The notes under the pieces were generated by a model. It was not told where the DNA came from and made no database searches. It saw only the letters and a list, made by a program, of their open reading frames with translations. Both the position numbers and the translations under genes were made by a program. A DNA stretch of 64,000 bases, taken from contig CM120645.1 in the NCBI GenBank assembly GCA_051362555.1, forward strand, positions 19,468,001-19,532,000. The letters are read 5' to 3'. Source of the DNA: Lingula anatina. Lineage: Eukaryota; Animalia; Brachiopoda. This document shows positions 1 to 64,000 of the stretch, piece after piece (position 1 is the stretch's first letter; every line of letters starts with the position of its first letter).

Positions 1-2090
1 AAAAAAAGGGGGGGGGGGCAGGGAGGGAAGATTGACACTTAATTGAAAGATGAAAATGTTTTTTATTTCTCAGTAAGTAAAATGTGTTTCCAGTGATTTT
101 GTTACACAGGAAACAATGATAGGTAAGACAAAATTTATTTTTCATTTAAAGGGAAAAAATGTGCACGTTTTTAATCATTTTACAAAACGCAAGAATGTTT
201 TTCTTTTATGAAATGGGTCACATACCAATTTCTTCATCTAATTAAATGTTCTGCTGTCAAGTTAATGTAGAACAACTGAACTGGAAATGGACCCAAAATC
301 ACTCTTCAACCTATTTCATTTGACTATCTGTATGGTGCCCTTGTTACTCCCGTCAGTGTCCATTCTGTCTCTACTGAGCAAGGTTTTAGGGCTGCCTCCC
401 ACTGCCCCCTTCCCCTTAGGGTTATAGGCAGTTTACCTTTATCATGAAAGAAGTTTGTCTTAACATGATCATTTTCAAGGCAAATGACAGGAAAGTGACA
501 GTTTCTTTTTTAGAAGCAATAGGTTGATAGCTAGGTAACCTTTTGTTCTACTGTTTTTTTTTTCTTCCACAGGGAAAAGATGTCAGTTGGGGACTTTGAA
601 AAGTACACAGTCTGTTTGTACAGCTGAAAGGTGTAACCTTCAGGGTTTCCTTTTTTGGGGGCCAAAATTATGTTTTTTTTTTCAGTGACAATTTGTTAAA
701 GACCAAAAGCTGGTCAAATTTCCCTAGTAAGCATAGATAAACTTAAGCAATAACCAAAAATTATATATGCTAGTGGAACTTGGCATTTGCAAGAAATTGA
801 CTTGAAGAACTATTGTGGTAAAAGGGATAATAACTCTTTGTATATGTATATTTCACAATAAAAAATTGTAAACATTTCATAGAAATGACATAAATTCTGT
901 TTTACCACAAAAAAAAAAATCGCAGTTATAGCTATTATTCTGATATCTGAGCTTGTCATCAGACCATGTGACCTCCATAGATGGCTATACTCAGTAATAA
1001 TCTCTTAAGAGATTATAACATAAAACCAAACTTTTTAGAAAAAAAAACAGGGACTAACTTGGAATGTATAAAAGGATTCATTAACCACTGGGAAGTATGG
1101 GAAAATTGTTGTTTACTCCGAGAAAATTCATTTTTTGGCCAAAACAAACAGTCATTATCCCTTTAAATTCAAAATAGTCAGAAGGTTTACTGGCTGTTGG
1201 GTGTTTAGCTAGAATTATTCCTGGCCCATTCGTCAAATTGCTCCATTGACTGGACCATTGACTATATATAGGGCTTGAAGCTAGCAAGTTTTGCCATAGC
1301 TGCTTGCAGTTTTCATGTGCATATGCCATAGAGCATATAGGCAAAACTGCCAACAAAAAAAATTTCAGTGTGGGTCTAACCTGTGTAATTTGGGATACTT
1401 GGCAACTAAACATAACAACAGTATTTCTTTACAAATCATTTTGGGTGGCTTTTTTTTATTTTTTTTTTTACATGCCATGTATGATGTATTCCATATTTCA
1501 TTTGTCTTGTTGCTGCTGAGAATATTTCTGTATTTGGGGTAGTTCTGTTAGTGCTGCCACCTATACCTCAGGTGTAGATGTGCAAGTGCTGCCCCCTAAG
1601 ACTTTGGGGTGTTTATGTGCTAGTGCTGCGAAATATGCCAGGGGTAGATGCAAAGTTCTGCCACAGATATTACATTGTTTTAAAAACATCCCCTCCCCTC
1701 TCCTTGTTATTTGTTATTTGTCTGTGTAAACATATAAATCAATTGAAAAGGTGTTTTCAGCTTTTGTGTGCTATATGTCTGGGGGATTTGATGTGTAAAT
1801 GCACTTCTGAAAATCAATGGTAATTCAGTGGTACTTGGTTGAGTTAAACACCCTCTCGAGGATATGACCCCTGGACTGGAGATGGGGGTGAAGAAAAAAA
1901 AATGAAAGTATTACAAAAGTTAGAGCAGGGTACATCGATTAATACCACTGTAATAGTAATTCTGTTGTTCGGTATTTTGATAATTAAAATATGTTTAGGT
2001 GGAAAGTGCTGCATCATCATGTATGTCCATGGTATATTTGCCTACTCAAAGTGAGATGAAGATAAACTAATGTCTGCAATTCTCTTTCAG

Positions 2091-2885
2091 AAATCAGTGA
2101 AGGCTGCAGAAGAAATTGCTGCAATTTCCCCTAAAGATGATTCATTAACAGTGAGTTTTAACAGAAAAACATTTGAGACAGTAATTTTAGGGGAACTAAA
2201 TGATAAGATGACGCCATTTTTATTTTTAGATCCAATTCATGAACTGTAAGATAGTGAATTCTAGCCAAATGTTTTACATGTTCTCATTTAGCCCAGGGAA
2301 ATGTTTTGTAATATTACGCAGTTCTTTTACCACATTTTCCTTTGTCATGCTATGTATTTTAGCTTTATCCTAGAGTGATCTCAGAGTTCATCCTGTGTCA
2401 GGCTTAAAAGCTTATCATCTTCAAAATGTCAGGGAATTCTGGCAGTAATTTGACATCTAATTGCTTGAACCGTTGAGAAAAGCTGCCCAGTACTTATTGA
2501 ATAAAATGTCTAAATTATGAGAGAGAAGAAAAAATAACTTAATTACATTTTAGTTTTAACGTTGGTGGTAATTGATGTAAATACTATGTAGTCTCTTCGG
2601 TATTTTACTCACCTTATTAACATCTAAATTATGACAAAATTATAGTTACCTTTGGCCTAAGTTTATTTGTAAAAAAAAAAATGTAGAATAAAACTTTGAA
2701 TGAAAGACAAATTTTTTAGTAATATTATTCAAACAATTTCAGATAGATAACTATAAGTTCAACAATGCAAAAACTCTGGACAAAAGTACACTGACCTACT
2801 CTCCTAAGTTTGGCAAGGGGATCAACGAGACCGTCTCCAGCGTACACATCCCTGTGGAGATATACTATGGAGGTACGTGGTCTGT

Positions 2886-2974
<89 letters not shown>

Positions 2975-5900
2975 TGGTGTGTATTCATATGCATGTGCAC
3001 TCAAGCATGCACATATAATGTTACAATTGATATGTTAATTGCTCATATGTACAGTGTAAGTACACATGCATGTGTATGCAAGCACATACGTATGCAGGTA
3101 CATCGAATTGAAAGAAATATACTTGCACACACTCTTCTTCTAAATTCAATGTTTAATTAATTAAAGTATACTAAAACAGGATCAGATAAAAATCACAATT
3201 AACCATTGCATGGTAGCAGGTATTATGCAGAAACTGAGTTGTGAGAAAAACAATAATATCAACATATAATTTTATTTTGTGATTTGAACAGATAAAGATA
3301 TCCTGAATGGCCTGAAGTGGACAGAGGGACTGGACGACGTATGGAAGCAAAATGCAGAGGATGATCCAAATCTTCTGTGGCAATACTTTGGGGGACAGAA
3401 AGGGTTTTTACGTTCTTACCCAGGTAAATTGATGGAAAATCTCCTCGTTGGTTAAAATTAGATTAGTAAAAGTAGTTACTACTACTTCCACAGTAACTGC
3501 TGCAGCTACCACCAGGTCAACCATTCTTAGACCCCATTCCCACAGATTTTAGATCGATCTATCCCTGTGAGGAGTCTCACTAGATTACTGTCAACGTAGC
3601 TGGCTTAAGCGTCTGTCCCGCCTACTTAAAGCTGTAAAGGGGTAATTAACTACCGTGAGCGCTCGGCTGAGAGCAATTTAGCGTGAACCCCCAGGGAGTT
3701 AGGTCGATCTAGATGGATCGATCTAAATCTATGGAAATGCACTCTTAGATGGCCATCGCTCTATTTCTGTAACACTCTACCTGTCATAGTTGAAGCTATC
3801 TACTTGTATGAGTTCCAGTGTCAAATTACAGATGAAAGTTAATGACTTATTTCGCTCTCTGTATTGATCCTGGGAAAAAAAGCTCTTTGTTAAGAACTTC
3901 ATGACACATTCACAAGGGCACCCAGAGGCAGATCAAATGTGAGCTGGGTACAGAACTCGTGCATTGACTGGGATCCATCAATTGTTACATGCTTAAAGGG
4001 CAGATTAGATCATGTGGAATGTAACTGAATCACATAGATTGTGCCTGCTCAAAATAGAAACTCAGATTGGAAGGGCTATGAGTTATTATGTACGGGATCT
4101 TCACACATGTAAAGCAGTGCCTTTACTGACTGAGAATAGTATCCACATAATGTAACTCGGTGTCTGAATTTCATAATTTCTTTTTGCGAAGAAAAAAAGA
4201 GTGCAATGAACTGGAAGATGGGAAAAGGAAACCTAGTTTGATACAATGTATAAATAATGCTTAGCTTTAAAACAAGAAAACATATCAGAGTAAACAGAGT
4301 AAATGATAAATATAATGAACAGTAACTAGAAATAGTTAATGTTTGAATAATATTGAAATTGGATTTAAACAGTACTTCAATCTTTACAGTTTTTTATAGT
4401 TTTATAATTTTTTCTTTCTTGATTTTATAAATATTAATTTTTATTTTAAATTAATTATAAAATATTGAAAATATTAAATTAATTATAAAATATAATTTAT
4501 TTTATTCATATTACTTAATTTTGGTTATTAATTTGTATATCTGATATTTTCATTAACATTTTAGCCAATGCATGGACTGAAGCCAAGCCTGATCTGTATG
4601 ATGTCAGACGTCGTCCTTGGTACACACAGGGGTCAAGTTCACCCAAAAATATGATGATATTAGTAGACACGTAAGTCTGCCCTATTTATTTATTTTATTT
4701 TTCTTTGCAAATTTCAAACACTTTAAGTATTCCTTATTCCAAATTTTTTGTTATACTTAGTAGTTTTTTTCATCAAAAATTTTTAAATTATGTGTCAATG
4801 GGTACCTTTGCAGTGTAATTAAATGATTATTATTTTTGCCTATTTTGATTGCAGTGTAATTGACAAATTAGTATTAAATAGCAGAATTCTTTTCGCTTGT
4901 GGTTATCAGTTTTGCTTGCTTACAGTTGTCCATTTTACCACTTCTTTTTCTTTTTTTTTTTTGACCCATGAAGAAATGGAATTCATGCAGTATGTTATAA
5001 ATATTTTAAGTTTTTGATCTAAAGGAATGACTTCAACCAAAAAGGCTCAAAAGAACTTGAGATTTAAAGTCTTTTAAAGCTTTTCAGTTCAGTATAGATA
5101 ATTAATTAATAAATCAACAAATAAATGGATAATTTCAGGAGTGGAAGTACTACAGGGGAAGCTCTGCAGCTGATGAAGGAAACAGTAAAACAGTTGCTGG
5201 AAACTCTCGGGGAGAACGACTTTGTGGCAGTAGCAAATGTAAGGTTTTCATTTGATGGTTGAAATAGTCTTCAATATTGGTGTAACATTAAAATGATTAT
5301 GTTATATGTAAGAATGCACACTGTATATAGGGAATGTTTTTGGCTGTTGTGAGTTTAAGATGGAGGTGTGTATACTTATTATCTGTTTAATGTTCACTTA
5401 TTTAAAAAATTCCAGAATTGATGATATGTTTTGGTGACAAAAGATAAAACATAGTGTTCATGATAGTTATTTTCCAAACAGTTGCCAATTGAAAATAATA
5501 ATAGCCAGTTCTTATTTATAAGTCTAGTTATAAGTCCTGACATCTCACAAATGTTCAATACAATGTTTTCCCTTTCAAATTGAAAATCAACCATAAGCAT
5601 ACCCTGCATCTTTTCAGTACTCCAAAACTGAAGAAATCCAAGACACTGTGCGGTACGTGTCAGAATGTTTCCAGGGCTTTGTCCAGGCCACACACAGGAA
5701 CAAGCAAGTCCTGAAAGAGGCAGTGATGGATCTTCAGGCCTCTGGGATGGCCAAATGGGAGGACGCTCTGGAATTTGCTTTCAAAGCTTTCAAAGAGGTT
5801 GAAAAATTTCTACTATATATGGAGTTTGTATTATAGTGCTGAAAAGCATATTGATTAAATAGAAATTGGCTTTAAAGTTTCATTTTCTGTATTTTTCTGT

Positions 5901-6772
5901 TATTTGCAATTTTGTATTTCATTGACAAAACATCCTTTAGTTTATCCTGAGATAGTTCCACAGTTTAATACTGGCTTCTTTAACTCAGTATAACTAGGTT
6001 TCAACCCAAATGTATTGTTTGCACCATCTAAAATGTTAAAAATCTCTTGTAATGTTTGAACAAGATGTTACAAAGCTTTTTTTTTTTGTTCCCCCTAGCA
6101 AAAAGATGGAAGAAGGGTAAAAAAATTTTTATCGGACTGTGACTGATCTTAAGTTTTAGTGTACATATATCTTGAGGATTCATAAAACTCCAACTTATTT
6201 AATGCTAAATAAATCGAAGCATTTTTGTTTTTAGTTTGAACAAGATGAGAAAAACAGCAGCATGAATAATGTTGGAGCAGACTGTAATCGAATTATCATG
6301 GTGTTGACAGATGGCGCCACTGCCAAAGACGAGGCAGCCACTGTGTTGAATAGAGAAAATCCTGACAAGCGGGTATGTAGCACAAACTCAATATGGAGGT
6401 GACAAAACACTGGTATCAGGTTAAAACCATTTGTTTAGGCCTGTGAAATATGATGTTGTGAAATTTCCTTTTGATAATTTTTTGTCTAAGAAAAACATAC
6501 ATTTTCATAAGAAAATTAATTATTTGATTTTAAATAGTTTGAGCAGTGACACTTAACAAAACATTAAAAACATAAAAACTTTCATGTTGTAAAATATGTT
6601 ATGTTGAAAAGATTTTTTAAAAAATTGATAAATTATATTTCAATATTTTTTCATACCAGATTCGCATATTTACTTATGCCATTGGTAAGACAGCTGCTGC
6701 CATAGAGGCTGTCAGGTGGCTGGCCTGTAAGAACAGAGGTTAGTGACTCAGTATTAGTATGACAAGTTTATC

Positions 6773-6834
<62 letters not shown>

Positions 6835-9800
6835 GGTGACAAGACGTTCGTTTTTGTGAAAGAAGCATGAAACTAGCGAAATTGGCATAATCTTAGCTTG
6901 GAATGGAGCCAGTATCTGCCCCTCCCCCTTAAAAAGATGATTAAAAAAAGACTTGTTAAAAAGTCATAGTTTTCTCCACACTCTTGATGTTGTTTAAGGA
7001 AAATAGTTGGCATTTTCGGAAAAATAATTGAACTATAAAAAGGTCTAATGCTACTTGTATCATGGCAGTGAGTGATGTTGACCTAAACCTTTCACAGACC
7101 TTCTCCATGATTTCAGGATATTTCTCGAAGATACCAGCAATGGGCGCCATCAGAACCACAGTACAGGTGAGGTTTTGTAGACCAATTTTTTTTATACCTG
7201 ATGTTGTTATCATAAGTATAATTCAGGCCATTCTTACACCAAATTTTGTGTTATATTTTGTGTTGCACATGATAAATGTAATTGGCGTCATTCTTGGACT
7301 TTGAATCCAAAACATAAAAGGTATTATTGATGTAATTTATAAAATATTACATTTTTAAATTAGAAATAAAGGCATTTAATATATAGTTTGGCCAGTTTGT
7401 TTGAAAATTAATGGTGTTATTGTTTTAATATATTAAGTGGATGCATTTTGATATATTAATATTTAACTAAAGCACATTTTTACAGCAGATTTAGAGTGTG
7501 AATTCCCATAAGGTATGGTTTAATAAGTACACCAAAGACTTCAGTAAAGTAAATGATGTATTAATTTGATATATTTTTGCTATGGTACATATGGACTGTG
7601 AAATGTGTTTGATAGCCCTTTTTTGATATGATTTCTTTTTCAGATGTTGGACTCTGATTTTACATTCTAGGGCATCTGGTTTACATAACGAAAACCAGCT
7701 TATTACAATACACACTTTAAATGCTTTAAAATTTTAGCCATTTATGAATTTAATTACTTATTTTCATAAAACTGTTTACATATTTGTATTATATAATGCT
7801 TAAGAGGTATTTTACTTCCTAATAACTCATTGGTTGTCACCTAGGAACATGTGGCAGTTGTTGCTAGACCTCTAGTCTTACAGTCTAGAGCATACATACA
7901 AGAATCGGATGTTTATGAAGATGCATTGGTATGGTGGCAGTTAGTAAACAGCCAAGTCATGTGACCCATGTGGGATCCCATTCTTTGTGTGTCTGCATCG
8001 TTGTTGTTGTTGTTGTCCTGTCTTGTTTGTAATGTTTTGTGAAGATCCATGGTTTCATTATTTATTCACTGAAAGCAAGGAAAGAAATGAAGAAAGGAAA
8101 AGTGAAAGGAAAATTGAATATCCCAAAAGTATTATTTGGAAAGATAAATTATGTACTGCAGTGCCAAAAATTGATGTTTTGAAAAAAAGAATAATTGTGA
8201 TAAATAGTTGAATAATTATCATTATAGAAATACGAAGCTATCAAAATTCTCACCAGTGAATACCTGTGGATCTTGAAGCCTCACTTCTGTAGTATCTTTA
8301 TGGGGTGGGATTTTTTTTTTTTTTTTTTTTGCTAGATCCGTATTTACATTGGCAAACATGGCTGACCCTGTGACCTCTGTGTGACCTCTTTATTTTTGGT
8401 ACTGGTGTCAAAATTGTACAGTGTATCCCCCTCTCTCTTCATCAACCAATTTGTTATTTCAGCTTAGTATCCATTGTGTTGAAAGTTAACCCAGTGATGT
8501 AAATTTCCCCATTCTGATTTCTATCCTGTATCCATTATATTTCTGCTTTCAGGAGTAACGGGTACCGTAGATTCCATCTACCTTTGGCTGCATTTACATG
8601 AAACTTGGATTACACTTTTGTTTATCATATTTGACTTGTTTTATTTTTAAGGTTCATGGTTTGTGTGAGTAGTGAAATTTAGTGCACATAAGTAACTGTT
8701 CAGCAACATTTCTAGTCTGTACTTGGAACTATCATGGAGTCATCCTAGAAGGATCCTAATCTTTTACTTGCAAGGGATAACTTTAAGGAAATAACCTTGT
8801 CAAAATATGGAACTGTTCTGGTTCATTTTGGAGGCACTCTCACCCCCAATCAATCCAGGAAGTTTGTGTAAATGCACCCACACCCCCCCCCCCTTACCCA
8901 ACCCTCTTATGTTACTATTTCAGAATTACCCAGCTGTGGTAGGGCGCCCCATGGCGCTGGAGAATATAGAGCACACCCATACCAGCAGTCCCTACCTGGA
9001 CGCAATGGTACACATTTAAATAATATGTACTACTTTATTACCTTTTTTTTTTCATTCAGTGAAAGGAGCAATTTTGCATGGGGAGGGTTTTACATTTTTT
9101 GGTGATAGTTGTTTAGGATATGTCAATTTACAGTTCATGGCTAAGGTTTACTTGGGTGGAATTTCATTTAGTTGGGTGGAATTTCAATTACATTTCTTTA
9201 AAAAATGCTAGGAAAATACAAAATTTGGTGCCTTGGCAGTGGGGTTCTTGGATGATAAGTCAGTTGAATGTTTTGCAGACACTCTTCATAAATCAGAACT
9301 TCATAAATAAGACCTTCAGAACTTCTGTTTTAACAGTTGAGGTGGTGGAACGATACTGGCTCATTACAGAAATAGAATCTCTTTTATGAACTCTTCTGAC
9401 AGCATTTGGGGACTCAAAGAATGCTTTTCCCTTCAAATGAGCTTGTCTTGGTAACTGGCTTGGTGAAAAAAGACTTTACTTGATTAATATAACATTCATT
9501 ACATGTATAAATGCTTGATGTATTTCTCAGATGAATTTTTACTTTCTAAGTTGGAAAGTACACAAAAAAATTAATGACATTTGCATAGTGTCCTGTGATC
9601 TGTTGATATGAATGGAGATAGAAAAGATGCCAATAGCTTTGGAAGGCAAAGGGGTGAGCGTTTTTTATCCAAATGAAAAAAAAAATGTGAAAATTATGAC
9701 CTGGGTGCATCATGGTGGAAATCAGGAAAATAAAACATGGGAAAAAATGAGAGATTTGAAATAAGTTAGTAATTAATATATCTGCAGGAATACCCTTCAG

Positions 9801-12800
9801 GTTATAAGAAGAAAAAAGCTTTTCATTAACAGATTATGACCAAGTGATTTCCTGTGTGTTTGTTGAAGTTGAAGGTTGTATGATTTTTCTAAGTGGTATG
9901 TGAGAATTTCTGAGATGTCCCGTACTAGAACAAAATAACTTTTGTTTTCTTTTGACCAGTAGGTTGAAACTGATATAGTTAATAAAGTTAGATGTTATGC
10001 TGTGTTTTCAGAGGTTAACCTAATGTAAAATTTATTTCAGTTTTTAAAATTTTGCATTATTTTCTTCCTTAATATACCCCCAAAACAGATGCAAAGGTGG
10101 ACCTGAAAGCAACATGGTATTTTTAGATGCATAGTTTAATATTTAAAGATTCACCTTTTTTTTCACAAAAAGGGGGAAAGGGAATTGCTGGCAAGTCATC
10201 CCATGGAGACGAGGATATAACTGATGCAGATTTGTAATTTCTGATTTATCTTTTTATTTATCTGCACATCAGAAATATCCAGAATTGCTGGCAGACACAT
10301 TTGCCTATGGTAACCTGAGCCATGTCCTAGAATCCAAGATGTACATAGATCAAGGGGTAAAGTGAATGACGCCATGGTAACGATGCCATGGTTACGACCC
10401 TAACTTAACCTCCACTTTAGGCATGGAGACTGCCCAGAGTTTGTGTATGATACAGTTTGGTTCCCATTCAGTTTTTATTTTTTTATTTTTTAATTTGTTT
10501 GCTGTAGATTTGAGAAACAGTGTACAGACACAAAGCACAGGGTCATGTTTCACAAATTTAACTTATTCAGATGTCAAAGTTTGACTTAATTTTAAGACTA
10601 AAATGTACAGTAGTATTCCTTTTTAGCCAGGATAATTTTCACCAGTTTATATTTGGTGGGTCCTAGGACTTTTAGGCTCATTGTGAAACGTGATTGGGTA
10701 AATAGCTCTATATTTGAAACTGGGGCTTACATTCTGATTTTGAGTCGGCTACTGGGTATTCATAGTACAATTCTTAGAGTTAAAGGAAAGACAAACTTTT
10801 GACATATGGAGTCATTTTGTGAATTGCAGCCTTTTAACTTTTGGATGGACTAATTAACAGTAGAATACATAAAAAAAACTTAAGTTAGGATTTTATTTGT
10901 TTGTTTTTTATATTTGACAATTTCAGAATTAAACTAGAAAAGACACATTTTACATGCTTGGCCTTTGAAATTAATGAACAAACGCATACAAAATGTCTGT
11001 GCACTGTTTTAAAATATCAGTTCAGTTGATTGAAAAAGTTTTCTTAACAGGAGCTTTTTTGAAATCAACTTCAGCCTTTCATGTTGCAATTTTACTGAAC
11101 AAATTGTTATTATTTTTAGTAAGAAAATTACTTATAGATAGCTTGCAGCTGTCTCAGTTGAAGACTGTTCTCAGAATAATCACCAGGTGGGGTTACAGTC
11201 AAGTCCCTGTTTATTATGTAGGTTTTACAGTTACCACCTGGTGGTAATTAGACATCTTAAAATCTCTCTGAGTATGGACGTGGACTGAGACTTTCACAAG
11301 CTATTTATTAGTATTTTGTTTAGAGAACTTTTCATTGTGCAATGAGTTCATTTGATTTAATGGTTGGTATATAAACAAGTATTCTTAGAGTGTACTTTCT
11401 GAGGATATTGTCATGGCATTTGATTTTTGGCATGTTTGATCTTTCCCTTTATTTCTGTAAGTTTGAAGAAAACTGCCACCATTCATTTCTAGATGAGAAC
11501 TTCAGAGTGCGGAATTTAAAACAGTTAAATCTACTAACAAATTACCTTTTTACATTAGTCATATAATGTGACAAAAGGAAATGACATCAATTTATTTATG
11601 AAAAGAACTTTTTTTCTGGTCACGCAAAAATATAACTGTTCATGGAAATTTATTATCAAATGGCACACACTATTTTTTTTTTTTTTTTTTTTTTTTTAGT
11701 GAAAAAGGTCCAAGAGCTTTGCCTACTATTTATGATATAGCTGAGATGAATTTTGCATGTAAGAAATGCAGCCAAATAAAAGTCAGTATGTGTTCTGAAT
11801 GGTTTCAATGAGTTTGTTGTGTGAATTTAATTGGTGTGATTTAATAAATTAACATTCAAGTTAGAAAGGGAGGGGAGGGGTTTGAAACCCTGGCACTGGT
11901 CACTTACTTCCTTCATTTTTGTGGAGCTGTTGTGATTGATCACTGGTCAGTCCTCAATACAGGAATGATTTGAATTTTTGAAACGAGTGATTGCTTTATT
12001 TTTTTACTTTTTATGTTGCAGTTTTAGTGATGAATGGCAACAATTGCAGTATTTGGGTGCAGTTTTGTTTAAAACTAATGACTTATGAGTTAACAGGATT
12101 TTATTTCTTATTTTTCAGTGAATGATTAGAAGTTGTTTGCTGATTTTTAACTCAGCTACTCAAATAGCAATTGCATTGTTTGCATTTTTACTCATAATCA
12201 AGTTGATTCAATTAACCACTGAATTTAATGTTATTTTCAGTTGTTGCTCAGTACTTTGCAGTGTTTGCTTTTTTGCCACAAAAATAGAAGATATAGTTAA
12301 TCACTAATGATTGAGTATTCTTTTATTTACTTAACTATTTTCAAGTTTTCTGTGATCAGCATAATTTTATAATTGTGCATAGTGCTCCATATTGAATGTG
12401 GCATTCTGGGCTTACACTAGCACCTGATGGTTATACCAAAAGTTAAAAAGTAATTTTACTGTAGACAATAAAAAAGTGATTTTTTTATTTATCATTATTG
12501 ATTCCAATGGGTTTAGAGCAAACATTGATCTTGTGGAATCTCAGCTCATTTGTGAAATGAATGTTTGCCAGATTAAGTAGTGGTATGCGTAAGCCCAGAA
12601 GAGCATGAGGAGGAAAATCCCACAGTTGGTGGCGACACTATACAATTACATTTGGGAGGAAGGGGGTGTTGGGGGTACGCACTCATTGGTCACTTAGTGG
12701 CATAGTGTTCCACCTCCAAATTTAAAGGTGCGATTTGGTCAGGTTTGAAGCATGTGTTTGAAGTTGCTTTTTTCTTTACTTGCATTTTTCTCAGGAGTTT

Positions 12801-15800
12801 TTCACTGTTTTGAATCGCCCACTGGCACTGGCATACAAGCAGTTTTCGGGATGGACCAGTGTTTATGAAGATGCTTTGGTAACAGGAATTATTTGTCACA
12901 ACTTTTGCTGTGACTTTGACATGGCTTCTGGCTGGCGACAAGCCTGTAATTTCCACCCTTAGAAAAATATATATGATAAATGGATATGCATGTAGTATAA
13001 ATTTAGATTAAATTACATACTTGCAAATTTTTCTTTGATTGCCACAAAGAAATTGTTTATCTGACTTGATGTCAGTTTTGGTATGGACATGTATATCCAT
13101 AATTTAACAATCCTTGATCAGAAAGACAGCAGTAAGCTGTACTTAGATATTTGTCCTGAATAATTACATGAACTGCTATGTAGATTTTAAGTGCTGAAGC
13201 CGCGTCTAGTTTTTTTTCCCTACCCAACAGCAAAAATAGTTTGCTCCTATGCAGCTTTAAGCCTTGTCAGATGGCTGGTTTACACACAGTTGTTAAGCCA
13301 TGTCAGATGGCTGGTTTACACACAGTTGTTAAGCCATGTCAGATGGCTGGTTTAAACACAGTTGTTAAGCCATGTCAGATGGCTGGTTTACACACAGTTG
13401 TTAAGCCATGTCGGATGGCTGGTTTACACAGTTGTTGAGCCATGTCAGATGGCTGGTTTACACACAGTTGTTAAGCCATGTCGGATGGCTGGTTTACACA
13501 CAGTTGTTAAGCCATGTCGGATGGCTGGTTTACACACAGTTGTTAAGCCATGTCAGATGGCTGGTTTACACACAGTTGTTAAGCCATGTCAGATGGCTGG
13601 TTTACACACAGTTGTTAAGCCATGTCAGATGGCTGGTTTACACACAGTTGTTAAGCCATGTCAGATGGCTGGTTTAAACACAGTTGTTAAGCCATGTCAG
13701 ATGGCTGGTTTACACACAGTTGTTCAGTTGTGGTAATTATTAAATAAGTAGCCAATTTCTCTTTCAACATTCACTTGTAGAAGCCTTCAATACACATAGT
13801 GAGAGCAATAAAGCTGAAACAACAATACCTTTTTGCCTTGGATCTTAAGAGGTCAAAAATGTTTTAAAATTCTGACTCAAAAAGTTTGTTGTGCTAAACA
13901 TTTAACCTATGGTTCTTTACTTAATATGATCAAATTTAATTGATGCTATTTCCTAAAACAATAATTTTTATAAATGAAGACTCAAAAATTGATTGTAATA
14001 TTTAAAGGAGAAGTCTGTTTCAATTGGGAGTGGGTCATTATAATTATTTATTGTGGCCAATTGGTGATCTTTTATCTGGAAATGATAACATTGGAAAAGT
14101 TTTGTGCTCAAAATTTTGGAACTATTTTTATGAAACCTCTGAAATACTGCACCTTATTGGTTTGATCAAGGTTTGAATAATGGTGTGTAAACCTGCATGT
14201 TTTTCCTGCATGCAGCCCTTCCCCAGTGAAATTAGTGCTGTTAACACCCAGCATGTACAATTTATATAATAGTAGATCATTTCTTAAGAGACTGAATGTG
14301 TTGTGTTGATAAAGCTTGACTTTCTGATGCTTCATCAAAGTGCTTTGATCGCATAGCACCTGCCTCATGGGTAGAAAACATGTTTGGTCTTTTTAGAAAT
14401 GACTTTCTTTTTATACATTTTACAGACTATCAAAAACTTATGTTGCTGCACATTTTTGTTAGGTGTGTTTTTTATGAGAAGCATGTACTTACCTGCACAG
14501 CATGAAAAATATGTTTGTCTTTGTTTTGCATGATGTCTCATATGAGCCCATTTCTCAGATGTATCATGTATTGTTTCACACCAAAATTGGGACATTATTT
14601 TATCTAGTAGATCTATAGGAATGACTATTCTGAGCTATATGCTTCAAAGGTCATTGAGCAGACATAACAAAATATTTAGAACGTATTCAGACTGTGACCG
14701 CTCAGCTTTTTTCAAGACAAAAAGTGGTTGAAGCAGACTTACATTTATGCAATTTCATTTTAGCAAAATGGTGTTTAAGTCTGTAGATTGTTCTTTATCA
14801 ATATAGTCAGTTAAATGCTGGGACCTGTGCACATATGCACACACACATGCACATGCATGCACGCACGCACATACACACACAAACACACACACACAGTTCA
14901 TACTACTGGCACTTATCTCGATTAAGCTTGTATTTTCTGGAAACAACGTGGCTATGCTAATGACAGGAATCAAGGTGTGGTCTATAAGGTACGAGAAAAT
15001 TTCCTCTTCTAGGAAGATATCTGCATTTTCATAAGAAAAACTGAATTCAGAAATTGATTGAATTTTACTAAGAAATGGTCTGTGGAGAATGAAGAAAATG
15101 CTTTCTTTTGTTGCATGTTTGATCCCATCTATAATTCTGAAACTTGGGATGATATTTTATTATGGAATCAACATCATATTTATGTATGTTTATAAATGCA
15201 TGTATGTGTGTGTTTGTGTGTGTGTGTGACCTTATAAATCAATTAAAAATACTTAAGATACAAGTCATTCTGTTCATTTACTCCCCCCACCCCTCAAATG
15301 TCTGAATCTCAAAGGTCACTGGAAACTTGCCTCTCTAAGCCAGAGGTGTGCTGGTGAGAGAGATGAGTTTCCAGCAACCTTAGAAACTTGGGGTGCATCT
15401 GGACACTCAACTATCTTGGATGATGTTGATGTTGTTTTGCATGCAGAAGTAATGAACAGTTTTTGGAGGAATATCAGTTTTTATGTTTACGTAGTTACAG
15501 TTATCAGTCTTGCACCTTTAAAAGTAATATGCTACAACTTTGGTATAATGCATGGAAGTATTGTGAAGCATTTTTATATGATGTTTTAGTGCTTTAGATT
15601 ACAAATGGGCTTTTTTATTTATAATCTTCAGTTCATGAACAATTAAGCACAATTTTTTCATAATTTTAATGGTGCCTAGAACTTTTTTCATTGAAGTTGA
15701 ATTATTAAGGGGAGGATTCGGGCTGAAAGATGTATAACAAATTAAATGCATTTTATGTTTGATGTTGTTCAGCTTTAAAGTTTACCCTTTTTTGTGTCAA

Positions 15801-16286
15801 CTTCCATCTCATCTTTACTAACCTAGCCGCCTAATAACCCAACATAATATACCTTTTCTCCTTATTCACCCCATTGTTTTCCCAAGTTGAAATAATTTTA
15901 TTTTAGATTAGTACTTATGTAATGTATGTCAAATGTATGTAATAAGATTTACATAGATTTGGGCAATTAACTCTGATTCTAAAGTAATAGACATTTGAAA
16001 ATTAATTTTAAATTTTGTACATTTGTTTCATTATTATGTACAGTATTAACTTTTTGAATATTTACACTGAATAAAAGTTACATGAAGCTGACCCCTGGTC
16101 CAGTGATCTGACCACTCCACTGACCAGTGTGTCTGCTGTATTTCAGGGTCTAGGAATGATGATAACACTGACATTACCAGTATACAACAGAAGCACCGAC
16201 TCAGTAAGAGACATAGATTTTATTAATTGATAGGAAAACTTGCTCGATTTTGTATGAATGTTCATAAATAGAATTATTTATTTATT

Positions 16287-16355
<69 letters not shown>

Positions 16356-18641
16356 TTAAGGGGGAAATTTTTTGCTATTTGTAAAACTGAAATTAGGATT
16401 TGGTTTTATACAGAATGTTCTCATAATAAATCATGCACCACATAGGGGGGATTGTGGCACAAGTTGATTGCCTTGTGAAACCTCCCACACACCTTTCATG
16501 GTGCCATCTAGTGGCATAGAATACAATACAATACAATACATTAAATTTCATATTTGGAGAGTTTTAAAATAAAGCCTTATCCGAATAGCTAATGTCACAG
16601 CAATGATTTAACAAGTAGTATTTTTTATCCCTTGGATAAAAAAGTATATAATTTCAACTGTATGCAGGTAAAATTATTTTGTATTTAGGTGAAGTTTTGG
16701 CAGACTGTCAAAGTGAGTACTAAAAATTATATGTAAATATTTACTAGGAAGACAATGACTTAAAAATGCAAACTTGAGAGTGTTCTTACCATGTTCCCTG
16801 TCCTAATTTTGTATTTATTATTTAAATTTTAATTTTTTCAGAATAACCAGACCATCCTTGGTGTAATGGGTGTGGACGTGACCACTGCGGAAATGGAGAA
16901 CAGCACTCCATGGCAGAAGGTAGTGACTTGAAGATGTGGTTAGATAGAGTGTTTTTCCACCAGTGCCCCCATCCATTCACCAACCTCCACTTCAATAAGA
17001 AAAAATTCTGTCTAGTCCCCTAGCCATGAAAGCCCCCTTTACACTGGACGGCGTCCTTTCTGCGTCCAGCAGTACGGCCCCATTTGAGAGTTAAAAAATT
17101 ATAATACGTTACGTGCCGTAAACGTATTAAGACCACAGTGATGCCAAATTTCATGGTCGCAGAAAGAACGCCGTCCAGTGTAAAGGGGGTATAAGAAAAG
17201 AAATGAGTTCTGAGTTGTACAAAATGACCTCATAATGCCTAGAATTTTATAATATGTTCTAAGCAATTTTGTTCAAAGGAGGTTTATCCACCAGTGTCTC
17301 TTATGTACAGATTTGAATTAGCTTTTCCCATCAGGAACAAAAAATTCTGAAGGCTTAAAGCTGATTCATCAGCTCAGGTGATGGCAGTTAGTATGTCAAT
17401 ATTATGATAATATTATCATTTTGTGCGAAATGCTCTCAGCTGTTCTTCTCTTGATTGGGTGAAAATAAATGATTACATTACTCATTGACAAGAAATCCAC
17501 AAAATCAACAAATTGAAAAAAAAACATTATGATGTAAGTGTTTATAAGTAGCATAAGTTTTTAACATTATATTTTGTGAACCTTTGCAGCTGGGTCCAAA
17601 TGGCTATGCTTTTGCTATGAATTGGAATGGCTATACAGTCTTTCATCCAAACCTCAAGGCACAGGTATTAACTGCTTTTTAGTTTGACTATGGTACAAGG
17701 TTTATGGTATAAAGCATAATTGCACAAATCAAGATGTTTTAGAAGATCAATATGATAAGATATTATAATACAAAAAGGTGAAATATTGTATACAAATTGA
17801 TTCTTAATTAAATGGATAAAAGAATATTATAATATTGTCATGTTACAGTACTGAATTTAATATTTTTTCCAAAAATGATATAAAACATTAATAGAAAAAC
17901 TGATTGACTGAATTAATTTTATTTTCACAGCTTGGTTACTTGAAAGATCCTCCCAATGTGGACTTCCTGGAAGTTGAACATGAGAACCCTGCAAAGATTG
18001 AGGTAAAGGGTCACATTTATTATTCAAAGGGTCACAAACTTGTTGCATCATGATATTTATTACAGTAGTCATAATGTAGATTTGTAATTAAGGATTTATA
18101 ATTTAAGATAGCATTAGTATTTTCCTGGTAAATTTCTAATGCATTTATAGAAAATCCAGGTACAAGGCATGAATATGACTTTTCAAAATTAAGGTCTTTT
18201 TTTGATAGATAATGATGAAACAACAATGAAAACTTCTTTCAAAAATGATAAATCAGTTATTTTTAGTGGTTTTTGTGGTTGTATCTGAATCAAAATGATA
18301 CAACAACCAGCTAAGCTCAAAAATAATGTCTTTCAAGTGATAAACCTTTTAAAAATAAATATATCACACTTAACTGGGTGTTTGCAATTTGCAAGTTCAT
18401 GTTGTATCGATTATTGATGTTTAAAAGAGAGATGCATTTAGAAATGGAAAACAAAACGCACTAGCAGAAAAGATTATGTCTTACACTTTGATATTTTTGC
18501 TTTATTTAATCTTTTTAATTTTAATTATTTCAGCTGAGAAAGAAGATGATCAACAACCTGACAGGGAATGCAAACATAGAAACATTTGTCATTTCTAAAG
18601 ATTTGGTGAGTCTTCCAAAATGTTTACTACTCCACAAACAG

Positions 18642-18689
<48 letters not shown>

Positions 18690-21600
18690 GTCCTAACTGA
18701 ATTTTAATTATGTATGTGCAAAAAAATCAATGAGAGCTTCTACATGCAAAAAATGAAAAAAATGAGTGAGAGCTTTTCTTTATTTCCAGAGGTACGCCAG
18801 TGAGAAAAACAGGCTATATTTCTACACAGGGATCCCCAACAGTACCTTCAGCCTGGGGCTGGTCATGCCAGATTACTCCATAGTTTATCCTGAGGTCACA
18901 GGATATCAAGCTAAGCAATGTGAGTACTGATAAATTATTCCATAGTTTATCCTGAGGTCACAGGATAATCAAGCTAAGCAATGTGAGTACTGATAAATTA
19001 TTCCACAGTTTATCCTGAGGTCACAGGATATCAAGCTAAGCAATGTGAGTACTGATATATTATTCCATAGTTTATCCTGAGGTCACAGGATATCAAGCTA
19101 AACAATGTGAGTACTGATATATTATTCCACAGTTTATCCTGAGGTCACAGGATATCAAGCTAAGCAATGTGAGTACTGATATATTATTCCATAGTTTATC
19201 CTGAGGTCACAGGATATCAAGCTAAACAATGTGAGTACTGATATATTATTCCACAGTTTATCCTGAGGTCACAGGATATCACGCTAAGGAATGTGAGTAC
19301 TGATATATATCAAGCTAAGAATTTTGAGTACTGATAAATTATTCCACAGTTTTTCCTGAGGTCATAGGATATGTAGCCAAGCATTTTGAGTACTGATAAA
19401 TGATTCCTGTATCTGGTTGCATAAAAAAAGAACTTGTTTGTAACTTTCAGGCCAAAATAATAAGAGAAGTTTGACCCAAGACTTTATCAAATAAAACATT
19501 TTATTTGTCCAAGCCAAAGTTGAATCATTGGCTGTTTAATTATAGTTACTCTATTTAAGTGGATGCCTTCAGATTTATCCTAAATTTAAAGTAGACAAGA
19601 TTTTTTTGTCTTAAAGTTAATACTGGTGCTTTTAAGAAGTTATTGTTAAAACTGGTTACAGAACTATCAGGATATTATGATAAATACTGTGAACAATAAA
19701 AACAGTGGTTCACGTGTCAACATCTACCACCAGGGGCGCCACCTGGTGATGAGGTACGAGGCATGCACCGTGTCACCAACTGTCATAAGAATTTTGGTTC
19801 CAAAAGATAGCCTTTCACACTTTCTCAAAGGACTTCTATATATTCTGTTTCAGTATTGGAGCCAATTGTTGCTGATGCAGACCAAATGCAGCAGGGAGTT
19901 CATGCCCCTTTATGGTACAAAAAAAACTTTCAGTCTTTTCTGTAAAATGCATTTGACAATTGAATGTCAAGCAAATAGTTTTATGTATTAACTTCATTGA
20001 ACTAATCCATTGTAGTCTGCTGATAGAAAAGAGTTACTTTGAGTTATACTTATATCACTGAAGTACAGTGAGTCTTTGTTTTATAGATTAGTACTTACTC
20101 TATTTTTAATACAGATAATGAAATATGCAGATTATGCATTTGTATTATTATTAGTACCACCAGCGTGTACGCTGGCGGTACTCATGGTTTTAGTCCCGAC
20201 CCGTCTCGTACAGCTCCGCCGGCTCCTGCGGCTCCGCAGGATGACGTGGGATACAAGTCACCGTTACCGCTTCTCCTCCTAGACCGCAAGGACCTGTGTC
20301 CCCATCTCTTGGATTTAGGTCACATATAATCTCAACTTGAACACCCAGGTTTTTTTGTCTCAGTTGGTGCATTGACCTGGGCGTGACGCTTGTTGAAACG
20401 CACCCTTGTCAAAATGTTTGAAAATTCAATGCTAAATATCTCCCAGACCGATGGAATTATGGGAAAAATTTCTACAGATGGCTGACCGAAAGTCATATGT
20501 GAGGTTTTCAAATATGCCCTTGGATTTGACCTTTGACCTTTATTTCAAGGTCAAATGGGCCAAAATTTTCTAAAAATAGGAATTTTTTGCGAGAAAATTT
20601 TTATTTCAGCCCATTTTCAGAAACTAAACAGATCTTACCTATAATATTATGGGCAGGTGTTACCCTTAGGGTCATCTTTCATTTTCGTGAGTTTGGGGTC
20701 AATCGGTGCATTTTCATGGTAGCAGCGGCCATTAGATGCCGAAACTGAAAACTCTCTCTAATTCTGGTACCGTTAATGCTAGAGACCTCTTGTTTTATGC
20801 ATTTTGTAGAACTTGTCAAGGGCAACACTGGGGGTAGTGTCTATTTTTTTGTTTTCAATACGGCTTAGGCATTGCACTATATCAAAAAGTTCAACATCCT
20901 AAATTCAGTGGTGAAAATAAAATGTGAAATCCTCAAAAATTAGCAGAGATATGCCCATAGTTACTTTTGAACTTGAATAGGAAGTCATATACTGGTAATC
21001 TAACTGTAAAATTGAAATTGACCTTTGACCTACTTTTCATGATGAACTGCACTTTGCAAGTTTTCTGATCTTTATATCTCCAAAACTGGCAAAGATACGC
21101 CCATAGTTACTATTGAACTTGAATAGGAAGTCATATAATGGCAATCTAACTGTGATCCTGAAATTGACATTTGACCTAATTTTCACCATGAACTGAACTT
21201 TGCAAATTTTCCAGCCCTTATATCTCTAAAACTGGCAGAGATACATCCATAGTTACTGTTGAACTTGAGTGGGAAGTCATATACTGGCAATCTAACTGTG
21301 ACCTTGAAATTGACCTGTGACCTACTTTTCACCATGAACTGAACTTTGAAAAATTTCTCTCCCTTATATCTCTAAAACTGGCAGAGATAAGCCCATAGCT
21401 ACTATTAAACCTAAATAGGAAGTCATATACCGGCAATCTAACTGTGACCTTGAAATTGACCTTTGACCTACTTTTTATGATGAACTGTACTTTGCATGTT
21501 TTCTGGCCTTAACATTTCCAAAATTGGCAAGGAAATGCCCATAGTTACTATTGAACTTGAATAGAAAGTCATGTACTGTGACCTTGAAATTGACTTACTT

Positions 21601-24600
21601 TTTCATCATGAACTGAACTTTGCATATTTTCTTGTCCCTCACATCTTCAAAACAAGCAGAGATATGCCCAGTGTTGCCCCTAGGTTTTCTCTTTTGTCAG
21701 CATATATGCAACACTGATAACTCATTTCAAGGAAAACCAATGGGCCTATTGTCCAGAAAATCACAGGAGTGATCAATGTTAGGAAAATACAGGCTAATTG
21801 GAAAATCCGCTTGATTGGACCATTTTTATGTTATATTTTTTCTATTTTTTTTCATAATACTACTTTGAGAATTCTTGTTTATTGCATAGAGCTTGTCAAG
21901 GACAAGACTGGTTGTGGTGTCCCTTTTTTTTGGGGGGGGGGGGGTTCCATTCGAATGCGCTCACTCCAGCTGGTGGTACACTATCCGGAGGCGGTATCAC
22001 CTCTCTGATCCTCTAGTTATTATTGGATATTTTCAGGATTTGTAACTCTAAGGACATTGTTGTTGACAATTATAACAATACCAATGACACGGAGACATTT
22101 CCTCCAAACCCAGTCAGGGACATGGTGAATGGGAGCAGTTCTTGTGAGTGGTTTTTCAGCAAAGTTGGTTAAATTTATTTTTTTACTGGCAAAGATTATA
22201 ATTAGTAGGTCAACAATTTCACCATCATCAATCATCTTCGCCTCCAATTTTAGAGATAACAATGCATAACCTTCCTGGAATTCACATAAAATTTTGTTTT
22301 AACTGGTCATGACTTGACTGCCATCTAGTGGCTGTTTCTTGGGAAGTTTGCCACATATGATATTCCTAATGACCACTGAAAGCATTAAATCTCCAACATT
22401 CATTTGATGTAGTAGGGAATGCCCTACATATTGAAAATATTAAATCTGCATCACAAAAAAATGTGAACTTTATCCCTTAATCATGTGTAGTATGGTGAAA
22501 CTCTTGAAACATTTTGTGCAGATATTAAATGAAGTAAAGCTTTATTTTTCAAAACGTGTTTTAATATTCTTCCTAGGCAATGACGATCTTGTCCAGCACT
22601 TCCTGTGGGACTACGTGACAACCCAGAATGTCACTGAACATTGGAAGGCCTTGTCTCAGGCATACAAGTAAGCTTTGTGGTGATTTTAACCCAATTGAAA
22701 CTAAATTGATGACTCATATTTTCCCAAAATGTTGCCTTCTTTAATTACCTCAAAATTTAATTGGCAAATTGTTGCTGTTGAGTTGGATTCAACATTTTTT
22801 CGAGAGTCAAGAAAAATTGTGAATGATTATAAAAAAAATTGACAAGTGATGATTTTGAGAAATTGCTGTGACAGAGGAATTTGACATCCTAAATTTTATT
22901 GCACTTTCACTCTGGCAACATTGAATATAACTTAAACAAATTAGGAAAAATATGTAAAATAAATTCATAATGTTAATGCCAAAAATGATATTATTTTTAT
23001 TATTAATGCTGCTGTTATATATTTTAGTTAATTGCAAATATTAAGCTGTCTTATTTTCAGATTCTGATTAAAATTTTGAAGAGGTAGTAACTTGTTTTCT
23101 AGGTCTGCCACAGAGGTTGTCTTTGTTTCCACAAACAGTGGACTGACCAGGCTCTATCCTCATAAGTAAGTGGGTCATAATTGACCACAAGATCGCAATT
23201 TGTCTCATGTGGAAGTATACTGTGAATATGATTTCAGTAGAAATTCTGCTGTTTAGCGATGAATATAATATTAATTCCTCTGAATCAAAAGGCTTCTGTT
23301 TAATGCAGATTCATGTGAATGTTATCAGAATTTAAGTAAAATCTACTGTTGTGTACATGTAAAGTATATATGTTACTGTTGTATATCTTGAACACTTCAG
23401 TATGACAGAACAGCTTCTGAATATGGCCAACCCTCGTGAGAACCAGGAATACAAAAGGGCAATTGATGAGGACCATGTGTTTTTCTCAGCGCCTTACAAA
23501 GCTGGTTAGTAAGGTCGCATGCAGATCTGTTTTAATAAAAAACATTATGAATCAGTATTACAGCCCTGGGTATGAGTTTATAATAGAATCCTTTCTAGAG
23601 TATTTGCTCATCATCAGACTGATTGATTTTTCCCTCTTAGAAGCCAGAAAAAGAACAAAGTCATTTATTTCTAAGTTCTGTCACTTAAGTGTAGGGAATA
23701 GAAATGGCATTTAGTTGTACAATAAAGGGTGAAAGAGAATGCCACAAAAGTATGCACAAATAATTGAATCAACTTTGACCACTTTTCAGTGAAGGACAAT
23801 AACCCCAACACCACTGGTCCAGTGGTCAGTGTCATGAAGTCCATAAGCATGACGGAAAAGGGTGGCAATACCTATAAACCAGCAGGTTTGTAGACTGCAT
23901 AGAGAACAATATGCATGCATGGAGACATACACACGTAAAAGTACACAGTCAGACACACAAAATTATTCATTCCTGTGCATATAAATGCTCGGATATGTTT
24001 TGGTACAGATGCACAAACAGACATGCCTATATGCATAAACTCACATGGAACAGCACATGCACACATATACGTACACAAACACACATGCTAACACGCACAC
24101 AGGATTTTCAGCTTAATTTGACAGTGCTGACAGTGATCCATTTTATGAAGCATTTCTTATATTATACCTATGCTGTTGTAGTGTCTTTCTAAATAATACT
24201 ATTCTGAGATTCCTTTTATGGAGGATAGCTCCTAAATTTATGGAAAATCAATAGCATTGTAAAAATATGCAAATTAACATAAATTGTATTTACATGGCTT
24301 AATTTTATAAATATGTGACGAAATGAATTGCCAGTCATTTTGGTTTCTGCTTTTTTGTACAATTTTGAGATCATTTTATCTTTGGTAATCAGAGAAAATT
24401 AACTATGAAACTAACTAATCTGCAAAAAAAAAAAGGAATAATAGAGTAACTTCATACATCCTTAACTAGTGAACGTAAAATCAAATTTCCAGTGGTTGGA
24501 GCCAAGATGCACCAGACATACTTGACTGAATTGATGAACAATACCAGCCAAGGGCAGTGCTCTGATCTCTCTTTGACTCTCTTCTGTTATCTCATTGATG

Positions 24601-27600
24601 ATGGAGCATTCATTGTGTCAACCAATCAGGAAAAAGATGAGGTAAGTAACATTGACCGTGTCTGCCAATCAGGAGAAAGATTAGTTTAGGGATGCTATCT
24701 ATATCAGCCAATTAGAAGGAAGGTGAAGACCAAGTCAACTGTTTAGGGACTCGTGAAATGTGTGTATGGGGCTGATCTGTTGGTTTTATTTTTTTCTTTA
24801 AAAAGGATATTCTTGAAGTGAAAGCAACAGGGATGTCACTTGAATTGGTTAGAACCTGGAATTACTGAGAGAATTTATATAACTGTATAGTGATAACATT
24901 TATATAGTGTATGGTGGAAACCTTTTTTATTCCAGATTGGGCGCTTTTTTGGTGCAACAGAGCCGGCCCTGATGATGGAACTCTATAATGGATCTAGTCC
25001 TGTTTATAACAGGTGGGTTGTGAACCATGGCTAGTATAAATTATCTTCATATTGTGTTGTTATTTTAATATTATTTGGCAAAAAAGGGACTTAGAAAAAA
25101 GCCTGATTTAAGCTGGGAGGGAGGCTTGGCATAGATTTATTAATGTGAATACTTTTACAATAAATAAGTTTCAAGAACAATTATTTATCTCTACACAGAA
25201 ATTGGAAGGCTTGAAAAAAAAAACGGGTGGAATTTGGGAATGGGACAATAAGTGTACTATGAATTAGATTTTTTCACTGAAGCGATTTGTGTCCTGTTTT
25301 CTAGGGTACAGAACTATGACTGGCAGGGTGTATGTAAACAGCTGCAACTCAAAACAAGTGCTGGACCAAGATCATTCTTCATTGTAAGTCTCTAAAAAAC
25401 AATTGGAATTTACATATTTTCCTTGAATATCTTCATGCAACGTTTATTTGGAATTAAAAAAGAATATGCTCTGAAAAATGAATGTTCAAGAGCAGTTTTG
25501 CATTTGTATCATTTATCAATTTTTATCAGAAATTTTATGGAATGTTGTGTTTTTATATATATTCCCTCAATAAATTTGAGCAAATGTAATTATTGTTATT
25601 TTCCAGTATAATCTTTTATTATAAGTAAAACACAAAATTGAAAATAAAAAGTGGATAAAAAGAAAAGTTAGTTCACATAACATTACTTTGACAAATTAAA
25701 GCATTGGTTTTGAGAAAAAATAATATTGGAACAAGTAAAGATGTTCTGAATATAAAAGTTAGGAATCATTACCATTATTGCAACTGTTTCTTTGCCTTGA
25801 TAGCCCAGCATTCCAGTGTTTGAAATGCTGACAGTGAAATGGTGGACAAGCAGTGTGATGTGGTGAGTCAGTTTCAGTTTCACTTTCACTTTCATTTTAA
25901 GCTCTTACCATTTAGAAATGATTAAGGATTATTTCAAATGAACTTCCAATACAAAATTGACAGATTCATGGATGGCATTGTAAAGACATGACACCAGTTT
26001 GAACCAATTTTTATTTAATTAATGGAAGTTTTTTTTTTTTTTGTGCCATGAATTTATATAATTGTAATTTCTGATGAAGGCCTATCAGGTTTTTAGGAGA
26101 TGTTTTGAGGCTCTTTCAAGGCATTTTATTTATATCCACCATAATCTCACTTGATTGTGTTGTACTCATTTTTCTTCATGAAAGGTACTTATGTTACTTA
26201 ATAATGTCTGTTTTAGGGCATACTCAAATTTCAACTTATACAAGTAAGTTAGTGACATGTTGACATATAATATGAGTTATTTGTGTTTTTTTTTAAGATA
26301 AAAGATTAGAATCTCTTTTAGATCGATACCTTCAAGAAAGTGCAAACCATTTTCATTCTTTGATTTAAGTAAAACTTAAACTTTATTTGAAATAATGGTA
26401 ATAGATAATTTTGAGATAAGAAAGAAATGATGATCTGATTAATGGATTATAAATATTACATACATATCTTTATCAGGACAATTTTACGATTATGCACTAA
26501 TTTCTTTAATTGACTTTAACAGGCCTACCCAACTACCAGACTCGGCACATAAGGATCCTGAATTAACTGGTATATCGGACCACACTACCAGTTTTCAAGG
26601 TGTGTGTCAGATCGCATTTCGGAGTATTATACCCCAGAACAATTTTTGTAGGACGACCGCCGGCTCATCCTGTCGGTGTTCTGACTGATACTCTGAAATG
26701 CGATCTGACACACACCTTGAAAACGGGTAGTGTGGTCCGATATACCGGTTAATTCAGGATCCTTATGTGCAGAGTCTGGTAGTTGGGAAGGCCTGTTTAA
26801 CTACTTTTGTCTTATGTGTCAATCTGCAGTGTGTTCAGATAGAGTGCATTTTATTTTCAGTTGGATATTTGAATCAGCAAAGAGTTTTGGTGAGTGTTCT
26901 TTTTAATTGCAGTGTTTTCATAATCTACATATCATTTAATTGGATGTTCTCTTTGTATATTATTCATTATTTTGACCCACTGAATATTGTCAGTCATATA
27001 CGTTATATTGCTTTTTATATTTTTCTTTTTATTGAGGTTGAGAAAAGAGTAGTTAAGTTTGCATTATCTATAAAAAGGAGACGGGACTGGATCCACTGTT
27101 TTTATATATTTTATGGATATTCAGGCGTTTAATGTAGCTTATACTGTGATTTTGGCTGCTAACATTTTATAATCTGTACCCTTCCCAGCATATGCCCAAC
27201 AAGACTCAGGAGATGGTGGCAGTGAGAAGAATGAGAGTTGCGTTACGGAGCAAGTTCAATACTACTTCACAGATGTCACCTCACTTTATTCTGAACTTGT
27301 CTGTGAAAATTGCACAAGGTATGGTCCAAAAAAGTGTGTGTGTGTCTGTGTGTGTGTGTGCGTGCATGCATGCATGCGTGTGTGTGTATGTGTGCCTTTG
27401 TGGTTATGGCTGAGTATGTGCATGAGTGATTAAGTGACCTAGCATTTCTGTGTGCCTGCATGCACAATTTCAATACACAAGTTTCTAAAACTTAACTTTC
27501 AATCATTCATTCATTCATTGCATTTGTAGCAGCATTTTTAAATAGAAATTTTGAACTCTTTCTTTATTTCTTATTCTAGGCAGTACTCTGTGGAAAAGGT

Positions 27601-28442
27601 TACTGGCACCAATCTTCTGCTTGTGGTAGCAGAGCCCCCCTGTGGACCAGAATGTGACCCCCTGTCTCCAGAACCCAAAAGAGGCCCATATGACACACGT
27701 GAAGGTAGGGCTGCCGAACACAATACCACTGATTGAATTTTACATGAATTGTGCATCTTTTACATGGTGGTTTTGAGTTCTCAAAATAAATAATTTTTTT
27801 ATCAGATTTATTTGATGAGAATTGATTGAATTGCCCACTGGTGAGAATTGGCTTCAGATTGATTAGTTTTGCTAAATAATTGATATTGAGTCTTGAATTC
27901 TGTAACAAAGTGTGGCAAATGGGCATTTTTAACCAAAAATTAAATGTCTGATTAATTCACCCTGTTCTCTTAAACAGCCCCTGTACATTCTGTAAATCTG
28001 TTTTTCTAGACCCAGACGTGCCAGCAGGTGGCCCTGGTGTGTGTGAAGCATCGCGGTCACCAAGGTATCGCCTGCGCCCACAGGGTTGCTATGACTTCGA
28101 TGATAGGGTGAGTACAAAAATTTATCTTTACAATTGTTTCTCAAAGTCCTATAGTGTGTGTTAGACCTGTAAATTGCAAAATAATTAATTTATCTAGAAA
28201 TTTCAATATGGTGTGTCTCGGTGATTCATGTTTTATTCTCTTTTATGATTTGTTATCAGGAACTTTATCTCTTACGTGAATTTTGTCATGAGTTTGGGTC
28301 ACATGTTCATAAATCTCTTTATCTCATTCAGGAGGAATATGACAAGTGCCGAGGCTGCGGATTGGTGGCTCCCAGCATCCTCTTCATCCTTTCGATACAG
28401 CTTGCCGTGTCCTTGCTTGGCAGGGTACTACAACAAGGCTGA
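2091..28442 (+). CDS. CACNA2D: Voltage-dependent calcium channel alpha2delta subunit (multi-exon; 5' exons lie outside the window)
   Basis: Frame-consistent GT-AG exons: 2091-2150, 2743-2872 ([12 protein letters not shown]), 3292-3423 ([17 protein letters not shown]), 4565-4670 ([17 protein letters not shown]), 5139-5238 (completes DTSGS MIDAS), 5618-5797, 6235-6372 ([11 protein letters not shown]), 6660-6738, 7117-7166, [one of 7845-7928 / 8924-9007 / 10273-10356 / 12795-12878], 16147-16203, 16842-16919 (ILGVMGVDV), 17590-17664 ([10 protein letters not shown]), 17931-18002, 18534-18605, 18790-18919, 19854-19914, 22037-22143, 22577-22667, 23103-23165, 23401-23504, 23790-23885, 24493-24641 ([11 protein letters not shown]), 24936-25012 (IGRFFG), 25305-25383, 25804-25862, 26217-26243, 26861-26889, 27189-27318, 27580-27704 (TNLLLVVA), 28010-28107 (PRYR), 28332-28442 (hydrophobic GPI-signal-like tail, TGA). 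The motifs match the alpha2delta family; the paralog number cannot be assigned. Confidence 0.96.
2886..2970. repeat. (CA)n microsatellite
   Basis: Uninterrupted CA run just after the donor at 2873. Confidence 0.97.
3530..3744 (+). mobile_element. Tourist/PIF-Harbinger-like MITE, family A copy 1
   Basis: 215 bp; imperfect TIRs (CATTCCCACAGATTT..AGATCGATC / GATCGATCTAAATCT.TGG.AATG); TTA on both flanks; near-identical copies at 54184 and 61315. Confidence 0.88.
7227..7293 (+). promoter_or_regulatory. Putative upstream RNA docking region of the alternative exon cluster
   Basis: 7237-7249 is the exact reverse complement of 9218-9230; 7283-7293 is the exact reverse complement of 10364-10374. Confidence 0.45.
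7845..7928 (+). CDS. CACNA2D: alpha2delta alternative exon A ([28 protein letters not shown])
   Basis: cctag|...|gtatgg; 84 nt, phase 0/0, open frame; homologous to the vertebrate EYLDVLGRPMVL..WTNVYLDAL segment. Confidence 0.9.
8924..9007 (+). CDS. CACNA2D: alpha2delta alternative exon B ([28 protein letters not shown])
   Basis: tttcag|...|gtacac; 84 nt, phase 0/0; GRPM and YLDA motifs. Confidence 0.9.
10273..10356 (+). CDS. CACNA2D: alpha2delta alternative exon C ([28 protein letters not shown])
   Basis: catcag|...|gtaaag; exactly 84 nt, phase 0/0, open frame; Y-x-D in the same position as in A, B and D; the most divergent copy. Confidence 0.8.
10528..10554 (+). promoter_or_regulatory. 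Putative downstream RNA docking site of the alternative exon cluster
   Basis: ACACAAAGCACAGGGTCATGTTTCACA is complementary to both 8354-8382 and 9686-9708 over overlapping bases. Confidence 0.6.
12795..12878 (+). CDS. CACNA2D: alpha2delta alternative exon D ([28 protein letters not shown])
   Basis: tctcag|...|gtaaca; 84 nt, phase 0/0; retains the canonical VL.RP..L and WT.VY.DAL. Confidence 0.92.
13257..13723. repeat. 36-bp minisatellite, about 13 copies
   Basis: Unit GTTAAGCCATGTCAGATGGCTGGTTTACACACAGTT; explains the repetitive ORFs at 13241-13736. Confidence 0.96.
16267..16355. repeat. (TTTA)n/(TTA)n microsatellite
   Basis: Visible simple repeat. Confidence 0.9.
17033..17189. mobile_element. 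MITE with ~30-bp TIRs (Harbinger-like termini)
   Basis: CCCCCTTTACACTGGACGGCGT.CTTTCTGCG ... CGCAGAAAG.ACGCCGTCCAGTGTAAAGGGGG; CpG-rich island in a CpG-poor intron. Confidence 0.8.
18872..19408. repeat. ~61-bp tandem repeat spanning an exon/intron junction, 8-9 copies
   Basis: Unit ATTATTCCATAGTTTATCCTGAGGTCACAGGATATCAAGCTAAGCAATGTGAGTACTGATA(A/T); the first copy overlaps exon 18790-18919. Confidence 0.95.
20150..22017 (+). mobile_element. Non-autonomous Helentron/HINE-like element with an internal ~146-bp tandem array
   Basis: Subterminal inverted repeat GTACCACCAGC (~20154) / GCTGGTGGTAC (~21969); 5' hairpin; 3' stem-loop ending in CTAGT; T-rich flanks; GAAGTCAT recurs about every 146 bp from ~20980 to ~21565. 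Confidence 0.75.
26520..26795. mobile_element. Foldback MITE with ~110-bp inverted arms and TTTAA target-site duplication
   Basis: CAGGCCT.CCCAACTACCAGACTC... matches its reverse complement ...GAGTCTGGTAGTTGGG.AGGCCTG; TTTAA directly flanks both ends. Confidence 0.9.
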
Positions 28443-31400
28443 GGTCTGTAAGGATGCCCTTTGATGGAGGCATGTAAGGAAATCAGGAATTGGGAATTGT
28501 CAGTGCTGTGGTCTGGATGTAGAGAAAAGAGGAGACGAAAATAACCAAATATGTGTACCAGTAAGGCATTTTGATCGAGTTCTTCGCAAAGATGTGAAAC
28601 TTTTGATAAAAATTTTGTCTTTATTATCAAACCCCACCACAAAATGTGCACCAGTATTGTGCTGTTCCATAGTTCTAATAGAACACCAGAGGGTTGCACA
28701 TACACCATTCAAAAACACCAAATGGCAGCCTTTTTCTCAGTTACGGAACAGTAGGTGTCACCACAGTGGAGAAAGGAATTTTAACACTAGATGTCACTAT
28801 ATGTAATTTTGTCTTCTCACCACATTCCCTTCTGTCATTTCTGACAGTGATAATGCCTGATGCTGTAATGTTAAAAAGTTAATGATAGAAAAACTAATTT
28901 ATCAAATTCTAATGCCTGGAAGCCCAAAACTAATCGAAAAATTGTTTACAAAGTCATCATTCAAGTTATCCAGGATTTAAATATATAAGATGTGTTGTGA
29001 GTTATCTTTTTGTTTTCTTTACATTGTACTCGGATTAATTAGACTTGCGGGAATATCAAACAAACCTACATTGGGTGCCTATTTTAATGAATGGTATAAT
29101 ATTGAGTATTATTAGTATACTTTCTAAAGAAAATTGAATATCCTCTTGGAAAAGTGAAGATATGCTGTTTATAGGGTCACTGTGATGGTAATGACTGGTT
29201 GTAATGTTGTATCAGCAGTCTTTTTTCTCAAACAGTGTTTGTACATGTAGAACATATTTTCACCATAAATATGTCATATTTTTATACATTTAGGCATAGG
29301 AAAGTATACCATTTTTACATAGAAATACACTGTCTGTTGTGGTCACAAATATGAAAGATCTGTATGTTATTTATCTTATTTGTCTTAACACAATTAGCCA
29401 TTTACTTGATAAATTTTTTTATGACTTTAATTTTGGCATTGAGCTCTAACAGTGGTCCCAGTTTACCTTCATGTATTATAATGCATTGTGATCTAATTGA
29501 TTGGTTTATATAGCTAATTTTTGAATGTCTATTATGCTGTGCATTTGATTTTATATATAAGTAATGGAATTGCATTTCTAGTATGGCACAAAACCAGATT
29601 ACTGTACAAGGTCAGATCCACACACCCCACCCACCTCAACCAACACACACACACACGCACACACACACACACCTGATATCATTGTCTTTTCACATGACTT
29701 TTGTACAGTAAATTTAACTCTTTTACCTAAAATATTAACATTTTAAGTTATTTTTTCTTTCATTTAGTGATTATTTCAGGATTGGTCAATATAATATATT
29801 ATATTAGTGAAATTTGTGAATTGGAAGGCTAACATAATTGTCATTTGAGACAGTAGTTTAAACTGCTGTATACATATTTTTCGATCAAGAACTAAGTTGT
29901 AGCTTAAACTTAGTTAACTGATCATAATGTATCGTATCTCTTGGTGGGACAGAAAAAAAAATGATAAAGCTACAGAATCTCAAGTCATCTGTGAAGAAAA
30001 AAATTCTTTAATAAATATCCTTTTTTGTGCTCAGTGTATTGAACATGAAATATTTTTAAAAGAATTTTACTTGTAGAAAATGTTCTTTTTAGAATTGCTT
30101 TATTCTCTTGTGTTGTGTCACAAAAGAGTATATTTAAGGGAGAAAGGTTAAGTCTGAAAACACTCAAGTTCACTTAAATTCATCTGAGTTATTGTGTCAG
30201 CAATCTGATTTCAGATTCACCACTCTCAGTATTAAGGTTGAATTTCATCTTTTATTTAGAGGGGAATAACTGTGCATGTATGTCAACCCAATCCAAACAC
30301 AGGAGTTCAGTGATAAGGTTATGGACAGCTAGGATTTTGTACCCTGAGTGTCAGAGAAACGTAAAAGCTAGCTTGCTAAATATACCTCGTGGTGGAGTCG
30401 CTTTTACGGTATTGTTTTTTCTGGTATTGTTGATATGGGTTATATATGAAATCAAGATCGAGCTGACAATACCGGAATCTAGAACCTAGGGTAGGATTTT
30501 GGTGATTTCTCAGTAAATGTAGAAAAGGCAGTAATCTTCATGTTAGATGTTAAATTATTAAAAGTGAAGTATTGGAATGAGTGAGATGTTAAAAAATTTT
30601 AACAGTTATGTAATTGTAGGATACATTTCACAATTTGTGTAAGTATTTCACATCTGTGCAGTGGAAACTTATAGTAGTGCACTTAAGTAATGAGACAGTA
30701 GACCATATGTTGCACAAAAGAGTCATCATGATTTTTTTTTTTTTTTTTTTTACCAAAACGGCAACATTTTAGTCAACCGTTGTTGAACTTGTGTATAGAT
30801 ATGACAACTTCTTTCACTTTTTAAAGCTCGAAGAGGGTCAAAATGTAGATTTGCAGAAAAAAGATAGGGGCCCAAATAAAGACCATTTTGATGATATGTA
30901 CAAGATCTATTTAAGACTGTCAATAGTCTTATCACTGAGCTCCTGCCACACCCATTTTAAATGGAATTTTGTTATTTCCTTGATATTTTATTCATTTAAT
31001 TGTATCGATCCATATTCATATCCCTGTTATAAGTAATTAACTTACCAGCAAGGAAGGAATTGTTCACTGACCATTTTTCAGTGTTTATTCAGCTAGGAAA
31101 ACCATTTTGTTTGATATCTAGTTGTGCTTTACTTATCTTTGGTATAAAGTGAATTAGTTAGACCTTATTAACATGCAAAGAGTTTTGTTTTGGTCAAAAG
31201 CATAAGAGGCACTTTTTGTTGCTTCAAAAGCAAATGAGTTCAGGGTTTTTAAAAGGAAAATATCATGGTAACTAAAATTTAACTGTAAAAAAAATATTGA
31301 AATTTGATATAAGAAAACTGTATTTTTAATTGTGAGATATTGAGAAATATGGCAGTATGCTAAAAAAAATCAAAATTATAATTGGTCATTTTGCACCAAT

Positions 31401-33074
31401 AATTCGCACCTTATGCCTGTAAACTTTTTGAAAGCCTTTTGTTCTCATATTAATGATTACATGACCAATTGACAAATCTGTGTATACTGGAAAGTATCTA
31501 ATTCACCTTGTAAAGTTAGTGCAATTTATACATGTATTAAGAGGAAAACAGTAAGGCTCATTAATGACTGGTGAAACAAAATTCAGAATTAGTCTTTGGA
31601 CTGCTATGTATGTAATTTTATTATCTCAAGTAGGTATGGGGTCCCTTTTGGACCCTCTCATTTGCTGCCAGTGTGATGATGTCATTTATTGCAGACTTTT
31701 TTTTTTTAATTTAAGTTAGACTAGTTTTGAATACACATGTAATCTCACTTTAAGGGGTTGTGCAATACGGGACAAGCTTATGATAAATGTTCTGTTGCAT
31801 TTTTACTTGCGCTAGTTACTATTTGTGCAGGTGCATTCAACATTGTTGTGTATTTAAATATTTAAAATATCTTAATTTGGAGGGTTCACACATCATGTTC
31901 TAAATGGATCTGCTTATTTAAGACTGAACGTTAAGACATTTTAGACTGCGTAAAATCTCTCTGTGTGTAGCCAACAAGTTTTTTTGATTTGTTTATATTA
32001 GAATATGCCTGTTGTGTTCACTTCGTCAGATAATTAGCAATTTTTCGACTGAAGAAAGAAAATGGATGCAAAGAAAATAGCTGGTGATTATAGAGTATAG
32101 AGCACTTACAAGTAGACATTTTCATTTGCATCTAATATTCAGATCTGCATTTATTTTGAACTGGAAATGGTCCAGATGACGCCACAGGCCGACAGATTGG
32201 TTAGCCTTTGATTCGTGGTATCAGGCCACGATGAGGGGCCCTTTAGGGTTCCCTGTGATCTGCTTTGCCTGGTGACGTCATAAAGACAATTTCTGGTTAA
32301 GGTTAGCACATTTCTGAGGACGTGTTTAGGACGCATTTCCTGTTACTCACTAAGACGGCACTCGTGTGAGCGTCAGTAGCTTTGTTGGATTGTTTTGTGC
32401 GTATGCCATTTGCCTATTGTTTTAAACTAGTGATGTAATGGTCACATGACACCCTGTAACATAACACAAACCCAGAGTTAAAACAGTTGTAATATTATCA
32501 TGTTTGTTGTTTGTTCTTCATTCTTATACAACATTCTTCGTTATTCGTGGAATTTTAACATTCGTTGTACAGTAAACAGTTTGTATTAAAGTTATGAATA
32601 TGGTAATCATCATTTGTGTTTACTGGCAAATGTATATTTCATTAAGTTATACATGTAGTGTTGAGAACCTAAAGTTGCAAAAGAAGAAAACAAATCTGAA
32701 TCTTTAAAATGAGTGGCAAAAAGCAAAATTTGGCTCTCTTGGATTTGTGCTAAAGGATTTATCACACTTGGTAAAGTATCTTTCAAACTAAGTAGCAAAG
32801 ACAACCAGGGAGCCTGCAAATATAGCAGGTTCATATGCTGAGGAAAAATCGTTTAAAAGCTATTTAATGTAATGAAGTGACAATGTTGATCAGATTGCAT
32901 TTTATGGTGTGTGTGTGGGGGGGGTGGGGGGGGGGGGGGAGAGAGAGAGAAACTGCACTAACAGAGAAACTGCACAGTTAATTTCCGTATTCTAATTACA
33001 GCGTTTTAAGTTCACATAGCCACGAACCTCCTACATTACATGCTTATCTTATGAAATAACGTCAGTACATACAG

Positions 33075-33241
33075 CAGGAGCGGATTCAGGCCGTCTTCTG
33101 GGTCTTCCGGAAGACGGTCAGATTTTCAAGTTTACATTGAAAGTTGTCTAATTTTTACGTCGGAAGACGGTCAAAAATGAAGAATGGATCAACAAAGATA
33201 ATTTGGAAGACTGTCAGAAAATATCTCTGAATCCGCCCCTG
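33075..33241. mobile_element. hAT-like MITE
   Basis: TIRs CAGGAGCGGATTCAG / CTGAATCCGCCCCTG; TACAG directly flanks both ends. Confidence 0.75.
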
Positions 33242-36200
33242 TACAGTACACCTCAGCTGATGCCGTCTGGAAAGGATTTACTTACTTATACAGTAACATG
33301 ATAGTTATTGTTCATTATTTGTCACCTATCTTGTTCTCTTGCCGCCAGCTTTTTTTTAATCAAAACTGCTATCGTTTCTTGTGACCAATTGAGGATTGCT
33401 ATAGATGTAGAGTACGGGTTCGGCATCATTAGATTGCAGGCAGTAAATCGGATTGTGAGGTCAATGTATCTTTGCCTGCAGAATGCAAGTGCAAATTGGG
33501 TATATGCATCAAATCAAAGGCTTATTACGGTTCCGTTCAGATAATGTTTATTGACAAAAGAGAGGGGGAGGGAGAAACTAGACACAAGAAACCGTAACGA
33601 AGAGTGCTTTCAATATAAATATGATATCTTCAAAACTTTAAAACTGCATAATCAGTTTTAAAGTGAAAATCAACATTCCAGCATATCTCAGAGTTGGAAA
33701 AGACACGATAAGATGTAGTGTCTGAATAGACCGAAAGCGGGTAAACGATGATGTTGGCAAAAAGCATCGGAGGAGGGAGGCAAACGAGCTATACAATTTG
33801 TTTAAGCAGGTGTTCCGACTTGTGGGAATATCGAGTTGTCAAAGGTTACAGTTTAAGTTACAGGGTTATTTTGACAACCGCTGGAATAAAAATGTCTTAA
33901 TCAAAATGGAAATCTAGTCGTATTTGTATCTGTAACTGTTTCATGACTTTTTCTAAAAACAACAGCCGGATTTTTATAAGGTGATGAAGTGGTCATAGTA
34001 AAATGCTTTCTTTATTTTGTCGTGCGCCCTCAAAGATTCAACCGTTTAATCGGTTCCAGTTTTCTGGGAATTTTCCTTTTTGAAGTGTACTGTTACGTTG
34101 GAAAATGTTTTGATTTCCATGTCCATGTCACCAACAGCTAGTCGTAGCCTTACTGAACGGAATGAAGGGAAAAGGAAGAAAATATTCAGAAATTAGTTTT
34201 ATTGGTACAGTTTTTGCCGACACAAACAGGTGTACATGTAATCGTCCAACTTTGGGACATATGCACATACCTCAGTGATGCATTACACGAAACGTTGGGG
34301 AATTAAAAAGAAAACTTTCCTGCCTGGAGCGCTTCATATCTTATTAACCAGTTTCATCTTTGAAGTTGCGTATTACTTCTCTATTAACAGGAATGCGACC
34401 TCATAAACAAATACTATATAGAAATATTATGCAACACTGGCAGTGTTAATACACATTAGATAGGCCTACACGAAGTAATCTGGTTGATGAACCCCACATT
34501 CAATCAATCTTTATTGGACATAGCTCATTTGTTGACAAAGAATACGACCTAAAAATTATATAGTGCAATAATTTCATATGTTTTAACATAAAAATCTCTA
34601 AATAATAATATATATATATATATGTATATGTAAACAAGTTCACTTGACATACAAAATTAGATAAGATTCCTAAAGGTGTGCATTTAACAGTATAAAGAGT
34701 AATAGAAATGCATTATTGCTCGAAATACCCATACTTTACGAAACAACACCAAATTCTTACAACCAAAAGTGAAGACAGAACGTTTTAACAGTTCCTTTAT
34801 TAATTATTGGCTTTTTAATTTGTAGTAATTTATGAACGTCTTTTTTTAATCTGTAGTATTTTAGGAACAGTTTGTTGTTTTATAATTTAAAGTTTATTGT
34901 CAATTTTCTTTTAAACATACTTCGTACAACTTCAACCTTAGGGTTGCAATTTTACCTAATAAATGATTATATTATTCCTCTAAGTATAGGTAAATGATGA
35001 TTGGTTCCAGGTTTCGGTATTGCCAGTTTGATCTTGATTTCTTATATATCCCACATCAGCAACACTATAAAGTATACCCGTGGAAAGGGTATACTTTATA
35101 GTGGTTTAGTAAGACAACTCTTTCTTCGCTGCACACGGCTATATACTGATAATATATTGATAATGTACCGGAGAAATAATTTCTCCGTGTGGCAAACTGT
35201 ATTACCAATGGCTTTCTAAAGCAAGGACTAATGACTAGGTGCGATCCGCTATATCATCAACACTATGGTAAATATATAGAAATCCATAACATTGACGTAT
35301 TTAATTAAACTAAAACTAATACAAAAAGGTGTCATACGCATATAATTTCTCGGTTTGTGCATAGGCTTATGCTTAAAATTATTAAAAGATGAATGGAAAT
35401 ATTAATGAAATGTCAGAGGATTGTATCTCAAAATACCGCAGCTTTTTGGCCTTATCTTTGAGTGCTTTACCTCTTGATCAGGTCACTAAATTGATGTACC
35501 TACACTATTGAAAAAGTTCAAAGGGGTTGACCTCTCAAAATGAAAGTACGATGAGTTTGATAACCCAGGCATTTTGTCTCTTTCACTATTCTCAAACAGT
35601 ACGCCAAATTATATGTAAACTTAAAGGAAACTGCACATCTTGGTTTTCTTCAGGTGTTCAGTTTGCCATGCGATGTGCGTACGGTGATGCACTGTGTGGA
35701 GGCATGCAGTGGCCTTAATGCTAAATCGTGCGAAATTCACTGTCTCCTAATATCCGTAGCCTGTGCGATTCAGTTGTGCTAAAACATCTATTAAAAAATT
35801 TTAAATCGTAAGCCCCGTAGACCCAACCATTATCGTAAAGATGCTGATAATTAAGAGTAATTCACTTGCATCAATTTCAAGTCGTACGTTTCCCTCTGAC
35901 CACACTGGTGCCTAAAATCGTAGGGTGCCCGATAACGTATCGATCTGCAACTGCACCGAGACTGAAAGTGCTCCGTGCGATCGCTTTTCACACAACAACT
36001 GATTTTCCCTACGCGACCTTAAGGCCATGTAGGAGAAATGGCATTGTACCCGCACGTCATGTAGACACTTCCGATGGTAAAAAAAAAAAAAGAAAAAAAA
36101 ACATCGAACGGAAAATCGTATACAGTTTCACCGCGAGGCACCCGTGCCATATGTAATCTAGGCTTTAGTGTACAGCGAAAGGCTTAGTGTACTGTGTGTG

Positions 36201-36644
36201 ACAGAGAATATCACGGTCATCAATAAACTCAACGTACTTTCGTCTTGAGAGTCCAACCCCCTTGCTGTTTCCGGAAAAACATTCACCAAATTGATCTTAG
36301 TGCGAAGTAATCCAATTATCTTAAGGATATAGTATTCCAGTAATGGACATTAAAACGAGTATGTTAACGTTGTTAGGAGATATAATAATTGAATTGTTTG
36401 TAGGAATGCCATATACTGTTTTATCATTTTATTAATGTGCATCTGTATAACACGTAAACGCCAAAAAGTCAGAATTGCATTAAATACACGAACACTGGAC
36501 ACGGATAACATTCCGTTCCTTGATTTCGACATTGTTGCTATCTTTCTCTATTTTTTTTTTATAATTCCTTTTCCATATTTAATTTTCTAATGTTTTTAAA
36601 CATCAATTCTTTTTATTTCTCTCCATTTGTTTTCATTTTTCTTT

Positions 36645-36679
<35 letters not shown>

Positions 36680-37877
36680 TTTTGAAAACCCCTGACGCAT
36701 GGCTGCAGGCTATTCGTCTCTTATTTGTCCTAAACGCGTTTCTTGACATGTGCGCTTTCCTTCCAATCGAGAAGTCTTGTAACAGCTACAATTATCAAGA
36801 AAGATCAGCGGAAATTAAGAGCCCAGACATAAGCACCGTTATGTGAGAAGTATATCACCTGATAAAAAAGATAATTACCTTACATGGGAAACCCGTGGAA
36901 ATAATCTACCCACCTCTTTACAGGGTTAGAAAATCGACAGATTCCACACAGTTTATCTTTGCTGGTTTCAGTTAAACAGAAGTCTTGTCATTTGGCGCCA
37001 TTTTGCCTGCCATATGTTAAAAGACTGAATATTGGCTTAGGTCCGTATAATATAATATAATATAATATAATATAATATAATATAATATAATATAATATTT
37101 GCTTTCTATTTTCCATAGCCATCATGAAGGAAGTCCAAAAATTACACTATTGAAATTCAAGTTTTAGGGGTCTCTAGTTCATAAATAATCCAACGGGACT
37201 GGATATGACTACCGTGTTGATTAGGAATAATAGTACTATATGTATACATATAGTACTATTAGGAATAATAGTACTATATGTATACATTGGTGAATTAAGG
37301 CCAGGAGTTCAAAATTCAAAAAATATGTCTAATAGTCATTGCGTGACTTTAAACTATCATAATAATTGTGAAAAGTTCTAAGCTGCTCACAGTTTACCAT
37401 GAAACTTTGATAATACGACAAGGAATGAAACACTAAAATTAATAAGCACGGCGTGTTCTGGAAATATACATCAAGCTTCCTTCGTGCCGTTTAACTAACA
37501 TGACCTGGTCTAAAAATCGTTTCATTAAAGTGCACCTGTACAACACGTGAACGCCAAAAGGTCAACGGTCTTACAAAATTTGAATTGTTTCTAAAGATAC
37601 AACACTTAATTTGCCATTTCGAACCTTCACCAAAGGGCTTGATCAAGTGGCTAACCCGTAGAGCCGAGGTCGGGTATTAAGATGTCAGCCATTTTTCACC
37701 ATCGAAACAGTGAAAAAACAAATAGACTGTAGCACTTTTTAATTTTTGTGCTTCAAGACTTGTGATGAAAAGAAGCACGAGAACTTTTTTACTTATATAA
37801 TAACATCATAGTTGTGGTTCATAATATGTCACCTATGTTGTTCTTTTGCCGCGAGATTTTTTCCATCAAAACAAGTA

Positions 37878-39521
37878 CAGACTTGACATTTAATATGGAA
37901 TATTTCAGTTTCGAAGGTATACCTAGGTAAAAATACGTTCTTTTTTAAAAAAACTCCAATCTCATATAAGATTTGTGAATGTAAAAGTGTGCAGTCAGGT
38001 GTGTCACTACCAATTAACTGACTTTCATGCCTGTAGCGCTGCTGCATTATGTAATGTGCAGTGATTTAATTGGGTAGTGTTCCTTTGGACTGATCAAAGC
38101 TTGGCTTAGGCAAAGCTTGGTTCTGTCAAAAAAGTATCCATATTTCGGCAACTACTGCATAGAAGAATTTGAAATTTTGCATGCAAGCGGTCAGTTTTGC
38201 AGTGCGTAAGATGAGTCAAGTAGTGCATTACACATTTGTTAATCTAAGGCGAAAAAGACAGACATAACCAGACAGATCATAGCGCCAAAGGGAACGGCCC
38301 CCACAAATTTATAGAGTAATGCCAAGACTGATGTACCTACACAGAGGTCACCCCCAATGTATCACAATTTTACCTACAGGGTACAGGACCCACTGTCTTT
38401 CGGGATACGCTGCTGCAACTAAACAAAAAACACTTAGTCCGATCAGAACGAGGGGTAAATTGTCACTAAAATGCTTTTTTTAAAGCCCTTAGCGAACACC
38501 AAACTGGTTTTAGCAGGTAAGAACACCAAATGACATCCGAGGTACCCACTGTATACAGCAAAACATCGTCGTCTGTTTCTCTAATGAATTGGGGGCCATG
38601 AACGATTCTGGGTAGAACAATGAAACTGCGTGGCTTTCTTTATTAAGGTCAGATTTCACCTGTACCGCCCAATTAGTCAAAACAGAGTTTACAGATATCC
38701 AGAAGAGGCCTACGACGAAGCATATGCCGGGTCTAAAGTGACAAGGGTGATTGACAGCGTCAGTATTTGGAGTAGATTCCACATTGGTGCCAAAACACCA
38801 ATGGTAGTCATCGACGAAAACCTGAACCAGATCAAATAAAGGAATAATCTCGGAACCACTTGTCCATCATTTGATAGGGGGCACCTTAGGAACAAGTCTA
38901 GGTTGCACGATGAGGTTGCAGGTTCACACAGAGCACTTTTAATAGCAGATAACTTACAGAACCAAGGGAATGAGCAGCTACCCTGGTCATCAAAATCGCC
39001 ACATTTGAACCACATAGACAATGTTTCGGTAGACCATTACTCACCAATCAACTGCCTACATGTCCTACAACAAAACTGGACCAGATTTTAGACCGTTGCC
39101 TGGAATGCTATTCCAGATTGAACTCTAAAAACCTACCCCCAAGAAATGCCTTGCCGTTTGAGAGCGCTGGCAACAGCCACGAAGAGGCCAGGCGTTACAA
39201 CGACCATTACTGTGACTAGCAACTGACATGAGGGTCTTTTGTGGAGCGTATTACCCTTTTAGAGACGATAATTTGTAAAATATGGAGATCCAAAATGTCT
39301 CTTTTAATGGTTGTCGTATGACATAGAGTAGGCAATGTGTTTTTGTTTGCTTCTCTGGCGAATTCCATTAATGAACTGATGTCACAATGACATCAAAGAG
39401 ATAATTCAAAGTTATTAAAACACGATTTTAATCCTTATTTTCATTTATCAGTGAGCAAAATAGGAAAAAACTGATAAAAAATTATTTCGAAAAAAATATT
39501 CCATATTAAATGTCAAGTCTG
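37878..39521 (+). mobile_element. Decayed Tc1/mariner DNA transposon (~1.64 kb)
   Basis: Perfect 28-bp TIRs CAGACTTGACATTTAATATGGAATATTT with TA on both flanks; internal remnant LPWSSKSPHLNHIDNV (~38980-39025) resembles the Tc1 WPxxSPDLNPIENxW motif; the frame is broken by stops and shifts. Confidence 0.88.
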
Positions 39522-40463
39522 TAGTTTTACTGCCTCTGGATTAATTCTTCTGGCTTATCGGTTCTTCCGGCTAATTGAGGATTATTATAAATCTAAAGAA
39601 CTGGTTCGACATCATTAAATTGCAAGCAATAAGTCGGATTATAAAGTAACTGTTTACCCAAAAATATAAAAGTAGAACTCACCATGCACCATGAGAAATG
39701 TATGAAATACATAATGATATAGCAGCATGTTCACCTTCAATGAACCCTGACATAGTTACTCGCTTTTCATTCAATCTTACACTTTTTCAGATCATTTTCA
39801 CACTACAGCTGTAGCGTGTATCTCTCGCACAAGTGTTAAGAATTTACAGGTGTGTTTCCGTTGAATAAATGTATAAGTTGCTGCTGAAATTCATAGATTT
39901 CGTTAGGATACATGTATATGGTCACGTCTAACCCATGTCAGAATATGTGTCACAACTTTAAACAAAAATTGTTTGAACGAGGACACGAAGGGTAATTATA
40001 TGGTGCATAATGTGCAAAAAGGTAGGTTTGTCAAAGTGGTGTTATTGCATTTTTTAACATAAAAGGGTTCGGTTTCAGTAAATAAAAGCCTGAAATAAGG
40101 AGGGGAGATCGCTATCAAACGTTTTCCCTTAGCAAAATGAAAAGTTTGCAGCAATATAACTGCCAACTAAAAGTTTGCAAGAAAAATTTGTATTGGTTAT
40201 TACTAAATTTTGACCAAAAACGATGAACACGAGAGTGCAATACACGGACGTTACGCATGAATGGTGTTTTAGATTCTACGCAATTTTCTAGGTAACTGAA
40301 ATATCTTTTAGTATATGGAGAGTCCTTAAATTAGTCTTACTTTGGACGATATGTAGTATTGTGACAATGTTTGTTACATTACATTGTAACACTTTAGGAC
40401 TGGAACAATTCCTCCTCCAACCGTCCCCTTTCATTGGTGGTCAGCGTCTAACCAGGGAGGCTC

Positions 40464-41771
40464 CTACAGTACAGTCTGGTGAGTGGTCACTGAGGAAACC
40501 CTCACAATAACTGGCCCATTCTCCAGGTCCGAGGAAGCTGTGGACAGCCGCGAAGACAACGAAATTCTGGAGGATCTTGAACCGCCCTGGACAGTGGCCA
40601 CTGAAGAAAGCCTTGAGGTTCTGCGACTGGATCCTTGGTCGGAGGACTCCCGCAAGCTGCCCATAGAAATATCTTTGCCACATCTGAACAGTCGCTTAAG
40701 ACCTAGACGAAACTTGGACCCCATGAGACCGTAAACGAAAAAATTGACGCACGCGTTGAAGCCAGTTAAGAAGTACACTACAGGCCAGACCCACTGGGCC
40801 ATTATGGTGAACTCATACGGCAGGCGGTTTAGGAACACGATGAGAAACTGCAGCAAGACGTGAGGGAACACTGCCAAGAAGAACAGGGTCAAAAGCGTGA
40901 TGACAATACTCGTTACTTCACGCTGGTTACCTTTCACGGCGCTAGAGACGCGGTTTCGCATTTTATCGGCTCTACGCACTGCCACGACGATCTTCACGTT
41001 CAGCGTGATCATAGCCGAGAGTGGTATCGCATAGCTCACAATGGCGTGCAGTACGAACCGGTAAATGATTTTATAGATGCCCCATTCTTTGACCTTAACA
41101 TTAAAGCAGAAATCTTGCGATCCCGGAGAGCATGGCAGATATCCGACGTACTCCGTGTCGAAGAATTTAGGTGTATTGTAAAGGAAGCAAAACACCAGCA
41201 TCGCTACGACGCGGACCCGCCATTTAGCGATGGTTCGCTGTTCGGCCGTCTCGGTGGGCTTGCAGATCGCCATATAGCGATCCAAAGCGACGAAGGTTAG
41301 CATGTAGGTAGATGATAACCGTGCCGTGGCCACAAACGGCCATATGTGTACTATATGGTTCTGAAACACGACAAAGAACCACTCAAGCCAGCCCGAATAT
41401 GGATGGAACGACACGGAACAATATGCGACCATACCAAATATGTTGAACATTATGTCCGTGACCGCTACCATGGAGAGCAGAAACGGAGCCGCTGAGTCGG
41501 TGTTGTCTTTGGATAATACTGCAATTGCAAGCGGGTTACATATCAGCCCTATCACGCAACAGGTGCCCGATGCAAATCCTCCCATTATTACGGTGTACAG
41601 ATTGTATGCGGTTGGGTAGAAAGTCGAATTATTGGGAAGCGTGTCTGTGCAATTACCAGCCGGCCAACCCATTGTTGATACATTGTCAAACTCCATTTCT
41701 GGCAGCATTGATGAAGAGTTCAACGACATCCCAAGAAGTAAGGAGAAATTACAGCCCGACGTCATATCCAT
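40464..41771 (-). CDS. Intronless class A (rhodopsin-like) peptide GPCR, FMRFamide/sex-peptide receptor-like, 435 aa
   Basis: Seven hydrophobic segments; several N-terminal NxS/T sequons; TM1 GLICN, TM2 VAVTD, TM3 ALDRYMAIC, TM4 YNTPKFF, TM5 YAIP, TM7 NACVNFFVY; Ser-rich tail. The subfamily is inferred. Confidence 0.93.
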   Translation of the reverse strand: MDMTSGCNFSLLLGMSLNSSSMLPEMEFDNVSTMGWPAGNCTDTLPNNSTFYPTAYNLYTVIMGGFASGTCCVIGLICNPLAIAVLSKDNTDSAAPFLLSMVAVTDIMFNIFGMVAYCSVSFHPYSGWLEWFFVVFQNHIVHIWPFVATARLSSTYMLTFVALDRYMAICKPTETAEQRTIAKWRVRVVAMLVFCFLYNTPKFFDTEYVGYLPCSPGSQDFCFNVKVKEWGIYKIIYRFVLHAIVSYAIPLSAMITLNVKIVVAVRRADKMRNRVSSAVKGNQREVTSIVITLLTLFFLAVFPHVLLQFLIVFLNRLPYEFTIMAQWVWPVVYFLTGFNACVNFFVYGLMGSKFRLGLKRLFRCGKDISMGSLRESSDQGSSRRTSRLSSVATVQGGSRSSRISLSSRLSTASSDLENGPVIVRVSSVTTHQTVL

Positions 41772-42953
41772 GATTAGATACAGGTGTGATGTTAAAATTA
41801 TATACTGCAGTCTTCCTTACCAAAAACTGATGGCGTTGGCGCTTTGGTGTTTTTTGGTCATTTACAGTACCTCATTTAAGTTTACTTAACAGGCAAGTGC
41901 GCAGATTGATTTTCTTTCTTTCTTTTTTTTTTTTTGTTATAATTGTTCAATTTCATAGTTATCTCCGCAGAGAAAGCGAATGTCCATATTTAGAGAGAGA
42001 CTACGTCTCTGGTTACAGTACCTTTTTATTAGTTTTGGCTCCCTCTTTTGGATGACCCACATTTCCGTCTATATACTGGTGACATGAAGATTTTCTTGCA
42101 TCAACTTTCAGGAAAGTTCAATGATTCTTTAAGAAGCCTCTTGAGCTGGCACGGTCAAGATACCTGCTGCACTTAGTCCAGATCGCATTGAATGGTCATA
42201 ATGCTTGGTATTGTTTTTCTATTGAGCACGGGCGACAACTGCTTCTGGTACTGACCACGTTAATTTGATGTCCGTCTAGTTGTTTATGCACACGTGTTCT
42301 TGACTGACGGGGAAGCTTCATGTTCAATACGCAATTACTGCGCTATGACAGCAAAAGTGTCAATCAAGTGATTGCGTGTTTAGTGGCAAAATAACCAAGA
42401 TTATTTGTTTTGATGATGACCCAAAGAATCGTCACTATAGGTAACACTTACCACCTTGGTAATGAGAACCAACCCTGTGCATAAGAGTAATCTTTATTAA
42501 ATTTACACAGTGCACGCTACAACTTCATATTGCCGCCTCCGCCGCAGAAGCATCTGTCGCATGTGGGAGGTAAAAAGCCGCCATTACCACTACTCTTTAT
42601 GAACAACATGGCCTTTCCCATCGTCTTATGGTAAAGGTTTAAACATAATTACAACTTCAACCTGCTTTGTTTTGTGGGCAGTCAGTACATTTTCGCATTT
42701 CACGCTTGTCATTATTTTAAAAAAATGGAAGAAAATATGGGTGTACTTACATGATGTACTACAGAAATTGACGCAGAAGAAAAAATGTCAAATTGGGAAA
42801 ATTGATTTTATCAGGTGGGGCCATGTTGTTTTTTAATATCAGAAACTCTACAGACCTGGTGCTATTGTACAGTAGCCTCTCTCACCTAGTTAGTCAAGAT
42901 TTAAAAAGTTTGGTTGATCGAAGATAAAATCATGCCTTGAGCAAAGTTGATAC

Positions 42954-43000
<47 letters not shown>

Positions 43001-44204
43001 CGGTTCGAGTATATTTTTACAATGGCTATATGAGCTAACGATAAAACTACCAAAACAGTTTACAAACAGATTTTCACAATGGTTGCTTTCAAAACATTAT
43101 CATTATTATGGTATATAATCAGTTTCGATATTATTAACAGGGTAGTGATTGGTTTATTTGCTAGTGCTACTGAACAGAAATTTGTAATATAATGTTCGAT
43201 ATCCTGTATCCTTTTTTAAGTCAAGTGATTGCAGAAGATGCTTGAATTGGTCGCGTGGAGTTTTGCAGCGTTTAGTTACAAAAGTTCCTTTTTGTGTATG
43301 GGACATATCACAAAATTTAAAAATTCTTATAACTTCTTCGGAGCATAGTTTACGAAATCTTTATTCAGGGAGCACAGATTTAAGTTTTTGAAAACTGCTT
43401 CTTCGGAATTTAAAAAAGTGCGACCCTATTCTGATTTTTGCTAGATTTTTTCGTTGCATTTTGGTATTTGCGCTGTCGTGTGTGTTTCACTTTCATAATA
43501 TGTTTTGAATGATTTGTATGTAATGAGTTTGCTTTTTTTTCTCCCTCATTTTTTTTTAACTATATATTATAATGACTTGCAAATGCCTTCTTGAGATCTG
43601 TTTTTATGGGCGTATTATCCAGTGTTCGTATTAAATTTTCAGTAATATCTTTCACTCTGTTTGGTTAATTTATGTCTTTCTTCACTTTATTTTATATGCT
43701 ATTTTAGTGAAGGTTGGCCTTATATCACTGAGAATCTTCGCCAATAGGATTGTTGCATGACCAATTATGCGAATGTAATTGGGCATCTGCGTAATTCGAC
43801 CTGGCAGCTGTGTAGTTTAGGAGAGGCAATAATTACATCTTTCAGGACAAATATCTCACAATTATTTTGTGCAAGACCTAAAGCGGATATTTTCACCCAA
43901 AAACTGTTAATTAACAAGAACATTTGTATTTTGTAATGCGCTTATGAAAGCTAATAAGCTGTCTGATCTGCACGTATTAGCTAAACGCCAATCTTTGTTT
44001 TAGCTATAATGAATTTCTCGCCTGTCTTCTAATTGGTGTTATTTCAACAATCAGTATGTGGAAAGCCAAATTAGAAAGTTCTGAATACTTGTTTTGTTGT
44101 TGTTATTCCTCAATTGTTTTTCTTATTAATTATGAATTAATAACAGCCACAGTTCTTAAGAAGTTGATAAATTCCTTCTGAATAAACTTTGTTCATAGAC
44201 TACA

Positions 44205-44215
44205 CGTATATATAT

Positions 44216-44270
<55 letters not shown>
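44205..44270. repeat. (TA)n microsatellite
   Basis: Visible simple repeat. Confidence 0.93.
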
Positions 44271-44272
<2 letters not shown>

Positions 44273-46539
44273 TGTGTGTGTTACCGGTATTCGAAAATAT
44301 ATTTTAATGACTGAAATCGGCAAGTTAACCAAAAATTTTTTCTTCAAGTTATTATGAAGTGCGTTGTTGGTGACGAGCTGAGGATCATAGTGAAATAGCG
44401 CGTTATCCATCGTCACCACTCTGAAGCTAAAAGAGGATTCGTACTCAGTCGCTGTGCTTCAAGTAATTCAAAAAATATTTGAAAGCCATTGCTTAGTGAT
44501 ACGACAGATACACGCAAGAGGCGAAGTCCTAACAAGGAAGATAGATTCCTCCACTTCAACTCTGCCAATGCATTCCTTTAGATCTCTCCGAAGCCCTATG
44601 TTTGCAAAAAGCGTCAAAAAAGATAAATCCGCTGTTTCCTTCACAGGCTTTTGTTTTTGAAATCATTTTACTGATGACTTAGTCATGACACAGAAGGCAG
44701 TCTCTTTCCACTTCAACGCTGTCGATTCATTTTAGAAACCCCTCAACCTAAGATACCTGGAGGAGCACCTAGGGAGAGAAACAGCGGGCGTGTGTCCTTT
44801 CCACAGCTGCTTACATAATCCTAATATAAATAAATAAATAAGAATCTAAAAAAGCCGCTTTCGGTGTTTGTAAAGAATATGCATAATTAATATAACAATA
44901 TGAGGGATGAAGGATGTCGGCCCAGGAGGGTATGTAACTACGTAATTCTAGGGTACAGGGGCCTATATGTTTATGTCTATTTCACTAGTTCAATATGATA
45001 ATAATGAAATATTTTGAACCGCTAGGTATGATTTTTTTATTCATTGGTTTACTGAGGCCTATTTGGCGATCACGTTTGCACATCGCGAGTTGAAGTAACA
45101 AAATACAAGGAATTTTTTCCAAACATTTGCTCTACACACACGTAGGCCTACGTGTACATTGCATTACAGTAAATACCATATGTATATACTATACTATGTA
45201 TATCTAATACTATGTATATCTTTTACCTATGCTTAACGTTTGTCGAGCAAAAACATCTTCTTACCCCCCCCCCCCCCACACCAAACCCAACCTGCCACCC
45301 CCCCCCCCCCTCCCCCAGCCACTGGCTTCAGCGTTTGGTTCGAAACAATCTTGCTTCCACTGTTGAACGTCGTGCTGATTTGACTTGTCCTGTCAAGCAC
45401 TTTGTGTACAATTTGTTCACCAATTAACGGCACGCAACATATATACCGGTATGACTTCGAATGAACGTGGTTAGGAAAATAAAAAGATTAGCCCAATTAA
45501 TATAATTATCAACAGCAGAGTTTTAAGATCAAAGAAGTCAAACCTTGAGGGTATATAAGTTCACGCGATTTGATGAGTTTACAACTAAAACTTTTAAAAA
45601 ATCGTTTGTTTTTTTTTATTGTCAGTGGGATTTTTCACGTTAATTCTTCAAACCTTCGGGATTTTTAGCATATTGACAATAAACACGATCCTTATGAAAA
45701 TCAATAGGGTTCATCCCAGATCTATTAGTAATATACACAAAAGTTTTCAAGCAAATATCACGCCAACAGTAATTTACCTGAAACAAACGCATACAAGAAC
45801 AGAGCAATAGACTTGTGATTTTTTATTTTATTATTATTGTTATTATTATTATTATTTTATTTTTTGTTTTATTATTATTATTATTATTATTATTATGCAA
45901 GTAATAAAATTGTAAGCACCTCACAACTTTGATTTGTCCTGAAGTTATTTGATCATAATGATCAATATAAAATGTACTACCAGGTAGTACCAGTACCCAT
46001 ATGTACTCAGATGAAAACAAATTAGGCCTGCGCTTTTATCTGGCGTTTGGGACATTTACTAATTATTATTAATTCAATTAACCAATGCGCCGAAGCTTTT
46101 CCGCCTGTCCACAAACTGCCAGACTCTGGCATTGTTTTATCAAAATTGCTTTTTAAATTATGTAATCACGGAATAGCTAACAAAATTCCTCTACTTTGGA
46201 TTTCGCAATTTGCTTTCATATACCTGTATCTTAGCGTTCAGGAGTATTGGACTCTTTGATACTAGACTATAGCAAGACGCGATTCTTTGTTAAAAGTGAT
46301 ATAGTGTATAACCGCTAAGATAGGCGCACATATGTTTCACGCACAATGCTGATTTTTAATCAGGTGTCTGTGTTGCGTCATATGCATGTAGTTCACATCA
46401 TTCATTATTATTGTGCAACTATGAATAGCTTATCTTGGTTGACCTCATACTTATATGTAGAGAACAATTAGGTCAACTATTTAAGGCAATAATAACAGAG
46501 GGGTTGGTCGTGTGTTCAGTGTTCAGAGCCCTACACAGA

Positions 46540-49500
46540 ATGTATGGTGGTGTTAAAAGGTAATAGACAATTTTAAAATCACTTTTTTATATTTCCAAAA
46601 ACCTGACTTATAACTGTACATGTTTCTGAATTTGTAAGTTGGTAGCCGACAGATTAAATATTTCATTTTGAAAATTGCAACACCATATTATTTTACAGTA
46701 GTAATCAGATAGATACTGGGTATATATGTATTGCGTAATTCCAAACTCGTTTACTGGCCGCTTGGTTACAAAGTGACATTGTGAAGTAAATATACAAGGG
46801 TGCACAAATACCGGCGATACTATAGTTAAGGCAACTACATATAATAGGGCAGATGCAGATAAATTTAGACAGCTTATTAAGTGAAGATTTAAGAAGTGAT
46901 TATAATCGAAATTTAGATGCTATACCGGTACAATCATAACTGGATGAGACTGAATTGCGTAATAATATCAGTGCAATACACTAAAAAAGGTACAGTCACA
47001 AGTAAACATATGAAATGGGCATTCCCAGCAAAAAATGGTGATATAAAAAAGAAATAAATGCCTATTACAGGGTTATATATATTGTTGAAACAACTTAAAA
47101 CAAATCTGCAAGTTCTGTTTATCATCAGGTCGATGGCCATGTTGGAGAGTGGCTATTTTTGGCCGGTATAATTGCCAATCCTACAGGAAAAGTCCTGCCT
47201 AATACTGTAATATATATTAATAATATTATTCTTGAGATTGACACTTTTGGTGTGTTTACTTGCATCTGGCACCATTTTGTATAGTGTATTGCACTGTACT
47301 GTATTGTGGTGTGTTGCAATTTTTATGCTGGACTGATACACATTCTGATGTGTGTTAGGATTGACCACTCCTTAGTTATTCAAAAAGAAACAAGATTAAT
47401 AAAGAAGGCTATAATAAACGTATGAAATAAGAGATACAACTGCATAAAATAAAGGCATGCTTTTTTTTCTCATTCCAGGTTCTCAGCAAGTAGCACAATA
47501 TGGGCTCTGTGGATCCTTTTCATAATACAGCTTCAGGGTTCCAGGGGCCAGAAAGCTAATGTGCCTGTAATCAACATAACTGGATTTGACACAGAAAGTG
47601 GTTACATAAAATCTCCAAATTTTCCCAGTCTTGGTCTAACTCCTGTCATCTATAGATTGGTCTCCAAATCTACAAGTTCCAATTTGACTGGATTTATAGA
47701 ACTCAAAACTATAGACATTTTTGTGTCTTATAAGAGTAGACTGTTGGTGAGTATAATAGATCACACATGTTGAAAACTCTTTATACCAGCTGTGCATTTG
47801 GATCCACATTCATGAAAACTTTGCCTGACTTAAGGACTTTTTTCCAGACACACTGTGCTAAAAGATTCAAATACTGGCACTTAGAATTGTTGCTCTCTGT
47901 CACTCTTTATTTTGAAGTATGTGAGAGTTTTGTCCATACTAAAATACCACATGATAGTCAAAATTAATTTTTTTCTTGACAGGATACACATTTTCAAAAG
48001 GTATCATTGACAAAATTTTCATGCCAAATAAGCAATTTTCTCCAACTGTCAATCTCTGTACTTGGGTTTAATGTTTTGCACCATTCATAACTAATTAAAT
48101 AACTTAATTTAGATTCGCATTCTTTGTGACATATCAGAAGAGAATATTGGCATCAGGTACTTTTTATGAGGGTTTATTATTTTTAAGGTCTGAATTTAGG
48201 AAGAATAAGAAGTTTTGTAGGATATTTAGACATAAAAAGTCTTGTTTTACATATGTGTATTCTATACTTTTACATTTGTCTAGTTGTTATGTTATCATAT
48301 TATATTGTTAAATTTCTAAAATATTTTTGTAATTTTTTTTTCAGATCTATGATTGTGATTGTGAAGAAAACGACAAGAAAACCATTGTTAATAAGAGGAT
48401 TTATTTTGTCTCTACTGGGAATATTGTCACTGTAAAATATGAACCCAATGTTACCAATGACACCAGGTTTAGTGGAGACATTTTTAAGTTTGAGTACAAG
48501 TTTATAACAGGTACTAGTATGAACATTATATAAGAGGATCAACTAAAAAGCCAAGCAATCTGCTTCTCCCCCCCCCCCCCCCCCCCCCCCCCCTTCAACA
48601 AAGTCAGTCAGTGAGGTCAATTTTGATTGGTCCAAACAGTTTAAAGTCAACATGTTAAAGTGACATTTGGGACATTTTCAAAACCACGCCTAGTATATTG
48701 CCTCCAGGGCTTGACATTTTTTCTATGAAATTAGTTGAATGGTCTTCCCGATTAAAAAAAAAAATTGCTCAGAGGTAGGGGGAGGTTACCTAGCATGAAA
48801 TTCAAATTGAAATTGTTACTTATTATTTTTTAAACTGAAAGAATGATTCTTAGGATTGACATAGCTCAAATTAGAAAGCCAGCTCTGTTGGATGCTCATT
48901 TTTATTGAATTAATGCAATTTTTGTGAATTTTTCAATTTTTTTAACATTCTGGCATTTTCAAAGTGGGAACTTAAACTCTCATGGGCCTTATGCTAAATT
49001 CCTTATATCAGTATTACCTTTTGTGCATAATTAAAATTTGGTTTTGACCGTGTAGTTTCAGAATTGACAGTATCCTATTTTGTGCATTATTATTTTCTGA
49101 TTTTTGTCTGTGCATTTGACAGCTTTGCTGCCTTACTCTTTTTTTAAATGATGTACCTAATTCAAAATTATAAGATTTCCATAAAGGCTATGCAGGTTAC
49201 ACTTTTTTTTCACACACACAAAAAAAAAGATTACAGAAAATGCCATTTATATAAAGATTATATTAGATTTTTTTATTTAAATTACAAGTTAAAAGGCCTT
49301 TTTAATAGAGCTGGGCCAGTAAGATTTTGTAATAAAAATGTGTTCTGTTACTTGCCACTATTTTTGTTTTGGACCAGTGGATTTTGTACTGGTAGTTGTG
49401 TCCTGAAGGCCTAGTACTAGGCATTTTTAATTTTTTTTTTCAAATTTGATTATTATATATGTTTCTCAGTGTCTTATGGAAACTGATATATGTTTTTATT

Positions 49501-50238
49501 AAAATATGCTAAATTGTGCAGTAGTGAAAAGTTTATGTATAACTTATTGCGATTTTTTTTCAGAAATGCCTAATGAACGGGTTGTGATGAATGAGTCAGG
49601 TAATATAACTTGCATTATCTTTGATGTATTTACATAGTGTTGTAAGTTAATTTCTTAGTATAATATTTTATGGTTTTGCATCCTGGTGTTGCATCTCCAT
49701 TATATTTTTTTCTGTGATAACATTTTTGCCTCCATATTTCTTTTTTCTTTCTTACAAACAGGTTATGAGTCAGAGTTGGAGATATTTCTATTAAAAATGG
49801 TGAAAAAGTGATGCATGATAGAAACATTGATTTATTTTCCACAGTTTAATTCACATCTTATTTGCTTAAATGGATATTAAAATTGGCTCAGATTAACAGT
49901 GGGGAGGAAAAAGTTATTTATTATTGACCATTTGTTTCCTTTTAGTGTGCAGTACTTATAATCTTCTTGGCTTGACACAACTGGGCAGATATGTTGGTAC
50001 CCGAGCATTCAAATCAATTCTTGGTCATGTGACCTTCCCACAATTCACAAATTGGACTGGGGACAGCATTGTTGTGGACTGTGCCTGGAGCTTCTTCACT
50101 GCTCATCGCTATATGTGGATTGATACGTATGCAAAGATAATAAGTTCTGGAAGCTGCTATGGAATGGGTAATGCACATACATTTGTTTTTATGTACAGAC
50201 ACAGATGTGTCTGTACATATAGCCATCATCTGCGTCTG

Positions 50239-50269
<31 letters not shown>

Positions 50270-50645
50270 GCACTTTTACCGATAACACGATAAGTGGAAA
50301 ACCATTTTACCTTTTTACTTGAAACTTGCAGAACTGATGAATATTCATAATACGCAGGTCAAGTTCGAAAATCAGCATGATCGGGTCACTTTTAGGGAAT
50401 TTATGCTGTTTTTTCACTTTTTTCAGCATATATGCAGCACCGATAACACGATAAGTGGAAAACCATTTTACCTTTTGACTTGAAACTTACAGAACTGATG
50501 AATATTCATAATACGCAGGTCAAGTTCGAAAATCAGCATGATCGGGTTACTTTTAGGGAATTTATGCTGTTTTTATGAACAGACACAGATGTGTCTGTAC
50601 ATATAGCCATCATCTGCGTCTGTCGTCGCCGTCGCCGTCGTCGCT

Positions 50646-50686
<41 letters not shown>

Positions 50687-52003
50687 GCACTTTTACCGAT
50701 AACATGATAAGTGGAAAACCATTTTACCTTTTGACTTGAAACTTGCAGAACTGATGAATATTCATAATACGCAGGTCAAGTTCGAAAATCAGCATGATCG
50801 GGTCACTTTTAGGGAATTTATGCAGTTTTTTCACTTTTTTCAGCATATATGCAGCACCGATAACACGATAAGTGGAAAACCATTTTACCTTTTGACTTGA
50901 AACTTACAGAACTGATGAATATTCATAATACGCAGGTCAAGTTCGAAAATCAGCATGATCGGGTCACTTTTAGGGAATTTATGCAGTTTTTTCACTTTTT
51001 TCAGCATATATGCAGCACCGATAACACGATAAGTGGAAAACCATTTTACCTTTTGACTTGAAACTTACAGAACTGATGAATATTCATAATACGCAGGTCA
51101 AGTTTGAAAATCAGCATGATTGGGCTATTTTGAGGGAATTTATGCTGTTTTTTCACTATTTTCAATATAAATGCAACACTGATAACACAATATAAGAAAA
51201 ACGGATTGGCCAATTGTAATTATACTCACAGGAGTGGTCAATCTTACTAAAACGCAGGTTGAGTTCGAAAATCAGCATAATCGGGCCATTATTTTAGAAG
51301 TTATACTGTTTTTTTCACATTTCCTCAGATTCAATTCTTAAGCATGTTAACAGTCTCATTATTTAACTAATAAGATGCCTAAAAGTGTTTGTTTGATATT
51401 TCCTGCATCTTTACAACATTGTTAGTTGATTATGTAAAAAACATGGTAAACTTGTTATCATGTATTGTGTAATAAAGTGTCAAAAATGGAAATAAACTCA
51501 TATCATTGCAGTTTGTCAGATTCAATCATCCACTATGTTCAGAATCTCAGAATGGAGGAAATTGGACATTTAACACTGTTCTATTGATACTTTTCCCATC
51601 TCATCAAATTTTTTAGTTGGTCATATAAAAATGGCAGTAAAATGTTTATTTTGTTTTATGTTAAAAAAGTGTTAAAAATGGAAATAAACCCATTTCAGAA
51701 CAGTGCTGTCTTGTTTACATTTTGGCATTTTCAAGGCGTGACTTTGAGGTTCCATGGGCCTGAAGACCTTTGCTAGTCTCATTTTCTGAATATCTGTGAT
51801 ACAAATATTTTATAATTAAAAATTGATGGTCATTAAGCTGTTAAACATTATGTAATATTGCATCAAAATTTGAAGAAACCCCTATTTTGGGCACTGCTTC
51901 CATGATGACCATTTAAGGAAAATCATGTCACTTACTGTTCTCAAACTTACAGGAAAGAAACATGGGACTAAAATACAGCTTCAGTAGGCAATGCAGTCTG
52001 TTT

Positions 52004-52046
<43 letters not shown>

Positions 52047-55000
52047 AGTTAAACAGTTTTTTGTGAAAATTTAATTTTTCACATATTGGCATTTTCAAGG
52101 TGTGACTTTAAAGTTCCATGATCTTGAAGACTTTTGCTTGTCACATTTTCTGAATGTCCATGTTACTAATATTTTATTAATAACATTTGATTGTCATTAT
52201 GCTGTTAAACATTATTTAATGTTGTATCAAAATTTGAAGAAACCCCAATTTTGGGCACTGCTCCTATGATGACCATTTAAGGGAAATCATGTCACTTACT
52301 GTTCTCAAACTTATAGGAAAGAAACATGGGACTAAAATACAGCTTCAATAGGCAACGCAGTCTGTTTGGTAAATTTTTCTGGCAATTTAACAGTTTTTTG
52401 TGAAAATTTAATTTTTCACTTATTTTTTCACTTTTCAGCATATATGCAACCCTGTAAACACATTTTAAGGAAAACTGTTAGGCCAATTGTCATTAAACTC
52501 ACAGGAGTGGTCAATCTTACTAAAACGCAGGTTGAGTTCGAAAATCAGCATAATCGGGCCATTATTTTATAAGTTGTGCTGTTTTTTCACATTTCCTCAG
52601 ATTCAGTTCTTAGGCATGTTAACAGTCTTATTATTTAACTAATAAGATACGTAAAAGTGTTTGTCAGTAGCCTATTTTGTGCATAGTTATTTCCTGTTTT
52701 TTGTCTGTACATTTGACAGCTTTGCTGCCTTGTTGTTATTTGCCGTAATAGTAGTTTGGTAGTAGTAGTAGTGGTAGTGGTAGTGGTGGTGGTGGTAGTG
52801 GTAGTGGTAGTGGCAGCAGCAGTTTTATTAGTAGTAACAGTACAGTACCAGTACATGTAGAAGTAGAAGCTTTCTCACAGAATTACAAGTACAACGAGTG
52901 TTAGGCCCTCTTATGCAAAATAGATGAATAAAAGAAGATTCTTGAATAATATCCTGGAAATTTCACCAATTTTCCTTTCATCACAAAGGCATACCCTATT
53001 CATTTTTTTTACTTACCAGTTTAGAAATTAAACCCAGCAGGCCTTGCGATATTTATAATGCACCTGTCAAGAGAACTTGAAATGACTGTAACATGATATT
53101 TTCTAGGCTCACACTGTAATTGATTTTTTCTTTTCTGTGTGTTACAATGGAAGATAAACTGCACATAACAGTTAATTTTTTCATTTCCTCATTATGTTTC
53201 CTCCATACTGTTTCACAGAGCTTGAAGTGAGAGACAGCTGGCATTCTGAGGGTGCCTTGCTGGCAAAAGGGTCGCCATACTCAGTTCGTCATCTTCACAT
53301 GCCATCTACAGGTTGGTCCCAAGATGATGGAGTCTTTCTCAGGTTGACCGGAAGACTAACTAAATCATGTTCCAGAAGTAAATTTGTCTTTGCATATGCT
53401 CCCACAGGTTCAAGCAGATGTAAGTTTGTTTGATAATTAAGATAAATTTATTTTTAATATGGCTTTTGAGAAAAGAAAGATGGACAGACGGCCAGATAAT
53501 ATCAGAGAGAATGTTCTACCTTTGATCAGTTAAGTTACCCTCTAATATCAGGGTCTTCTTAAATAGTATACAGAATTAAAGTAAAGGCCCTGTGGGAATT
53601 TATCCAATTAGCTTATATGTTGTTAAGTAACTACCCCACCCCTACCTGCCCTTAACACTGGCTCAGCAGCAGAGGAGGAAATTGTGGAGTTGGATGTAGT
53701 CACTTTGCTGGGAGTCTGGGAGTACATCAGAGGCCATGCTTAACTTGCATTACGTAACATAAACAGGGATGTGCGCCACTCAGCACCATGATGTGAAATT
53801 GCCCCAACAGACAAATACAAAGGGTGTGTTTGGTGAGGAACACGTTCCAGTTGCTCAAATCCCACAGGGTCAGATACAATAATTCTGTTACAGACTACTA
53901 GTGGGCCCTTAGATCAGAGGGAATGGTTAAGTATACAACTAAAGGGATAAGGCCTTTTCACTCATCAAATGTGAGGTCTAATATTTTGGGTCCTTATTGC
54001 GATGTATTTGAGAGGCGAATAGACATTTTCACAGTTGATATCCCTTTACGGAATTGGTGAGAACCAGCTTCTTTATTTTCAAAAATCTGTACATGCTTGC
54101 TTGTCAAGTGTAAACTTGAGGGTTGTTTGATTGAAAGCCTCAGACCTCATAAAAATAATTGCTGTGTGCTACAATGAGCCTTAGACCCCATTCCCATAGA
54201 TTTTAGATCGATCTATCCTTGTGGGTAGTCTCACTAGATTACTGTCAGCTTAGCTGGCTTAAGCGTCTGTCCCGCCTACTAAAAGCTGTAAGGGGGTAAT
54301 TAACTATGGTGCGCGCTTGGCTGACTGCAATTTAGCGTGAACCCCCAGGGAGTTAGGTCGATCTAAATCTTAATCTCTGGATCAATCTAAATCTCTGGGA
54401 ATGCAACTTAAAGTAATCAGTTGGGAGCATGAATGCCTAAATTAATCACTCCGAGCCACCAATTAAGTACCACTACCTAATATATGGAAACACAAACACA
54501 GGGTCAGAGATCTGAGGCTCTCGGAGTTCACAAATGCCTAATCTGTTTATACAGCATGTCACTGCACCAATCAAGTGAACCATTTACAAGTGTTATATAC
54601 ATGGCAGTCCCCATTTACTTTTAAGTTAAAATTAAAATTGCGAAATCAAGGTGACTGGACGTATGATTGTGATTTCAATAACAATGGGATTGTGGGCATG
54701 TGCGCACACACACACATAACTAAGGCAACATTTTTTAAGGAAAATTATTAATTCAAATTCTTTAAATTTAGAGTAGCCATATTTAATGCTTATTTTCAAG
54801 CCTTGCCTATTTCTATTAGACATGTTTTTTTCCAGTATTTTTTTGTAGTTTTTTGGATAGCTATTATTTCTGCGAGAAACAAAAGCACTGTGTTCCAGAG
54901 CATTTAAAGTGTGATGGCTATGACCACTGTGGTGACGGGGAAGATGAAGGAACCTATGCTTGCTCAGGTAATTGTAAAATAACAGTGTTACCTGGTGCCT

Positions 55001-58000
55001 GCAGTTAGCATGATCAGTTACTTATTACAGACAAGACATACCAAAGTCTCTGTTACACCCAGTACGCTGCCATGGTATCTTATATGCTGACATTAACAGA
55101 CCCATCTCTTACAAACTGTCATCCCTAACACATTAACACCAACGCTGTCAGACCTAACACACTGACATTAATATTGTCATCTTTTAAACAATGACATCAA
55201 CACTGACATCCTTAACACACTGACATCAACACTGACATCATCACTGTCATCCTTAATACACTGACATCATCACTGTCATCCTTAACACACTGACATCAAC
55301 AATGTCATCTTAATACACTGACATCAACACTGACATCCTTTATACACTGACATCAACACTGACATCCTTAACACACTGACATCAACACTGTCATCCTTAA
55401 TACACTGACATCAACACTGTCATACTTAATACACTAACGTCAACACTGTCATCCTTAACACACTGACATCAACAATGTCATCTTAATACACTGACATCAA
55501 TACTGACATCCTTAATACACTGACATCAACACTGACATCCTTAACACACTGACATCAACACTGACATCCTTAACACACTGACATTAACACTGAAATCCTT
55601 AACACACTGACATCAACACTGAAATCCTTAACACACTGACATCAATACTGACATCCTTAACACACTTACATCAACACTGACATCCTTACCACACTGACAT
55701 CAATACTGACATCCTTAACACACTGACATCCTTAACACTCTGACATCAACACTGTCATACTTAATACACTGACATCAACACTGTCATCCTTAATACACTG
55801 ACATCAACACTGACATCCTTTAAACACTGACATCAACACTGACATCCTTAATACTCTGACATCAACACTGTCATACTTAATACACTGACATCAACACTGA
55901 CATCCTTAACTCACTAACATCAACACTGACATCCACACTGTCATCCTTAACACACTGACATCAACACTAACATCCTTAACACACTGACATCAACACTGAC
56001 ATCCTTAACACACTGACATCAACACTGACATCCTTAACACACAGACATCAACACTGACATCCTTAACACATTGACATCAACACTGACATCCTTAATACAC
56101 TGACATCAACACTGACATCCTTAACACACTGACATCAACACTGACATCCTTAATACTCTGACATCAACACTGACATCCTTAACACACTAACATCAACACT
56201 GACATCCTTAACACACTGACATCAACAATGACATCGTTAACACACTGACATTAACACTGACATCCTTAACACACTGACATCAACACTGACATCCTTAACA
56301 CACAGACATCAACACTGACATCCTTAACACACAGACATCAACACTGACATCCTTAACACACTGACATCAACACTGACATCCTTAACACACAGACATCAAC
56401 ACTGACATCCTTAACACACTGACATCAACACTGACATCCTTAACACACTGACATCAACACTGAAATCCTTAACACACTAACATCAACACTGAAATCCTTA
56501 ACACACTGACATCCTTAACACACTGACATCAACACTGACATCCTTAACACACTTACATCAACACTGACATCCTTAACACACTTACATTTACACTGACATC
56601 CTTAACACTGACATTAACACTGACATCCTTAACACACTGACATCAACACTGACATCCTTAACACACTGACATTAACACTGACATCCTTAACATACTGACA
56701 TCAATACTGACATCCTTAACACACTTACATCAACACTGTCATCTTTAACACATGACATCAACACATTCATAGCTTCTTTCTTCACATCATCAAAAATTTG
56801 ACCAGATGTTAATTTATGAAGCTTTCCTATTCACACATGTGGTCGATAAAGCATTTGGAATACCTGTGTCTGTGCTTATTTTAGGCATTACAACAACAAC
56901 AGAGAAAAGCTGTCCTCTGGCATATTACAAATGTGCAGATGGCTCCTGTAAATTTTTTTCTTCTGACTGCAAGGAGAATCAGCGTAGTTGTAAGTATGCT
57001 AAAATGTTTTCAGACTAAAGAGCATTCAATTATAGCCAAGGAAAAATTAAAACAGCAAAAAAATATTATTAAAATTTTGTGTGGGGATCCAGTTGAAATT
57101 GCAGTCACTACTTTCTCTCCTGAGTGATTGTCTTTCTTGAAAATTTCAAGATCTTTTTGAGATGTATTGTGCATTGTCAAACAGATTTAAAGACAGTAAT
57201 GAATTTCTTGTAAAGTCTTTTCCTCAAATATTACACCTACATGTATTTCATAAGTGACAGAATTTAAGTTAACACATGAATAAGGAATCAATACAATGTT
57301 TTCTCTCTTATGTTCAAAGGTGTCTTGGAGCACTCTGTGGAATATGAATCAGTTATCTTTGAAAAAAAGATATTTTTTGTGTGTAACAAATTTTAGCTGT
57401 TTTGTGTGACATTTAGTTGGTACATATATGCACACTATACTAGATATCTTTAAGGAAATGTGGCTTACAAACCTGACTAATATTTTATTTTTAGGTCCGT
57501 ATGGGGAACATCTTTGCAGCGATGGAAGTTGTAGGTCCTTTGCCTCACAATGTTCAGGTTAGTTTTAATTTCATGCTAATTAGAATAAAACATTGCTGAG
57601 TATTTTTTAATCTTTGAATCTTTGAATCATTGACGATGTCTTTGTATAAATGTTTTTAGTAAAATATGACATCTGTTGATATAATATACCATTAATACAC
57701 AATGCTTTCCACAGGTAAAAACACTTTTATAATTTTTTTTTTAACTTTTCAATCCAAGACACGGAGGGGTTTTATATTTCTGCACAATTACATTTGGACA
57801 AGATTTTAGATATATAATAAAATAATTCACTATTTATTTAAAATAATTTATTTTTCATTGTCTAATTCAAAGTAAACAATACTCACAGGTCACTCAAGAT
57901 CAAGATGTCTATTTATTTGCAAAATATGTTTTATTTTAACTTGAATCATTCAAGAAAAAATTGCTCTAAGTTTAAAGCAAAATATTAAAATTTTTGCTTG

Positions 58001-59929
58001 CCAAATATGATGTTATCACGTACAGTTTTCAAGATAGGTCCCTGTGAATAGAGAATAAATCCAAAATTGAAGTGACTGAACAGGACGTTTCAGAGAAATT
58101 TAAAAAGTTGTAATTAACCTCAATAAATGTGATGATCTATATGAACTCCTTAATTATTTTGACCTTATTTAATTAAAACATGACAAAAATACAGAGATTT
58201 ATGGAATTTGAAAATTTTGGTCAGTGCTAGCAGATTTTGGTGAGTGCCACCCATGAGACTGCCATTTTGTTGGTAAAATGGAATTTATTATATTTCCATG
58301 TGTTGTTAACAATGTATTTCTTGTGGGATTTTGAATCTTTTATCAAGAGTTGTTATCCCTTTAACATTATTTTTGTTTCAAACAATAAAGTTCTCTTAAT
58401 TATTATAATGGTAATAATGTTGCATGGATGACAAGCAAATAAACAATGTTATTGTTTCACAGACTACGAATCATATGAAAGTGATGATAGGACATGGGTT
58501 GCCTGGGCCGTCGGGATACCTGCCGTATTGATTTCTATTATGATTATCATATGCAAACAATGTATGAAACAGTCTAGGCGTCAGCCAAGTAAGCCTATGC
58601 CTTTTTTTTTTTTTTGTATTTATATTTTAATTTTTTGTTAACAAAAGTTTGGGGCTGTTTTGAATATTAGTCAAATTACAGTGCTGCTAATAACCCGCAC
58701 GAAAATGCAGTAGTATTGAAGTAGCAAAGAAGCATTAACGCAGTAGTGGTGTGGAGCATATTGACAGTAGAAATGCAGCATAGCCTACTGCAATTCTACT
58801 TCAAAAATTACATAGGGTTGTACAGAGGAGGAGCATTAATGCAGTAGATTAGCAGCATGATAGAAGCATGTTTCAAATATGCTAATTACAGAGCCGTAGC
58901 CTGAGCAAAATGCCAGGGGGGGGGGGCAGTAAGCGGACACAAAGGGGCGAAGCTACCGAGGGGGGTGGGTGTGGTGTGTAAAATTCCAAATTCCAGGGGG
59001 GGCAGCTGCCCCCCGGAGGCTACGGCCCTGAATTAGCTCCCACATCGAAGCAGATTTGAAGCATGTTTGCAGTTATGATTGCAGTAGTCTACTGCGCTGG
59101 AGTATCTACTTCGTTTTCGTGCGGGAAATGTCTTAATGGCAGTATTCCAGTGATAGAAATAGAGGAAAAAAAGTTGTGATGTGATGTATGTGTTGTGGTG
59201 GCGGTGGTGGTGGGGGGGGGGGAAGATTTATTCTCATTACATCATCTGTATAAATAGCATGTTTTAAGTTAAGCCAGATATAATGATAATTATTTATTTA
59301 AAAATGCAAAAGACGGAGCTTTGAATTGTATTGTGTAAATGTAACAGTGGGAGTAAAGATCCTTACTTTCTGAATTCTGTCCTGAGAAATACCAATCACT
59401 AATTTCAGCATACAGCACCCAGATGCAGCCAATATCAGCAGGACCAGCAGCTACCACAGATATGAGCTATATGAGGGCAAGTGGGGATGGACCAGGAGGG
59501 CGCTTATTGTCAGACTATCATGGTACCTCTCGGCCCAGTCCCTTTGTCACCCCAAATGCCAGCCCTAATTTTACACCAAGACACAGTGGTGTCCTGACAG
59601 ACATGCCTGATCCCAATGCCCCGCCCACCTATTCTAGTCTCGAAACAGACCCCACTCCATCTGTGCCGCACCCAGAACCTACTGCACCAGTCTATGACAA
59701 TAATCTCCAACCAGGACTTCAGCCTCCTTTGCCAGGTTTCAGAGATGGGTTGTCTTCATCAGCATCGCCACCTAGTGATGATTTTGTACCGCCACCACTA
59801 CTACCGCCATCTTCAGCGCCCACTAGCGATGATTCTCTACCTCCGCCACCATCTTATGATGATGTTGTACAAGCTGGATCAAACTTCAGTGTTCATGGTG
59901 TGGGAAATGATTCTGAGAGAGATGTATGA
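46540..59929 (+). CDS. Type I membrane protein: signal peptide, two CUB-like domains, LDLa, two short Cys repeats, TM, Pro-rich tail with PPxY motifs
   Basis: Frame-consistent exons: 46540-46559 (MYGGVK, tentative), 47479-47746 (signal IWALWILFIIQL; CUB motif SGYIKSPNFP), 48345-48510 (STGNIVTVKY), 49564-49599, 49946-50167 (DCAWSF), 53219-53419, 54836-54967 (LDLa CVPEHLKCDGYDHCGDGEDE), 56885-56989, 57495-57557, 58463-58588 (TM WVAWAVGIPAVLISIMIIIC), 59409-59929 (PPTY, PPSY, TGA). Confidence 0.85.
50186..52735 (+). mobile_element. Non-autonomous Helentron/HINE-like element with (GTCGCC)n microsatellite and 161-bp tandem array
   Basis: 5' palindrome ATGTACAGACAC..GTGTCTGTACAT; microsatellite; CCGATAACACGATAAGTGG repeating at 161-bp spacing; 5' part duplicated at ~50571; 3' TGTCTGTACAT plus hairpin GACAGCTTTGCTGCC at ~52702-52730. 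Confidence 0.75.
53586..53871. mobile_element. Possible MITE
   Basis: Short imperfect TIRs GGCCCTGTGGGAATTT / AAATCCCACAGGGTC. Confidence 0.45.
54184..54407 (+). mobile_element. Tourist/PIF-Harbinger-like MITE, family A copy 2
   Basis: Near-identical to 3530-3744; TTA on both flanks. Confidence 0.88.
55130..56765. repeat. ~29-bp minisatellite (12+17 composite unit), ~1.6 kb
   Basis: Unit ACACTGACATCA-ACACTGACATCCTTAAC fills most of the intron after the LDLa exon. Confidence 0.96.
58694..59125. mobile_element. MITE carrying a nested second MITE (58889-59030)
   Basis: Outer TIR CCCGCACGAAAA / TTTTCGTGCGGG; inner TIR CAGAGCCGTAGCC / GGCTACGGCCCTG, flanked by an AATTA duplication. Confidence 0.78.
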
Positions 59930-61314
59930 GGTTTATATAGTTGGCAAATTTGATATGTACAATCTTTTTAAGTAAGCTCATATTAAAAATCATTGTATGT
60001 AGTATTATATTTAATGTGTGTGTGTAATAGTGCATGTATATGTAAATATGAGAGAGAGAGAGAGGGGGTAAAAAATGAGGGTGAGTATTTGTGTGGCAGT
60101 TTCCCACTGCCTTACCTTTTTAGATCATAGTCAATATTGTTCCCAAGGAATGTTTTAGACAGTACTGTACATGGTGTAGTTGCAGTTCAGTACCAATATA
60201 GTAATACTGGTTTGGAAAAAATTAGTACTGCCCCTGAAAGGTATCCTCCAGCACCAGGGACAAGCACTTGACCAAAAGAGAAAAAAATGTTGTCAATACT
60301 TTAAGTTGGTGATATTGTTGAGGCCATTTGTACTTTGGGACATTTATTTCACATTCTAGTGGCTAGGAGGCCAAATTTAAGGGTGCTGGGCAAACAGTGC
60401 AGTGCTCTACAAGTATAGTTATTGATAACCAGAGCAACAGTTTCTGTCAAAACTGAAATTGAAAATAATCTGCATTCATGGTACCTGGGGGAGGTGGGGG
60501 GGGGGGGGGGGGGGGAGGGGAGGGGGGGAGGGAGAGGATAGATGTTTGTGCCAAACACTGTATGTATGTATGTATGTATGTATATTATTATATAGACTAA
60601 TTGGTATGTAACAACGCTGGTTGTTTATGTTATAAACTTATGTGTCTTGATGTCACTTTTTGTCACTTTTACGGTTACCGTAACTAAATTTTTATACTAT
60701 ACCTATATGTTTTGAAAAGTCTTGCAAGCAATGCTGTGGCATAATATTTATAATTAACCAGCTCTAGTTTTATATAGTTTTAGATATTGTACTTAAAATG
60801 TGATATGTATCACCGAGCATTGCATGGTCTTTGAGTTTATGCCATTATAATTAGGGTATTTGCATTGCTATTTTATTTTATTTATTTACTTTACTGTACT
60901 CCAGTTGTTTACCAAGCCGGAGTTATCATTTGGTAAAGTCATTGATTTTAACAATAGTGATTATTTAAACCATATTGTATTTTACACCAAAAAATCAAAT
61001 AATAGTTGTAACTTGTAATTGATATTTTCAGAATGCATGTGACTGGATTTCATGTACAATTTAAGAATTTAAACTACTTCATCTCATAGCCATAATCTGT
61101 AAGTTCTTAAACTTTTAGTTCCACTTATATGCAAGGTGAGACTGATGGTCTGAGTTAGTCAGTTTGATATAAATTCACACTCATAAACTCACACACACAT
61201 GCATTGCTTTAGAATGTGATGTTACCAACGACATGCATTATACCAACTGCAAAGAAAAATTTATACTTTGATATATGCTTCATGATCATAATCTTAGTCT
61301 TAATCTTAATCTTA

Positions 61315-61529
61315 GACTGCATTCCCACAGATTTAGATCGATCCATCTGGATCGACCTAACTCCCTGGGGGTTCATGCTAAATTGCTGTTAGCCGAGCGC
61401 ACCCGGAAGTTAATTACCCCCTTACAGCTTTTAGTAGGCAGGACAGACATTTAAGCTGGCTAAGCTGACAGCAATCTAGTGAGACTCCCCACGGGGATTG
61501 ATCGATTTAAAATCTGTGGGAATGCAGTC
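61315..61529 (-). mobile_element. Tourist/PIF-Harbinger-like MITE, family A copy 3 (inverted)
   Basis: Perfect TIR GACTGCATTCCCACAGATTT; TTA on both flanks; the interior is the reverse complement of copies 1 and 2. Confidence 0.9.
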
Positions 61530-62528
61530 TTAGGGTAACATATCATCGAAACTGTTCCCAGACCAGAATCTTAATCTCAGGGTAGGTTACTTTTGATTCC
61601 ATGAATTTTACACATGCAGAACAATGTTTTATGTTACAATCATGTTTAAAGTAGTTTTAGAAACTGGCACCAGATCTTGTGTCTATTTTGTACATGTATT
61701 GTTTACAAACTGCCACTAACTTTTGATAATGGTCTTATTGGTTGATTACTATTGTGTGGCCTATAGGCACAGGAGGTTCTGGGGGGGGGGGGGGGGCGGG
61801 ATTGAAGGTGATATTTCAATACAATTCAACAGTCCTTTTGAAACTTCAAAAGTGTCTACTACAAGCCAGTTTACTAAATCTTAATTTCAAGACCTTAAAA
61901 TGTACAAATAGATCAATTGTATTTCATGGCATTTCATATATTTTGATGAGGCAGTATTATGTGCGCCGTTGAGAACAGCTTTTACCCAAGGTGACGCACA
62001 AAGTGCAGCTGATTTACCAGAGGTTTTTGCATACTGTATACTTTACCAGCACATCTTAATGTGTAGATTGCATTATCTCACGCTGAAACTATACCCTCTA
62101 CCTGGGCCACAGATTAATTATGTGCACTTTTCTCCAATGCATCAGTGGAGAAATGTGCCATGAATAACCCGGGGAAATATCTGTGAATATTTAATGAAAA
62201 ATCAATATGTGGCCCTGGTAGAGGGTACTGAAACGATATTGAAATTTATTTTAAGTAAGCATTTTAAGTAAACATTTTGATTTAAGTCAACCTGGTTTCC
62301 TACCAGTAACTTTTACATGTACCTTCTATTGTTTTGTACATTGTACACATTTTTATATATATACGAGTAATACGACTGTTTATAGCACCAATGTAAATTG
62401 ATGAAATATAATTGGAAACTGTCAGTGTAATGTATGCTATTAAAATATGCACCATTTATCAGTAATTTGAATACATGTTTCCTAATGATTTTTAATATAT
62501 ATGAACAAACTTATAAATAAGTGTTATA

Positions 62529-62534
62529 AATAAA
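62529..62534 (+). terminator. Candidate polyadenylation signal of the CUB-LDLa gene
   Basis: AATAAA followed by a GT/T-rich tract (TTGTCAGTCTTGTTTTG) at the boundary where CpG-rich DNA begins. Confidence 0.45.
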
Positions 62535-62648
62535 TGTATAATTGTCAGTCTTGTTTTGATGGACAGGTAAACGAACTCAGATTACGCTATACACAATACG
62601 TAGCGCCAAGAGATAAATAAATATGAATTATGTTAAATTGAGTAACAG

Positions 62649-62794
62649 GGCTCCGTATCTCGAAAGGTTCGCTATGTTGCGTACCTGCGCAAGTGTCTCG
62701 ATTCCATGACCGATTCTATTTCGAGATACGGGGCCATGGAATCGAGACACTTGCGCACGTACGCAACATAGCGAACCTTTCGAGATACGGAGCC
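62649..62794. mobile_element. Palindromic MITE with ~60-bp arms and CAG flanks
   Basis: GGCTCCGTATCTCGAAAGGTTCGCTATGTTGCGTAC... with a near-perfect reverse complement ending ...CGAGATACGGAGCC. Confidence 0.8.
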
Positions 62795-64000
62795 CAGATT
62801 TGCTGCAAACGACTTTATCAGACATTATTTAATCAAGCCAACATGAAGCATTCGGTTGAAGAGTTATATTTGCTTTTGCCAAAAATGTGCTCGGAAAAAG
62901 GGAAAGGGATTTATCAAAAATTTTAATAGAATGCAGTAAGACTCACTGACATTTTTTTCGTTTTGTCGACATAATAAAAAGAGGAAAAAGCAAAAAAAAA
63001 AAAAAAAAAAAAAAAAAACTCCAAGGTCATTAAATTTTTTTATTAGTGGCGGCATTTGCTTTGGAAAAAAAATCTGTCATACGATTATTGATATTTTGGT
63101 GTAAGACTAAAATACTAGTGCAACGAGCGTAACGAGACGAAACAAAGTGGCTTTAAAGTTTTTCAGCCGTATGCCCTAATACTACGATACCCCCCTTCCC
63201 CGTCTGTCACGGTCTAGGTTACTATTTTATAGTACTGTCCTTGTGACCCCACCTCCTCTGTGACCCCATCTTCCTCGTGAACCCCACCTTCGAAAAGACT
63301 TGTCCGCTTTTGGTACATGTACCGGTGTGACAAGAATGGAAGTCCAAGGAATGAAAGTCCGGGCTCCCATAAAATGAGTACAGGTTAGGGTTATTTGGAG
63401 TATTGGGGTTAGTAAATTGAACGAACGTCACCTGTACAAAGTAATCGGAAGCGGACTACGTTTCCTAGCGGACTTCCATTCCTGTTACACTGGTATCACG
63501 GAAAAGGACGCACATGATATTTCAAACTGCAGTGTTCAAACTTTACAGAATCAATGAGATAGATAGTATTTATTGCAGAGGACAGGATTGAGGTCCTTAA
63601 TTGGATATGTTTACAATAAATGTTATAGTGAATAGAGTTCTTGTGAATACATAGATCATAATGAATATTGCAAGACGTTAGATGGCGAAGTTCTTGAAGT
63701 ATATACAGTAGAAAATGTGTGGTGTTTTCAAACTTGTGCATTGTTATCGTATTTAAAACGATAAACATACTCAATATTAATGAATGAGATTAATTATATG
63801 TACATGAGACTCGTGTGACAAGTACTGTAAGTTGACGTAATGTTTAATTAACAAACTCTTGAGACAGTGACACACCAATCCTAATGACAATCACAAAAAA
63901 AACATAGTAAATACTAAATGCTCTATTTACACGTTAATAAACTTCGGGCTTTTTAAAATACAAGTGTGCACCGACGGCACACCAGCCTGTTTGTAATTTT

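Follow-up and report, generated by a model that had tools for sequence, protein, structure and literature searches.

The window analysed in this study, a 64,000-nucleotide stretch of the Lingula anatina genome, carries part of a gene encoding an alpha2delta calcium-channel subunit. The host protein displays the Pfam layout VWA_N, VWA, dCache_1 and VGCC_alpha2, with the dCache_1 match (25.8 bits) lying below its cut-off of 45. It matched 8if3 in a phmmer search (E 4.5e-175), and Foldseek returned the alpha2delta-1 fold at a TM of about 0.7. In the database, the closest two proteins (98% on the query exon) themselves bear the name Lingula anatina, P0002 containing exon D and P0001 containing exon A; among PDB sequences, no match was obtained with the 28-amino-acid exon as query. 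Four alternative exons lie between two constitutive ones in this gene, and the features are listed below, with pocket residues numbered as in human alpha2delta-1 according to the 8if3 alignment.

2088..28442, + strand: part of the alpha2delta host gene in the window, from the first matched exon to the stop codon (tblastn exon map with P0001 and P0002; Pfam)
7117..7166, + strand: upstream constitutive exon, encoding the end of VWA and the start of the linker helix; its common donor is joined by reads to B, C and D
7845..7928, + strand: alternative exon A, 28 amino acids; equivalents of Y450, D452, A453 and L454 kept
8924..9007, + strand: alternative exon B; Y and D kept, Met at 454; 10 reads from the upstream exon to B and 12 loose ends from B to the downstream exon
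10273..10356, + strand: alternative exon C, the most divergent; Y and D kept, Gln453 and Gly454; type common with Owenia; 5 reads from the upstream exon to C
12795..12878, + strand: alternative exon D, nearest to the single vertebrate form; W446, Y, D, A and L kept; its first bases are read in 22 loose ends that leave the donor of the upstream exon; contained in P0002; folded in the structural model
16147..16203, + strand: downstream constitutive exon, encoding the strand with the T461 equivalent; common acceptor, whose first bases are matched by loose ends from B

Exons A-D are 84 nt each, in phase 0, with an open frame and AG/GT ends, and the coordinates, frame, ends and four translations proved to be exactly as given in the first-pass annotation, which had described them as homologous. 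The spacers across the cluster measure 678, 995, 1265, 2438 and 3268 nt. The sequence between the two constitutive exons contains 135 open AG..GT phase-0 candidates of 69-114 nt; when these were scored against 81 homologue slot peptides, the four exons reached 70, 67, 64 and 60, and three candidates at 58-51 were the same exons with shifted ends. Since the next unrelated candidate scored only 19, the cluster consists of four copies, with a fifth absent from these candidates. Nucleotide identity within pairs is 29-40 of 84 positions. The pairs A-D, A-B, B-D and B-C beat 3000 of 3000 shuffles and A-C was matched by 4 of 3000, while the similarity of C and D was at chance level (559 of 3000 shuffles as good). 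Repeats around the cluster comprised only microsatellites, AT-rich matches and one 36-nt minisatellite, and Rfam gave no match within 6600-17000.

The alternative exon and the ligand pocket

The exon aligns to residues 425-454 of human alpha2delta-1. This segment holds Y450, D452 and L454, three of the 12 published mirogabalin-pocket residues; the pocket residues are those given in PMC12634952, PMC11308618 and Gumerov et al. (2022, PMC8915833). The presence of pocket residues on the exon is a point that the first-pass annotation missed. The Y and the D are kept in all four Lingula exons, C altering positions 453 and 454 to Gln and Gly, and W446 is kept in D only. The equivalents of Y236, R241, W243, T461 and D491, which lie outside the exon, are intact, so that the dCache_1AA motif residues Y236, R241, W243, Y450 and D491 are all present in Lingula.

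In a confident AlphaFold model of the D form, built on 79 alignment rows of mostly canonical exon type, the exon corresponds to residues 310-337 and is predicted to form helices at 310-315 and 317-322 plus short strands, with a block pLDDT of 85-91. The model agrees with the earlier proposal that the segment belongs to the folded dCache1 core. A first model, based on 61 rows of mixed exon types, had given pLDDT below 50 over 300-360.

Taken together, the data lead us to favour, without great margin of confidence, a reading in which four tandem 84-nt copies, with B, C or D spliced in singly, probably vary the amino-acid-binding pocket and the neighbouring helix. Exon D may provide an ancestral-like pocket, and exon C, with Gln453 and Gly454, would present a changed pocket wall. 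A less probable alternative, though the most serious one, accepts the splicing as described but holds that the swap affects surface contacts of the post-VWA helix and the next loop, and thus partner binding or folding rather than the pocket. Most differences among A-D do fall in exon residues 1-23, outside the pocket positions and in what the model predicts to be helix and loop, and the Y and D are constant. However, the changes at A453 and L454 in C and the restriction of W446 to D argue against this alternative, as does the loss of Y-x-D from many mollusc variants, with at least one such variant in each of the six multi-variant genera tallied. Mollusc variants devoid of Y-x-D would have little or no affinity for amino acids, and this would be expected to alter calcium-channel trafficking.

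Use of the exons and its control

Four of nine raw-read RNA runs, chosen by their Lingula species label, were mapped, listing joints with at least three reads, and two rows of loose ends stand outside the counts. Because exon D and the downstream exon lie outside the mapped stretch, their joints were read from the consensus letters of the loose ends. Across the four runs, each of the 37 listed junction reads leaving the upstream donor entered one exon, which was B in 10 cases, C in 5 and D in 22. The loose-end consensus at this donor equals the start of D with an agreement of 1, and therefore no direct skip was seen there. All 12 listed exits from B led to the downstream exon (loose-end agreement 1 and 0.98), and no A-B, A-C or B-C joint was listed at three or more reads; the directly observed junctions do not include C-D or those from C and D to the downstream exon. 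Exons B, C and D are thus each spliced in singly, at a modest read depth at which co-inclusion from B (0/12) could still be as high as 22% and skipping (0/37) as high as 8%. Exon use differed by sample, with 18 D reads and no other in X1 and 4 D and 5 B reads in X8 (Fisher p = 0.0016), a difference that could reflect population or protocol, as the runs come from different studies, with unrecorded tissue and differing sequence.

The first-pass annotation had proposed that the exons are spliced one at a time, with donor 7166 joined to each of the four and each of these to 16147. This holds in the main, as 7166 joins B, C and D, B joins 16147 and neither A-B nor B-C joints were listed, but it does not extend to exon A, for which no junction in or out was listed in the four of nine runs at three or more reads; exclusivity, moreover, may be leaky. 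It is conceivable, although unlikely, that A is a silent or decaying copy and that the functional cluster consists of the three exons B, C and D, as in Aplysia. Read depth over A is about 1 in run X7 and continuous with the upstream intron, and of the gene models that use A, P0001 is truncated and P0003 is a fusion with a chloride channel. Nevertheless, its frame is open, its AG/GT ends are intact, a branch-like CTAAT stands at -26, and the Y, D, A and L are kept. Its peptide is identical in P0001 and P0003, and it scores 67 against homologues although only 40/84 nucleotides are shared with D.

Regarding the control of exon choice, the earlier argument that frame and spacing cannot impose exclusivity was borne out. 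The 84-nt length is divisible by 3, the between-exon spacers span 995-2438 nt (against a steric criterion of less than 50 nt from donor to branch point), the AG-free zones cover only 29-59 nt, and the donors GTATGG, GTACAC, GTAAAG and GTAACA do not fit the U12 donor consensus. Enforcement by NMD, steric hindrance or U2/U12 incompatibility was accordingly rejected. Dscam1 is a mutually exclusive exon cluster of the docking-site type. A similar arrangement in Lingula, in which a single docking sequence in an intron would pair with a selector next to every exon, appears rather improbable. The exclusion of frame, spacing and splice-site type speaks for it, and an upstream window at 7488 pairs with the upstream regions of A-D at a worst energy of -12.9 (1/10 shuffles as good) and with D alone at -22.8 (1/40), but these values are borderline and carry no correction for multiple testing. 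For B/C/D upstream or A/B/C downstream, the best common window did not outperform 10 shuffles, the exons are not connected by any long inverted repeat, and the intron pairing scan of upstream and downstream windows yielded no docking site common to all exons clearly above shuffles. The choice may instead be made by cell-type splicing factors, in which case neither frame nor spacing, nor the type of spliceosome, nor a single common docking site would decide it. Of the 629 human clusters surveyed by Hatje et al. (2017, PMC5740500), 484 fall in the same unexplained class, so the need for an active mechanism is not special to the Lingula cluster.

Database isoforms of relatives make exclusivity look leaky. 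Nine lophotrochozoan clusters list 93 members, of which 15 were unreadable. The 78 readable ones comprise 56 single forms and 22 others, namely 15 tandem and 7 skip forms; the tandem forms consist of 12 RefSeq isoform models (molluscs, two exons joined) and 3 GenBank models. That the exons are loosely independent cassettes, with two-exon and no-exon mRNAs routine and tolerated, is very unlikely despite these forms and a reading frame preserved either way, as the Lingula reads list no skip or joint between alternatives, all seven readable transcript-assembly proteins of one 10-member cluster carry one copy (of two types), the Aplysia forms described in PMC5818475 are single, the exon is predicted to sit in the folded core, and gene models give no abundance. 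Exclusivity would rather be preferential, with two-exon and no-exon products presumably rare and folding poorly.

Spread, known counterparts and significance

The first-pass annotation knew of no described cluster at this position, but Dunn et al. (2018, PMC5818475) had already listed three mutually exclusive alpha2delta exons there in Aplysia and counterparts of them in oyster and octopus; the oyster entries XP_011447859.2 and XP_011447858.2 appear in the present set as P0171 and P0172. The passages of that paper dealing with the site list it without giving a function, a mechanism or a link to the pocket. The Lingula cluster resembles this mollusc site-7 cluster in gene family, in its slot between VWA and Cache and in its flanks (..VQ / GLGMM), but differs in its brachiopod host and its four exons of one length, as far as the mollusc cluster is described there. 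Furthermore, Y-x-D is kept in all four Lingula exons, whereas some mollusc variants have lost it. The surprise is therefore limited, mollusc alternatives at the site being already in print. What is new is the brachiopod member, the wider spread, the Owenia-type exon C and the placement of the exon on residues 425-454 of the human protein.

The exons are old, since exon C scores 60 against the slot of the annelid Owenia but at most 38 against the other Lingula copies, in agreement with the previous description of them as old duplicates. Slot alternatives reach a nemertean and, by gene models, also annelids and a sea spider (Nymphon), with a hint in a millipede; the third copies in Capitella and Lamellibrachia and the second in Ridgeia are fixed-length cuts that may not be true exons. 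The slot alignment holds 56 peptides, P0091, P0226, P0230 and P0298 being left outside it as not read by the pattern. Among vertebrate alpha2delta-1 proteins, 65 of the 65 read carry one copy. We tentatively suggest, as a possibility short of an even chance, that since before the split of brachiopods, annelids and molluscs (perhaps also arthropods) protostomes have kept an exon cluster whose alternatives remodel one side of the amino-acid (gabapentinoid) pocket of alpha2delta, giving isoforms of different selectivity that would be ligand-blind in some mollusc variants.

Gabapentin and pregabalin target the alpha2delta amino-acid pocket, whose natural role is unsettled; leucine binds it with a function not known, and Trp and Phe alone had no effect, according to PMC9901441. 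If the suggestion is true, the protostome cluster would be a natural experiment on the role of the pocket in the animal. Splice-swapped invertebrate pockets supply natural variants with or without the motif Tyr and Asp, comparable in one gene background, and Aplysia neurons, whose subunit is already cloned, are an example of a setting for comparing isoforms. The locus is also a further example of an in-frame mutually exclusive cluster that is shared across distant lineages and for which no enforcing mechanism has been identified.

A tandem arrangement, a uniform frame and length and the coding of one structural element are common to the Lingula cluster and to homologous clusters of mutually exclusive exons in general (Hatje et al. 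2017, PMC5740500). Compared with Dscam1-type clusters, it has no demonstrated docking site, and the mollusc models suggest leakiness. Alternative splicing inside cache domains is shared with regions A, B and C of mammalian alpha2delta-1, one splice variant of which has a lower gabapentin affinity; as reviewed in PMC9901441, these regions are cassette or alternative-acceptor loop insertions, whereas duplicated exons replace motif residues in Lingula. Both the N-terminal Y..R.W and the C-terminal Y...D halves of the dCache_1AA motif, as set out by Gumerov et al. (2022, PMC8915833), are found in Lingula, where the third motif Y lies on an alternative exon. At pocket positions 207, 215 and 217, on constitutive exons, the alignment gives Y, L and S for Lingula versus V, A and Y.

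Anatomy and expression of the exon cluster

Four alternative exons were found in the alpha2delta gene between the constitutive exons at 7117-7166 and 16147-16203:
7845-7928, forward strand, alternative exon A
8924-9007, forward strand, alternative exon B
10273-10356, forward strand, alternative exon C
12795-12878, forward strand, alternative exon D

These coordinates agree with those of the first-pass annotation, each exon being 84 nt, open in phase 0 and bounded by AG/GT. The interval separating the flanking exons holds 135 open phase-0 AG..GT stretches measuring 69-114 nt; when these were scored against homologue peptides of the slot (the site filled by the alternative exon), the four exons reached 70, 67, 64 and 60, and the next-best candidate, once three end-shifted versions of these exons are set aside, scored 19. 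The copies therefore number four, with no fifth among the 135 candidates. The strong divergence proposed earlier was borne out (identity of 29-40/84 nt and 4-12/28 aa); pair similarity exceeded shuffles for B-C, A-B, A-D and B-D, and that of C-D by itself did not. A 36-nt minisatellite (13 copies, 13257-13724) lies in the intron separating exon D from the downstream exon.

Reads from four of nine RNA runs (X1, X4, X7 and X8) were placed on 7050-10420 at low depth, with joints listed from three reads up and all but two of the loose-end rows covered; joins to exon D and the downstream exon, which lie beyond this interval, were read from the consensus of loose ends. The upstream exon was joined to B in 10 reads (X7 5, X8 5) and to C in 5 (X4 3, X7 2), and a further 22 loose ends at its donor (X1 18, X8 4) gave a consensus matching the start of D with an agreement of 1. 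Loose ends at the exon B donor (12 reads; X7 8, X8 4) matched the start of the exon at 16147. The predicted single joins were thus recovered for B, C and D, as was the exit from B to 16147, but no junction into exon A was among those listed for the four runs over 7050-10420, nor were A-B, A-C or B-C joints. Co-inclusion from B was seen in 0/12 listed exits, compatible with up to 22%, and skipping from the upstream donor in 0/37, compatible with up to 8%. Exon use differed between X1 (18 D, 0 other) and X8 (4 D, 5 B; p = 0.0016), two runs from different studies, so the difference may lie in population or protocol. The cluster is real and expressed, and its exons are very probably included mostly one at a time. 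In exon B, X7 and X8 reads depart from the window at six places, four of which alter three codons, and the upstream exon has three variable places, every one third-position; exon B may be fast-varying between populations.

Reach of the cluster and control of exon choice

Several slot peptide types were detected among isoforms of other lophotrochozoans: two in Lineus, three each in Haliotis, Pomacea, Mytilus, Octopus and Biomphalaria, and four each in Crassostrea and Ostrea. In annelids, gene models of Ridgeia, Lamellibrachia and Capitella contain at least two tandem slot-like segments, and the sea spider Nymphon has two slot copies in both of its models, with a pair score that beats all 3000 shuffles. 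B-like peptides occur in a millipede protein and one further protein, as paralogue or alternative exon. The Owenia slot scores 60 against Lingula exon C (reached by 0/3000 shuffles), compared with 38 for the best Lingula copy, so by sequence comparison the C type is likely older than the divergence of brachiopods and annelids. Among outgroups, a single slot type was found in 14/15 readable amphioxus, 9/9 sea star and 4/6 readable spider proteins, and in vertebrate alpha2delta-1 (65 proteins). In Lineus, isoforms P0004 and P0123-P0129 have 0, 6, 9 or 15 added residues after the alternative exon, suggesting two further putative micro-exons at the pocket edge.

The 93 listed members of nine lophotrochozoan clusters (covering 15/36 for Mytilus and 15/69 for Crassostrea) comprised 56 single, 15 tandem, 7 skip and 15 unreadable forms. 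The tandem and skip forms count against strict exclusivity; 12 of the 15 tandem forms are RefSeq isoform models, and the sole cluster built entirely of transcript-assembly proteins was single in 7/7 readable members.

As had been argued from the sequence, frame-shift NMD and donor-to-branch steric hindrance are inapplicable here. U2/U12 mismatch does not apply to these exons either. Comparison was made with the docking model of Dscam and with the consensus for U12 donors; no shared docking site stood clearly above shuffled controls, an Rfam scan of 6600-17000 was blank, and the repeat scan showed no long inverted repeat linking the exons. Regulated selection by splicing factors would be the likeliest means of exon choice, and occasional leak products would be cleared at the folding stage. 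In Hatje et al. (2017; PMC5740500), 484/629 human clusters are left to such other mechanisms, which makes the lack of an NMD, steric or U12 route the common case.

The exon and the gabapentinoid pocket

The first-pass annotation knew of no described cluster at this position; the site is, however, already in print, being described by Dunn et al. (2018; PMC5818475), who give three mutually exclusive alpha2delta exons for it in Aplysia, with counterparts in oyster and octopus. No paper reporting a cluster at this site in brachiopods, annelids or arthropods, or tying it to the pocket, was found in a search that covered few subscription papers and lay outside the Hatje data sets and Drosophila exon catalogues; term searches of PMC12303104 and PMC10657410 gave nothing relevant. 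This is a known kind of cluster in a new brachiopod case, to which wide protostome reach and overlap with the gabapentinoid pocket are added.

Aligned to structure 8if3, the exon corresponds to residues 425-454 of human alpha2delta-1. The 12-residue mirogabalin pocket, defined by cryo-EM and alanine scanning, includes Y450, D452 and L454 according to PMC12634952 and PMC11308618; the third motif Tyr is assigned to the ligand's amino group in Gumerov et al. (2022; PMC8915833), and a preprint names Tyr450-Leu454 as a core pocket segment. Y450 and D452 are kept in all four Lingula exons, positions 453/454 read A/L, A/M, Q/G and A/L in A, B, C and D, and W446 is retained in D only. Both Y and D are retained in 34/56 aligned slot peptides. 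By genus, they are retained in one of three variants each in Haliotis, Pomacea and Biomphalaria, two of three in Mytilus and Octopus, and two of four in Crassostrea. For the D form, the better AlphaFold model (mean pLDDT 83, pTM 0.83) predicts that the exon folds into helices at 310-315 and 317-322 plus a pair of short strands (block pLDDT 85-91); the exon region was unconfident in the first model.

We somewhat favour the reading, taken whole, that the exon swap tunes the pocket for amino acids along with the helix that supports it, the main rival being that it alters surface contacts instead. Whether exon choice affects the ligand appears evenly balanced. Since the exon overlaps the gabapentinoid pocket, the natural role of that pocket becomes testable.

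Host gene and neighbouring features

A search with an upstream exon gave, at 98% identity, two proteins that bear the name Lingula anatina alpha2delta. Gene model P0002 maps exon by exon over 2734-28439 and uses exon D; its sequence (E 4.5e-175), domains and predicted fold (TM about 0.7) match those of human alpha2delta-1. Model P0001 includes exon A, after which it continues until a stop. Model P0003 uses the exon A donor and continues into a ClC chloride-channel domain; it is probably chimeric, the fusion of an alpha2delta N-terminus to ClC being a likely artefact of an older assembly.

A 62-nt tandem repeat (18872-19308; 7 copies, 96% matches) covers a coding exon's final 15 codons together with its GTGAGT donor, so that exon end and 5' splice site are repeated, with an in-frame stop after the donor in each unit. 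An intronic 146-nt minisatellite (4.4 copies) spans 20932-21578. Near-identical opposite-strand translations at 26443-26800, within an alpha2delta intron, point to a candidate inverted repeat with arms of about 100 nt each, possibly a small transposon.

Two other genes were recognized in the window:
40467-41816, reverse strand, rhodopsin-family GPCR in one long ORF (7tm_1 E 1.7e-20, Srw E 6e-14)
47453-59926, forward strand, gene with scattered exons and an LDL-receptor class A repeat at 54820-55005

The latter also shows, by eye, a CUB-like stretch near 47600, and has a proline-rich tail at 59357-59926.

Follow-up and report, generated by a model that had tools for sequence, protein, structure and literature searches.

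The gene examined here, by homology a Lingula-like CaV alpha2delta calcium-channel subunit, carries a real cluster of four homologous exons, of which B, C, and D are spliced in as alternatives. We favor, with a probability of about 0.45, a two-tier exon choice in which a predicted RNA pairing between introns serves only the inner tier, a partial role; the pairing alone cannot pick one of four exons.

A cluster of four homologous exons

Coordinates refer to the window, the whole 64,000-nucleotide stretch of DNA that was analysed. The exons of the cluster and their constitutive neighbors are as follows:

7117..7166 (+): constitutive exon upstream of the cluster, coding for the end of the VWA domain, found by tblastn of P0001/P0002; donor CAG/GTGAGG; RNA joints and loose ends depart from its end
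7845..7928 (+): exon A, 84 nt, phase 0, open frame; HMM E 6e-8; included in gene model P0001
8924..9007 (+): exon B, 84 nt, spliced in; junction reads in run X18
10273..10356 (+): exon C, 84 nt, spliced in; junction reads in runs X15 and X18
12795..12878 (+): exon D, 84 nt, phase 0; homology, tblastn, and reads of run X12
16147..16203 (+): downstream constitutive exon (GLGMM...); tblastn and splice sites; reached by exon B reads

All four exons share length (84 nt) and phase (0). The initial annotation had described a three-exon cluster (A, B, and C), but exon D, homologous to exon A and the form present in the RefSeq-type protein P0002, makes a fourth member. The RNA evidence comes from raw sequencing runs labelled with the same species (24, 6, and 42 reads placed); placement covered positions 7050–10460, a stretch that ends upstream of the candidate docking site and exon D, so that D-to-downstream and C-to-D joints fall outside the direct count. 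Run X18 contains five reads joining the upstream exon to B and eight joining B to the downstream constitutive exon, skipping D. Joints from the upstream exon to C appear in three reads of X15 and two of X18, and 18 reads of X12 pass from the upstream exon into the first bases of D, the sole form seen in that run. Being reached from the upstream exon (18 reads) and skipped by B (8 reads), D is a fourth alternative and not a constitutive exon. The earlier proposal of alternative exons is thus borne out by junction reads for B, C, and D, but no junction to A is among those listed in the three partly read RNA runs. Likewise, no A–B, A–C, or B–C joints are listed among the RNA reads over 7050–10460, at low depth. 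Exon choice differs by run, with no B or C reads against 18 for D in X12, and seven B or C reads among the 15 leaving the upstream exon in X18 (p ~0.0015, counting every other X18 read as D). Exclusivity may be leaky, since isoforms with two of the exons or with none occur among gastropod gene models.

The introns between the cluster exons measure 995, 1265, and 2438 nt, and all their splice sites are GT-AG without the U12 donor consensus. Given these intron sizes and splice sites and the uniform 84-nt exons, neither steric hindrance nor a U12/U2 mismatch nor the reading frame accounts for exclusion. A possible decayed fifth exon at 8553–8638 was also considered and rejected, being weak in comparison with A, C, and D (9/300 shuffles) and having no HMM match. 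A haplotype about 6% divergent is represented by a 7,102-nt contig of DNA run X10 that extends over the cluster; of its differences within 7050–10460, the 40 listed (139 more follow) all come before the selectors.

The variable segment and its relatives

The assignment to an ion-channel subunit gene, already made in the initial annotation, agrees with the homology of P0002 to human alpha2delta-1 (E 4.5e-175). In P0002 a VWA domain is inserted in dCache_1, and the split amino-acid motif of CaV alpha2delta (YxxxxRxWY ... Y ... D, as defined in passages of PMC8915833) is present at residues 103, 333, and 368. In the alignment to human alpha2delta-1 the 28 swapped residues correspond to E425-L454 and carry equivalents of Y450, D452, and L454, which excerpts of PMC12634952 name as pocket residues of human alpha2delta. 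This correspondence to E425-L454 makes it likely that the isoforms are distinguished by the surroundings of the amino-acid/gabapentinoid pocket in the first dCache domain. The equivalents of Y450 and D452 are kept in all four Lingula exons, and one of the two is often lost in the mollusc first and middle exons. The AlphaFold model has pLDDT <50 across residues 299–396.

Mutually exclusive exons in mollusc alpha2delta are already known: PMC5818475 (Table 1) gives three of them between the VWA and Cache domains for Aplysia, Crassostrea, and Octopus. The mollusc cluster shares gene and position with that of Lingula, and two segment ends given for Octopus, QHY..DSH and QEF..DRS, agree with segments found here; the molluscs have three exons, whereas Lingula, a brachiopod, has four. 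Neither a splicing mechanism nor a link to the ligand pocket is given in the Fig. 1 legend, Table 1, the passages and first part of the Results of PMC5818475, or in its supplement by term search. From sequence comparison the cluster appears to be old and lophotrochozoan-wide, with representatives in brachiopods, molluscs, nemerteans, and probably annelids. Exon C is closest to a segment of the annelid Owenia (score 61.5 vs 25.5 for the next best), the only clear match, and the comparison reached no one-to-one assignment of the Lingula exons to the first, middle, and last exons of molluscs. Scanning metagenomes for the upstream exon returned four loci of 1.7–4.0 kb, none of which spans a cluster; one (L003) has the same upstream-exon boundary followed by one variable exon. 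A term search of the C. elegans survey PMC4165533 found no mention of unc-36 or tag-180.

In vertebrates, splice regions A, B, and C of alpha2delta-1 are cassette exons or an alternative acceptor, situated either within a loop or within the second dCache domain, and one splice variant has lower gabapentin affinity (passages of PMC9901441). As in these vertebrate forms, splicing in Lingula varies cache domains, but here whole homologous exons carrying the pocket residues are swapped.

Candidate intronic pairings and their strength

The elements that could pair within the cluster, together with other motifs of its introns, are:

7958..7995 (+): weaker look-alike of the selectors; duplex -24.3, net -4.6 after opening costs; mostly sequestered locally
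8354..8382 (+): candidate selector A; would loop out B and C on pairing with the dock
9686..9708 (+): candidate selector B; would loop out C on pairing with the dock; 17 Watson-Crick and 2 G-U pairs; net -14.4
9833..9859 (+): second look-alike, in the B–C intron, sharing ATTATGACC with selector B; -12.7 with the dock
10528..10554 (+): candidate docking site (dock), 172 nt behind exon C and upstream of exon D
10682..10693 (+): third competitor for the dock, close to it; -13.7 with 12 pairs, one of them G-U; a local hairpin formed here would keep C exposed
12987..15554 (+): part of the intron following D with nine RBFOX-type hexamers, TGCATG (9 vs shuffle mean 2.4; 0/500 shuffles)
16083..16125 (+): branch-point-like region of the downstream exon with three CTGAC, partly complementary to the dock; -13.5 with flat penalty, net -3.7, accessibility-aware -11.2

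The strings first described at 7958–7995, 8354–8382, 9686–9708, and 10528–10554 match the quoted letters. Recounted from sequence in the register of the initial annotation, selector A has the 22 Watson-Crick pairs and 10-bp core given there, while ViennaRNA prefers a different register (18 Watson-Crick and 2 G-U pairs); for selector B ViennaRNA gives a count equal to that reported. With RNAduplex, selector A, selector B, and the look-alike at 7958–7995 reach -24.5, -22.4, and -24.3 kcal/mol with the dock. Both selectors cover dock bases 10534–10550, so that the two duplexes are mutually exclusive, as had been stated. Selector A is the fourth-best partner of the dock in the 64 kb and has the dock as its own best in the cluster (-14.6 vs -11.0 for the next), and selector B is second-best in the 64 kb and reciprocal best in the cluster (-15.5 vs -11.7). 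Our own duplex code, with Turner-2004 stacking values and simplified loop terms, gave -24.8 and -22.4 for the selectors against -24.5 and -22.4 by ViennaRNA, and -21.2 against -24.3 for the look-alike.

The pairing is modestly above chance when accessibility is considered (p ~0.015–0.04, values that are optimistic because the site was chosen post hoc and other layouts would have been accepted) and ordinary under a flat length penalty. Raw scoring yields 204 separate tile-pair loci within the cluster at -24.5 or stronger, and the 10-bp core alone is about at chance level between introns of this size (by our estimate, ~2 expected). Comparison with shuffled introns, the check originally proposed for the duplex energies, places them within background under the flat penalty, where a two-intron site as good as the observed one arises in 49/176 dinucleotide and 102/170 block shuffles, with 142/192 real-sequence triples equal or better; restricted to the first 500 nt of the C–D intron, the counts are 14/176, 24/170, and 54/192 (dinucleotide, block, real). 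Under accessibility-aware scoring (our own IntaRNA-like code), by contrast, the dock scores best (-14.6) among sites of the C–D intron that pair with both upstream introns, and its score is reached in only 1/60 global and 2/46 block shuffles. Among unmasked real triples 40/176 reach it, the 14 strongest of these 40 being mostly poly-G/poly-C or TG-rich; with low complexity masked the figure is 5/329, and 0/329 for the first 500 nt.

Other layouts yielded nothing outstanding. The 14-3-3zeta scheme calls for a selector after each exon except the last one, all complementary to one dock; candidates here lie behind A and B only. Judged by score alone, a terminal dock in the intron from D to the next exon, pairing with all three inner introns, reached at best -10.65 (flat penalty), and for an upstream dock in the first intron (Dscam exon 6 type) the best site scored -7.45 (flat penalty), weaker than the triple-null means. 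As for the TGCATG hexamers behind D, two of the nine lie in microsatellite-like sequence and only one is near D, and further clusters occur elsewhere in the gene (2990–3207 and 27363–27457).

A proposed two-tier exon choice and the rival readings

In the two-tier reading, protein factors would decide in the first tier, the less secure part of the proposal, between D and the upstream exons; a plausible candidate is RBFOX, through the TGCATG-rich intron that follows D. In the second tier, pairing of 10528–10554 with 8354–8382 would hide B and C, pairing with 9686–9708 would hide C, and folding back on 10682–10693 would leave C free, the outcome being that B is set against C and double inclusion is suppressed. 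Since exon A looks little used, the main effect of the selector A pairing would be to promote direct splicing from the upstream exon to D.

The initial annotation had assigned the choice of A, B, or (with the dock unpaired) C to a three-exon cluster with a terminal dock. The duplexes do exist and compete, but selector A pairing leaves A and D available and selector B pairing leaves A, B, and D, so that this model fails to give a one-of-four choice; given also the homology of D to A and the reads entering and skipping D, we consider it very improbable unless D is governed by a separate layer, as in the two-tier reading. A two-way hub would accommodate D, with upstream pairing of the 10528 site hiding B and C (favoring D) and downstream pairing with 16083–16116 or 12908–12934 hiding D (favoring B or C). 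Indeed, 16083–16116 is the best D-intron partner of the dock under the flat penalty (-13.5), and a site with three partners, at most 500 nt from C, arises in 5/213 global and 15/235 block shuffles. However, opening costs leave net energies of just -3.7 and -5.8, accessibility-aware values of -11.2 to -11.6 are common to three unrelated D-intron sites, the counts for the whole C–D intron are 4/47 and 16/37, and the idea is itself post hoc, all of which makes it improbable.

A much more serious contender, if still somewhat short of even odds, is that the complementarity is due to chance and that weak splice sites in the four exons and tissue-specific RNA-binding proteins alone make the choice, the TGACC words resembling common branch-point-like or repeat words. 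The flat-penalty nulls and the unmasked controls (40/176) fit it, as do a dock that is not in the intron where a complete system would need it, the 40 occurrences of TGACC[CT] in the window, and a near copy of the dock core at ~54490–54510, far from the cluster; sample-specific exon use also fits control by factors. The reciprocal-best partners and the masked accessibility-aware controls (5/329, and none of 329 within 500 nt of the exon) argue against it and for the two-tier reading. A bolder version of the latter, a lophotrochozoan competing-RNA switch with its dock inside the cluster and three rivals for it (two selectors and a local hairpin), tuning an exon array that rebuilds the pocket and yielding pocket-on and pocket-off isoforms of one gene, seems to us doubtful.

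Competing pairings of this kind in Drosophila 14-3-3zeta exon 5 and Mhc reportedly have their source study in Yang et al. 2011. In the accounts of 14-3-3zeta exon 5 (where IE1 and IE2 compete for IEa) and the Mhc clusters given in passages of PMC4174434, PMC4691838, and PMC6071210, a single downstream site is complementary to two intronic elements, each following an alternative exon, as in Lingula. Those docks lie downstream of the cluster and are conserved and mutation-tested, whereas the Lingula candidate precedes the last exon and is a prediction from sequence; the 14-3-3zeta geometry claimed for it fails because the cluster continues beyond the dock, with exon D 2.2 kb further downstream. 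Layers combined for exclusivity, as proposed here, are described in passages on srp and Dscam exons 4 and 9 (bidirectional pairing; PMC4691838) and on the competing structures of human ATE1 (PMC7797038); unlike in these, there is no outstanding upstream dock in Lingula (best -7.45), and the second layer is putative.

In the literature searched, which excludes most subscription papers, no paper combined "docking site," "selector sequence," and "mollus," and the mollusc cluster was mentioned only in PMC5818475; the passages covered stated no link of the exon array to the pocket. If the pairing works, docking-site/selector control would extend to a lophotrochozoan, and the dock would be an internal one covering only part of a cluster. 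Regardless of RNA structure, the exon array provides natural isoforms differing in the segment that holds Y450, D452, and L454, and such alpha2delta isoforms would make the function of the conserved amino-acid pocket testable in animals.

The alpha2delta gene and its exon cluster

Protein matches together with exon-by-exon mapping identify, at the level of sequence, the gene in the window as a Lingula-like brachiopod CaV alpha2delta. A single cluster exon used as query is 92% and 98% identical to its matches in two alpha2delta proteins of Lingula anatina, the exons of the Lingula protein P0002 were placed one by one on the + strand from ~2.7 to 28.4 kb of the window, and human alpha2delta-1 matches P0002 at E 4.5e-175. 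The cluster itself is genuine and has more exons than first described. Exons A, B and C of the initial annotation are present and a fourth, D, had been missed; each is 84 nt long, in phase 0, AG/GT-bounded and open in frame. A profile of 43 homologous segments recovered each of the four with an E value no worse than 3e-7 and nothing else below E 3.

Exons of the cluster and its constitutive neighbors
7117-7166, + strand, upstream constitutive exon
7845-7928, + strand, exon A
8924-9007, + strand, exon B
10273-10356, + strand, exon C
12795-12878, + strand, exon D
16147-16203, + strand, downstream constitutive exon

Three RNA runs (X12, X15, and X18), sampled at 6%, 6%, and 25%, gave 24, 6, and 42 reads on 7050-10460. 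Among the joints listed (at least 3 reads per row, and all but 2 of the loose-end rows), the upstream exon is joined to B by 5 reads (X18), to C by 3 (X15) and 2 (X18), and to the first bases of D by 18 (X12), and 8 reads (X18) pass from B to the downstream exon without C and D; none of these listed joints leads to A or links A-B, A-C, or B-C. B, C and D are therefore genuinely alternative exons, exon choice varies between samples, and A is a candidate fourth alternative.

At 8553-8638, a strong pyrimidine tract and AG precede ~86 nt faintly resembling cluster exons (the likeness to A, C and D was matched in 9 of 300 shuffles). Stop codons and a change of frame interrupt this stretch, which may be a fifth exon copy in decay. 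The divergent haplotype of the DNA run X10 has 169 substitutions over 2.9 kb; exon B (8924-9007) in the haplotype of X18 and X10 shows 6 base differences, giving 3 amino-acid changes, with its Y and D pocket columns the same. Four metagenome loci carrying the upstream exon are each too short to reach across the cluster. Elsewhere in the window, a coding exon's 3' end, together with its donor site, recurs in tandem ~7 times at ~62-nt spacing (18880-19390), which could offer extra 5' splice sites, and an intron segment with many TGACCTTTGACC-like repeated words (20150-21650) is probably a mobile-element remnant. Open frames lie at 40467-41816 (- strand, 450 codons, intronless and rhodopsin-type GPCR-like by eye) and 59357-59926 (+ strand, 190 codons, proline-rich).

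Predicted pairings of the candidate docking site

The initial annotation proposed three exons with two selectors competing for one terminal docking site, as in Drosophila 14-3-3zeta exon 5. The docking site, both selectors and a look-alike lie where it had placed them, and the pair counts it gave for the selectors hold, computed and counted directly.

Elements predicted to pair with the docking site (10528-10554, C-D intron)
8354-8382, selector A (A-B intron), duplex energy -24.5, net after opening costs -10.4
9686-9708, selector B (B-C intron), duplex energy -22.4, net -14.4
7958-7995, look-alike, duplex energy -24.3, net -4.6
10682-10693, + strand, third competitor, -13.7, newly found here

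The raw duplex energies are unremarkable, because 204 distinct tile-pair loci within the cluster reach -24.5. The whole claim, one C-D intron site pairing with both the A-B and the B-C introns, was scored with a fixed per-base penalty (flat scoring) and with local accessibility in its place, the latter being nearer to the IntaRNA comparison originally suggested. Under the flat penalty the docking site is the second-best C-D intron site and looks like background, its score being reached in 49 of 176 global shuffles, 102 of 170 block shuffles, and 142 of 192 real triples from other parts of the window (14/176, 24/170, and 54/192 for the first 500 nt). With accessibility, however, it becomes the best site and stands above most controls: its -14.6 is reached in 1/60 global and 2/46 block shuffles, in 40 of 176 real triples without masking (9/176 when limited to the first 500 nt), and, with low complexity masked, in 5/329 real triples (0/329 in the first 500 nt). 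Ranked over 64 kb, selector B is its 2nd and selector A its 4th partner, and within the cluster it is the best partner of each selector. The scorings point different ways, the site was picked post hoc, and alternative layouts would have counted too. Support for pairing that exceeds chance is modest.

In the insect systems described in PMC6071210, PMC4691838, and PMC4174434, the docking site comes after the whole exon cluster, whereas the Lingula candidate precedes exon D; the candidate pairings thus do not have the arrangement that defines the 14-3-3zeta type. Because D follows the docking site, a duplex with selector A would leave A and D, whereas one with selector B would leave A, B and D. 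The third competitor would fold the docking site locally, leaving C free. No terminal (best -10.65) or upstream (best -7.45) docking site stood out under the flat penalty, and a downstream partner at 16083-16116 looks good under that penalty but has a net of just -3.7. Behind D we also found nine TGCATG hexamers against 2.4 expected (0/500 shuffles), absent from the initial annotation; two other gene regions also hold such clusters. TGCATG is an RBFOX-type motif, and when RBFOX sites lie 3' of an exon they promote its inclusion. The intron behind D contains a 36-nt tandem repeat of ~13 copies (13257-13752), and three consecutive CTGAC branch-point-like motifs (16088-16125) lie ahead of the downstream constitutive exon.

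The pairings exist on paper and appear modestly above chance under the more realistic accessibility scoring. We favor, at a probability of about 45%, a two-tier model in which predicted pairing of the docking site would conceal B and/or C, and D would be set by other factors. That the complementarity is simply chance is nearly as likely, somewhat short of even odds, a reading with which the flat-penalty scores sit easily and the accessibility scores less so.

Spread of the exon array and the ligand pocket

Isoform sets of many species have multiple segments at exactly this cluster position. In a first sample of 10 protein clusters, Lineus has two segments, Pomacea, Mizuhopecten, Octopus, Physella, Biomphalaria, Littorina, Ruditapes, and one cephalopod-like set have three each, and Strongylocentrotus has one (site covered by 13/14 members). 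A second sample, with 9/10 protein clusters used and the tenth having no part at this position, gave four segments in Argopecten, two in Patella, a three-exon tandem model in Elysia, and one each in Potamilus (2 members), Diadema (9/9), Lytechinus (12/15), Centruroides (3/5), and a chelicerate-like set (3/5); the ninth cluster is the pair of the Lingula protein P0001, with exon A in both. Tandem segments also occur in gene models of the annelids Capitella and Ridgeia, and the annelid Owenia clearly matches exon C. On the species sampled, the array appears to extend across lophotrochozoans and to be missing in echinoderms and chelicerates. Its mollusc form is already known: for Aplysia, Crassostrea, and Octopus, Table 1 of PMC5818475 gives three exons, used in a mutually exclusive way, that lie between the VWA domain and the Cache domain. 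Two-exon models in gastropod RefSeq sets (Pomacea, Physella, and Biomphalaria) and zero-exon models in several isoform sets suggest that exclusivity may be leaky.

Three proteins, the Lingula exon A form (P0001) and cephalopod-like transcripts (P0113 and P0117), read into the intron and stop soon after the variable exon. Either these are truncated forms that are secreted, or they may come from errors in the gene models or assemblies. An older Lingula model (P0158), in which exon A is joined to sequence judged chloride-channel-like by eye, is probably a gene-model fusion.

The cluster exon aligns with human E425-L454, where PMC12634952 counts Y450 and D452 among the residues of the pocket and describes a hydrophobic contact of L454 with mirogabalin; the split amino-acid motif is described in PMC8915833. 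Y and D are kept at the pocket columns in 4/4 Lingula exons, gastropod first exons have mostly H/T and bivalve first exons Y/G, and Y is missing in most middle exons, these columns hinging on gap placement in 27-residue forms. The choice of cluster exon may affect ligand binding.
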